Of a DNA stretch of 64,000 nucleotides, positions 1-64,000 are shown piece by piece. Each line of letters begins with the position of its first letter. Within the stretch, counting starts at the first letter, position 1. Source of the stretch: Dendrobates tinctorius (Eukaryota); contig NW_027361823.1 of the NCBI RefSeq assembly GCF_039654945.1, forward strand, positions 15,314,001 through 15,378,000, in the 5' to 3' direction. Below the pieces are notes generated by a model, which was not told where the DNA came from, ran no database searches, and saw only the letters and a program-made list of their open reading frames with translations. A program made the position numbers and the translations under genes.

Positions 1-410
1 AATTACAGCGGCAGCACATCGCCGCTGTCATTCAGTGGCGGGGGCAGAAAGCCCCCGTTAACTGGTGGGGGGTCAGATCGGTGTCACCAGCCATATCCGA
101 TGCTACTGCAGCATCGGCCATGGCTGGATTATAATATTTCATCAATTTTCATTGATGAAATATTACTATCGCTCTGATTGGCTGTTTCACTTTTAACAGC
201 CAATCAGAGCGATCGTAGCCACGTGGAGGTGAAGCCACGCCCCCTGTGATGAAGAACAAAGCCACCTGTATCCGACCCGGGTGACCTTTTAGTGACCCCG
301 CTAACCCGACCCGCAGGGGGGCTTTAAAGTCATGACGCCACATAGGCGTCACTGGTCGGACTGGCACAGGTTTTCATGATGCCAATGTGGCATCATTGGT
401 CGTGAAGGGG
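1..410. mobile_element. Right end of a piggyBac-like non-autonomous DNA transposon (runs off the window)
   Basis: Ends GTGAAGGGG|TTAA (TTAA 411-414), the same terminus as the 46907-55641 element. Repeated catgacgcca/catgatgcca subterminal motifs are present. Confidence 0.65.
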
Positions 411-414
411 TTAA

Positions 415-1181
415 AAACAGGGTGGCACATGTTAAGGAGCTGAAACTCCTAAACCCTTCATCCAATTTTAATGTGGATACCCTCAAATGAAAGCTGAAAA
501 TCTGAACTTCAACTGCATCTGAATTGCTTTGTTTAAAATTCATTGTGGTACTGTCATGTCGGACGCTATTCACACCACAGCGTCCGGCAGGCAGCGGTAG
601 TTCCATCTCCGTCCACTATAGCCTCAGTGGCGCCGGCTTGATTTTACTCAGGTTATTGGGGGTTAATCTAGCTGGAAATCAGGTGGGATGTTTGGTCACA
701 CCCACGGTCTTTAAATAGTCATGCTGGCCTATGGGCGTCACCGATTATAGCTTGTGTTTTATGCCAAGTGGTTCCGGTCTGGAGAGGAGGTGTTGGAGAG
801 AGAAATTCATAGCTGGTGGCGTATGATCCGTTGTTACCTTTTCGCCTTCCTATATTTGTGTTTTGTTTTGCCCTGTTCACATTACGGTATTGTCCTGTGT
901 GTATGCGGCGCGGTGCGGTTTAAGTTCTCCCTGTCTGTCATTACTGTGTGGGCTTTGGTGGTTTGACGACTCACTGGGTGGAGGGTGGAGGGTTCAGCTT
1001 AGGGCTGAGCAGGAGATAAGGAAAGGTTGAGGCTCAGGCATTTGCACCATTAGCAAAAACCCTGAGTTGAGGGTCAGACAGGGTTTTCCCTAGTGGGAGG
1101 GACTCCGCAGGGGCCCCGGTATTTCAGCCTTCTTTGACCTAAGAAAAATGTTGTCTCTCCAAATATATATGGACCTAACTG
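415..1181. mobile_element. Tc1-like transposon right TIR, interrupted by an LTR-like insert
   Basis: 415-551 and ~1135-1181 read as one Tc1-type TIR ending ...CAAATATATATGGACCTAACTG|TA. The TA (1182-1183) belongs to the CR1 sequence that is cut at this point. Confidence 0.6.
552..1130. mobile_element. LTR-like fragment (Gypsy-type), 3' end unclear
   Basis: Starts abruptly with TGTCATG inside the Tc1 TIR and has LTR-like composition with a TTTAAATA box at ~710. No clean CA end or TSD was found. Confidence 0.45.
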
Positions 1182-3700
1182 TAAGTCTCCTCTCAGTCTT
1201 CTCTTTTGCAAGCTAAACATTCCCAAATCCTGCAACCGTTCCTCATAGGATATGGTTTGCAGACCGGTCATCATTCTGGTTGCTCTTCTCCGAATTTGCT
1301 CCAGGCGTTTGATGTCTTTTTTAAAATGTGGTGCCCAAAACTGGACACAGCATTCCAGATGAGGTCTGAACAAAGAGGAGTAGAGGGCAATAATGACTTC
1401 CTGTGATCTAGACAGTATGCTTCTGTTAATACATCCTAGAATTGTATTTGCCTTTTTTGCTGTTGCATCACACTGTTGACTCTTGTTCAGTCTGTGATCT
1501 ATTAGTATACTCAAGTATTTTTCACATGTGCTGTTGCTTAGCCCTATTCCTCCCATTCTGTATATGCTTTTCTCATTTTTATTGCCCAGATGTAGTACTT
1601 CGCATTTTTCCCTGTTAAAAACCATTCTGCTAACTGCTGCCCACTGCTCCTGTTTATTTGTATCTTTTTGAATCCTCTCTATCTTCTCTAGTATTAGCTA
1701 TCTCTCCTAGATTTGTGTCATCAGCAAATTTAATCAGTTTACCCTCAATTCCTTCATCTAAATCATTGATAAAGATGTTGAACAATATTGGGCCCATGAC
1801 AGAGCCCTGTGGTATCCCACTTGAGACATTCTTCCAACTGGATGTGCAGCCATTTACGACCACTCTTTGGGTCAAGATCACTAAGCCAGTTATGAATCCA
1901 CCTAAAAGTTGCCTTGTCCATTCCATACTTAGTCATTTTTTCAGTAATTATTGTGTGAGATGCTTTGTTAAATGCTTTGCTGAAGTCAAGATATACTATA
2001 TCTACAACATTTCCTTGATCCACAATGCCAGTAATTCTGTCATAGAAGGAAATTAAGTTAGTCTGACAGGACTTATTAGTTACAAACCCATGCTGACTCT
2101 GTTTAATCACTTCATTCTAATCCAGGTGCTTACATACATTTTGTTTAATAATTTGTTCAAAGATCTTTCCCGGTATAGAAGTCAGACTCACTGGCCTATA
2201 GTTCCCTGGGTCCATCTCCTTCCCCTTTTTGAAGATAGGAAAAATATTTGCTCTTCTCCAGTCTTCTGGGACTTCTGTTCTCCAAGATTTTTTAAAGATT
2301 ATGGAGGGTGGTTCAAAAATTTCTCACTATCTTTCTGTTTACAGATATCCTGGATTATTCTATTCCCTTAATAGGACAGTGAAGATCAGTTGATGTTACA
2401 TTTCCTTTCTGGGAGAAAATAGATGCAAAATATGAATTTAAAAGTTTGGCCTTCTCAACACCCTGTCTTACCATTTCATCCTTTTCATCCTGTAAAAATC
2501 CTATAGCATCTATGACTTTTCTTTTACTTTTGACATATCCCCAAAATCCTTTTTTATTGCTGTTGACATCTCTTGCAAGCCTTAATTCATTATCAGCTTT
2601 AGTTAATCTGATTCGTGCCCTGCAGGTGCTGCAGACAGCATTTTATTCTTCTTTAGATATGCCTCCCTCTTTCCATTTGATAAACATTCATTTCTTCCTT
2701 TTAAGCATGTGTTTAAGTTCTGTGTTCAACCATCCTGGTTTCCTTAAATACTTCATATTCTTCCCTCTTTTCGGAATTGTTAATGATTTTGCATTGAGAA
2801 TCTCATTTTTCAAGATTTCCCATCCTTCCAGGACATTTTTGTACTTAAGGATATCCAGCCATTGGATCCCTCCAATTCTCTTTCTGAATCCCTTAAAATC
2901 TGCCTTTCTGAAATCTAACCTTGATGTCTGAGTCTTCACAGGTCTTCCTCCTCTAGTTATCCAAAATTCTAAAATAGCATGGTCACTACCTCATAGGGTC
3001 CCAGCCACTCTTACCACCTCAACCATTTCCTCCCTGTTTATAAGGATTAGATCCAAGGTAGCAGATCCCCTGGTTTTCTCCCCTACCTTTTGGAAGATAA
3101 AGTTGTCAGCAAGAGAACATAAGAATTTCCTTCACCTGTTCGTTATTCGTGAGAGCGATTCCCAACGAATGTCTGGATAGTTGAAATCTCCCATGACAAA
3201 TATGTCATATTTTTTGGAGAACTTGGCTATTTTATGAATGAAGAGTTCATCCATATTTTCAGCTTGAACAGGCGGCCTGTCGTAAATGCCTACAATGGTG
3301 TCCTTTCCATTCTTCTGTCCTTGTATTCTTACCCAAACAGTTTCCATAGAACTCCCAGTCTCTGAAGCTTCAATCTCTGTGCAGATATATGCTTTTCTAA
3401 CATACAATGCAACACCTCATCCTTGTTATCAAGCCTGTTTCTAGCAAATCAGTTGTATCCTTCTAGCCTTGTATTCCAATCATGCGTATTGTCCCACCAA
3501 GTTGCAGTGATTCCAATAACATTATATTTCTTTTCCTGCGTTAGTAGTTCCAATTCTCCTTGTTTGTTGCCCATGCTTTGTGCATTCGTATAAAAACATT
3601 TCAGTTTTTCACTGGTTTCTCTTTCTCTGATATTTTTATTATTTTGATTTTTTCATCTATGTTCTTCCTTTCCACTTCTAATAGCAGAATTCTCAATAGT
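1182..3700 (-). pseudogene. CR1 ORF2 (endonuclease-reverse transcriptase), frameshifted
   Basis: ORF pieces 3132-3407, 2688-2939, 1763-2110, 1654-1926 and 1074-1625 carry consecutive CR1 ORF2 motifs in different frames. Confidence 0.9.
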
Positions 3701-3753
3701 ATTTGTCAGGTGTTTGGCTTTTTCTGGCCTTTTGCTTACCTTCCCACATTGTT

Positions 3754-4710
3754 CTAGTTTAAAGCTCTCCTTATAAGTGTAGCAAGGCGAATTCCAAATA
3801 CATGTTTTCCAGTCTTCGTAAGGTGCACCCCATCTCTAGCAAGTAGTCCATCGTATAGGTTATTCACTTTGTGATACAGAAATCCAAATTCTTGCTGATG
3901 GCACCATCGACGTAGCCAGTTGTTCACCTGCAGAATCTTATTCCACCTCCTTGTTCCATGACCATCCACTAGAAGGATGGAAGAGAAGACCACTTGCTCT
4001 CCCACTTCTTTCACTTTCTTACCTAAGTTTTCAAAGTCACTGCAGATGGTTTCCAGGTCATTTCTCGTGGTGTCATTTGTCCCCACATGTATTAGCAGGA
4101 ATGGGTAGTCATCTGGAGGTCTAAAGAGCTCTGATATCCTGTCAGACACAGCTTTAATTTTTGCACCTGGAAGGCAGCACATTTCTCTTGAGGTTATATC
4201 CGGTCTGCAGATAGCGGCCTCTGTTCACAGGGAATCCCCCATGATGACAATTCTCCATTTCTTCTTCACAACATTTTTCTTTCTCCATCCAGGAGGATTC
4301 TGAAGGCGCACAAGGTTGTTGTTTGTGGGCAAAGTCTTACCCTAATGTATTTCTTCATTGTTCTCCTGCGTAAGAGCCTGGTACTGGTTCCTGAGCAGTA
4401 CGGGTGCTTACTGCCTCTTGATCCTCCTGCTTCCCTGGGTCACGTGCTTCCATTTGTCTGTTTCTTCAGGTGAACTTCAAATGTATTCTCTTTCCATTAA
4501 ATGAAGAGATAATTCTGCTCTGTCTAAGAGCTCTTCACCTTGCTTAATTATTTTCAGTGTTGCTAACCTCTCTTGTAGATTTTGCAACTTTTTCCCCAAC
4601 AGGGAAACAAGCTTGCATTTTTGGCATGTGAAGTTTGTCTTTTCCACTGGTAAGTCTGTGAACATGTAGCAAGAAATGCACCTCACCAAATGGCTCGTGG
4701 CTTCTTTCAT
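3754..4710 (-). pseudogene. CR1 ORF1 (zinc-finger/coiled-coil plus SGNH esterase-like domain), disrupted
   Basis: 4477-4710 has CISC...CQKC followed by a leucine-zipper-like stretch. 3754-4182 has LPGA, IHVGTND and DGVHL, typical of CR1 ORF1 esterases. Confidence 0.88.
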
Positions 4711-4850
4711 GTTCTTATTGTTAAGGAGATATCAAAGTGGTGAAAAAAGTGCTAAAATTAATGCGTCGGTAGACGCGCTGTTTATTGATGTCCCCCTCTC
4801 AGCTGCAATGACCAAAACCAGTGTTCTTTGAGCTCGTGGAGACTCTTAAC

Positions 4851-7227
4851 TAGTGTTGAGCGATACCATCCGATACCCTAAAATATCGGATCGGATGGTA
4901 TCGGCCCGATACAAAAAAAGTATCGGGTATTGCCGATTCCGATACCGGAAGTCCCATTCAAGTCTATGGGACTTCCGGTATCGGAATAAGAAAAAACCTT
5001 TTCTGTCCTGGTGCAGCCTCTCGGGGGGTGTGTACGGACCTTCCGGGGGTCTGTGCCGACTGCCCGGGGTTCTGTGCGGACTGCCGGGGGTCTGTGCTGG
5101 CCTGCCGGTGGTCTGTACCGACTGTCTGGGGGTCTGTGCAGGCTGCGGGGTCTGTACCGGCCTGCCGGGGGGCTGTGCCGGCCTGCCGGTGGTCTGTACC
5201 GACTGTCTGGGGGTCTGTGCGGCCTGCCGGGGGTCTGTACCGACTGTCCGGGGGTCTGTGCAGGCTGCGGGGGTCTGTGCCGGCCTGCCGGGGGGCTGTG
5301 GAGAACTGTAAAAAAAAGTCCCTAGTCTCACTTTATGGCATTGCTGTGTGAGAAATTTCCCACGCAGCTTTTGCCATAAAGTGAGACTAGGGACTTTTTT
5401 TTTACAGTGGCGGAGGAATACAGTGCTGAAGGATACCTACCTCCCGTCATTGGTTTCCTGGAGCCCGTAGAGATCGGTAGCATCAGCTGATGCTGCTGTT
5501 CTCCACACAAGATCGTCATGGGACACTCGTGGACTTCTGCGGATCAGGGGTAAGTATATTGGTGGTTTGTTATTTTAATATTTATTCCACAGATGACAAT
5601 GGCTTCGGGGATCAAAGTGACAAGTGATGGTGAGTATGTACTCTATGTTATATGTACTGTATGTCTATATGTATGTATTGCATGAATGTATTGTATGCAG
5701 CATATATGTATGTTGCATGCATGTAGTATATGTAGTATATATGTAGTATGCATGTTGCATGCATGTGGTATATATGTAGTATGTATGTATGTATGTTGCA
5801 TGCATGTAGTATATATGTATGTTGCATGCATGTAGTATATATGTAGTATATATGTAGTATGCATGTTGCATGCATGTGGTATATTTGTATTATGTATGTT
5901 GCATGTAGTATATATGTAGTATATATGTAGTATGCATGTAGTATATATGTTGTATGTATGTATGTTGCATGCATGTAGTATATATGTGGTATACATGTAG
6001 TATGCATGTTGCATGCATGTGGTATATATGTATGCATGTTGCATGCATGTGGTATATATGTAGTATGTATGTATGTTGCATGCATGTAGTATATATGTAT
6101 GTTGCATGCATGTAGTATATATGTAGTATATATGTAGTATGCATGTTGCATGCATGTGGTATATATGTAGTATGTATGTTGCATGTAGTATATATGTTGT
6201 ATATATGTAGTATGCATATTGCATGCATGTAGTATATGTGTTGTATGTATGTTGCATGCATGCAGTATATATGTGGTATATATGTAGTATGCATGTTGCA
6301 TGCATGTGGTATATATGTATGTATGTTGCATGCATGTAGTATATATGTGGTATATATGTAGTATGTATGTATGTTGCATGCATGTAGTATATGTAGTATG
6401 CATGTATGTTGCATGCATGTAGTATATATGTAGTATGTATGTTGCATGCATGTGGTATATATGTAGTATGTAGGTATGTTGCATGCATGTAGTATATATG
6501 TAGTATGCATGTATGTTGCATGCATGTAGTATATATGTAGTATGTATGTTGCATGCATGTGGTATATATGTAGTATGTATGTTGCATGCATGTACTATAT
6601 ATGTAGTATGCATGCATGTAGTATGTATGTAGTATGTATGTTGCATGTATGTAGTATATATGTAGTATGTTTTTTTTTTTTTTACATTCAACACATTAGC
6701 CGGATGATGGGACTACTACTGTCCCATCATTGGCTAATGTGTCAATCACCGTCATGGTAGCAGGCATCGCCCGTTGGGACTTGTAGTCCCATTGGACGAT
6801 GCCTGCACAGACCCCCGCAGCCTGCACAGACCCCGGGACAGTCGGCACAGACCACCGGCAGGCCAGCACAGCCCCCCGGCAGGCCAGTACAGACCCCCGC
6901 ACAGTCGGCACAGACCACCGGCAGGCCGGTACAGACCCCGGGCAGTCAGCACAGAGCCCCGGCAGGTCAGTACAGACCCCCAGGCAGTCGGCACAGACCC
7001 CCCCCCGGAAGGCCCGAACTGACGACTGGCGGCGCATCATGATGCGCACAGACCGCGCATCATGATGACGTCATTTCAGCAGCCAATCAGAGCCACAACA
7101 TTGCATTATGGGGACTTCCGATTCCGATATCCGATATTGTAAAAATATCGGTACTCGGTATCGGAATTCCTACACAGCGAATATCGGCCGATACCCGATA
7201 TTTGCAGTATCGGAATGCTCTACACTA
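4851..7227. mobile_element. Non-autonomous hAT element (copy 1, one-armed foldback type)
   Basis: TIRs TAGTGTTGAGC / GCTCTACACTA with perfect 8-bp TSD CTCTTAAC (4843-4850, 7228-7235). It has CCGATAC/GTATCGG subterminal repeats, GC minisatellites, a hairpin at 5306-5407 and a TATG/CATG array. Confidence 0.93.
5640..6670. repeat. Complex (TATG/TGCA/TAG) microsatellite inside the hAT element
   Basis: About 1 kb of atgtagtat/gttgcatgc units. This is the source of the spurious H/T/Y/I/C-rich ORFs. Confidence 0.95.
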
Positions 7228-10200
7228 CTCTTAACTTATCCCAGAAGGTACTGGGAATATGCAAATTCTCTCCTCAGGACTCTTCCCCTGGTTTACTGAT
7301 GTCCTCCTCTCAGCTGCAATGGCCAAAATCCAGTGTTCTTTGAGCTCGCGGAGACTCTTCACTTATCTCAGAAGGCACCAAACATTGCACCAAAGATTGG
7401 GTACTTCTATGCTGTTCAGGTTCCTGTTCAAGTTCGGGTAGAGTTCTGGTACCTAAACCGAACTTTGGATTAAAGTTCAGTCGAACCTGACAAACGCGAA
7501 TGTCCATGAGTCCACTCAACCCTAACTAAGACCAAATATGTAGACATTATGAGGCTGATTCATAATACGCCTTGTGTCAGAAACCTGACACAAAACTATT
7601 TGAAATGTTCCAATATTTTGCACAACAGTTAAGCAAAAATTTAGGACTTTTGGATTTTTTTACTCCAGGTCTGCCAGAATTTTAAAAATCAAGCGCAGCC
7701 CCACAAATTCATCATAATTTATGTAAAAAATATATCATACTTTAATGAAAATGTACAGCAGCTGTATGATGCACCAAATTTATTAAGAGACATACAAATA
7801 CCTCTTAATAAATTTAGTTCATATTATTTTAGCGCATATTGGATCTGAACAGGCAGACAAAATACAGTCTTGATTAATTCTTCCCCTATCTATTATTCTT
7901 TGGAAAATTATGCCAACAATTTAAAATGAACATAAAAGTGATAATAAAAAGTATGAGAAAACTCCTAAAAAAGTACATATCCTATGATGGCGTTGTCTGC
8001 AAAGCTGGAGTTGTAGCTATGGTAGGCTTTTAATATACGAGTTAATGTACTGTTATATATTACACTTCAATACACCTAACCATTTTTTCTCTTGACAGGT
8101 TGCATAACCCTCATTTAGTTAAACTTACATCCCCCACTTAAGGTACTGTAAGTCAATAAAGGTTCATGTTATAGTCTTTAAAATAATATAAAATAAACAC
8201 TCAGAGGGCTCTTTTCTCGAGTGACAAGAGACATGAGTGCCTTTAGGCTTTCAGTCTTAAAACACTCAAAGCTCTTTTTCAGAATGCATTAAATCAATAT
8301 AAATTGACATCAATATTACAAAAGAGATTTTCTTTTACTTGGAAGTAGCAGAAAATATATGCAAATTATCTCTTCTACAAGAGGGAGAAAAATGGCTTCA
8401 TAGTATCAACTATTGGAGGTGATATGAAATAAGTCAATGTCTGACCCTTTACTAAGACTTTCTAAATAACTGCCAAACCAAAATCATCTCTCTGCAGCCG
8501 TTTGTTTCAGGGTTCTTGCGCATTGTCAGTACGAAACAGGGTGCTATGTCGGACAATGACATTTAAGGTTACTACTGCTAATAGGTGAGATTATAAATCA
8601 GCTTTCCTTTTGCTAGGGGAGAGGTAGTTTGCATATCTTTTTGTAAAATTTCTTATACAATAAGTTTTGCTATTTGAGAAACATTACCCACCCACCAGAT
8701 CATAGATACTCCTAGTCTTTTCTACTAAGAATTCCATTCATGCACTAATGGGTACACACTTTTAAAAAGGAAGCTTTGATATAATCTAGAGAAGGACTAA
8801 TTTGCATGCTTTTATCCTAGGCAACATTTAAGACTAATGTGACATGTTGGTGATATTCGCATCAAGAGATGGTAGTTCTCATAACCTGCACTAAAATGTG
8901 GACTTCTTTTATGGTAGCTGGAATCATGCTTCCTGATATCAAGGAAACATATTAAATTTATTACAGCTGATTATTAATTTAATTGCTTAAGAAGCACACT
9001 CAACAAATGTATGGCCGGTGGTCTTGGTCCATAACACCCAGTTCATAAGAGGTGAATTGAATGGGAGCCCACAAGTGGATTTGGTTGTTGGGAATCTAAG
9101 AGAGCAGAAAGAAGCCATATCCACATGGTTGTCTTCTAGAGATGAGTGGATCTGGCATAATTTGAATTTGCCTAGTCGTATGGATTTGTCCAGGAAACTT
9201 TATTTTCAGTAAAATGAATGTGTCTTAAGAAATATAAGATGTAGAAATTTAAAAATTATACTTTTCTTATTGCTCACCTCTCTGGTCCCTCCACTCTCCA
9301 CCATCCCCCTGTCTGGTCATCAGCCCATCTTCCTATAACAACCACCAAGCGTTGAATACCTTGTCCTCTTGACTACATCATAACATGTGCTGTGATCTTG
9401 TACATGCATGGATGCATTCCGGGCAAGCATGAAGAGGCCTACAAATTCAGTACTTGGCAGCATTGATAAGAAGATGGACTGATCACCCGACAGGGGGGAC
9501 AGGGCAGAGCCAAAGAGCGAGAGTGGTGAGTGGTAAGGTGAGTATAAGTATTTAATGTTTTTTTTTAACTTTTTGATGCTCCTTTACAGTTCAACAAAAT
9601 GACTTCCAGTGGCCACTGTTGTACTGAATCTGCGCATAATTGAATTACAAAAAATCCACATTTCAAAAATGGAGGACATTTATAATATTCAAGTAGCGTT
9701 AAATTTCTCTTGAATTGATTTGATCATTACTACTGTTTTTACTATCTTCCCTTCTTTCCCTTCTTACATGCATACTGCTTCAGTACTGTCTTTATTGATT
9801 ATGAACCACTATCAACAAATTTATGGCCAGTTGTCCTGGTTCATAAAACCCAATCATTTTATTTCAACAGCAATTGTATGGCCAAATATTGAGTGGGGTG
9901 TTGGGAATCTTACAGAGAAGACAGAAGCCATTTCAGCATGTCTTTCTTCCCATCTCACACACAAACTGGTTTAGCACTGCCTTAATTGATCCTGGATTTT
10001 CACCTCACTGGTCAATTGATTCAAGTGATAGCTAGAAAAAAGTTAAGCTGGATCTAAGTGACTCCAACTTAGACCATGAAAATAGTCACTATAACTGTGG
10101 TTATTTAGCTTTCATAGCCCTTGTTTAAACCTATTTAAGCAAATGAATGTTCCCTATGGCATTTACTGACTTTGGAGTGACAGACCATAACAATCTAAAA

Positions 10201-11311
10201 ATAAAAGTTGAAAAACAAAGTTAAACTAGATAATAAGGCACATAAAATAGCCCATTTTTTGCAAGTAAGTTAGCCTTGAATCAATGACCATAAATTAGAC
10301 AAATATTTCAAAATTAAAGGCAGACAATGACAAAAAATAGATAAAACATTATTTTATGATCACAATTTTAAGCATAAAAATCAAGCACATTCTAAAAAAA
10401 AGTTGTTTTTCTACACTTTGCTTTCCTTTAGGACAAACAATTCAAATAAATGGAAATTGAATAAAAGTAAAGAAAAAAGAATCATGTTGACAGCTGTTTT
10501 CAAATAAAGTTGACCTGTCACCAGATCAAAATTGGCAAGTTAATTCTCTTATTTCATTCACACTGCACACCTGAGTATTCTGGGGTTTTTTTTTGCTTGC
10601 TTTTTTAAAATTTTTCCTACGTCTACAATGTTATGGGCCTTTTTATTTATTAAGTTTTATGGCCTTTACCATGGAGATTTTGCTCACAGGATAAAAATGC
10701 TGAGCAATCAAAAGACACGACTCCAGGGAAACTTGTGAGCTATGACCTCTTGATAAAGACCAGAAAAATAAGCACTAAATAAAAAGTCCCATATCCTTGG
10801 AACCATATGGTGTATTTAAATAGGAAATAAAATCAAGCATCAGAGGAGCAGTGAAAATATACTAAGAGCAATTACTTGCCACTTTTGACCTACTAATAAG
10901 TCTTATTTAAATGATGCTTAAATTATTCTCAATTAAGTCATTCTCAAGTTTGGAAGTTAATCCTCATCCACTGTGTAGAGGATAACTTCCCAATCATTGA
11001 AGGTATGACCCCCACCGATTATGAGAACCAGGCCACTTTGAAAAGTAATCAATCAAGTGCACAGCCGCTCCATTCATTATTCTGGGAATGCCATGGACCA
11101 GTCAAGCACAACATTTAACTATCTATGGAAGTTCCATTAACAGTGAATGGAGTGGCAGTACATATGATCAAACAACCCAACATTTACAAGTGACTGTTCA
11201 GAGACCTGGTTCTTGTGATTGCATGGGGTTCCAGAGGTCAGATCCCCATCGTTTGATAAGTTATCCACTATCCAATGTATAGTGGATAATTTCCAAACTT
11301 GGCAATACCCA

Positions 11312-11648
11312 CCCCTTCACGACTGATGTATATTTATGCAATCGTTGTGTCGTTGCCTTTGATGCACTCGATGGCTGATTTAATCAGTGAACGGAGTAAC
11401 GGGAAAAAAATTAACGAGAAATTAAATTAACACAGAATTACTTTTTTTTGGGTTTCCACAGCATTGATGTTTTCCAGTATTCTATATGGTTAAAGCAACG
11501 GTAACACTCAAAATTACAACTTGTTTCGCAAAAAAAAAACAAAACATTGCCATATTGACAGAAAAGTTAAAAAAAAAGTTATGGCTCTTAGAAGAAGGGA
11601 AGGAAAAAACAAAAATGAAAAACAGAAAATGTTCCAGTGATGAAGGGG
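11312..11648. mobile_element. Degenerate short piggyBac-like MITE
   Basis: CCCCTTCA...TGAAGGGG termini with decayed TTAA sites. The internal aaaaaagttatggctct motif resembles the large element (47829 region). Confidence 0.45.
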
Positions 11649-13330
11649 TTGACAAAAATTTAGACACATTTTAAAAGAAAACATTGTTTATTAAAAAATA
11701 TTTTTTATCTCATCCAAAACCTCATTTAGTTACTAACTTTATAAATTTCATTTTTACTTCTTAATAAAAGCATGAAAAACAGTTTGCCCCTGTTTCAGAG
11801 AAAATGTCCCAAACGTTCTAAAATGTGCATATGATTTTATGCTTATGTCTGTGTTAGATCAAAGCTAAATGTCATTCTCTTGTTAACCATATTTACATTT
11901 GCGGCTGTAAGAATTTGCTAAACATTAGTGATAATGGAGCGGATATGTATTTATATCAAACCTCTATTCAATGAGCACATTCCAAAAGTAAAAGCTGCAC
12001 AGATTCCAGTAGCAGGTGGAATGTGAACATAAAGTGACATTTAACAATGACCTTAAATAACTCTCTGAATGTGTGACATTTATTTGCACAAAATATGTTC
12101 CCTTGTGCTTTATTATTTTGTTGCTCGGTAAGACAATATAGTTGTAAGATTATTTCCTATGACATTCAAAATGGCTACAGGTTTTCCATTGCATCCTGCA
12201 CAGGTCATATATTTAAGGTTTAGTCAATTATCGATTCTACGCTTTTTTTTGTAACAGTTGAATGACAGCAAAAATATTCAATCAAAATACTACAGAATAT
12301 TGTTGCCCCTTGTGATATCTGCAATTCTAAAGACATTTTATAAAAGGAGAAATTCAGACAAAATAATCTACTTATGTACTGTACATTTAAGTGAGAAAGA
12401 TGCCGGTTACATCTTTGATCTCGGAAGTCACGAATGATGGCTTACAAACAATTTAAAAAATAGTTTTCCACAAACCAATATAAGAAGTCTGAATTAACCC
12501 TCTGAGGACTCGGAATTATTCATTTTTGCACTTATGTTTTTTCCTCCCCTTGTTTCCTTGGGCTTATTTTTTTGTGAGGGACAAGTTATAATTTTCAATG
12601 TCACCATTTATTTTACCAAACAATGTACTGGAAAATAGTAAATACATTTCAAGTGCTGTGAAATTGAGAAAAGCAAAAACGCATTTCTGCCATGCTTCTT
12701 TTGGCAGTTTTATTTTTATGACATTCATTGTGTAGTAAAAATGACCTAATAACATATTTTTCCAGCTCAGCATTATTATGACGATACCAAGCATTCACAG
12801 ATTTTTTATGAATTTAGTGGTGAAAAGAAGCTCTTATCACGGTTTTAGAAAAGTTTATATTTGCTAGATCGCACTTTTATTACACAAAGATAGCAAATAT
12901 GTGTACTTTTTAACATTTATTAACAGTATTGCAGTATATAGTGAAATTGTGGTTCACTTTGAAGTTCAGTCTATGGGTTCACAGAAGAACCAAGATGGCC
13001 GTTATGGGGGCCTTTGAAAAGGTCCCTTGAATTCTATGGTAATCCAATAGTTGGCCGCATAACTTAAAAGCCACTGTCAGTTTTACAGCAGCATTTAAAT
13101 AGCTAAACTGCAGCAGTCTGAGAAAACTGATACAGCTACAGTTACAAGATGATGCTGGTTGTCTTACATAGCTGCCTCTAACTGCAGAGACTGGAGTTAG
13201 CTCTGATTGCTGCAGCTTAACTACTCAATTGCTGCTGTTATATGGTTGGTAGGAAGCAGGCTCATCTCCTGAGCCAGCATCACTCTTTGCTTTTCACCCT
13301 ATGATGAAAATTTACATGTTAGGACATTAA

Positions 13331-13936
13331 AAGGAATCTGTCACCCCATTTTAGCCCTATCAGCTGCTGGTACCACCATCAGGAGCTTATCTACAGCATT
13401 CTGTAATGCTGTAGATAATCCCCCGATGTAACCTGAAAGATAAGAAAAAGAGTTAGATTATACTCACCCCGGCGTTCGGTCAGGTCCGATGGGTGTCGCC
13501 GTCCTGTCCGACGCCTCCCAACTTTATACTATGATGTCCTTCTCCTTACTTCTCCCTCGGCTCCTGCACAGGCGTACTGCTCTACCCTGTTGAGGGCAAA
13601 GTAGAGTACTGCAGTGCGCAGGCGCTGGACCTCTCTGACCTTTCCTGCACACTGCAGTACTTTAATCTGTCCTCAACAGGGCAGATAAACTACACCTGTG
13701 CAGGAGCCGAGGGAGAAGCAAGGAGGAGTACATCATTGTATGAAGATGGGAGGCGCCTGATCGGACCGCGACACCCACCGCACCTGACTCCGCCCCCCAG
13801 TGAGTATAATCTAGTGTGTTTTTCTTATCTTTCAGGTTTCATCGGGGGCTTATCTATAGCATTATAGAATGCTGTAGATAAGCCCCAATAGTGATGGCAG
13901 CATCTCATAGGGCAAAAACTGGGTGACAGATTCCCT
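13331..13936. mobile_element. T2/Kolobok-type MITE
   Basis: TTAA|AAGGAATCTGTCACCC...GGGTGACAGATTCCCT|TTAA. The long imperfect inverted arms cover almost the whole element. Confidence 0.85.
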
Positions 13937-14934
13937 TTAAGGTGGTAAAGGGAATAATGCACCACTTTCCAATTGCAGCTGTAACACACCTGAGACAAAG
14001 CAAATTTTGCTGGATAAAGGGTAAAGCCTTTTCTGGATAGGATAAATGTAGTATTAAGAGGCAGCATTTCAGATGATGTAAGTGTCAGCCATAGAGTAAG
14101 TGGGTTTGCATTAAGGAAATAATGGAAGTCCCAAAAGACATCTATATGGTAAGACAACCCCATTAATAAGAATGAATTCAACACCCTCATCTGTTAGTAA
14201 GAGCTTACATTGACAAGAGTACTCTTACTCTTGTTGACACAGCACAAAAGTACATTTCATAGACAGTCTATGGATTTCATTTTGAACTCTGCAATACTTC
14301 CTTTTCCCTTTGCTGGCACTGTAGGGGAATTACACACTTGAACCTGGGTTCTTTTACAGATTATTCTTCAAGATCTTGTACATAAGTATGTCTAACATAT
14401 GGCCAGGGAACACAAAAGAGAGAAAAGTGCTCCTTGTGTGAATGAAGAACCGCATAAGACAGGCCCAAGTAAGAATTGCCCACCTTCCCTTATTGTACTG
14501 TATTGGACAGCCACAACACTGCTATAGGGCACAAAATAGAAGATCCTTCTGATCAGCTACCACATCGAGTAAGAGCTGCACCGCGGTATTAATTCAGCAC
14601 TCTCTTGGAAGAGGTGTATGATGAATGGCTTCCCCGATCAGCTGCCGCACCAACTGCAGGAGAGCAGGCACTGGCGATACAATTTAGGATGATAAAGAAA
14701 TGATGGTTATCTTCTGGCTGCTGCAATGGAGACCAGCCTATTCACAGAACAGAATGAGACTTTTAATGGCACTACTTGTTTCAGGACAGTCCGCCCCCCT
14801 TTTTTTTACAATTTTTCCTCCTGAATTGTAACTTATGGTCAGGACACCACACTAACAAATAGGTTATTTAAAGTAGAGAGCAGTATATTGTAGAAATGTA
14901 AGCCGACATCAAGTTTTTTAGAAGGAGTAGCTAA

Positions 14935-15330
14935 AGCCCCCGTTACACACTGCGATATCGCTAGCAATTTCGCTGTAAAGTCACCGATTTTGTGACGTTG
15001 CAGCGATATTGCTACCGATATCGCTGCATGTGATACTTACCTCCGACCGTCTCCCCCGCTGCTCATCGTTGGTCGCACGAGAAGCTCCTGGATCATTTCT
15101 AGTCGGGCGCTTCCTGCTGGGCTTCCTGTGGTGCCAACGAGCGACGCGTGGACGCGGGCGGGAGGACGTCAGGATCGCCGTGTCTGACAGGTAAGTAGCA
15201 ACCCCCGTCCCCTGCTATGTCACTGGTGAGATCTGCCTGTGTGGCAGCTCTCTAGCGACCACTTAGTGATGCACCAGCGATACATATCGTTGTCAGGATC
15301 GCTGGTGCATCGCTATGTGTAACGGTACCC
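14935..15330. mobile_element. PIF/Harbinger-type MITE (family copy 1)
   Basis: TAA|AGCCCCCGTTACACA...TGTGTAACGGTACCC|TAA with repeated gcgat/atcgc motifs. Confidence 0.8.
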
Positions 15331-16299
15331 TAAGTCTTGGCCTTAAAGCTTCTACTGTTTCAAATGTAAATTTTTGTTCTTCTTATATAATTGGACAATT
15401 AACATGCCAATAACAGCTGGGGAACATGAATATTAAATGCTATATAATGCATGTGGACCTGAGGGATTAAGTGGATAAAGCAGTTCTGCAGGAGAAGTGA
15501 TAACGATCAGCTTTAGAAGCCCTGCTCAATAATACATTTGTAGGCTAGAGAAACCTTCAATCCAACTCTGAATGAGGGACCACTTGTTAAAGAACACTTA
15601 AGGGAAGACTGAGCACTTAGAGGAAGACTGACTTAGATTTTTGGCTAAAGATTGACTTTAAATACTTACAGGAATGACATTTTGTGCAGAGTTTGCAGCT
15701 TCAGCTCTGCTTCTATTGAAACAAAATGGACTTTTATATTGTACACAGCTATTTATTGTAGCTTCCAGAGGACCTGAATTACTCCGATAAGAGCAGAATT
15801 ATATGTTATGTAGCAGAAATGAAGTTTCTCGACTCAGGAAGTCTTTAAACATTATTGCTATGTAGACATTTTAGAAAGCATGTACAATTTTTAGACCTGT
15901 GTAAAAATGAAAAGTGATAATTATCTGGATCATCAGTCACATGCAACCATGCCAAAAATTGAGCCTCTCTCCAGTATTTAACAAGGTGGCGCATTTTAAT
16001 CATTTAATTTGAATTGTAGCATATGTGTCAGTGTAACTGGGAATTCTCATAATGCTTCTTATATAACAGGAAGCCCAGGGAGCAACATTGAGTCTCACTA
16101 CCGTTGTTTGCAAGGGACCGGTGTCAGTGCACATTGTGTTTGAATTATACTGTCTCTTAAAGGGAGAGTGGGGGGAGCTGTATCAATGGTTGTGGCAACT
16201 ATAGAAAAACAAAATCTGGTAACTTTACCCCAATATTAAAGTAACACAAAACCAATATGGATGGAGTAAAGGGTTCAGTGCAATCAAATCAAATCATAT

Positions 16300-17677
16300 A
16301 CAAAAAGTGCACACGAGAACTATATAGCAAAACATTATAAATCTTTATTAAACAATATGGTGTCTGCCTCAGTGGTCTCCCATTCTGCTCCGACCACAGT
16401 GGAGGCTACTCAGCAGAGACATCGGTCTCAGCGTCTTGCTCAGACCCATGCGGTTTGCTTGGCTACTGCTGCCCTTCCAGCCAAAGCTATGGTAACCAGC
16501 AATAAGCATCAGATAACAGACGCTCCAGAGGCTAAGTCCAGAAATCACTCTTCTGAGCATGCACATGAGGTGGCGATTTCTCATTGGTGGTTGGTTGTCA
16601 GCTGATCAGTTGATGTGGCAGTTCCAGATTGGTCCACAAGCTAGGTTCTGTCTGACTGGACTTAAGCGGAGCATATAAAAGGATATTTGGGGCACACATC
16701 GGCGCGTTAAGATCCTTTATGCCATATGTGTGTCAATGGATACGTAACCACCCTGTGTGCACTTGTGCCATTTCACTTTGAGCACGGCGATTGAGTGTCT
16801 AGGCAGGCAGTGTAGGGTGGGAACTCCTGTTTGGCTCAGCATCTGACTCAGGGCATCCTAAGTCACATGTGCCACTAGCACAGCCAAGTGTCAGAGCGAG
16901 CACAACCACCAGCCTAGATTTCCCTGGGGGGGTAGCTATAGGGACCCTAACTAGTGTCTTTATTTGCTGTACTCCTGTGATGTATAACAGGGTATAGCTC
17001 CAAGTGCTCTCTGTTATTGTACCACTCCGTGAAGCAACCAAGCAGGTACTTTGCACTCTGTCCGCATGGAGTGACCTTTTACTCAGTGTGTCTACGGTGT
17101 TTGCAGGCAGCATCACTCTGCCATTGTTCAATAGGTGCGGTTTCTCCAACACTGCATGTTGGACACCGGGTTTTGATCACACTTTCTCATAATTTATATT
17201 TAGTGTGATCCGCAAACCCTAACACAATCAAAATTACATAAAAGACTGATGCAAAGTGGGAATCGACATGGGAGACTTACGCACCCACTGATGTTGCTAA
17301 CAAGGATAACAAGGAAACCATAACAAAGGTAAGCTAATACATAGCAATTAATAATCAGTATACCATAACCCCCAGAATGATCCCCTGAAGAAGGCAGCGT
17401 GCTGAAAAATGCACAGGGGTAGGCACCACCACCCACAGGAGGTAAGACCCTGTACCACATTTGCTATTTGCTTTATACCGAGCTCTTTGAGACTTTAGAC
17501 ACTTGTATTATGGTAAATCATTATTAAATGCTATGTATTAGATAACCTATGTTACGGTCTCCTTATTAGCTATATCAGTGTCTGTGTGATGCCATCTTGT
17601 GGTTTCCCATTTTTTATCAATCTTTTATGTAATTTTGTTCGTTTAATAAAGATTTGCAATATTTTACTATATGGTTC
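16300..17677. mobile_element. Penelope-like remnant with inverted arms, split by the solo LTR
   Basis: 16316-16355 plus 17225-17270 are inverted relative to 17595-17677. A decayed hammerhead-like CCCCTGAAGA...GAAA...AGGGG lies at 17382-17419. Confidence 0.45.
16357..17224 (+). mobile_element. Solo LTR, 5'-truncated (strand relative to its sister copy)
   Basis: Ends ...GATCCGCAAACCCTAACA and is reverse-complement homologous to 46573-46620 and 56220-56345. Confidence 0.7.
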
Positions 17678-18805
17678 TTAAAGGGGTTGTCTGATCTAAA
17701 ATGAAAAGTCTGCAGTTTCTCTATGTCACTGCAGACTTGTGAATCTTGCCAGCGAACGCACTATGGTCTGCGAGGATTCACCGTTATCTGTCCCAGGAAC
17801 AGCGGACAAATATGCGATATGCATACTCCCAAACAGATCCCATCTACAGAAGTGAGTGCGGCCTCACCTTATATGCTTGTATTAAGTGAGGATGCACCCC
17901 CATCTAGGGTATTGAGTGAGGCCGCAACCACTAGACTGGTTCTTCCCGGGAGTGTGCATATTGTATATTTGACCAGACAACCGGGAATCCTTGCAGCGCA
18001 CAGTGGATGGCAAAATGATGGTACATGGAATACACATAAAAATCGTCCAAGTTTTCTGGATAAAAATTAAGCGATTTTTCACACGTTCATCTTTAGACAT
18101 GCTTTTAGAAAAATACTTGTAGATATCGAATTGATTTGAGTCCCAGCATAAACTATAGTAGAATACTATTATAAAGTTGTTCTACATGGTGTGATAAGTA
18201 AAAGTAATTTTGAAAATTGTAATTTGGTGATGTTTATATATTACATTTTACTTTTCCTCCTGGGATAAAGCTATACAAGTCTTACAGCTTTTGCACAGCT
18301 GTGAGATGTGACAAGCTAATCCAAACAGAATGAAATTCTAACTATGGCTGACACCTCCTACTGATGAGGGTCAACAAGCATCCTTAGCAATATAATACAG
18401 CATATGGCTTTATTCTCAGAGATGTCCTTAACCCACTTACAATCTGAATCACATGCAGTACTATGGTCTGTGGACTAATTTGTAGAAACAAATAATGGCT
18501 TGTTAAACCCTATTGTTATAATTTTTTTATTTTAAAAGATTGGTGGAAGTCAATATTCACACTTCAATTGTTGATTTATTTTTCGCAAGAGATTGAAAAC
18601 TTTTTTTAAGACCTTGCATCAAGGTTTAGTTTCCTGGAAAGTAAAATGTGTCAGTGGCTGTTGAATTTTACATGCTGAGTATGACAATAGAGCAAAGAGA
18701 CTTATTTTTCAATATTTCCAGAACTAGGGCATTAGATGTGCCAAGGGACATGTGATGGATATAAGTAACTCAGGAGCCCAACTTGTTTTTTTGGATGCTA
18801 AAGTA

Positions 18806-19212
18806 CAGTGTGTCCTTAAAATCATGGTGCACTTTTGACCAGTCACTGGAAAGCAACAAAAGACAATAGAAATGTGAAATCTGCTCCATATAAAAGAAAA
18901 ACTCTCCCAGTTATAAACCTATTCAGTGCAGTTTGATGTGGGCTCAATTTGTTACCCTACACACATCCAAACGATAGTGACGTTCTTGCCACACACGGGT
19001 AAGGACGTCTGGTGTAAGAGGGTGAATAATGTCTGTGGTTCTCTGTTTACACGGTGTTATGTTATCATCTGCGCATGTGCCCATGCTGCCACATCATCCT
19101 ACAGAATCTGGGAGGGTTTTCCTTTTATTTGGAGCAGATTTTACATTTCTATCATCTTTAATTGCCTTCCTGTGACTGGTCAAAAGTGCACCATGACTTT
19201 ATGGACACACTG
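18806..19212. mobile_element. Tc1/mariner-type MITE
   Basis: TA|CAGTGTGTCCTTAAAATCATGGTGCACTTTTGACCAGTCAC...GTGACTGGTCAAAAGTGCACCATGACTTTATGGACACACTG|TA. Confidence 0.85.
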
Positions 19213-19432
19213 TATTTTATTTTCATTTAAACAGTTGTTCTGCTTTCTTTATAGAATACCATAATACAAAACTTTCTAACGTATGTTATTTTCCTTGACA
19301 ACAATTCAGAAAGAATTGTCAGCAATGTTTCTCAAAATCTGGTTCCCTTCTTAATGAGTGTTGAGTATGATCTAGATGATGTCACAGGTAAAGTAACTGA
19401 CACATTTCAGATCAATTATGATCCTAAATCTT

Positions 19433-19666
19433 GTAGTGCTGGGGTCCTGGGTTCAAATCCCACCAAGGACAACATCTGCATGGAGTTTGTATGTTCTCCC
19501 TGTGTTTGCGTGGGTTTCCTCTGGGTACTCCGATTTCCTCCCACACTCCAAATACATACTGATAGGGATTGTAGATTGTGAGCCCCATTTGGGACAGTGC
19601 CAATAATGTCTGTAAAGTGCTGTGAAATTAATGGCGCTATATAAAGGAGAAAAATAAATAAATAAA
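19433..19666 (+). mobile_element. tRNA-derived V-SINE, 5'-truncated
   Basis: Contains the B-box GGTTCAAATCC and the V-domain TGGAGTTTGTATGTTCTCCC...GTGGGTTTCC. The tail is TGTAAAGTGCTG...GGCGCTATATAAA followed by (AAAT)n. Confidence 0.85.
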
Positions 19667-20610
19667 AATCAAAACACATGCTTTTTCCTGTTGCATCACT
19701 TTGCCTTTGCGATCTGTGCACCTTCTAGTGAGTGGCCTGGACTTTTTATACTATTCTTATTGAGTATTTTTATCAGCAAATTAGATTTCAAAAAGATACA
19801 AAAAGAACTATCTTTTTAAAGCCACTTTTTAAGTAAGTGTCCAACTATTTAATGAGCCTTGCAACATTATTTATCATACTAGCCAAGGTTAAGTCTAGCT
19901 TAATTTATATGGCAAAATTAAAATGTACCTGTTCACATGGATTTTCTGGTAAATTCGATTGGCAGAGTTCTTATTCTTGGCAAATTTAAGATCCTTTTTT
20001 ATGCTCTGGTGTGTGTCCAAATACTAATCATAAACACCATATAATCCTCATATGCACATTTCCCTTCACTTTTCAGCATCATCTATCTGGTCTTAAATGC
20101 ATCTTCAGATCCTGACCAGCCATGAGCTATGAAATTCCAGAGCCTCTTACATTAATGCAAGAATTTCAGCTCTGATGAGGCTCGGGAGAGTTCTGTGCAA
20201 GCGTGCAAAAGATGACAACATTCCAATTAGACATGCAAAATGACCTTGTGCACACATGTAAAGAACTAGCCCAGGCTAAATCAGAGCCAGTAGGATTTTA
20301 GCAATCATGGCGTGGATCATAATATGCGATGAAGACCAGATGGGTGATGGTGAGGAGTGGTGGGGTTGGAGAGTTGAGCGGTCAGGTGAATATAACCATT
20401 TTTTAATTTTTTTTAACTTTTTGATGGATTTTTATGATTCTTAAAAATGGCGGTCAGCTGAATGCATGTGAAAGCGAATTACAAAAGTGTTCTCATTTTG
20501 ACAAATGCGGATTTTTGCAAACTTCTAGTAAAATTTAATTCCACTCAGTTTGCTCATCTCTAATGGCTAGTCATTTAGAAAGGCTCATTAAAGGTTCAGA
20601 TTTGGACTAA

Positions 20611-21206
20611 AGCCCCCGTCACACACAGCGATCTCGCTAGCGAGATCGCTGCTGAGTCACACGCTTTGTGATGCAACAGCGATCTCACTAGCGAGATCAC
20701 TGTGTGTGACACCTACCTGCGACCGGCCCCACTGCCGGGTATCGCTGATCGTTGTGGAAAGGGGTGGACATTTTTTTGGTTGCTGGTCTCCCGCTGGCCA
20801 GCACGCATCGCTGCGTGTGGCATGCGGGAGACCAGCGATCAGCGAGCAGGAGCTTGTAACCAAGGTAAACAGCGGGTTTCTAAGCGCTGCGTGGCGCTTA
20901 GAAACCCTCTGTGTACCTTAGTTGCCAGCATGCTGATGCAGGGAGCTGGTAGCCAAAGTAAACAGCAGGTTTCTAAGCGCCGCACGGCGCTTAGAAATCC
21001 GCTATTTACCTTGGTTACCAGCTCCCTCCATCAGCGCGCTGGTGACTAAGGTAAACAGCGACGCGAGCACTCATCGCTGGTGCTGATCTCTGGTGAAGCT
21101 GCCTGTTTGGCAGCTCACCAGCGATCATGTAGCGACACACCAGCGATCCTGACAAGTTGATATCGCTGTCGGGATCGTTGGTGAGTCGCTATGAGTGACT
21201 GGGCCC
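20611..21206. mobile_element. PIF/Harbinger-type MITE (family copy 2)
   Basis: TAA|AGCCCCCGTCACAC...GAGTGACTGGGCCC|TAA; homologous to 14935-15330. Confidence 0.8.
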
Positions 21207-21963
21207 TAAGTCTAGCTACTTTCATAGGTGGCACAACCAAGATTGTTTTCTTTCTTTCAGTGGGAGAACAAATTTGTTTGTAGTTAGCTTTCTTTAATTT
21301 ATGGACATATTGTAGATTTTTGGATGATTTTCAAATGTTAGTGGGCCAAGATAAAATGCAGATACAAATATGCTGCAATTACTTGACCTACTGTTATTTG
21401 GTCTTGATAATGGAATTTACATAAAATAGCTTTTCTACTTAACCTTTTGCTACTCATCTTGTGTAAAATTACATCTTGTGTAAAATTACATCTTGTGTTG
21501 TGGAAAAAGTACTAAATTGTCAAAATCTCTATGTGCGCTATGAAGTATTTTTATCCCATGCCAGCTAAGTCCAATCTGGGCAGGATTCTTTTCTATTTGT
21601 ATACATCATAAAAATAAATTATTCTGCATACACTTTGCAGAATGGGGTTTTCTCATTCTCACAAGCTAACCTATTTTGAGCTGATGATGTATTCCAAGGA
21701 AAAACATCACTGGAATTTTCTGTACCCATGCTGCACCGCTGCATTTTCTTTACATTGTCTATTAACTTTTTAAGTACCAGTGTGCTTCCTTTTGAATTAT
21801 AATTTATGCACTCACTTTAAATAATAATTGATAGAATTTTTTATCAATTTTATATTTTTTTGTAAGCAAATGGAGCTCTTATGCACACCAAAACTTATAA
21901 ATTAGACTTATGGCTTGCATAAAAATACAAGGAAAATACAATTTTTCTCAAGACAGAGATATA

Positions 21964-23543
21964 AAGTGGGGAAAAAATTATTTAGTCAGCCATCAATTGT
22001 GCAAGTTCTCCCACTTAAAAACATGAGAGAAACCTGTAATTGACATCATAGGTACACCACAACTATGAGAGTCAAAATGAGAAAACAAATCCAGAAAATC
22101 ACCTTGTCTGATTTGGCAAGATTTTGTTTGCAAGTTATTGTGTAAAATAAGTATTTGGTCATAAACAAAAGTTCTTCTCAATATTTTGTTAAATATCTTT
22201 TGTTGGCAATGACAGAGGTCAAACATTTTCTGTAAGACTTCACAAGGTTGGCACACACTGTTGGTGGTATGTTGGCCCATTCCTCCATACAGATCTCCTC
22301 TAGAGCATTCATGTTTTAGGCCTGTCGCTGGGCAACACAGACTTTCAAATCCCTCCAAAGGTTTTCTATGGGATTGAGATATGGAGACTGGCTAAGCCAC
22401 TCCAGGACCTTCATATGTTTATTATGAAGATACTCCTTCATTGCCCTGGCAGTGAGCTTGGGATCATTATCATGCTGAAAGTCCCATCCACGTTTCATCT
22501 TCAATGCCGTTGCTGGTGGAAGGTTTGCAGTCAAAATCTCACGATACATGACCCCATTCATTCTTTCATGCACATGAGTCAGTCGTCCTGTCCCTTTGCA
22601 GAGAAACAGCCCCAAAGCTTGATATTGCCACCCCCTGCTTCACAGTAGGTATGGTGTTCTTTGGATGCAACTCAGCATTCTGTCTCCTCCAAACACATCA
22701 AGTTTTGTTTCTACCAAACAGTTGCACTTTGGTTTCATCAGACCATATGACATTTTCCCAATACTCTTCTGGATAATCCAAATGCTCTCTAGCAAACTAC
22801 AGATGAGCATGGACATGTACTGGCTTAAGCAAGGGGCACGTCCGGCACTGCAGGATCTGAGTCCCTGGTGGTGTAGTGTGTTACTGATAGTAGCCTTTGT
22901 TACGGTGGTCCCAGTTCTTTGCAGGTCCTTCACTAGGTCCCACCATGTGGTTCTGAGATTTTTGCTCATTTTGACCCCACAGGGTGAGATCTTGCATGGA
23001 GCCCCAGATCAAGGGAGAGTATCAGTGGTCTTGTATGTCTTCCATTTTCTTATTGTTGCTCCCACAGTTGATTTCATCACACCAAGCTGCTTGCCTATTG
23101 CAGATTCAGTCTTCCCAGAGTGGTGCAGGGCTTCAAATTTGTTTCTGGTGTCCTTCGACAGCTCTTTGGTCTTCACCATAGTGGTGTTTGGAGTGTGACT
23201 GTTTGAGGTTGTGGACAGGTGTTTTTTATTCTGAAAACAAGTTCAAACAGGTGCAATTACTACAGGTAATGAGTGGAGGACAGAGGAGCCTCTTAAAGAA
23301 GAAGCAACAGGTCTGCAAGTGCCAGAAATCTTTCATATTTTTAGATGACCAAATACTTATTTTCCACCATAATTTCAAAAATAAATCTTGCCAAATCAGA
23401 CAAGGTGATTTTCTGGATTTGTTTTCTCATTTTGGCTCTCATAGTTGTGGTCTACCTTTGATGTAAATTACAGGCCTCTCTCATCTTTTTAAGTGGGAGA
23501 ACTTGCACAATTGGTGGCTGACTAAATATTTTTTTCCCCACTG
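21964..23543 (-). mobile_element. Tc1 transposon, full length, decayed
   Basis: About 200-bp TIRs (21964-~22165 and ~23345-23543) flanked by TA, enclosing the transposase remains. Confidence 0.95.
22178..23179 (-). pseudogene. Tc1 DDE transposase pseudogene
   Basis: Starts MVKTKELSKDTRNK. Contains FQHDNDPK and [15 protein letters not shown] motifs with several frameshifts, and ends ...TKY TGA at 22178. Confidence 0.92.
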
Positions 23544-24037
23544 TAAATATCTCTGCAACACAGTCCTCTGACAACCAGATTCAGGTTATAGCACACCACA
23601 CTAATGAAACACAGAAATTTAGACAGGACATATATAAGGCGAAGCAGGTTTGAATCTAATTCTTTAATTTTTTACTGCTATAACACTCTGAACTTTTAGT
23701 GGCTTTTATCTCTTTACTTTTTTTCCTGTTTTTCTTTCTATTTTTTACATATTTAATTACTTATGGTTATAAATGAATGAAAAAATAGATTTGAATGATA
23801 CTATTACTGTCATGATACAGGCCAGATTTTGTTTTGTCTCTCCTTACCCGGTCTGGTCGTGTCAGGGGTTAAGTTTCCCTGCCTCATTCCAGTGTGAGGC
23901 CTAGTATATATCTGTGCTGCAAACTGTGTGCAGTGGCAGTTATCTTTCCTGCCTATGGCGCGTGTAGCTGGCTCTGGAGAAACCCTGATTTGTCCTGCTG
24001 TGTTTAGCTGACTTTACCTGTGTCTGTGCACTCCTCT

Positions 24038-24256
24038 CCTCCTGTTTCTGTGGATGGTCAAACTGAATATGAAGTTGAACGCATTGTTGACTCTTGGATG
24101 GTTCGCAGCTCATTTCTGAACTTGGTACATTGGAGGGATTATGGTCCGGAAGATCGATCTTGGGTCCTGGCACAATCAGTCCATGCTGATCGCTTGATTC
24201 TCACTTTTCATACATGGTTTCCTGGAAAACCTTGGGGTCTGGTGGCCCCCTTTTAA
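24038..24256 (+). pseudogene. Integrase C-terminal chromodomain remnant
   Basis: PPVSVDGQTEYEVERIVDS...LVHWRDYGPEDRSWV...FH..FPGKP is a typical chromovirus chromodomain, ending just before the PPT. Confidence 0.88.
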
Positions 24257-24266
24257 AGGAGGGTAC

Positions 24267-24949
24267 TGTTGTTTTCCTGCCTCCTGAGGTCTTAGTTTCC
24301 AGTTCAGTCCCTCCATGCTTAAGCTAAGTGTTCTTTTGCTATTGTTCACATTTGATTTGGTTTTGTTTATTCAGTTTTGTGTGGTCAGCCAGCCCCGACT
24401 GGGGCTGTGCTGAATTTCCATCCTTATGTTACTGCTTGTGCCAGTTTGTTTTTGTCCCTTATTAGATTGGCCTCTTTTTGCTCTGTTTTCAGAATATGCC
24501 AGAGTGCTGATATAGTGGGTGAAGTCTAGTGACTTCAGTATTTTTCTATCAGACGTGTTGAACATTTTTTTGCAGGGTTTTTTGAGTGATTGCAGACACA
24601 GTCTTTCCTTTCCTGCCCTGTCTAGTCAGTGTGGGCCCCATCGTTTGCTCAGCTTATTTTCCTACCTGCGTTTGTGTTTTCATCTTGTCTCACCGACAAT
24701 ATATGTTTGGGGGCTATCTATTCCTTTGGGGTCTGCTCTAGGGCAGTTTAGATTTCCCCTTTCTTGCTTTAGGCTTATTTAGTTCTCCGGCTGTGTCGAG
24801 GCATCTAGAATCATCGTAGGTACGCTCCACGGCTACTGCTAGTTGTGTGGATAGGATCAGGTGTCTGCAATCCGCTTAGTTACCAACCTCTCTTGTTTTC
24901 TGTGGCTTAGCTTGGTCTTGCTTTCCTCCTCGGTGACCCAATCATAACA
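24267..24949. mobile_element. Unrelated solo LTR between the PPT and the 3' LTR
   Basis: TGTTG...ATAACA termini flanked on both sides by GGGTAC. Confidence 0.65.
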
Positions 24950-25634
24950 GGGTACTGTCATGATCCAGGAATGGTCTCGTTTTGTCTCTCCTTTACTGGT
25001 CTGGTCATGTCAGGGGTTAATTTTCCTTACCTCATTCCGGTGTCAGGCTTACTATATATCTGTGCTGCAACCTGTGAGCAGTGCCAGTTATATTTCCTGC
25101 CTACAGTGCATCTAGCTGGCTCTGGTGAATCCGATTTGTCCTGCTGCATTTAGCTGACTTTGCCTGTGTCTGTGCACTACTCTCCTACCCGTCCCGACTC
25201 TGTGTGTCCCTGTGTATTTGGATTACCCGGTACTCGACTCTGCTTTGGCTCTTATCTGATTCTGTCTCTTCCTTCTGGTACTTCTGCTACGGACTGGTAC
25301 TGACCTTTTTGGGACTCCTCTGACTCTGTTTTTGGGATTCCCTTTGGTAATAGTGGAGCTTGCATTACACTGCATTTACCTGCAGTGCTGCAGCGTGACA
25401 ATTAAATTTTTGTACATGTGATCTCCCCCGTTTTTCCTTTTTCCCCAACCCTTTTTAGTTTTGGCTCTCTTATTTGAAAATGTATTAAACCACATGAATG
25501 TTATGTTGCCAACATGTGGTTGTCCTGAGGAAGGAATCGGATTTGACTCTGAAATGCTTTGACAAATAAACCACCTTCAACAAATTTGATCTATGATCTG
25601 TTCTTGAATCAGCAGCACACTTGAAGTCCACTAA

Positions 25635-26029
25635 AGGCCTCTTCACACATAGCGAGATCACTAGCGATATCGCTAAAGCATCACCGGTTTTGTGATGCAA
25701 CAGCGATATCGGTAGCGATCTCGCTACATGTGACACTTACCTCCGACCCGGCTCCCCGCTGGATATCGCTGATCTTGCGAGAACGGGATGGTCCATTTCT
25801 CATCGTCGGCTTCCTGCTTGCGCCGACGAGCGACTCCATGGATGCGGGCGGAAAACATCACCCTCACTGTGTGTGACAGTTAAGTATCGACCGCTGACCG
25901 CTGCTGCATCGCTAGGGAAATCTGCCTGTTTGGCAGCTCACTAGCGACCATTTAGCGATGCACCAGCGATCCTGACCTGGTCGTATCGCTGTCAGGATTG
26001 CTGGTGCATCGATAAATGTAACGGGACCT
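25635..26029. mobile_element. PIF/Harbinger-type MITE (family copy 3)
   Basis: TAA|AGGCCTCTTCACACA...TGTAACGGGACCT|TTA; homologous to the two copies above. Confidence 0.75.
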
Positions 26030-26245
26030 TTACTCTGCCTTTCTATTATATACAAATCTTTGGACGCTGCAGCAGCTGACAACTAGGCTATGATAGTGGT
26101 TGTGTCACACGCAACCCTTACAGGTGAGCAGCTTTCAACTAAATCTCTAACTTTAATTTCCAGATGAAATCCTATTGCACTTTGTATCTTTTTACAGTTC
26201 AAATTATTCTTTTAGATAGTGATATCAGTTATTTGATCTCTGCTG

Positions 26246-26392
26246 TCAATATACCACAAACTTGACTTTAAAAAAAACCAGCCTAGATAAATTTCTCACA
26301 ATTACACTTTCCCCTTTTGATACCTTCCTTTGGTTCAACAAACACGATAAAATGAAATCTGTTTCCAGTCGTCTTCCATAAGCATTCAACAC
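26246..26392 (-). CDS. Candidate alternative pcdh15 exon (26a-like, possible secreted-isoform terminal exon)
   Basis: Acceptor-like ttatatttgcagttcAG| is followed by a phase-0 frame VLNAYGRRLETDFILSCLLNQRKV...FVVY* (TGA ends 26246). It lies in unique non-repeat DNA downstream of the phase-0 donor at 59535. The match to mammalian exon 26a is from memory and unverified. Confidence 0.4.
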   Translation of the reverse strand: MLNAYGRRLETDFILSCLLNQRKVSKGESVIVRNLSRLVFFKVKFVVY

Positions 26393-27667
26393 CTGAACTG
26401 CAAATATAACAAGTGACTCACAAAACCCTTAAGGTTCAATCTGTCACAAAGATGTTTTAACTCAAATCAATAAAGGTCATTTAATGGCAGTCAATAGGCG
26501 AAAATAGCAAAAAGTCCTAAAAACTAAAAACTGTGATCACTGCAAGGCATTTCAAAAAAATCTTCCATAGCAAAATATAACTTTCTGAGCCTGAATTCCC
26601 TGGAGTTCTCTTATTTATTGATATCCTGTAGTTGCAGTCACCTTCCTCACCTTAATTTATTGCAGACCTGTAATATATAGGAGTTACTCTGTAATGTGTA
26701 CATAGTTAAGCATATTTTCATAAGCTGTAAATCCTCACTACCGTCAACTGTAATTTTCATTTGCAATTATCATTTCTATAGCTTTCAACTTTACAGGAAA
26801 CCCCCCTGGTCTTTTGATTATTTTCTACGATGTCTTACAATTTATTTAAGCACTAAGATTTATGTTTTATGCGGTTGTTTGATGTTGTATTATTCATATA
26901 AGCAAATAAGTTTTAGATTATTTAACGGCAGGAAAGTCTTTTTGAGATAACCAGAATGTAAAATGAATCGATTGTCATGCTGTGGCTATTCACATAAATG
27001 GACTAATAGATGATGTAGCTTGATAGCCGGCAAGCGCGAATACATTGTTGTCATCTATTTACCACTAAAATTACCCTGCTTGTGAGTTATTTTGGCTTTC
27101 ATTGATTTCAATCCATCTCTTCGATGTTATATTCAGTGGATATAGTATGAAAAAAGCTATGCCAAGGCCATGGGCACCAAACAAAACAGGTTGTTTCAGA
27201 GTCATTCCAGCTATCCTGCATCCAAGTGCTAGTGGGCTTTTGAGTGGACTGAGCATGTAAATAATATACCAAGTGAATTATAAAGTGAAATAGATGAATA
27301 TGGAGCAGTGCTGAATATATGATGAGGTTTTTATGATGAACTCACAGTGTTATCTAAAGTTAAAATTGACTGAGCAAACCTGGAATGATCAACATTTGGA
27401 CATTTAACACAATGTCACATCCATGTCTAAACCTAATTCTGTAACAACTGCCCTGGTGACTAGACAGTGCTGCAGTAACAGGACGGTCACTGCTTGACTC
27501 TGTCAGTGCGTGGGTGTTCATGTTTCAGATTGCTGAGACCAATTCACCCATTGCTTTCACTTGTGTTTTTCTGCATTGAGCTGGTAGGTAATTAGCTCTT
27601 TTGCTGGGAGCCATGGGCAGGCTCCCTTCTATATAATCTCCAACAGACAGTCTGTAGCTGTCAATTG

Positions 27668-27867
27668 GGCTACATTCACACATTCAGTATTTCATCAGTA
27701 CTTTACATCAGTATTTGTAAGCCAAAACCAGGAGTGGGTGATAAATGCAGAGCTGGAAACGTGTTTCTATTATACTTTTCATCTGATTGTTCCACTCCTG
27801 GTTTTGGCTTACAAATAATATAAACAATGTGAAATACAGACCAAATACTAAACGTGTGAATGAGGCC
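27668..27867. mobile_element. Short Harbinger-type MITE
   Basis: GGCTACATTCACAC...GTGTGAATGAGGCC|TTA with internal inverted aagccaaaaccaggagtgg arms. Confidence 0.65.
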
Positions 27868-29525
27868 TTAGTGTATTTAGCTTTTACAACACTCACTTAC
27901 TTGGATTTGACTTGGCTCCTGTGCTCTGCTCTTTTTTATCTCACATGTTCTGACTTTGGCTTGAATTTTGACTACCCACTTGTCCCTTGACATTGTCCTT
28001 GACTTGTCATCTCGGCTTTCATTCTACTAGGCGACCTTTCCTGCCTCTAGTTAACACTTCCGAAAGGCAGCTCTCCACTGGACTTCATAATAAACTCAAA
28101 TCCCTGTACAGGGGTTAAAGGGTGTCAGGGCTCCTTTGGAGTCTGCCAGACAGAGTTGCTTGTGCCAAGTCTATCCGAGGTAGCCTTTTTGAACCTGTGG
28201 CCTCTGATAGACATAACACCTAAGGTTTACTATAATTATCAATAGAATCTTCATTCTTGCATGGGTTCTAAGCAGCTGTATAAGTAATGTCAGCCTCTGT
28301 ATGCACATCCATTGCCACTTTGGCTGTGAGCCAAGCTGTAGAAAACCCCTATTCTTTAATAAAAAGGTCACTTATGTCCATAAATTCTGTCTAGTATTGC
28401 TATATTAAGAAAGAAATTCCAAATTATGACTATGGTCAATATTCCTTCTGTTTTAGAAAAAAAGTTCAAGATAGTCATGCACCTTAAATAATTGTTAGCA
28501 TAATGGTTTTTCAGCTTACAGCTTTTCTTCCTCACCCTCCATAAACTTGGACGCTAAGCTCCACCGAGTATATAAATATTCTAAAAGTGAAAGGGTGAGC
28601 CTGGCCTTCTATCTTGTCGTAATCAGGGATTTAAAACCCATCATGCACAATGTTTTTTCTCCCCATCTACCATTAGGGGAGATTCAGGACACCCCTAAAC
28701 ACTTTTGCTCTCAACAATAGCATACACTTTGGTAATCCTATCCTTGGACAGATGTTTTTACACCCCTTGTATCTATCTAACTCTCTTCTCTGTTCTTCAG
28801 AATATTGCTGTTGTCTAAAAACGCTTCTTGCTTCCATGTGCTTCTTTGCAATCTACAGTAAATGTATAGTATACACCATCTGGAAAGAGAACTGTATCCA
28901 TTTTTCAGTGTTTATGTGCTTGACGCCTAACATGAGCATAGACAATTCTTGTAACATGGCAACTGCTATTGAGAGCAAGCACATTGGATTCGCATATTCA
29001 AAGGAAGCTTTTATGAGATATTCACAAAATGCTTTATTTCCTCTCTGAAACTATGAAAATTGGATCTCTTACAAGAACTAATAATCAGTAAAACTGAAAT
29101 GTTTGCAATATTGACAGCATCTGCAGCTTGCAATATGTTACAAAACTACATTGCTTTTTCCATCAACGCTGCTTTTTTTGTAAATTTTTTATAATCTTCA
29201 ATTTCTATTTAAAGTGACAAATATGCAGTATTTTTGCCTTAGATGTTAAGACTTTGATGTAGTCACTGTATTGAGTCAGGGGACAAATCTTTATGGAATT
29301 TTAGACTAGATATGAGCAGATAGCTTGAAATTCGAATTTGCCGAATTCATCAATTTGTCTAAAAAAATAAAATTTGATTTGCAGCTATTTAAAGCTCGCA
29401 AATCTCAATATTGGAAAGTTGTAATTATTTAAAATATACAAGTGGTGGAGACAAGAGAGAGAGAGAACCCAGCTGATAATAAGACCTTACACTCTATAAA
29501 AGAGAGATGACCTTGCTGATTTTCA

Positions 29526-29884
29526 GGGTACGTTCCCACGTTAAGGATTTGCTGCAGTTTTGATGCTGCATATTTATGTGGTGGCCAGATGTTGCCAGGA
29601 TGTTGTTGGATAGGATTTCTAGAAATCCCATGTCCACTGTGCATCTATGTGCACCTCCGGATCACCCGTGGAAATTGACATGCCATGCGTCTTTCAGATC
29701 TGCAACATGTTAATTTCTCTTGCGGATACCACACACATTTTTCTTATAGACTTGGATTAATGAGGAAAATCTGCATGTATAAAAAAAAAAATGCACGTCT
29801 GCTAATTTTCATAAAAGGTGCGGAAATGGTGAGAACATTTTGAACATCAAATCCGCAACAAATCCTGAACAAGTGAACATACCC
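29526..29884. mobile_element. Harbinger-type MITE, degenerate
   Basis: GGGTACGTTCCCAC...GTGAACATACCC termini with inverted aggattt/aaatcct. Confidence 0.55.
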
Positions 29885-30093
29885 TATGAACTTACACTTA
29901 ACAGAAACAAGAGAATGACCCAGTGAATGTAGATTTAAAATTACATTGCCATACAAACTTTGCTCCACAGGGAACCACTGACCTATGATAACCCATATCT
30001 GTTACAGGGCATTATGGTGAAGCCCGCGTGGCCACACAAGAAGACATTAGCCCATTCTATGATACTTCAGCAGTGTGGAAAATGGTTCAGGGC

Positions 30094-33000
30094 TAGTGTT
30101 GAGCATTCTGATACAGCAATATCGGGTATCGGCCGATATTCGCGGTATCGGAGTTCCGATACTGAGTTCCGATACTTTTAGAATATCGAACACCGGAATC
30201 GGAGGTTTCCATAATGCAATTGCCAGTTTGATTTTATTCAGCCAATGAGGAATCCTAAGAAGTGTGGGCACATCCTGTTATGCATGTTAGGAATGTTAAC
30301 TAATGGCATGGCTGTGATTGGCTGCTGAAATGAAGTCATGATGAACTATAATAGCTGCCGCCGCCATTTTGGGTTCACTCTGCTGTGAATTTACTTAGGG
30401 ACAGGACGCTGCTGTTCTGAATCTGAGGGACAGTTTGAGCTAGCGATTTGCTTTATTGTGCTTTACCCAGGCTACTTTAGCAACTGCTGTGTGAGAAGCT
30501 TTCTTTTGCCTTGCAGCGCTGTTCACGGCTGTCTGCGAGGTCTCTGTGTGTGAGTGAAGCTCACGCTGTAGTGTGTTCTGCAGCTACCTCTGGTTGTAGT
30601 CCGCTCAGCGTGCGTCACTGCCTAATACATTGTCCTTTTTGCATTAGTGCTGCACATTTTTCCAGATTTCTCCTATTAGTGTGGTTCCATCCGTATCCAG
30701 CTAGAATATTTGCAAACACTATATTGGAGTAGATAGAGTAGCCTTTCTGCTGGCTTGTGCCCTGCAGCCCCAGCCAGATTAGTATTAGCCTATTTTTTGG
30801 AGCCTCATCTATGGCATTGCAGGTTGCCTTCCTGCATTGTAATAGCTACAAAAAGCTTGTGACACTATCGGTTTTACATCTTTGGGCACATCCAGTGTCT
30901 TTTTGTGAAAAAAAAAGTTAATAAAGTTCACCAAACAGTCCACTTTACATTTGTGTAGGCCACATTAGCTCTTATTAAAGTGTAGTCCACACACTTTATA
31001 AAATTAGTGTTTCTTATACCTGTTAGCAGCTGTTCAGGAATAAGCACACTAAGCCCTTAGTAATTTTCTTTATCAGTCTACCAAGATGAAGAAGGCAGGG
31101 AGTAAGGCACGTGGTCGTGGGCGTGGAGTTTCTGCAGGGAGAGGATGTGGGGAATCTGTGCCTGCTGCGGGCACCAGTGACTCAGCATCACCCAGTTTTA
31201 CCAGGGAACAGTCCTTTATGCACAGCTTTGTAGGAGATCGCCGTACCCCACTGCTGCAAGACAAACAAATTGAAGCTGTTGTCGGATGGATGGCAGCTAA
31301 CGCATCAACTTCAATTAGTTCCAGATCCTCTCAGGTCCAGAGCACTGAAGAGCACCCATCTGTCTCTTCACCACCTGCCAAATTGCCCAGGCAGTCAGAG
31401 AGCCCTGGACAGGAGCCATCTCTACTTCTGTTCTCTGAATCTGTTGGCTTGGAAAGAGGGGGCCAGCCAAGCAGCATTCGAGAATTTGAAGAAGAGGTAG
31501 TATGCTGTGATGCGCAGCAGCTTTGTCTCTCTGAATCTGAAGAGGCGAGTGGGCCAGTGCCTATGGTCACCACACCTCAGTACGCGTGTGATGATGAGAC
31601 TCAGATGCCACTTTCTGGTGCGTACTGTGCTGTAGAGACAGCCCAGGAGAAGCAGTCATTTGAAGAGGGTAATGTAGATGATGAGGTCCTTGACCCATCA
31701 TGGCGTGAGGTACAGGAAGGTGGTGGGAGCAGCTCTGAGGAAGAGATTCCCCAAATGGCCAAAAAAGGAGGGAGAGGGAGGGGGCAGACTCGGTTGCCTG
31801 TTGCCTACACTTCGGCACCCATTAGGAGCATGCCTCTTCCAAAACCCAAAACGGACCCTCCCAAGACTTGCAGTGCCCGGTCCTTTTTTGACACAGTTGC
31901 AGATGACATTTGCTTTGTCAAATGCAATCTGTGTAATCAGAAAGTCAAAAGAGGGAAAAGTGTCCATCCTTAATACCACAAAAATGTGGAAACATGTGCG
32001 GACCAAACACGTGGTGGAGTTACAAAGACACACTGAAGACCTAGGCCAACCTACAGCGCCACCTACCACCTCTTCAGCTCGTGTTGTAGCCTCTTCCTCC
32101 AGCTCACACACAGCTGGTTCAGCTTCCTCACAGGATCGCCATGGAAGAACCACCGGCACTGTTGTACAGAGACACAATGTCATTCCACCCACAGCACCAC
32201 ATTCCCTGTCATCCTCACACTCCCAGGCCAGTCTACAGCCATCGGTAGCACAGGCATGGGAGAAAAGGCACCCATACTCGGCAAACCACCCCCGAGCACA
32301 GGCTCTGAATGCTGGCATTGCAAAACTACTGTCCCTTGAAATGCTCTCGTTCAGGCTGGTGGAGACTGACACCTTCTGTAACTTCATGGCATTGGCAGTC
32401 CCACAATACAACATGCTCAGCAGCTTTTATTTCAGCAGGCAAGCCGCCCCTGCCCTGCAAAAGCATGTGGAGGGAAAAATTAAACATGCGCTACTAAACG
32501 CCGTCAGTAGCAAGGTCCACCTGACCACAGATGCGTGGACCAGTAACCATGGACAGGGACGATATCTTTCCCTCACTGCCCATTGGGTAAATGTTGTGGA
32601 GCCAGGTACAGGTCTTGAGAGTGGCGCTGTACGTGTTCTGCCAACTCCAAGGATTGCAGGAATCCAGTCTGTACACATTGACTCCTCCTCATACTCCAGT
32701 TCCTCTCAATCAGCGCTGCAGTAGCCGTCACAGTCTACCTCCACATGGACCCGTGAACTCTTACCTGTTACGACCGATATGAGCCCAGCCGTGGCCAAAC
32801 GTCAACAGGCCTTATTGAAATTAATTTCTTTAGGGAATCGAAGCCACAAAGCGCAGGAGCTCTGGAATGCCATCAAACAGGAGAGCGACGTGTGGTTTGT
32901 GCAAGCGAATCTCCAGCCAGGCAGGGTAGTGTGTGACAATGGCTGAAATCTGGTGGCAGCTCTGGGCCTAGGCAACCTCACTCACATCCCTTGTATGGCA

Positions 33001-34530
33001 CATGTGCTCAACTTGGTCGTGCAGAGTTTTTTGAGGGACTATCCGGATCTTGATGCACGGCTGCACAAGGTCCGCATAGAGTGTGCTCACTTGCGACGTT
33101 ACAGCATGGCAAGATCGCGCATTGCAGCTCTGCAGCGCCGATTCTGCCTTCCAGAACATCGCATCATATGTGACCTACCCACCAGGTGGAATTCAACGTT
33201 ACATATGTTGGAGAGGTTGTGTGAGCAGCAGGCAGCAGTAATGGAGTACCAGCTGCATCAGGCACAAACAAGTCGCACTGCACGCCGTTCACACTTCACC
33301 ACCACTGAGTGGGCCTCTATGAAGGACATCTGCCACGTTTTGCGTGCCTTCGATGATTCCACGCGGATGGTGAGTGCAGATTATGCACTAGTCAGCATGA
33401 CTATCCCCCTTATCTGCCTGCTTGAAAAAACACTGCAAGCACTAAAGGAGGAGGTTGTGGAAGAGGTGGAGGATGAGGAGTCACAAATGCCATCTGCTTC
33501 TGGATAGTCTGCGCAACGTGGTTCCTCACAAAGGCCTAGGCAAGGGACACTTTGTGAGGAGGATGAGGAGGAGTCAATGGAGGAGGAAGACATCTGTCCA
33601 GAGGCGGGAGGTACACAATGCTCTAGTAGTCAGTATGTAGAGCGAGGGTGGAGTGATGCAGAGCAGGCAGAGATGATGCCTCAAGCAGCGGACAGCATTT
33701 CCTGGCCAGTTGGCAATCTGCAGCACATGGTTGATTTCATGCAGCAGTGCCTGAGAAATGACCGCCACACCGCCCACATTCTCAACACGGCTGATTATTG
33801 GGTGTACACCCTCCTAGATCCTCTCTACCGAGACAACTTACAAAGCCTCATAACACCGTTGAACCGGGAGCTTAAAATGCGGGAGTACCAAGACACACTA
33901 GTGCGCTCCATCATGTTCTCCATTCCACCCGAGAGCAGTGCTGCTAGTGCTTTACAAAGCAGCTCAGTGCGTCGAGGCAGTGGAGGAAGCTCTGCACAGA
34001 GGGAGCAGAAGCAGCGCCTCAGCACAAGGCAAGACCAGTATGGCTCAAATATGGCAAAGTGTTGCGTCCCCGCCACAAATGTCTACACCATCACAGATGG
34101 CTCCAGTCAGCAGGAGGCAATGTTTCTGTCAGATGGTGACAGACTACTTGTCTTGCCCTCTCAGTGTTCTCCCACATGGCTCTTCCCCCTTCAAGTTTTG
34201 GGTCTCTAAGCTGGATACATGGCCAGAGCTTAGCCAGTATGCATTGGAGGTGCTGGTTTGCCCTGCTGCAAGTGTATTATCGGAACGTGTCTTTAGTGCC
34301 GCAGGTGGTGTACTAACAGACCGTCGCATGCGACTATCCTCCGATAATGTTGACCGGCTTACTTTTCTGAAAATGAACAAGGCCTGGATCTCGCAGGAAT
34401 TTGCCAGTCCTCTTCCAGATTAAATAATTGGTTGGCAACAGTATCCAGGCCTCCTGTTGTGCTCATGTTTCTACCACCTGAACTGCAATCCCTGGGCTCC
34501 AACACCACCAGTTGCTGCTCAGAAGTGCCG
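30094..34530 (+). mobile_element. hAT transposon family A (autonomous type), right end missing
   Basis: The left TIR TAGTGTTGAGCATTC and subterminal CCGATAC repeats match the non-autonomous elements. A transposase follows, and the sequence switches abruptly to satellite at ~34531. Confidence 0.9.
31086..34423 (+). pseudogene. BED-finger hAT transposase A, inactivated
   Basis: Motifs in order: MKKAGSKARGRGRG, BED finger (VKCNLC...MWKHVRTKH), LTTDAWT, CDNG, CMAH, PTRWNST, CPAASVLSERVFS. There are frameshifts near 31965 and 34005 and stops at 32722, 32944 and 33505. Confidence 0.93.
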
Positions 34531-37500
34531 TTATTTTACCAAGGGTATAAGGAGAAATTGAACTGGAAAAGTTATTGTGCAATTTGTCCTGAGTACGCTG
34601 ATACCTGATATGTGGGGGAACCACTTTTTCGGCGCATGGCAGAGCTCAGAAGGGAAGGAGCGCCGTTTGACTTTTTCAATGCAAAATTGGCTGGAATTCT
34701 GATCGGACGCCATGTCACGTTAGGAGAGCCCCTGATGTACCTAAACAGTGGAAACCTCCCATAAGTGACCCCATTTTGGAAACTAGACCCCCCAAGGAAC
34801 TTATCTAGATATGTGGTGAGAACTTTGAACCCACAAGGGCTTCACAGAAGTTTATAACGTACAGAGGTACAATTAAAAAATCATATTTTTTCCACAAAAA
34901 TGATCTTTTCACCCCCAATTTTTATTTTTCCAAAGGTAACAGGACCCTAAAAGCTATTGTGCAATTTGTCCAGAGTATGCTGATACCCCATATGTGGGTG
35001 TAAATGACTATTTGGGCGCATCGCAGAGCTCGGAAAGGAAGCAGCGCCATTTGACTTTTTTGGCAGGAATTGAGATCGGACACCATATTGTGTTTGGAAA
35101 GCCCCTGATGTACCAAAACAGTGGAAACCCCCTACAAATGACACAATTTTGGAAACTAGACCCCCAAGGAACTTATCCGATATGTGGTGAGAACTTTGAA
35201 CCCACAAGGGCTTCACAGAAGTTTATAACGTACAGCGGTACAATTAAAAAATCATATTTTTTCCACAAAAATGATCTTTTCACTCCCAATTTTTATTTTC
35301 CCAAGGGTAACAGGACACTAAAAGTTATTTTGCAATTTTTCCTGAGTATGCTGATACCCCATATGTGGGGGTAAACCACTATTTGGGCGCATGGCAGAGC
35401 TCGGAAGGGAAACAACACCATTTGACTTTTTTGGCTGGAATTGAGATCGGACACCATGTAGCGTTTGGAAAGCCCCTGATGTACCTAAACAGTGGAAACC
35501 CCCCACAAGTGACCCCATTTTGGAAACTAGACCCCCTAAGGAACTTATCTAGATGTGTGGGGAGCACTGTGAACTCCCCCAGTGCTTCACTGAAGTTTAT
35601 AACGCCCGGGCGTGAAAATAAAAAAATCGTATTTTTTCCACAAACATGATCATTTAGTACCCTTTTTTTATTTTCCCAAGGGTACCAGGAGAAAATGGAC
35701 TCCAAAAGTTGTTGTACAATTTGTCCTGAGTACAATGATACCCCATATGTGGGAGAAAACTACTGCATGGGCACACGACGGGTCTCGGAAGGGAAGTAGT
35801 GATGTTTTGGAATGCAGACTTTGATGGAATGGTCTGCGGGTGTCATGTTGCCTTTGGAGAGCCCCTGATGTACCTAAACAGTGGAAACCCCCCACAAATG
35901 ACACCATTTTGGAAACTAGACCCCCTAAGGAACTTATATAAATGTGTGGTGAGCACTTTGAACCCCCAAGGACTTCACAGAAGTTTATAACGCCCGGGCA
36001 TGAAAATAAAAAAATCATATTTTTTTTTTACCACAAAAATGATATTTTTGCCCCCAATTTTTTATTTTCCTAAGGGCAACAGGATAAATAGGACCCCAAA
36101 AGTTGTTTTGCAATTTGTCCTGAGTAGGCTGATACCCCATATGTGGGGTAAAACACTGTTTGGGCGCATGGCAGAGCTTGGAAGGGAGGAGCACCATTTG
36201 ACTTTTTCAACACAGAATTGGCTGGAATTGAGATCAGACGCCATGTTGCATTTGGAGAGCACCTGATATGCCCAAACAGTGGAAACCCCCCAATTATAAC
36301 TCCAACCCTAAACCCAACACATCCCTAACCCTAATCTCAGCCCTAACCCTAGCCCTAACCCTAACCCTAGCCCTAATGGGAAAATGGAAATAAATACATT
36401 TTTTTAATTTTATTATTTTTCCTTAACTAAGGGTGTGATGACGGGGGGTTTGATTTACTATTTATGGCGGTTTTTATTTTTGGCAGCTGTAACACGCTAA
36501 AAGACGCTTTTTATTGTAAAAATATTTTTTGCATAACCACATATTTAGAGCTATAATTTTTCCGTATTTTGACCCACTGAGTCTTGTGAGGTGTTATTTT
36601 TTGCGGGATGAGTTGACGTTTTTATTGGTATCATGTTTGGGCACGTGACATTTTTTGATCGCTTTTTATTCTGATTTTTGGGACGCAGAATGAGCAAAAA
36701 CCAGAGTTTCTGGAATTTCTTTTGGGGGGTGCGTTTATACCGTTCCGCCTGACGTAAAATTGATAAAGCGGTTTTATTCTTCGGGTCAGTACGGTTACAG
36801 CGATACCTCATTTATGTCATTTTTTATGTTTTGGTGCTTTTATGCAATGAAAACAATTTTATATAAAAAATAATAATTTTTGCATCACTTTATTCTGTGA
36901 GCTATAACTTTTATATTTTTTCTCTGATAATGCTGTGTAGTGGCTCGTTTTTTGTGGGACAAGATGACGTTTTCAGCAGTACCATGGATATTTATATGCG
37001 TCTTTTTGATCACGCGTTATTGCACTTTTTTTCGGCGGTATGATAATAAATCATTATTTTTTGCTTCGTTTTTTATTTTTATTTTTTAAGGGGTTTGCTA
37101 AAGGTGTTAACTAATGGGACTGCTTTATAGGGCAGGTCATTTCGGACGTGGCAATACCAAATATGTGTACTTTTATTGTTTTGTTTTTTTATTTCCAAAA
37201 AATGAATTTATTAGGGAATTTTTTTTTTTTTTTAATTTATTTAGCGATTTTTAAAAAATTATTTTTACACCTTTTTTTTAACTTTATTAGGTTGTCCCAG
37301 GGGGGACATCACTGTCCTGTGACAGATCGCGGATCTGTCACATCACAGATCACTGTGACAGATCAGCAATCTGTCACAGGCAGTGCACAAGGCTTCCTCA
37401 TGCCTGTGCTTTGCATGCACTTAGGAAGCCAGCTCCCTGCAGGCCCCCGAAGGTCCCTGTCGCCATCTTGGATCCAGGGACCTGCAGGGAAAGAGCCCCC

Positions 37501-37734
37501 CGCAGCAGCGCTGCACATTGTGCTGCTGTGGGGTACTCAGGGAAGCATGGAGGGAGCCCCCTCCCTGCCGATGCTTCCCTTTAACCCCAGGTACACCGCG
37601 ATCATGTTTGATCGTGGTGTGCAAGGGGTTAACGTGTCGGGGGTGGTCCGTGACCGCCCCTGACACATAGTGCCGGGTGTCAGCTGTGATAATCAGCTGA
37701 CAACCGGCCACGATTGCGCTAGACGTACTATCCC
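34531..37734 (-). mobile_element. Truncated inverted copy of the large piggyBac-like satellite-bearing element
   Basis: Reverse-complement homologous to 46969 onward, including the GC-rich end, AT-rich body, CCCTAA tract and ~370-410-bp repeats. Both termini are lost. Confidence 0.88.
36303..36376. repeat. Telomere-like (CCCTAA/CCCTAG)n tract
   Basis: ccctaaccctaatctcagccctaaccctagccctaaccctaaccctagccctaa. Confidence 0.85.
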
Positions 37735-38550
37735 TAAACATCTCATATGCATTAAATGAGCAATAATTAATGTGGCTAAACTCAGAAAGGCAAACTCTTT
37801 CTTTTAAGTAAAGGCTTTGTTAGCTCTTGTAATTTTTTTCATAGATACCACTTATTTTGATTGAAAATATCATGTCTCCAGTAGGCTGATATCAGTGGGA
37901 AAAAAAAGATCTGTGTAACATTGCTACTTGAACCTTCTCAAGCAATCTCGGCTTTTGTCACTAGGCACCCGTACTCACTATTAGAGTTGAGCGAAACAGG
38001 TCGAAAAATTTCAAAAGTCGCTGACTTTTGTCAAAGTCGGGTTTCATGAAACGAAACCCGACCCTAGAATGAGGTCGGCCACGAGGTCGGCGACTTACGC
38101 GCCAAAGTCGCGTTTCAAAAGTTTGTTTTGCGCTCTTTTACAGCCAATCAGGATCCACGGACACTGTGGGCAACGTGATGACATAGGCAGGGGTCACCAC
38201 CATCTTTCAGAAGGGTATGCAAGTGATTGGCTTGCTTTGGTGGGCGTCACAGGGGGTATAAAAGGGCGTGCACGCCGACCGCCATCTTACTTCTGCCGAT
38301 ATCAGTATAGGGAGAGGTTGCTGCTGATTCTGTAGGGAGAGCGTTAGGCAGGGAAGAAGACAAAAAAACTGCTTCTGCTGCTAGCGATTTGGCCTGCACA
38401 ACACACAAGTCACTGTGTGTGAAGTGCAAGGGGAGGATATATTGTGGTGTATCAGTGGTGTTGGTTGTTGGGCTGCCTTTTAAGGCTTCCTGACAGGCTG
38501 GCATTGCTGTTTACCCACTGCTCCGCAAACTGCTTTTTTAAAAGCAATCC

Positions 38551-40120
38551 AATCTCCCTTATCCTGTAGTCACTTTGGTCACAGCTGTGCCATCGAGCCT
38601 GTCACATAGCGCTCAGATATTCATTGGGCCTCACACAATCCACAAGTGTCCAGTGTCCAAAAGTGTGTGCAGAGATTCAAAATCTCCCTTATCCTCTCGT
38701 CACTTTGGTCACAGCTGTGCCATCGAGCCTGTCACATAGCGCTCAGATATTCATTGGGCCTCACACAATCCACAAGTGTCCAGTGTCCAAAAGTGTGTGC
38801 AGAGATTCAAAATCTCCCTTATCCTCTCGTCACTTTGGTCACAGCTGTGCCATCAAGCCTGTCACATAGCGCTCAGATATTCATTGGGCCTCACACAATC
38901 CACAAGTGTCCAGTGTCCAAAAGTGTGCGCAGAGATTCAAAATCTCCCTTATCCTCTCGTCACTTTGGTCACAGCTGTGCCATCGAGCCTGTCACATAGC
39001 GCTCAGATATTCATTGGGCCTCACACAATCCACAAGTGTCCAGTGTCCAAAAGTGTGCGCAGAGATTCAAAATCTCCCTTATCCTCTCGTCACTTTGGTC
39101 ACAGCTGTGCCATCGAGCCTATCACATAGTGCTCAGATATTCATTGGGCCTCACACAATCCACAAGTGTCCAGTGTCCAAAAGTGTGCGCAGAGATTCAA
39201 AATCTCCCTTATCCTCTCGTCACTTTGGTCACAGCTGTGCCATCGAGCCTGTCACATAGCGCTCAGATATTCATTGGGCCTCACACAATCCACAAGTGTC
39301 CAGTGTCCAAAAGTGTGTGCAGAGATTCAAAATCTCCCTTATCCTTTCGTCACTTTGGTCACAGCTGTGCCATCGAGCCTGTCACATAGCGCTCAGATAT
39401 TCATTGGGCCTCACACAATCCACAAGTGTCCAGTGTCCAAAAGTGTGTGCAGAGATTCAAAATCTCCCTTATCCTCTCGTCACTTTGGTCACAGCTGTGC
39501 CATCGAGCCTGTCACATAGCGCTCAGATATTCATTGGGCCTCACACAATCCACAAGTGTCCAGTGTCCAAAAGTGTGCGCAGAGATTCAAAATCTCCCTT
39601 ATCCTCTCGTCACTTTGGTCACAGCTGTGCCATCGAGCCTGTCACATAGCGCTCAGATATTCATTGGGCCTCACACAATCCACAAGTGTCCAGTGTCGAA
39701 AAGTGTGCGCAGAGATTCAAAATCTCCCTTATCCTCTCGTCACTTTGGTCACAGCTGTGCCATCGAGCCTGTCACATAGCGCTCAGATATTCAATGGGCC
39801 TCACACAATCCACAAGTGTCCAGTGTCCAAAAGTGTGTGCAGAGATTCAAAATCTCCCTTATCCTTTCGTCACTTTGGTCACAGCTGTGCCATCGAGCCT
39901 GTCACATAGCGCTCAGATATTCATTGGACCTCACACAATCCACAAGTGTCCAGTGTCCAAAAGTGTGTGCAGAGATTCAAAATCTCCCTTATCCTCTCGT
40001 CACTTTGGTCACAGCTGTGCCATCGAGCCTGTCACATAGCGCTCAGATATTCATTGGGCCTCACACAATCCAAAAGTGTCCAGTGTCCACAAGTGTCTGC
40101 AGAAATTCAAAATCTCCCCT
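38551..40120. repeat. 130-bp tandem array, 12 near-identical copies, upstream of transposase B
   Basis: The unit AATCTCCCTTATCC...AGAGATTCAA recurs every 130 bp from 38551 to 39981, with a partial copy at 40111. Confidence 0.97.
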
Positions 40121-40194
40121 GTCCTATAGACACCTTGTACCTTGTTTTACATTACTATATAGTTTGTTGGATTTTGTCTACATTTCTACCAAAA

Positions 40195-43100
40195 ATGAGG
40201 AAGGCTGGTGGAAGAGGCCGTGGAATTGGCTGGGGTTGGCAGCTGGTAATGATGGTGTTGGTGGTGGATCTGATGGTAGTGGCAAGAGCAAAATAGGACC
40301 GAATGCAGGAGGTGTTGAGCCTGCGTCATCGTCTGGCTACATAAGGCCTCGAACGCTTAGTTTTCTAGGAGTTGGCAAACCGCTTTTAAAGCCAGAGCAT
40401 CAGGAAAAAGTTTTGTCTTACATTGCTGACTCAGCCTCCAGCTCTATCGCCTCCTCTTCTTCAGTTGTAAAAAGTAAAAGCACTGAGTCGTCATTGGAGG
40501 CTCATGTTCATGAACCACAAATTTCCTTGTGTCCTTCACCCCAACCAAGATTGAAGGATGACGCAGGCCATACTACTGATTACTCCATGGAGCTGTTTTC
40601 ACATACCATGCCTGGATTATCAAGTCAAATGGTGAATTACCCAGGCCAAGATGAATCTGACATGGAGTGCACTGATGCACAGCCGCTGATGGATGATTCT
40701 GCTGGTACATTCACTCAGGGCACTACATTGTCCTCGCAGTGTACAGAGCCAGATTCTGACCCTGATGAGACTCAGGTGCCCCTTCCCGCACACTATACCA
40801 CCATACACGGTGACACAGAGGAAGGTGCACATGACATAGAAGAGGAGGTGATGGATGACCCAGTTGTTGACCCAGATTGGCATCCATTGGGGGAAGAGGG
40901 TGCTGCTTCCAATAGCTCAGATGAGGAGCATCCACAGCAGACATCGACATCGCAACAGCTGTTATCTGGCAGGCCCGTAGCACTCCAAAGACAGGTTCCA
41001 AACATCAAAAGAGTTGCTGGACAGCTTGTCCAGAGGGTCAAAAGATCACAGCGTGCTAGGCCGCAAAATGTCTGCCAAAGTAGGAAGAGTGCAGTGTGGC
41101 ACTTTTTTGAACAAAATCCTCATGATCAGGCCAAGGTTATCTGTAAGAAGTGCGCAAAGACCTTTAGCCGAGGGAAAAATCTGAAAAATTTGAATACCAG
41201 TTGCATGCTTAGACATTTAACCAGCATGCACTTGCAAGCGTGGACACAACACCAAACCTCAAGTGCCACATGTGCAACTGATCACAACGAAGGTAGTCAG
41301 CAACGCTACATTGTTTCCCCCACTGTAAGCCCACCGGTTAGCACAGCAGCAAATGTTGAGGTGTCGTTGCAAGGCCACAGCAGTCAGGGAATCCAACTGT
41401 TATATCAACGAAAGACTGATTCTAGGCCATCAGAAAGAACACCAACTCCATCACCATCATCAACCCTCTCTCAGTCCGCCCTGTCCACCGCTACTTCCAC
41501 CATATGCAGCTCTCAAGTCCAGCTCACCCTCCCAGACACTATGAGTAGGTCAAGAAAGTACTCAGTCTCTCATCCGCGTACATTGGGTTTGAACGCCCAC
41601 ATTGCTAAACTAATCTCGTTTGAGATGATGCCCTTTCGGTTGGTGGAAAGCGCAGCTTTCCGCGAACTCATGGCCTATGCAGTACCACGCTATGACCTAC
41701 CCAGTTGCCACTTCTTCTCTCGCAAAGCCATCCCAGCCCTACACCATCATGTGAAAGACCGCATTGTCCATGCACTCAAGCAGTCAGTGAGCGGAAAGGT
41801 GCACCTCACAACTGATGCATGGTCCAGTCGGCATGGCCAGGGCCGTTACGTGTCCATCACTGCGCACTGGGTTAATGTGGTGGATGCAGGGTCCACAGGG
41901 GACAGTGGTGGTGGGACAGTGCTGCCTAGCCCACGGTATAGGAAACAGTTGGCTGTAGGCGTTCGACCCTCCTCCTCCTCCAGAAGCGAAAGCTCGTCCT
42001 CAGAGCACAGTCGTACGAGCACTCCATCTGCAGCTGCCACTGTTGCACACGATGTGTCCCCCTATCGAGCAGCTAGTGGAAAGCGTCAGCAGGCTGTGTT
42101 GCAGATGATGTGTTTGGGCAACAGACACACCGCCGAGGTGCTGGCCGAGTACTTGAAGCGACAAACTGAGTCATGGCTGGGCAGTGTACATCTTGAGGCA
42201 GGCAAGGTAGTTAGTGATAACGGCCGTAATTTTGTGGCAGCCATAGCCCGTTCGTATGCAGAAGCTGCAGCGATTGCTCCACCTTCCCAACCACCGCCTT
42301 ATTATCGACATTGCAACAAGGTGGAACTCCACCCTGCACATGGTGGAGCGGCTGTGCGAGCAGAGGCAGGTCATAATGCATTTGTGGGAGGATACACGGC
42401 CAGGCACTTTGAGAGCAGACATGGAGTTGACAGGTGTGCAGTGGTCGAAGCTGAAAGACCTCTGTAAAGTCCTTCAGTGTTTTGAGGAATGCACACGGCT
42501 GGTAAGCGCAGACGACGCCATCCTAAGCATGAGCATCCCACTTATGCGTCTGCTCATGCAAACTTTGACGCACCTTAAGGAGCAGGCGTCTGCAGCCAAT
42601 GTTGATGAGGAGGAAGAGGAGGAGGGAATCCTTGATGACATTCAGCCATTGTCTGCTCAGGGACCTCTCCTGGACGAGGTGGAGGAAGAAGAGGAGGAGG
42701 AGGATGATGATGGGGATGATTACTTAGGGGAGGAGGATGCATCTCGTGGGGCAAGTGAAAATGTTGGCGTGGCAAGGTCTGGTACAGGGTTTGTGCGTGA
42801 CTGGAGGGATGTGGATTTGCCAGAAAGTGCTCCTCCACCCAGCACTCGCAGTGCATCATTGACACCGGGAACATTGGCCCACATGTCAGATTATGCCTTG
42901 CAGATCCTAAAAAGGGACCCCCGCATTGCCAAAATGATGAACGATGACGACTACTGGTTGGCCAGCATCCTGGTTCCACGCTATAAAGGCAAATTACAAA
43001 ACATCATGCCACAGGAGAACCTTTACCTAATATTGGCTAATAAACAAGCAACTCTGGTACATCGGTTGCTTGAGGCATTCCCAGCACACAGCAGCGGTGA

Positions 43101-43581
43101 TGGTTCTCACACGAGCCGTACGGGCCGGGGGCAGCTTGGCAGAGGTGTTCGTGGTGCACACAGCAGAAGTGGCGTTGGAGACAGGGGTTTCATGAGAATG
43201 TTGTGGACTGGTTTTTCAAATACCGCTCACACAACTGGTAATACTGCATCGATGGAAAGTGACAGGAGACAGCAGTTGTCAACTATGATAACAAACTACT
43301 TTTCCTCCCATATCGATGTTCTCCCACACAGGTCATTCCCCTTTGACTATTGGGCCGCTAAACTGGACACCTGGCCTGAATTGGCCCAATATGCCTTACA
43401 GGAGCTCGCTTGCCCAGCTGCAAGTGTGCTATCGGAAAGAGTCTTCAGTGCAGCTGGATCAATCCTGACAGAAAAAAGGACCCGTCTGTCAACCCAAAAT
43501 GTGGATGATCTAACCTTCATTAAAATGAACCATGCATGGGTTTCCAAGGATTTTGTCCCACCTTCCCCTGATGACACATAG
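40195..43581 (+). pseudogene. BED-finger hAT transposase B, inactivated
   Basis: ATG 40195 gives MRKAGGRGRG, with a frameshift near 40230. It contains the BED finger (VWHFF...ICKKC...LRHLTSMH), LTTDAWS, SDNG, ATRWNST and CPAASVLSERVFS. A frameshifting deletion near 42250 removes the CxxH segment present in transposase A. Confidence 0.94.
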
Positions 43582-44000
43582 GGTGACAGAAAAATGGCTT
43601 GCTTTGGTCCACCTCTTCCTGGGACTTCACCTATTTCGCCTTTTGCATCAGCTGAATGTCCAACATCAACATATGCCACTTTCTAAAACTCCCTAACTGT
43701 GCTGCCTCCCCCCCCATGGCTGGGGTCACCACCTAGCGAACGACACCGTGCAAGTGCCGTTGCCCTGGACAGGTGGGTAGGCTGACTCTTGGGCGCGGGC
43801 ACTGGCACAGGGTCCCTCATAGTGCAATCAAGTGTCTCTGACGGTGGTGGTGCACACCCACCGTCAGACACACCGCTGTACTATGAGGGGCCCAGTGCCA
43901 GTACCGACGCCCACGAATGGGCCCCCCTTGCTTGGGCAGGGCCCCAGCATTTGCAATCTTTACCTCTCCCTGCTCCTCCGCTGTGTAATCTGGGCCGTCA

Positions 44001-44392
44001 AATCCATACTGTGCCTGACACCGTCTGAGCCTGCCTCCTGAGACATATATTTTGAATGTGTACGCTATCCATACATGTTATCCGGGGAAACGGTACCCTT
44101 TCTAACCTTTGTGCATTCACGTGCAATCCATACTGGGCCTAACACCGTCTGAGCCTGCCTCCTGAGACATATATTTTGAATGTGTACGCTATCCATACAT
44201 GTTATCTGGGGATACGGTACCCTTTCTAACCTTTGTGCAATCACGTGCAATCCATACTGGGCCTAACACCGTCTGAGCCTGCCTCCTGATGTATAGACAT
44301 ATATTTTGAATGTGTACGCTATCCATACATGTTATCTGGGGATACGGTACCCTTTCTCACCTTTGTGCAATCACGTGTAATCCATACTGGGC
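44001..44392. repeat. 124-bp tandem repeat, 3 copies, in the hAT B 3' region
   Basis: AATCCATACT recurs at 44001, 44125, 44249 and 44379; the last unit has a 6-bp insertion. Confidence 0.92.
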
Positions 44393-44501
44393 GTGAGAAC
44401 GGCTGGCGAGCTGTTAAGCAAGCTACAGCACCTGTGGTTTGCACACGTAAGTTTTTAATTTTTTCAGGAATGACGGTTAGGCCTAATTCCGGAACTGCAG
44501 T

Positions 44502-44978
44502 TGACCTGCACTTACTGGGAAATCATCGTTCGCGGGTAATAATTGTAATCAGTGATCCCCATCACTAACGTTGTTCAGCGGGTTATCTGCACCCGTAAGC
44601 GACAAACGCTGGCCTTTTCAGTGTAGCGCACATGCAGCCACGGACATTTAAGGGCATGACACACCAGTTATTGGCCAATCTCATGTGCCAGAGCCTCACG
44701 TGTCCCTCTAGTAAGCCGGACTCGGACCGCGGGGCATGACGGAGTCTCGTTCGTTAACGGAATTAAGCTTGCAATGTGTGCATCTGTTCTGTAGCTGTCA
44801 TGGTTGAGGTTTCCCAGGTGGAGTCGAATTTAACCGTAGGCTCCACTCCTGGTGGTGCCCTTCTGGACATTCCTTTAAGGTTCAGCTTTGCAACCATACT
44901 GCCCACGTAAAACAAACACTTTGCCTTCATGAACGCTGTTTGGAGGGTCATGACTCGTGGGAATAACGCCGCCCAATC
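44502..44978 (-). pseudogene. Degenerate 18S (SSU) rRNA fragment inside hAT B
   Basis: The plus strand has collinear blocks matching reverse-complemented vertebrate 18S: CACTTACTGGGAA, GATCCCCATCAC, TCAGTGTAGCGC, CGGACATtTAAGGGCAT, TGTCCCTCTA, GAGTCTCGTTCGTTA, GGCTCCACTCCTGGTGGTGCCCTTC, TTCCTTTAAG, TTCAGCTTTGCAACCATACT, TGGGAATAACGCCGCC. Confidence 0.92.
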
Positions 44979-47900
44979 AGTTAACCTGCTAGAGAGATCC
45001 TTCGTTGCTCCCAAGCATGACATCACACTCCCTAGGAAGAAGGTAATGCCACTGTGGCGACCGTACTCCTGGGGGCGACACAAGTGCACTGATGCCCAGC
45101 CACTGCTCGATGAATCTGCTGGGACATTGACCCAGACCACTACATTCCCCTCGCATGCTACACGACCTGAATCTGACCCTGATGAAACTCAGGTTACCCT
45201 TCCCATATACAGTTCCATCTTACACGGTGACAAAGAGGAAGCTGCAGATGAAAGTGCAGGTTCGGCCACCCGCCATCAGACACACCACCGTACTATCATG
45301 GGCCCTGTGCCAGTGCCGTCGCCAACGAGTGGGCCCCCCCTGCTTGCCCAGGATCACAGCACTTGCAAAGTTGAAATACTGTGCAGTGAGATGGAAGATG
45401 GGGACGACGAGGAATCCAGAGAAGTACAGGGATTCCCTAGCGAGGAGACTTATTTGATTGTTTTCAATGTTGGGACAGCAATTTTTGGGGAGTACTATAC
45501 TCTGGAGAATGATAGATGGGGCCCACCATACACTGGAACATTCCAACGGTGGACATCAGACACTGGTGCAGCATTTACAGGGCCCATTATACACTAGAGC
45601 ATTAGAAATGGGGCCCATTATGTTTGGAGCATTATTTGGGCCCATAAGACAGTGGAGCTTCATCCATGGGGACCAACATATACTGTAGCATTATGTGGAG
45701 CTCATCATATACTGTTTCAAAAACATTATATGGGACCAATGATTCTGTATGGAGAAATAGATGGGCCTCGTCATGAGATGTAAAAAGTGAGGTATTTTTC
45801 ATTGTACTATACCGCTATTTCTCTGCCGTATCGGAGCATGATGAGTTGTGGTATGTGTTAAAGGGGCGCTCTTTCGCCCAGGGCACATGAAAACCTGCAG
45901 CCAGCCCTCCCCCCCACAACTTTAGCCAAATAACCCCCATTTTTCAGTGCGTAACTTGTATTATGAAGTTAATTAAGGTTGACAAGCTTAAGTAAGAAGA
46001 ATTGATGCTTTTGACATTCAAATGGGCACTGTAGGTGTGTTTCCTGTCCTCCTCTCACTGCCGACTTTTATTCCCCATTGACTTACATTGGGTTTCGTGT
46101 TTCGGGACGACCCCGATTTTTCCCTATAATCGGACGATCTTGCTCGACCTGACTTTTAGAAAAGTCGGGTTTCACGAAACGAAACGCGACCCTAAAAAAC
46201 CAAAAGTCGCTCAACTCTACTCACTATGCTCCGAAGACAGCATTGGTGATGGAGGAGTTGTCATAGCAAGTATCTACGGGCAGCACATATGATATCAAGA
46301 GAGGGATGACACTGTGGCTGGAACTTGTTGGCAAAATTAGTGTGTTTGCTGTACAGCAGCTCATCAAGAGTAACTGTATTTGCTGGCATGCTTGTGATCA
46401 CAATCAGTTTTGGCCAAGTTTTAATTTTTGAATAGAATGCCTCACATTTGACTGTAAAATATTTTGGTGCATGGGAGGAGTTCATGTTTGACTCCATGAC
46501 TGCAAAGGTACACAAATCTTTTGGCTGCAAACAAACTCAAATCATCACCCCTTTGATTTTCACCAAACACGGTGTTAGGGTTGTGGATCGCACTAAATAT
46601 AAAATATAAGTAAGTGCGATCGCAACCCATGGTCCACCATGCATAGATGGTAAACTGCTGCTCGGTAATGGCGGAGTACTAACTGGACACCGGCAGGTTA
46701 ACCACTGACCCGGTGTGCACAGGACTGAACTCTGTTACCTCACAGAGCCGATGGAACAAATGCCAGAGTCTGTTTATCTTTACAGGAGTTGGCAGGGGAG
46801 CGCTAGTGTAGAGACACAGGACTCTGCCCCAAGGACACAGGGTTAGAGTCCCTCTAGCCCCACTAGCTTTCAGCACCGTGACTGCAGTGCCTTGACAGAT
46901 GCTTAACCCCTTCCTGACATCCGACGTACTATCCCGTCCACGGTACCCGGGCCCGTATGACCGTGGACGGGATAGTACGTCTACCGCTATCAGCGGCGCC
47001 CACGTGGTGAGCGCCGCTGATCGTGGCCGGGTGTCAGCTGATTATCACAGCTGACACCCGGCACTATGTGTCAGGGGCGGTCACGGACCGCCCCCGACAC
47101 GTTAACCCCTTGCACACCGCGATCAAACATGATCGCGGTGTACCGGGAGTTAAAGGGAAGCATCGGCAGGGAGGGGGCTCCCTCCGTGCTTCCCTGAGCC
47201 CCCCACGGCAGCGCTGCTGCGGGGGGCTCCTATCCTCCAGGCCCCCGAATCCAAGATGGCGACGGGGGCCTTCGGGGACCTGAGGAAGCTGGCTTCCTCA
47301 GTGCCTGCAAAGCGCAGGCAAGAGGAAGTCTGCTTCAATGCCTGTGACAGATTGCTGATCTGTCACAGTGATCTGTGATGTGACAGATCAGCGATCTGTC
47401 ACAGGACAGTGATGTCCCACCTGGGACTATGTAATAAAGTAAAAAAAAAATAAAAAAAAAATGTAAAAATAAATTTAAAAAAATCGCCAAATAAATTAGT
47501 AAAAAAAAAAAAAAATATTCCCCAATAAATTCATTTTTTGAAAATAATAAAAAAAAAACCCAATAAAAGTACACATATTAGGTATCGCCGCGTCCGTAAT
47601 GACCCGCCCTATAAAACTGTCCCATTAGTTAACCCTTTTAGCGAACCCCTTAAAAAATAAAAATAAAAAACGAAGCAAAAAATAATGATTTATTATCATA
47701 CCGCCAAACAAAAAGTGTAATAACGCGCGATCAAAAAGACACATATAAATATCCATGGTACCACTGAAAACGTCATCTTGTCCCGCAAAAAACGAGCCAC
47801 CACACAGCATCATCAGCGAAAAAATAAAAAAGTTATAGCTCACAGAATAAAGCGATGCAAAAATAATTATTTTTTATATAAAATAGTTTTCATTGCAGAA

Positions 47901-48373
47901 AACCGACAAAAACATAAAAAAAGACCTAAATGAGGTATCGCTGTAACCGTACTGACCCGAAGAATAAAACCGCCTTATCAATTTTACCGCACGCTGAACG
48001 GTGTAAACGCACCCCCCCAAAAGAAATTCATGAAACGCTGGTTTTTGTTCATTCTGCGTCCCAAAAATAGGAATAAAAAGTGATCAAAAAATGTCACGTG
48101 CCCGAAAATGGTACCAATAAAAACGTCAACTCGTCCCGCAAAAAATAAGACCTCACATGACTCAGTGGGTCAAAACACGGAAAAATTATAGCTCTCAAAA
48201 TGTGGTGATGCAAAAACTATTTTTACAATAAAAAGCGTCTTTTAGCGTGTGACAGCCACCAAAAATAAAAACCGCCATAAATAGTAAATCAACCCCCCGT
48301 TATCACCCCCTTAGTTAGGGAAAAATAATAAAACTAAAAAAAAGTATTTATCTCCATTTTCCCGTTAGGGTAA

Positions 48374-48729
48374 GGCTGTGTGCACACGCTGCGGATTAGG
48401 TGCGGATTCATCCGCGCGGATTTTGTAAAATCCGCAGGTGAAACCGCAGGTCAAAAGACCTGCGGTTTTACCTGCAGATTGCTCTGCGGTTTTGTCCTGC
48501 GGTTTTTCATCTCCTCAATAGAGGAGATGGCAAACCGCAGGAGAATCCGCAGAAAGAATTGACATGTCAATTCTTTCTGCGGATTGAAAACCGCAGATAA
48601 TCCGCGCGGAAAATTCCGCACCGTCTGCACTGCGGTTTTTGATTCCCACAGGGAATCATGGTACTGGGGTCCGCAGCAGCCAAAACCGCTGCAGAACCGC
48701 AGCAAAATCCGCAGCGTGTGCACACAGCC
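48374..48729. mobile_element. Harbinger-type MITE inserted in the telomere-like tract
   Basis: TAA|GGCTGTGTGCACACGCTGCGGATT...AATCCGCAGCGTGTGCACACAGCC|TTA. It is absent at the equivalent site (~36370) of the inverted copy. Confidence 0.9.
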
Positions 48730-48843
48730 TTAGGGTTAGGGTTAGGGCTAGGGTTAGGGCTAGGGTTAGGGCTAGGGCTAGGGCTAGGGCTAGGGTTAGG
48801 GCTCAGATTAGGGTTAGGGGTGTGTTGGGGTTAGGGTTGGAGT
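48730..48843. repeat. Telomere-like (TTAGGG/CTAGGG)n tract
   Basis: ttagggttagggttagggctagggttagggctagggttagggctagggctagggctagggctagggttaggg... Confidence 0.9.
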
Positions 48844-48849
48844 TATAAT

Positions 48850-51800
48850 TGGGGGTTTCCACTGTTTGGGCACATCAGGGGCTCTCCAAATGCAACATGG
48901 CGTCTGATCTCAATTCCAGCCAATTCTGAGTTGAAAAAGTCAAATGGTGCTCCTTCCCTTCCAAGCTCTGCCATGCGCCCAAACAGTGTTTTACCCCCAC
49001 ATGTAGGGTATCAGCCTACTCAGGACAAATTGCAAAACAATTTTTGGGGTCCAATTTCTCCTGTTACCCTTAGGAAAATAAAAAATTGGGGGCAAAAATA
49101 TCATTTTTGTGGAAAAAAATTATTTTTTTATTTTCACGTCCGAGTGTTATAAACTTCTGTGAAGCACTTGGGGGTTCAAAGTGCTCATCACACATCTAGA
49201 TAAGTTCCGTGGGGGGTCTAGTGTCCAAAATGGGGTCACTTGTGGGGAGTTTCAATAGTTTAGGTACATCAGGGGCTCTCCAAACGCACATGACACCCGC
49301 AGACCATTCCATCAAAGTCTGCATTCCAAAACGTCACTGCTTCCCTTCCGAGCCCCGACGTGTGTCCATACAGTAGTTTTCTCCCACATATGGGGTGTCA
49401 GCGTACTCAGGCCAAATTGGACAACAACTTTTGGGGTCCAATTTCTCCTGTTACCCTTGGGAAAATGAAAAAATTGCGGACTAATTGATCATGTTTCTGG
49501 AAAAAATACGATTTTTTTATTTTCATGCCCTGGCATTATAAACTTCTGTGAAGACCTTGGGGGTTCAAAGTGCTCACCTCACATCTAGATAAGTTCCTTA
49601 GTGGGTCTAGTTTTCAAAATGGGGTCATTTGTGGGGGGGTTTCCACTGTTTAGGTACATTAGGGGCTCTCCAAAGGCAACATGACACCCGCAGACCATTC
49701 CATCAAAGTCTGCATACCAAAACGTCACTACTTCCCTTCCGAGCCCCGACGTGTGCCCATACAGTAGTTTTCACCCACATATGGGGTATCAGCATACTCA
49801 GGACAAATTGGACAACAACTTTTGGGGTTCAATTTCTCCTGGTACCCTTGGGAAAATAAAAAAATGGTGACTAAAAGATCATGTTTGTGGAAAAAATACG
49901 AATTTTTTATTTTCTCGCCCGAGCGTTATAAACTTCTGTGAAGCACTGGGGGGGTCAAAGTGCTCACCACACATCTAGATAAGTTCCTTTGGGGGTCTAG
50001 TTTACAAAATGGTGTCATTTGTGGGGGGTTTCCACTGTTTAGGTACATTAGGGGCTCTCCAAAGGCAACATGACACCCGCAGACCATTCCATCAAAGTCT
50101 GCATTCCAAAACGTCACTACTTCCCTTCCGAGCCCCGACGTGTGCCCATACAGTAGTTTTCTCCCACATATGGGGTATCAGCATACTCAGGACAAATTAG
50201 ACAACAACTTTTGGGGTCCAATTTCTCCTGGTACCCTTGGGAAAATAAAAAAATGGTGACTAAAAGATCATGTTTGTGGAAAAAATACGAATTATTTATT
50301 TTCACGCCCGGGCATTATAAACTTCTGTGAAGCACTGGGGGGGTCAAAGTGCTCACCACACATCTAGATAAGTTCCTTAGGGGGTCTAGTTTCCAAAATG
50401 GTGTCATTTGTGGGGGGTTTCCACTGTTTTGGTACATCAGGAGTTTTCCAAACGCGACATGGTGTCCGATCTCAATTCCAGCCAAAAACGTCAAATGGCG
50501 CTGCTTCCCTTCCGAGCTCTGCCATGCGCCCAAATAGTGGTTTACCCCCACATGTGGGGTATCAGCGTACTCAGAACAAATTGCACAATAACTTTTACGG
50601 TCTTGTTACCCTTGGAAAAATAAGAATTGAGGGTGAAAAGATCATTTTTGTGGAAAAAATATGATTTTTTAACTGTATGGCTTTATGTTATAAATAGTGT
50701 TGAGCATTCCGATACCGCAAGTATCGGGTATCGGCCGATACTTGCTGTATCGGAATTCTGATACCGACTTCCGATATTTTTTCAATATCGGAATTCGGCA
50801 TCGGAATCGTAAGTTCAAAGTTGATTGACAGACTGACGTCATCATGATGCGCGATGTGTGCGCATCATGATGCGCCGTCATTTCGGGCCTGCCGGGGGGC
50901 TGTGTGGACTGCCCGGGGTCTGTACCGGCCTGCCGGGGGGCTGTGCCGGCCTGCCGGTGGTCTGTGCACCCTGTGGGGGTCTGTACCGGCCTGCCGGGGG
51001 GCTGTGCCGGCCTGCCGGTGGTCTGTGCACCCTGTGGGGGTCTGTACCGGCCTGCCGGGGGGCTGTGCCGGCCTGCCGGTGGTCTGTGCACCCTGTGGGG
51101 GTCTGTACCGGCCTGCCGGGGGGCTGTGCCGGCCTGCCGGGGGGCTGTGCTGATGTCCGGGGGTCTGTGCAAGCATCGTCCGATGGGACTACAAGTCCCA
51201 TCGGGCGATGCCTGCTACCATGACAGTGATTGACACATTAGCCAATGATGGGACAGTAGTAGTCCCATCATCCGGCTAATGTGTTAAATGTTAAAAAAAA
51301 AAAAAAAAAAAAATACTACATGCATACTACATACATACTACATGCTACATACATACTACATATATATTACATACATACTACATACATGCTACATACATAC
51401 TGAATGCTACATACATACTACATACATACTACATACATACTACATGCATGCTACATACATACTACATGCATGCTACATACATACTACATGCATGCTACAT
51501 GCATGCTACATACATACTACATGCATGCTACATACATACTACATACTACATACATACCACATACATAATACATACATACTACATACTACATATATACTAC
51601 ATGCATGCTACATACATACTACATGCTACATACATACCACATACATACTACATACATGCTACATACTACATACATACTACATGCATGCTACATACATACT
51701 ACATACATACTACATGCATGCTACATACATACTACATGCATGCTACATACATACTACATGCTACATACATACCACATACATACTACATGCTACATACATA

Positions 51801-54800
51801 CTACATATATACTACATGCATGCTACATACATACTACATGCTACATACATACCACATACATACTACATACATGCTACATACATACTACATATATACTACA
51901 TGCATGCTACATACATACTACATGCTACATACATACCACATACATACTACATGCATGCTACATACATACTACATATATACTACATGCATGCTACATACAT
52001 ACTGCATGCTACATACATACTACATACATACTACATGCTACATACATACCACATATATACTACATACATACAATACATTCATACAATACATACATAGACA
52101 TACAGTACATATAACATAGAGTAACATACTTACCAATACTTGTCACATTGTTCCCCGAAGCCATTGTCTTTTCCGGAATAAATATTAACATAACAAACCA
52201 CAAAAATACTCACCCACGATCCGAAGCAGTCCACGAGTGTGTCCCACGACGATCTTGGGTAGAGAACTGCAGCATCAGATGATGCTGCCGTTCTCTATGG
52301 GCTGCAGGAATCCAATGACGGAAGGTAGGTATCCTTCCGCACTGTATTCCTCCGCCACTTAAAAAAAAAAAAGTCCCTATTCTCACTTTATGCCATTGCT
52401 GCGTGGGAAATTCCCACACAGCAATGGCATAAAGTGAGACTAGGGACTTTTTTTTTTTTTAAGTGGCGGAGGAATACAGTGCGGAAGGATACCTACCTTC
52501 CGTCATTGGATTCCTGCAGCCCGTAGAGAACGGCAGCATCAGCTGATGCTGCCGTTCTCTACCCAAGATCGTCGTGGGACACACTCTTGGACTGCTTCGG
52601 ATCGTGGGTGAGTATTTTTGTGGTTTGTTATGTTAATATTTATTCCGGAAAAGACAATGGCTTCGGGGAACAATGTGACAAGTATTGGTAAGTATGTTAC
52701 TCTATGTTATATGTACTGTATGTCTATGTATGTATTGTATGAATGTATTGTATGTAGTATGTATGTAGTATATATGTGGTATGTATGTAGCATGTAGTAT
52801 GTATGTAGTATGTATGTAGCATGCAGTATGTATGTAGCATGCATGTAGTATGTATGTAGCATGCATGTAGTATATATGTAGTATGTATGTAGCATGCATG
52901 TAGTATGTATGTGGTATGTATGTAGCATGTAGTATGTATGTAGCATGCATGTAGTATATATGTGTTATGTATGTAGCATGTAGCATGCATGTAGCATGCA
53001 TGTAGTATGTATGTAGTATGTATGTAGTATATATGTGGTATGTATGTTGCATGTAGTATTTATGTATGTAGCATGTAGTATGTATGTAGCATGCAGTATG
53101 TATGTAGCATGCATGTAGTATATATGTAGTATGTATGTAGTATATATGTAGTATGTATGTTGCATGTAGTATTTATGTAGTATGAATGTAGCATGTATGT
53201 AGTATGTAGTATGAATGTAGCATGTATGTAGTATGCATGTTGTATGTATGTAGCATGTAATTTTTTTTTTTTTTTTTACATTTAACACATTAGCCGGATG
53301 ATGGGACTACTACTGTCCCATCATTGGCTAATGTGTCAATCACTGTCATGGTAGCAGGCATCGCCCGATGGGACTTGTAGTCCCATCGGACGATGCCTGC
53401 ACAGACCCCCGAAGCCTGCACAGCCCCCCGGCAGGCCGGCACAGCCCCCCGGCAGGCCGGCACAGCCCCCCGGAGCCTGCACAGACCACCGGCAGGCCGG
53501 CACAGCCCCCCGGCAGGCCGGCACAGCCCCCCGGAGCCTGCACAGCCCCCCGGCAGGCCGGCACAGCCCACCGGAGCCTGCACAGCCCCCCGGCAGGCCG
53601 GCACAGCCCCCCGGCAGGCCGGCACAGACCACCGGAGCCTGCACAGACCCCCTGGCAGGCCGGCACAGCCCCCCGAAAGGCCCGTACAGACCCCAGAGAG
53701 GCTGTACAAGGGCAGGAAAGGGTTTTTCTTATTCCGATACCGGAAGTCCCATAGACTTGAATGGGACTTCCGGTATCAGAATCGGCGATACCGATACTTT
53801 TTTTAAAGATCGGCCGATACCAGCCGATACGATACTTTGAAGTATCGGACGGTATCGCTCAACTCTAGTTATAAACTTCTGTGAAGCCCATGGGGGTTCA
53901 AAGTTCTCACCACACATCTAGATAAGTTCCTTAGGGGGTCTAGTTTCCAAAATGGTGTCATTTGTGGGGGATTTCCACTGTTTTGGTACATCAGGGGTTT
54001 TCCAAATGCGACATGGTGTCCGATCTCAATTCCAGCCAAAAACGTCAAATGGCGCTGCTTCCCTTCCGAGCTCTGCCATGCGCCCAAATAGTGGTTTACC
54101 CCCACATGTGGGGTATCAGCGTACTCAGGACAAATTGCACAATAACTTTTAGGGTCCTGTTACCCTTGGAAAAATAAGAATTGAGGGTGAAAACATCATT
54201 TTTGTGGAAAAAATATGATTTTTTAATTGTATGGCTGTATGTTATAAACTTCTGTGAAGCCCATGGGGGTTCAAAGTTCTCACCACACATGTAGATAAGT
54301 TCCTTAGGGGGTCTAGTTTCCAAAATGGTGTCATTTGTGGGGGATTTCCACTGTTTTGGTACATCAGGGGTTTTCCAAACGCGACATGGTGTCCGATCTC
54401 AATTCCAGCCAAAAACGTCAAATGGCATTGCTTCCCTTCCGAGCTCTGCCATGCGCCCAAATAGTGGTTTACCCCCACATGTGGGGTATCAGCGTACTCA
54501 GGACAAATTGCACAATAACTTTTAGGGTCCTGTTACCCTTGGAAAAATAAGAATTGAGGGTGAAAAGATCATTTTTGTGGAAAAAATATGATTTTTTAAT
54601 TGTATGGCTGTATGTTATAAACTTCTGTGAAGCCCATGGGGGTTCAAAGTTCTCACCACACATCTAGATAAGTTCCTTAGGGGGTCTAGTTTCCAAAATG
54701 GTGTCATTTGTGGGGGGTTTCCACTGTTTTGGTACATCAGGGGTTTTCCAAACGCGACATGGTGTCCGATCTCAATTCCAGCCAAAAACGTCAAATGGCA

Positions 54801-55210
54801 TTGCTTCCCTTCCGAGCTCTGCCATGCGCCCAAATAGTGGTTTACCCCCACATGTGGGGTATCAGCGTACTCAGGACAAATTGCACAATAACTTTTAGGG
54901 TCCTGTTACCCTTGGGAAAATAAAAATTGGGGTGAAAATATCATTTTTGTGGAAAAAATATGATTTTTTAATTGTACCGCTGTACGTTATAAACTTCTGT
55001 AAAGCCTTTGTGGGTTCAAAGTTCTCACCACATATCTAGATAAGTTCCTTGGGGGGTCTAGTTTCCAAAATGGGGTCACTTGTAGGGGGTTTCCACTGTT
55101 TAGGTACATCAGGGACTCTCCAAACGTGACATGGCGTCCGATCTGAATTCCAGCCAATTTTGTATTGAAAAAGTCAAACGGCGCTCCTTCCATTCTGAGC
55201 TCTGCCATGC
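48850..55210. repeat. Internal satellite of the piggyBac-like element (~373/~409-bp units), split by the hAT insertion
   Basis: TTATAAACTTCTGTGAAG recurs, for example near 49537, 49926, 50316, 53869, 54242 and 54615; the last intervals are 373 bp. Confidence 0.9.
50695..53867. mobile_element. Non-autonomous hAT element (copy 2, full palindromic foldback), opposite orientation to copy 1
   Basis: TIRs TAGTGTTGAGC / GCTCAACTCTA with perfect 8-bp TSD GTTATAAA (50687-50694, 53868-53875). The interior is mirror-symmetric about ~52410. Confidence 0.95.
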
Positions 55211-56401
55211 GGGCTAAAAATAATATGGTGTTGTAAAAATGAGAAATCGCTGGTCAACTTTTAACCCTTATAACTTCCTAACAAAAAAAAATTTTGGTTC
55301 CAAAATTGTGCTGATGTAAAGTAAACATGTGGGAAATGTTACTTATCAAGTTTTTTGTGTGCCGTATCTCTGTGATTTAAGGGCATAAAAATTCAAAGTT
55401 GGAAAATTGCGAAATTTTCAAAATTTTTGCCAAATTTCCATTTTTTTCACAAATAAACGCAAGTTATTTGAATGAAATTTTACCACTAACATGAAGTACA
55501 ATATGTCACGAGAAAACATTGTCAGAATCACTGGGATCAATGGAAGTGTTCCAGAGTTATGACCTCATAAAGGTACAGTGATCAGAATTGTAAAAATTGG
55601 CCCGGTCATGAACGTGCAAACCACCCTTGGGGGTGAAGGGGTTAAAGAATGTTGGGCCCTGTTAACAGTCACAGGATGCAGCTGATAGTTGCTTACCGCA
55701 CTAAGTGCGTACAGCGCAGCTCAGGCGGACAACACTAACCAGCCTAAGCTTAGGACTGGAAAGCACATAAGATGTGCATGGCGCCGCTCTAACGGATACT
55801 GCTGTACATGCAATAGTGTAGTGCCTTAGGTGGAGTGGCACACTATGGCGCTAGCATGTGTGAGGAGCTTGGAGCACTGCAGTGCTAAGCAGTGCCACAA
55901 CTCTGTGCTGACTCTGACTCTAAAACCCTATCTCATGCACAACCAAGGGAGGGAGTCATAATGAGTCAGTCACCTGTCACAAGCATCCATCATCACACAC
56001 ACACTTAGCCATATTAGTCTATATTAGCGCATGGCCTAGAGGCCATGCGAGCCTTTTATAGCAGCGTCCGGGACCTTTCCGAAGGTCCAATCCAAACTCC
56101 TTGATGACCTGAGCATGTGACCTCTGACCTTTAATGAAAGGTCGTCCCATGGGCATGCTCAGTAGGCTGCAAAAAGGACTTAGCCTCCGGAGCTGCTCGC
56201 TGTTGACTAGTGCGGATTGCTTAGGCTGAACTAGAGTTGGCAGCAGCAACCAACCCGACAGCACTAGCCTGAGCAAGACGTCGGGATTGACGCCTTTGCT
56301 GAGCAGCCTCATCTGCGGTCGGGAATGAATGGGAGACCGCAGAAGGCAAGGCTCGGGATTCCTCCTGTGCAGAGGCAGCATATTTATTTTGGTCTCCTCT
56401 G

Positions 56402-56671
56402 TAGTGAAGAGTGCAAGTGCTCATTGCTCGAGTTTGCCTAGGATGCTCGGGTATGCACCAAGTATAGCAAGTGCTCCAGTGACGTGTTCAAGTCCCCACA
56501 GTCACATGTTTTTTTGCTGTTAGACAGCCACAAAACATGCGGGGATTGCCCATGTTTGTCAAACAATCTAACAGGCACAAAAAGGACATGTCACTCGAGC
56601 ACTTGAGTTACTTTTTGCAAACCCGAGAACCCTAGGCAAACTCAAGTAACGAGCACTTTTGCTCATCACTG
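56402..56671. mobile_element. Degenerate short hAT-type MITE
   Basis: TAGTGAAGAGTGCAAGTGCTC...GAGCACTTTTGCTCATCACT termini with ctcgag repeats; no TSD. Confidence 0.5.
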
Positions 56672-58499
56672 ATTATGTTCTGATATGTAAAACAATAGAA
56701 TTTAAAGAGTGTGTACTTAGTTATTTTCTCATGACAGTATGTTACATTTTAAATGCTATCTGTGAAGGAAAAGTTTCCTTTAATGCTTTGTTGTTACTGT
56801 AACACTATAATGAAGTATTATGCACGGAAAAGATAATTAAAGTTAAATCAAATGTAAATAAATTAAATTTAAAATGAGTTGAATTACAAATAGTTCACAT
56901 GAAGCTATTAATATTTTTTGGTGTCCCTAGAAATCTTGTTAATCTATCAGAAAACCCATTTACACATAATTATTTTTAGAAGGATTTATTTTCTTAGAAG
57001 AGCTATGATGTTATAAATGAAGTGAGCAGATCTACTGGCATTACATACAGTATAATGTGCACATGTTCATCTCCTCAATCACATATATTATGTGTCCTTG
57101 AGTAGGTAATGGGTCATTTAGTGATGCTGTACACAAATATTTCTTCTGCTGATATAAGAGACAAAAAGTCCAGAAGTCTATCTCTAATATGTAATTGTTA
57201 AGTAGAGAAAAGTAAAAAAAGAAAAACAATCTCAGTCATAAACTGTAAGGGTCCTCATCACATAACAGAATGTGCATGGTTTTTAAGCAATTTGTACTTT
57301 TGATAATTTATTTTATTATTGAACTACAGAACTCAATGTCAATTCAAAAAGTTAATAAACCTGAAACATGAATATTTAAGAAAGTAAAAGTGAGGTTTTG
57401 TCTTTCCTGGGAAAATATCATGTCTTCAGAATTATTGGGCAACTATTAATGTGCAAAATTATCATGTAACTAAATGAAAAATGTAAATTATCCATTGCTA
57501 TTGTTACTTTTCATCCACTAAATTAAGAATAATAATTAAAGTTGAGCAGATCAATCTGTGGATGATCGTCATTGAGTCAAATTTCCTGAAACTAATGTGA
57601 ATTCAAACATTTTAGGCTGTGTTCACATGTTGCGTTTTTTTGTCTTTTTTTTTCGCGTTTTTACCAAATAAAATGCTTAACAAAACGCTTAAAAGAAGCT
57701 TCTCATACATTTTAATGAATTCCTCTTTTTCTGTGCATATTGATGCGTTTTTTTCCGCGAAAAAAACACATCGTGGAAAAAAACACAGCATGCTCATTAA
57801 TTCCGTGGAAAATTCCGCATTTCTAGCTATTTTCTATGTGACTGGGACCGCTCCGGAAAAAAGCACATGAAAAACGGGCGTTTTTTGCGGAAAACTTGCA
57901 GAAAAAAACGCACGTTTTCTGGGAAGGAGTCAGGTTTTCATGCAGAAATTTTCTGCATTTCTGGTTGGCAAAAAAACTTTGTCCTTTACTATTTCACACT
58001 CTGCTGAAGCAATAGAGAGCAGGCAAATGTCTTTTTGTGCAGCCGCATGGCCCTCTATCAAAAGCCCTGCAGCTTCAACATTTTACGAATTTTACAAATG
58101 ATCATACCTTGTTCAATGGTTGCCAGTGCCTAGGACATCACAGATCAGCATTTTTTAGTTGAGCACAGTTTGTACAGGAGAGTCATTTTCCAACTTCAGA
58201 GTAACTGGGCAGCTTACACTCCTGTAGAGTGTAAGCTCTTATGGACAGTGGGGTAAACTCTCTTTTATAGAGTGTAAGCTCTTATGGTCAGCAGGGCCCT
58301 CTCGTTCTCTCTTCTCTTCGCAATGTGTATTTTACGAGGAATTAAATGTTTTCCTATCTTAAGATTTACTTGAATTTATTTGCTGCAAATCTAATTTTTG
58401 GGGAAAATTAGTACAAAGTTGGCTAATTTACATTTCAAAAGATTTGCTTATCTCTAATAACAACCAACCAGCTCAAAATTTACAAATATAAATTTCTGA

Positions 58500-58835
58500 A
58501 ATGTAAAAAGTATGTTAGTGACCAATAATGCCCCCCCTTCTTTTCAATAACATTCATAAGCCGTCTGTCCATAAAGTCTGTCAATTTCTTAATCTGTTAA
58601 TGATCAACTTTTTGGGCAGCACCAACCACAGCCTCCCAGACACCGTTCAAAAAGGTAGACTGCTTTCCATCACTGTGAATCTCCAATCTGAGAAGGGCCC
58701 ACAAGTTTTTAATAGGGTTATGGTCAGGTGGGTAAGGGGCCATTCCATCATTCTTTCATTATAAAGGCCTTTACTGGCTAGCCATGAAGTCAAGTACTTC
58801 ACTGCATGCGATGGCGCCTTGCCTGAATGATACAG
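58500..58835 (-). mobile_element. Tc1-like transposase 3' fragment, heavily decayed
   Basis: The minus-strand frame ...APSHA...WLASKGL...MMEWP resembles the DNAPxH / WP region of Tc1/mariner transposases. Confidence 0.55.
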
Positions 58836-59535
58836 ACTTTTCCTTATATTTTGAACATTGCAGCCAATCATAGACTTTGAAGGCTATGCTTGTAGACTCT
58901 GTTCAAAACTGTTGAACACGTATCTCTGAAAGATTTTCACTATAGAATAGTGATCTATGCCCGGCAGGACCACCTGCCACACAACCTCTGTCAATAAATC
59001 ATTTTTTGGGAATGAAAAAATGAGTGTGATGGTGACCTTCAAACTTAAGTGCAGTTTTTTTCCCAATGAAATACAAGGCATCCTATTAAGGCAAGACTTA
59101 ATTAAACATTCTGACCAACACACATCTGTTGTTCTAAACTATTCATTCATTTATTATTCTGAGTTACCACAAAACAATTGACACACACACACACACAAAC
59201 AAAGATGGACATAATTGTTCTATTCATTGCTCTTCCGTAGTTCTTTCTCACCAATGTGTATTAGAAATAATAACACAGCAGATACTAAGTTACACTGCAT
59301 CTACCCACATAACTTGTGAAGCTTAAAACCTTTGTATTCACTGCATCCGGTGCTTTATGTATTTCTTTTAAAATCAATACCTATTGTCTATTTCATGAAG
59401 CAAAGTCATTTAAAAACATCAAGCTGTGGTCTTTAATATATTCCATGCTGAGAAAATAACTATTTCTTTATATAAAGATTTAAATTGTTCTATCACATCT
59501 AACAATGGAGATTTTTCCTCATTCTCAGCCCTTAC

Positions 59536-59663
59536 CTTGACTTTAAGCACTGATGCAAACATTCTAGCATCTTCCGACACTCCTCCCAGATAGAGCTTTT
59601 TTGAAAATTGTGGAGCGTGATCATTTTCATCTCGAACTTCAATGTACACCATAGCTGTATTAC
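59536..59663 (-). CDS. pcdh15: Protocadherin-15 internal coding exon (end of EC10, DxNDxxP linker, start of EC11; probably equivalent to human exon 26)
   Basis: Minus strand reads ...ttcttgtcactacAG|GT AAT ACA GCT ATG...GTC AAG|GTaagg. The exon is 128 bp, phase 1 to phase 0, and encodes (S)[42 protein letters not shown]. This closely matches human PCDH15 as I recall it ([43 protein letters not shown]) and contains the cadherin Ca-binding motif DENDHAP. Confidence 0.93.
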
Positions 59664-60144
59664 CTGTAGTGACAAGAAATTAGATCATGTTTAACAGAAA
59701 GAAGAAATCTAAATGGTTATGAAAAGTGAATGTTTGTTAAAAGAAAAATCACACTAAGAAAATTTCAAATCTACCAAGGTGCAGAATTATTTTAACTCTA
59801 TAACGACCGCCAATACGCCTCTTAATGGCGGCAGTTAAGGGTACTTATTCCTCAGCGCCACTTTTTAAGTGTAAGTGTATAGCACACCCAATGTCGGAAT
59901 TTCTCCGGGGTCTCGGCTACTGGGGGTAGCTGAGCCCCCGGAGAACTTAATTTGGGTAGGTTTTTAATGAATAACATTGATGGCATAAAAAAAAGTAAGA
60001 TTTCTCATTTATTTCTCTCTCCTCTGATGTGACCTAGCACACTCAATTAACCAAGCTCTGGCATCACACTCTGGTTCCACCCCTGTCCGCTTAAGCTTTA
60101 TCCATTTTGGCAGAGCGGGGCAAAATTTGTTGAAAACCCTAAAC

Positions 60145-60905
60145 AATGCAAAGTACTACATCTGGGTAATAAAAATGAAAAAAGTATATACAGAATGGGA
60201 GGAATAGGGCTAAGCAACAGCACATGTGAAAAAGACTTGGGTATACTAATAGATCACAGACTGAATATGATTCAACAGTGTGATGCAGCTGCAAAAAAGG
60301 CAAATGCAATTCTAGGATGTATTAACAGAAGCATACAGTCTTGATCACGTGAAGTCATTATTTCCCTCTACTCCTCTTTGGTCAGACCTCATCTGGAATA
60401 TTGTGTCCAGTTTTGGGCACCACATTTTAAAAAAGACATCAACAAACTGGAGCAAGTTCAGAAAAGAGCGACCAGAATGGTGACCGGTCTGCAAACCCTG
60501 TCTTATGAGGAAAGGTTGCAGGATTTGGGAATGTTTAGTTTGCAAAAGAGAAGACTGAGAGGAGACTTAATAGCTGTCTACAAATATCTAAAGGGCTGTC
60601 ACATTGCAGAAGGATCAACTTTATTCTCATTTGCACAAGGAAAGACTAGAAGCAATGGGATGAAACTGAATGGGAGGAGACACAGATTAGATATTAGAAA
60701 AAACTTTTTGACAGTTAGAGTGATCAATGAGTGGAACAAGCTGCCACGAGAAGTGGTGAGTTCTCCTTCAATGGAAGTCTTCAAACAGAGACTGGACAGA
60801 CATCTGACTGGGATGATTTAGCGAATCCTGCCTTGACCAGGGGGTTGGACCAGATGGCCCAGGAGATCCCTTCCAACTCTACGATTCTATGATTCTATGA
60901 TTCTA
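60145..60905 (+). mobile_element. CR1 LINE 3' fragment (same family as 1182-7375)
   Basis: ORF2 C-terminus [15 protein letters not shown]...RRLRGDLI...FKQRLD, then the 3' hairpin and (ATTCTATG)n tail. AATGCAA occurs at both junctions. Confidence 0.95.
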
Positions 60906-62063
60906 ATGCAAGATTTTTGTGCAACTTGATGTTTTCACGATTTAACAAAGTGTTTAAAAATCTGTTGAAAACACTTTGATGAGTCAGGGCTAATATGTTT
61001 GATTGTTTTATGCATATGGGAAACTGATTAAAAATTGCAGAATGAACATTGTGTATCTACTAATTTTATAATTGCTACATTTCACATAGTGATCATGATT
61101 TACTCACGTCGCTCAACATTTAATTTAGTACTTAGCTCTATCAGTTCTTTTTTTCCTGAGAGAGAGAGAGAGAGACATGGAAAAATAATATAATTTATTT
61201 ATTTATTTTAAATTTAGTGCTTTTAAATATCTAATGGGTACAAAGTCACCCACAGGATTTAAAGTTATGAAATCCTTCCATGACTCACATTGGCTTGGCA
61301 ATAACCTGCTGTTTAGTGTTACATGATGAGAAATGTTACATTTCCCTGTGAAAATAATAAGACATCGAACTGAGTAATCTTTAATCAATCTATATTTCCC
61401 TTACATGTCCATAGCTTTCTCATTAAGACCTAAGAGTTAACATTTTAAACTTAGCCAAGTAAATGTCCTCTGTGTGGGAGCATTTGTTTAATACTGAAAG
61501 TAGCAGGATCTGCATTATTAAGAATTTATTATGTGAGTGTTCAGGATCAATCTGCTCTCCTTAGGCCTACATGACTCCTTAATCAGTTTTGATTTTTTAT
61601 TTGCAAAACGCAAACATGGATGAAATATTATTTGTCTGCATATTTCATAGACATATATGTCAGGAGGAATTAAATTCCAGTATAATCACAGCTTTGTAAA
61701 GAAGCTGAACTTTATGCTGCACTCAGTAATAAGCTCTCAGATATTAACTCGAGCCATTGTGTTTTGGCATTTTGTAAATGGCAGATGCCCAAATCTGAAA
61801 TAGAGAAATATTTAGTTAGCCTAATAGTAATCCCAAATTTTACACTAACTATTAACATAAGATAAATATAAACTGAAGGAAGGAGTTGGGAGGCAAGTAG
61901 AAAAAAATAAAGAAATTTATAAGGTAAACAATCATAACCTTGTATTGAAGTTGCCCGCACACAAATACAAACACACACATACTATTGCTGATGATTTTGC
62001 TCATGATCAGGTGTTTTAAAAGAGTAGAATTGAGAAAACCACTATAAGACAGTTCTTTCACCT

Positions 62064-63030
62064 GTTAACTCTGGGATAACAAAAGAGGAATACTGGGCTG
62101 CGGATAGCTGTGCTGCATCGGGCCTGGAATTGTCGAGGCTGCATTTCCTGTTTCACCAGGCAAGGAACAGGGGACCGGACAGGCCCCATGACCCAGGAAG
62201 ATGTGGCGTGTTTAGTCATAGAACCCATCCGGAAGCTGAGGGAAGAAGTGCGCGAAGTGGCAGAGAAGCCCTGCCATCAGCGTGCGATCAGCAAGGCAGG
62301 CAGTGCGCTCCGCACCCGAACTGCCGGCTGGCAGCTGACAGATCCAGTGACCTAGAGGCAGGAAGCGAGGCTAAGAGGAAGTGCGCACGAAGGCAGACAG
62401 TTTTGGCATGGACAGGCAATGTACAGCAGAGAAAGAGATGTTTTGTCCCTCGAGCACCAGCACTGCACAGGCCTGCATCCGTTTACTCCCGCCGCTACCA
62501 GCGGGGACTTGAGAGAGAGGTGCAGTGTGCCCGATGATGGCCAGAGAGCAATGTCCTGTACGCTTCTTCCGTAAGTACAGCGCACGTGTCACATAAGAGG
62601 AACCGGGTATGGGACAGACATTTGCGCCTTGATTTGCCAGTTTATACTCGCCGGTCTATGTTGGACCCCGACAGTGCTTTGGCCTTAACTGTCTTGACCG
62701 CATCAATTTATGGACTAGGGGCTCAGCAGAAGGTACCGGAGATCGACCGCTGCTGCCAGAAGACGGATCGTCGTTTAAGGGACCCCATCTGTTATCACTA
62801 TCCCAGTCGTTGCCAGGACTACAACCCTCAGCAGATCATCATCAGCTGAGGAGCATAAAGGACACAATAAGTGTACTAACTGGACTGTTATTATTCTGCA
62901 TTTATTGCTCTTATCTACTCTCTTAACGTTCATTGTCCTGCAAAGAGTTAACCCCCTGTTCAATTAAAACTGTTAAGTTGTTAACCCTTGCTCTGCCTCC
63001 TGTTGTCATGATCCATGCTGGATCATGTCA
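62064..63030. mobile_element. Probable solo LTR
   Basis: GC-richer non-coding block starting TGTTAAC, with an ATTAAA signal and a U5-like end. No clean TSD was found. Confidence 0.4.
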
Positions 63031-63179
63031 GATAAAAGCACTGGTAACCTTTTTTTCCTCTCTAAGCTTTGTGCTTAGAGATAGTTTTGTACCCGGTGGC
63101 CAGTATGGTCATTGCACTGGTGTTTTTAGAGATAGTTTTGCCCCTGGTGGTGGTTAGTGTAATTGCATGGGAATCACTA

Positions 63180-64000
63180 ACAGGTGTGTTTACTCAATAA
63201 AGGTGTGTCAGTTGTGCTCACTCACATTGGTAATATTGTTGGTCTTTTCCAACCATCCTGGGTGAAGGAAGGAGCTGAGGAGAGTCCAGGGCAGCTCAGT
63301 CAGAGTCCTGGAGTGGCAGCTATGGTGTCAGCGAGGAGTTCGTGTAAAGCATGGTGGGGTGGCAGCTATGGTGTCAGTGAAGAATTCTTGCAAGACTTGG
63401 TAGAGTGGCAGCTATGGTGTAGAGCTGCACTCAGTTGCTGCACTCTGTTGCTGGAAGCTGCACTCAGGTGTTGGACTCCATTGCTGGACAGTTGCACTCA
63501 GTTGCTGGACACTGTTGCTGGACAGCTGCACTCAGGTGCTGGACTCTGTTGCTCCGAGGCGGCAGTCGGGTGCTGGACGCTGTTGCTGTAAAGCTGCACC
63601 CAGGTGTTGTACATGGTGGGAGGAAGATGCACTCTGTTGCCAGGAGCAAGTGCATCAGAGCAAAGCTAAGTGTTTCCCTGTTTGTCACTTTTCCTCGTGT
63701 TAGTACAGCGGTGAGGCCAGTGCCTGCAACACCCAGCTCCCTAGTAAGGAATAGGTGTGGGGTGTGCTAGGGTGACAGGTATCCTGATCGGCGACAGGTG
63801 AGGAGCCTGTATAGGGAACGTTAGGAGTGTTAGGGACACTGACTCCCCCGTTCCCTATCGCAGGGCCCACCGTTGTAACTGTTTTTCCCTTTCCCCTGTG
63901 TCTTGTTGTATTAGTTACTGGCCTGCGGGCCGTGTCACACTGGACAGTTACACGTGCCGTGTCCTGTTGTATTAGTTACCGGCCTGCTGGCCGTGTCACA
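63180..64000. mobile_element. LTR-like sequence with internal short tandem repeats
   Basis: Repeated GGCAGCTATGGTGT and GCTGCACTCAG..GCTGGAC units, with a ~61-bp tandem duplication ending GCCGTGTCACA (63939 and 64000). Confidence 0.45.

Follow-up and report, generated by a model that had tools for sequence, protein, structure and literature searches.

A non-autonomous hAT transposon enclosing a 2.8-kb palindrome with a one-base spacer in Dendrobates tinctorius

Several described systems resemble parts of the element reported here. Maize Ds2-type elements of the Ac/Ds system have hAT ends of ~200 bp, with an 11-bp TIR and subterminal transposase-binding repeats; unrelated filler lies between these ends, the insertion is flanked by an 8-bp TSD, and mobilisation occurs in trans (PMC3260210). 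The double Ds, in which one Ds is inserted in reversed orientation into another, contains internal termini (mentioned in PMC3260210). In vertebrates, the autonomous element Tol2 has internal inverted-repeat arms of 302/303 bp that come from an inserted Angel MITE, and this internal inverted repeat has been termed unique among hAT members (bioRxiv 10.64898/2026.01.12.699174). The Foldback-type transposons (Drosophila FB, Galileo, FARE and Muta1), which are assigned to the superfamilies MULE and P, have long inverted repeats as their termini (PMC5499845). Palindromes also occur on sex chromosomes, where the arms are far more alike than their age predicts as a result of arm-to-arm gene conversion (PMC8327919).

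We analysed a stretch of 64,000 nucleotides from the frog Dendrobates tinctorius (contig NW_027361823.1, hereafter the window), in which an element of 3,173 bp spans positions 50695-53867. The 5' TIR TAGTGTTGAGC starts at 50695 (50695-50705) and the 3' TIR, the reverse complement of which is TAGAGTTGAGC, is located at 53857-53867. These two 11-bp repeats are complementary at 10 of 11 positions, and a scan of the window found the TIR pattern confined to element ends. The element is flanked by a perfect 8-bp TSD, GTTATAAA, with its left copy at 50687-50694 and its right copy at 53868-53875 (neither assigned to a strand). With TIRs at both ends and the TSD directly outside them, the boundaries given in the initial annotation proved exact, as did its perfect TSD. 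In silico excision of the element together with one TSD copy restored a 373-bp satellite unit with no gap, and the sequence left after excision aligned ungapped over 300 bp to two neighbouring 373-bp tandem-repeat units with 97.3-97.7% identity. The TSD is therefore no chance match. An empty paralogous target site is present at 54230-54261 (forward strand) in the following 373-bp repeat unit, and a second empty site is found at 54603-54634. The element inserted precisely into a 373-bp satellite unit.

The inserted element is a non-autonomous hAT transposon, in agreement with the initial annotation. Elements of the hAT superfamily prefer target sites of the type nTnnnnAn, and the TSD fits this pattern. 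A T at position 2 and an A at position 7 were present in all three TSDs (n = 3 sites), belonging to the focal element, to the sister copy described below, and to a related hAT element at 37982-46219 that is flanked by the perfect 8-bp TSD CTCACTAT. The TIRs of about 11 bp start with YAG, as is characteristic of hAT elements. Each element end carries 5 to 8 copies of the motif CCGATA/TATCGG within about 200 bp, and 33 of the 44 copies in the window are located within about 960 bp of element ends. These clusters are presumed to be transposase-binding sites. The focal element has no coding capacity; Pfam searches with its internal ORFs, which are repeat-borne, gave only sub-threshold repeat-on-repeat matches. 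Rfam searches over the element returned sub-threshold generic hairpin matches only, in which the perfect hairpin aligned with miRNA-precursor models, and a known RNA family in the arms was rejected since all of these matches were sub-threshold.

The assignment is also in line with a relative of the autonomous type at 30094-34423 (forward strand), a degraded and 3'-truncated copy that has the same TIR and the same CCGATA/TATCGG motifs. Its 5' ~110-125 bp are about 84% identical to the 5' end of the focal element (84% for the first 111 bp). The last ORF of this relative (33938-34423) matched the Pfam domain Dimer_Tnp_hAT with an E value of 1.1e-15, and the corresponding region matched the C-terminus of the Hermes transposase (E = 6e-9). 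The relative is frameshifted and is without its 3' end, which was not found within the window. It is a candidate transposase-bearing partner for the focal element, and no intact transposase source came to light in the window. None of the arm modules of the focal element matched this relative.

The 2,814-bp interior of the focal element (50886-53699) forms a palindrome centred on a single base at 52410, which is left unpaired in the central sequence GTGGGAA-A-TTCCCAC (52403-52417). The two hAT ends are outside this palindrome. The 5' end (50695-50885, forward strand) contains the TIR and seven CCGATA/TATCGG subterminal motifs, with a small hairpin at about 50836-50880, and the 3' end (53700-53867, forward strand) has, besides its TIR, five subterminal motifs and a single GTCCCAT-N-ATGGGAC hairpin. 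The left arm, all on the forward strand, starts with a GC-rich minisatellite (50886-51170) that has a 21-bp unit and a 61-bp higher-order unit repeated 3.9 times at 98%. This repeat is followed by a hairpin block of two ATGGGAC-N-GTCCCAT hairpins and then an A-run (51171-51312, with the block proper at 51171-51295), by a TACATAC-type array of 792 bp with a period of 11 and a higher-order period of 51 (51313-52104), and by a unique arm (52105-52360). The palindrome centre (52361-52459, not assigned to a strand) is made up of an A-run, 36-bp stems that flank the unpaired base, and a T-run. The same modules then return on the reverse strand as a unique arm (52460-52709) that mirrors 52105-52360 with 98.5-98.6% identity, a TACATAC-type array of 550 bp (52710-53259), a T-run with the right hairpin block (53260-53394, block at about 53275-53394) that mirrors 51171-51312 at 99%, and a GC-rich minisatellite presenting its C-rich strand (53395-53699).

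This anatomy agrees with the initial annotation with respect to module order, the ~2.8-kb size of the palindrome, and its nearly spacerless centre. The proposed TACATG hexamer was not the repeat unit, which is an 11-mer organised in a 51-bp higher-order repeat. Furthermore, the unique arm had been put at ~330 bp and measured about 256 bp; counting up to the centre extends it to about 305 bp. The claim of near-identical unique arms with satellites of unequal length was borne out. Outside the satellites, 9 of 681 module positions differ between the focal arms, which are hence about 98.7% alike. Ungapped left-right blocks matched at 292 of 296 positions in the unique arm, 47 of 49 in the centre, 134 of 136 in the hairpin block, and 199 of 200 in the inner array. 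The two arrays are 242 bp apart in length, and homopolymer lengths and minisatellite higher-order units also differ between the arms. The least similar parts are the GC minisatellites, which are about 90-94% identical between left and right, with differences that recur with the 61-bp higher-order unit.

We consider it highly probable that the locus contains a real non-autonomous hAT element built like maize Ds2, with ends that enclose non-coding palindromic filler. The ends of about 190 and 170 bp, the 11-bp TIR, the motif clusters, and the enclosed filler are all Ds2-like. The differences are that the filler is a 2.8-kb palindrome of satellite modules with a 1-base spacer, that the motif is CCGATA/TATCGG instead of the AAACGG of Ds2, and that the host is a vertebrate. 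The chromosome-breaking double Ds is likewise of the hAT type and has a large inverted duplication in its interior, but the focal element has no internal TIR, and a nested origin of the double-Ds type was rejected as no TIR match was detected inside 50706-53856. Tol2 shares with the focal element a vertebrate host and an internal inverted repeat that is unrelated to the termini. Its arms are much unlike those described here, which are about 1.4 kb long, satellite-rich, and essentially spacerless, and which reside in a non-autonomous element. The giant internal palindrome is unusual for a hAT element.

The architecture had been called Foldback-like, and in a loose sense this description is apt. 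The long inverted arms consist mostly of tandem repeats, coding capacity is scant or absent, and the sequence has the potential to snap back. The element is not a classical Foldback transposon, however, because the palindrome is internal cargo (50886-53699) and the termini are short, dissimilar hAT ends. These ends, of 191 and 168 bp, have nothing but the TIR and the motifs in common, and their alignment was no better than that of shuffled sequences (z about 1.5). The element displays hAT hallmarks instead of features that would place it in the MULE or P superfamilies. The earlier proposal that the palindrome was mobilised as a non-autonomous hAT element is upheld, with 2.8 kb of palindrome and its one-base spacer having moved as one unit. 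In the Ds2-like explanation, a transposase supplied in trans by an autonomous family of the 30094 type would move the element by cut and paste, and the palindrome would be an inherited family trait that is carried through transposition and not a local accident.

A second member of the family was found at 4851-7227 (reverse strand). This sister copy is 2,377 bp in length, is flanked by the perfect TSD CTCTTAAC, and keeps both hAT ends as well as both inverted GC minisatellites. Its modules are identical in kind and order to those of the focal copy, but it is one-armed, in that one arm is complete, with its hairpin block, 1-kb array, and unique arm, and the other is only a stub of ~50 bp. The sole novel junction of the sister copy is the linker that joins the GC minisatellite to this stub. 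It contains the 10-mer TGTGGAGAAC (5297-5306, forward strand), which recurs without mismatch in inverted orientation in the retained arm (5498-5507; shuffle p of about 7.5e-5). The 10-mer looks like a repair scar, and the sister copy is probably an asymmetric deletion derivative. A change from a two-armed to a one-armed form is favoured by this junction; the direction is not proven because 4 of the 10 bases overlap the minisatellite unit and the remaining 6-mer alone has a p of about 0.1.

Comparisons within the family are based on two copies, the focal element (50695-53867) and the sister (4851-7227), which differ from each other by about 12%. The left and right arms of the focal copy are 98.5% identical, compared to about 88% identity to the sister arm. 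Similarly, 63-69% of the k-mers of the right focal array are present in the left focal array versus 10-31% in the sister array. Within the ~50 bp around the centre, for which all four arm sequences are present, two of three informative sites group by copy and not by side. The GC minisatellites showed no greater likeness within a copy than between copies. That the focal arms are ~98.7% alike and only ~88% like the sister arm points to homogenisation or to repeated fold-back resynthesis. The arms could be kept alike in each copy by arm-to-arm conversion, for instance through correction of mismatches in a hairpin that has been extruded, or alternatively by fold-back resynthesis during gap repair, and the structure may decay by asymmetric deletion, with the sister copy as an example. 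The arms of sex-chromosome palindromes also stay alike within the palindrome, but those structures measure between 10 kb and Mb, have arms separated by kb-scale spacers, contain genes, and are immobile, and for the focal family conversion is an inference from two copies.

The order of events could also be the reverse, with the one-armed form being ancestral and transposing. Such a form would have a hairpin of ~50 bp at its centre and a GC minisatellite in inverted orientation at either end, and two-armed copies would arise from it, perhaps independently, by fold-back template switching. Synthesis would turn at the small hairpin, copy the arm backwards, and rejoin in the inverted GC minisatellite, such that the likeness of the arms would reflect youth rather than gene conversion. 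The one-armed copy does have an inverted homology at each of the two positions that the switches would require, yet a 50-bp perfect hairpin and inverted minisatellites would also remain after deletion within a full palindrome. The low divergence of the focal arms (~1.3%, against ~12% between the two copies) and the position of the GC minisatellites, which are the expected switch-back site and also the least similar part of the arms, agree with this order; the 10-mer on the stub side of the sister copy, with its inverted match to the arm interior, is instead what a repair scar after arm loss would look like. We judge an ancestral one-armed form to be unlikely, though deserving of some weight. 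Much further from our favoured reading is the notion that the true locus is one-armed and that assembly or fold-back reads produced the inverted duplication as an artefact. Long-read libraries are known to fail at long palindromes, but no contig or read end is reached here, and the palindrome rejoins a different hAT 3' end, the TSD, and the satellite unit. Moreover, the arms differ by 9 substitutions, in homopolymer lengths, by 242 bp of array, and in minisatellite higher-order units, and a stub of the second arm is kept in the sister copy. An artefact is thus extremely improbable.

The initial annotation also raised the possibility that the copy acts on its host, either by forming a long hairpin RNA that enters siRNA or ADAR pathways or as cruciform-prone, fragile DNA. 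Such effects would be compatible with the Ds2-like explanation, and we give them a low probability. If transcribed, the central 1,299 nt are predicted to fold as a single near-perfect stem with about 630 bp (-1094 kcal/mol), and 31-38% of the sampled words of the stretch are present in each of two runs guessed to be RNA, a weak and family-level signal that possibly stems from DNA. On the other hand, the ~1.3% divergence of the arms accumulated without rearrangement of the copy. Silencing of a parent transposase by a hairpin in the manner of Mu killer is unsupported because the arms share nothing with the 30094 relative. With regard to the proposed placement of the element in the pcdh15 pre-mRNA, no cadherin-type exon was detected in the 150 longest stop-free segments outside repeats, for which Pfam returned transposon domains only, and the stretch 26246-26500 contained no long open frame.

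A more far-reaching idea, which we regard as quite unlikely, is that the family is a mobile palindrome in which the first arm serves to regenerate or correct the second whenever the element becomes single-stranded. This phase might occur when the gap left by hAT excision is repaired or at a small central hairpin, and one-armed copies would be templates or decay products of the regeneration cycle. If true, such a cycle would explain how a vertebrate genome can contain many palindromes with a 1-base spacer and 1.4-kb arms that remain near-perfect while the copies diverge by ~12%.

What is new at this locus is the one-armed sister copy, the proof from empty sites, and the candidate transposase-bearing partner; the remainder is mostly confirmatory. 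Scanning metagenome and viral contigs for the exact pattern of the conserved hairpin-block motif gave no match. In vertebrate cells, long and perfect palindromes are considered unstable. A hAT family that moves with a 2.8-kb, near-spacerless palindrome and whose arms stay alike represents a natural system with many replicate loci, which could be used to investigate how a large amphibian genome tolerates palindromes, how their arms are homogenised, and how they decay by asymmetric deletion. Where such insertions fall within transcribed regions, they could yield long double-stranded RNA.

The element at 50695-53867 is 3,173 bp long, starts with TAGTGTTGAGC, has the reverse complement of TAGAGTTGAGC at its far end and carries the target-site duplication (TSD) GTTATAAA on either flank. 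Its hAT ends (191 bp at the 5' side and 168 bp at the 3' side) enclose a 2,814-bp palindrome (50886-53699), the halves of which are joined at one unpaired base, 52410, within GTGGGAA-A-TTCCCAC. Each arm contains a minisatellite rich in GC, two short hairpins forming a block, a homopolymer run, a TACATAC array with an 11-bp period and a unique segment (about 256 bp). The terminal inverted repeats (TIRs), the TSD and the single-base centre confirm the boundaries and the giant palindrome reported in the initial annotation, and the modules that it had listed are present in both arms; its interpretation was partly supported, as discussed below. When left and right were compared in ungapped blocks, 292 of 296 positions were identical in the unique arm, 47 of 49 at the centre, 134 of 136 in the hairpin block and 199 of 200 in the inner array. 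The arrays differ in length (792 bp on the left versus 550 bp on the right), and the 61-bp higher-order units of the minisatellites are not the same on the two sides. Perfect sub-palindromes of 34-40 bp (GAGAAC...GTTCTC) are located at 52523-52562 and 52260-52297, one per unique arm. Neither coding capacity nor a curated RNA family was found in the element.

The host DNA is a 373-bp tandem repeat that extends beyond both flanks. When the left flank, with a single copy of the TSD, was joined to the right flank, the resulting 300 bp aligned without gaps, at 97.3-97.7% identity, to the next two repeat units, in which the target site is uninterrupted. A chance TSD is therefore ruled out; the entire 3.2 kb was inserted as a single piece, and the element is a true insertion. 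It is very unlikely that the palindrome is a fold-back read or an assembly error: beyond the right arm the sequence resumes with a hAT end unlike the first, a perfect TSD and further host repeat, and the arms differ in substitutions, in 242 bp of array and in minisatellite variants, none of which such an artefact would produce. The HiFi reads over 10 kb described in the dyeing-poison-frog genome paper (PMC11152451) would span the element. A single satellite family, its period about 371-389 bp, forms three arrays in the window, in both orientations (34567-36292, 48953-50596 and 53868-55157); one immediately follows a truncated transposase-bearing hAT and has a short telomere-like CCCTAA/CCCTAG run at its end (36330-36380), and another is the insertion target.

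Three elements in the window have a common TIR type, and each is flanked by a perfect 8-bp TSD in which position 2 is T and position 7 is A, a pattern that matches the target preference of hAT elements. CCGATA/TATCGG motifs cluster at both ends of the focal element, and 33 of the 44 in the 64-kb window fall in about 960 bp of family ends. The same TIR and motifs occur in the truncated relative that starts at 30094, in which 111 bp of the 5' region match the focal element at 84% identity. This relative is split into several frames, the last of which encodes a hAT C-terminal dimerisation domain (E 1.1e-15) that aligns with the C-terminus of the Hermes transposase (E 6e-9); its 3' end was not found within the window. 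Judged from sequence, it is a candidate marker of the parent family and not an active source. The TSDs, TIR, subterminal motifs and transposase-bearing relative back the earlier call of a non-autonomous hAT, to which these features assign the focal element. A related hAT of about 8.2 kb at 37982-46219 is bounded on each side by the TIR TAGAGTTGAGC and flanked by the perfect TSD CTCACTAT; its subterminal motifs differ, without CCGATA/TATCGG, and it holds tandem arrays at 38551-40125 (130 bp x12, 98%) and 44001-44392 (124 bp x3).

A sister copy of 2,377 bp (4851-7227) lies in the opposite orientation to the focal element, with its own perfect TSD, CTCTTAAC. Its two hAT ends, its two inverted GC minisatellites and one full arm (hairpin block, 1-kb array and unique segment) are present; the second arm is represented only by a ~50-bp stub that forms a short central hairpin. 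The sole junction absent from the two-armed form runs from minisatellite through GAGAAC to stub. It is spanned by the 10-mer TGTGGAGAAC, which recurs without mismatch, in inverted orientation, in the retained arm some 190 bp off. Shuffled 10-mers match at 7.5e-5, with the qualification that 4 bases are shared with the minisatellite unit and that p is ~0.1 for the 6-mer on its own. We read this 10-mer as a probable repair scar, left by microhomology joins or templated fill-in, and, with moderate confidence, we derive the sister copy from an ancestor with two arms by asymmetric deletion. Rearrangements of this type are known to stabilise long palindromes, as was reportedly described by Cunningham et al. 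in 2003 (cited in PMC7680136). The second deletion boundary in the sister copy is located at the foot of the unique-arm sub-hairpin (GAGAAC...GTTCTC).

The unique segments of the focal element are 98.5% identical to each other, and each shares only about 88% identity with the arm of the sister copy. Likewise, 63-69% of right-array k-mers were found in the left array versus 10-31% in the sister array. Among the four arm sequences available for the central ~50 bp, grouping is by copy at two sites and by side at one CpG site. A palindrome that arose before the two copies split, which is what the stub implies, would require homogenisation of the arms within each lineage. Alternatively, a one-armed template may have undergone repeated fold-back resynthesis at its small central hairpin; the two copies on which these readings were compared do not separate them. 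Within-copy likeness was not seen for the GC minisatellites, in which differences repeat with the 61-bp unit, reflecting local amplification. On the left (50915-51150) this unit is present x3.9 at 98%, in a variant that neither the right arm nor the sister copy has, an amplification that is recent, local and confined to one arm. The window holds five occurrences of the palindromic motif ATGGGAC-N(5-7)-GTCCCAT (51183-51268, 53301-53386, 6707-6727; 0 expected), all of them in hairpin blocks of this family. These blocks are 96% conserved between focal and sister copies versus 88% for the unique arm, which hints that they may be a constrained cis element.

The central 1,299 nt are predicted to fold as a single ~630-bp stem (-1094 kcal/mol), so that long double-stranded RNA, for the initial annotation a potential ADAR/siRNA substrate, would be physically plausible if the palindrome is transcribed. 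No transposase sequence was found in the focal arms, which therefore could not silence the parent element. A Pfam search of the 150 longest stop-free segments of the window outside the elements described here recognised no host-gene exon; the domains found (reverse transcriptase, parts of Sleeping-Beauty/Tc1 transposase, chromo domain and L1-type endonuclease) were all transposon-derived.

Foldback elements are known from the MULE and P superfamilies (PMC5499845). The Foldback-like architecture proposed initially holds loosely, in that long inverted arms sit on a hAT element, but these arms are internal and stop short of the termini, and strict Foldback identity was rejected for this reason. 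The outer 191 and 168 bp have only the TIR and motif in common, and their alignment does not exceed that of shuffled sequence. Among hAT elements, the nearest precedent is Tol2, with 302/303-bp internal inverted repeats termed unique among hAT members (bioRxiv 10.64898/2026.01.12.699174). A nested double-Ds-like origin was excluded because no internal hAT termini were found. Short hAT ends with unrelated filler are the design of maize Ds2 (PMC3260210), and the focal element is a Ds2-like hAT carrying a giant internal palindrome. In the frog genome paper, hAT elements make up 3.91% of the assembly and palindromes or foldbacks go unmentioned (PMC11152451). What this window newly provides is a probable derivative with one arm, proof of insertion from empty sites and a candidate parent element.
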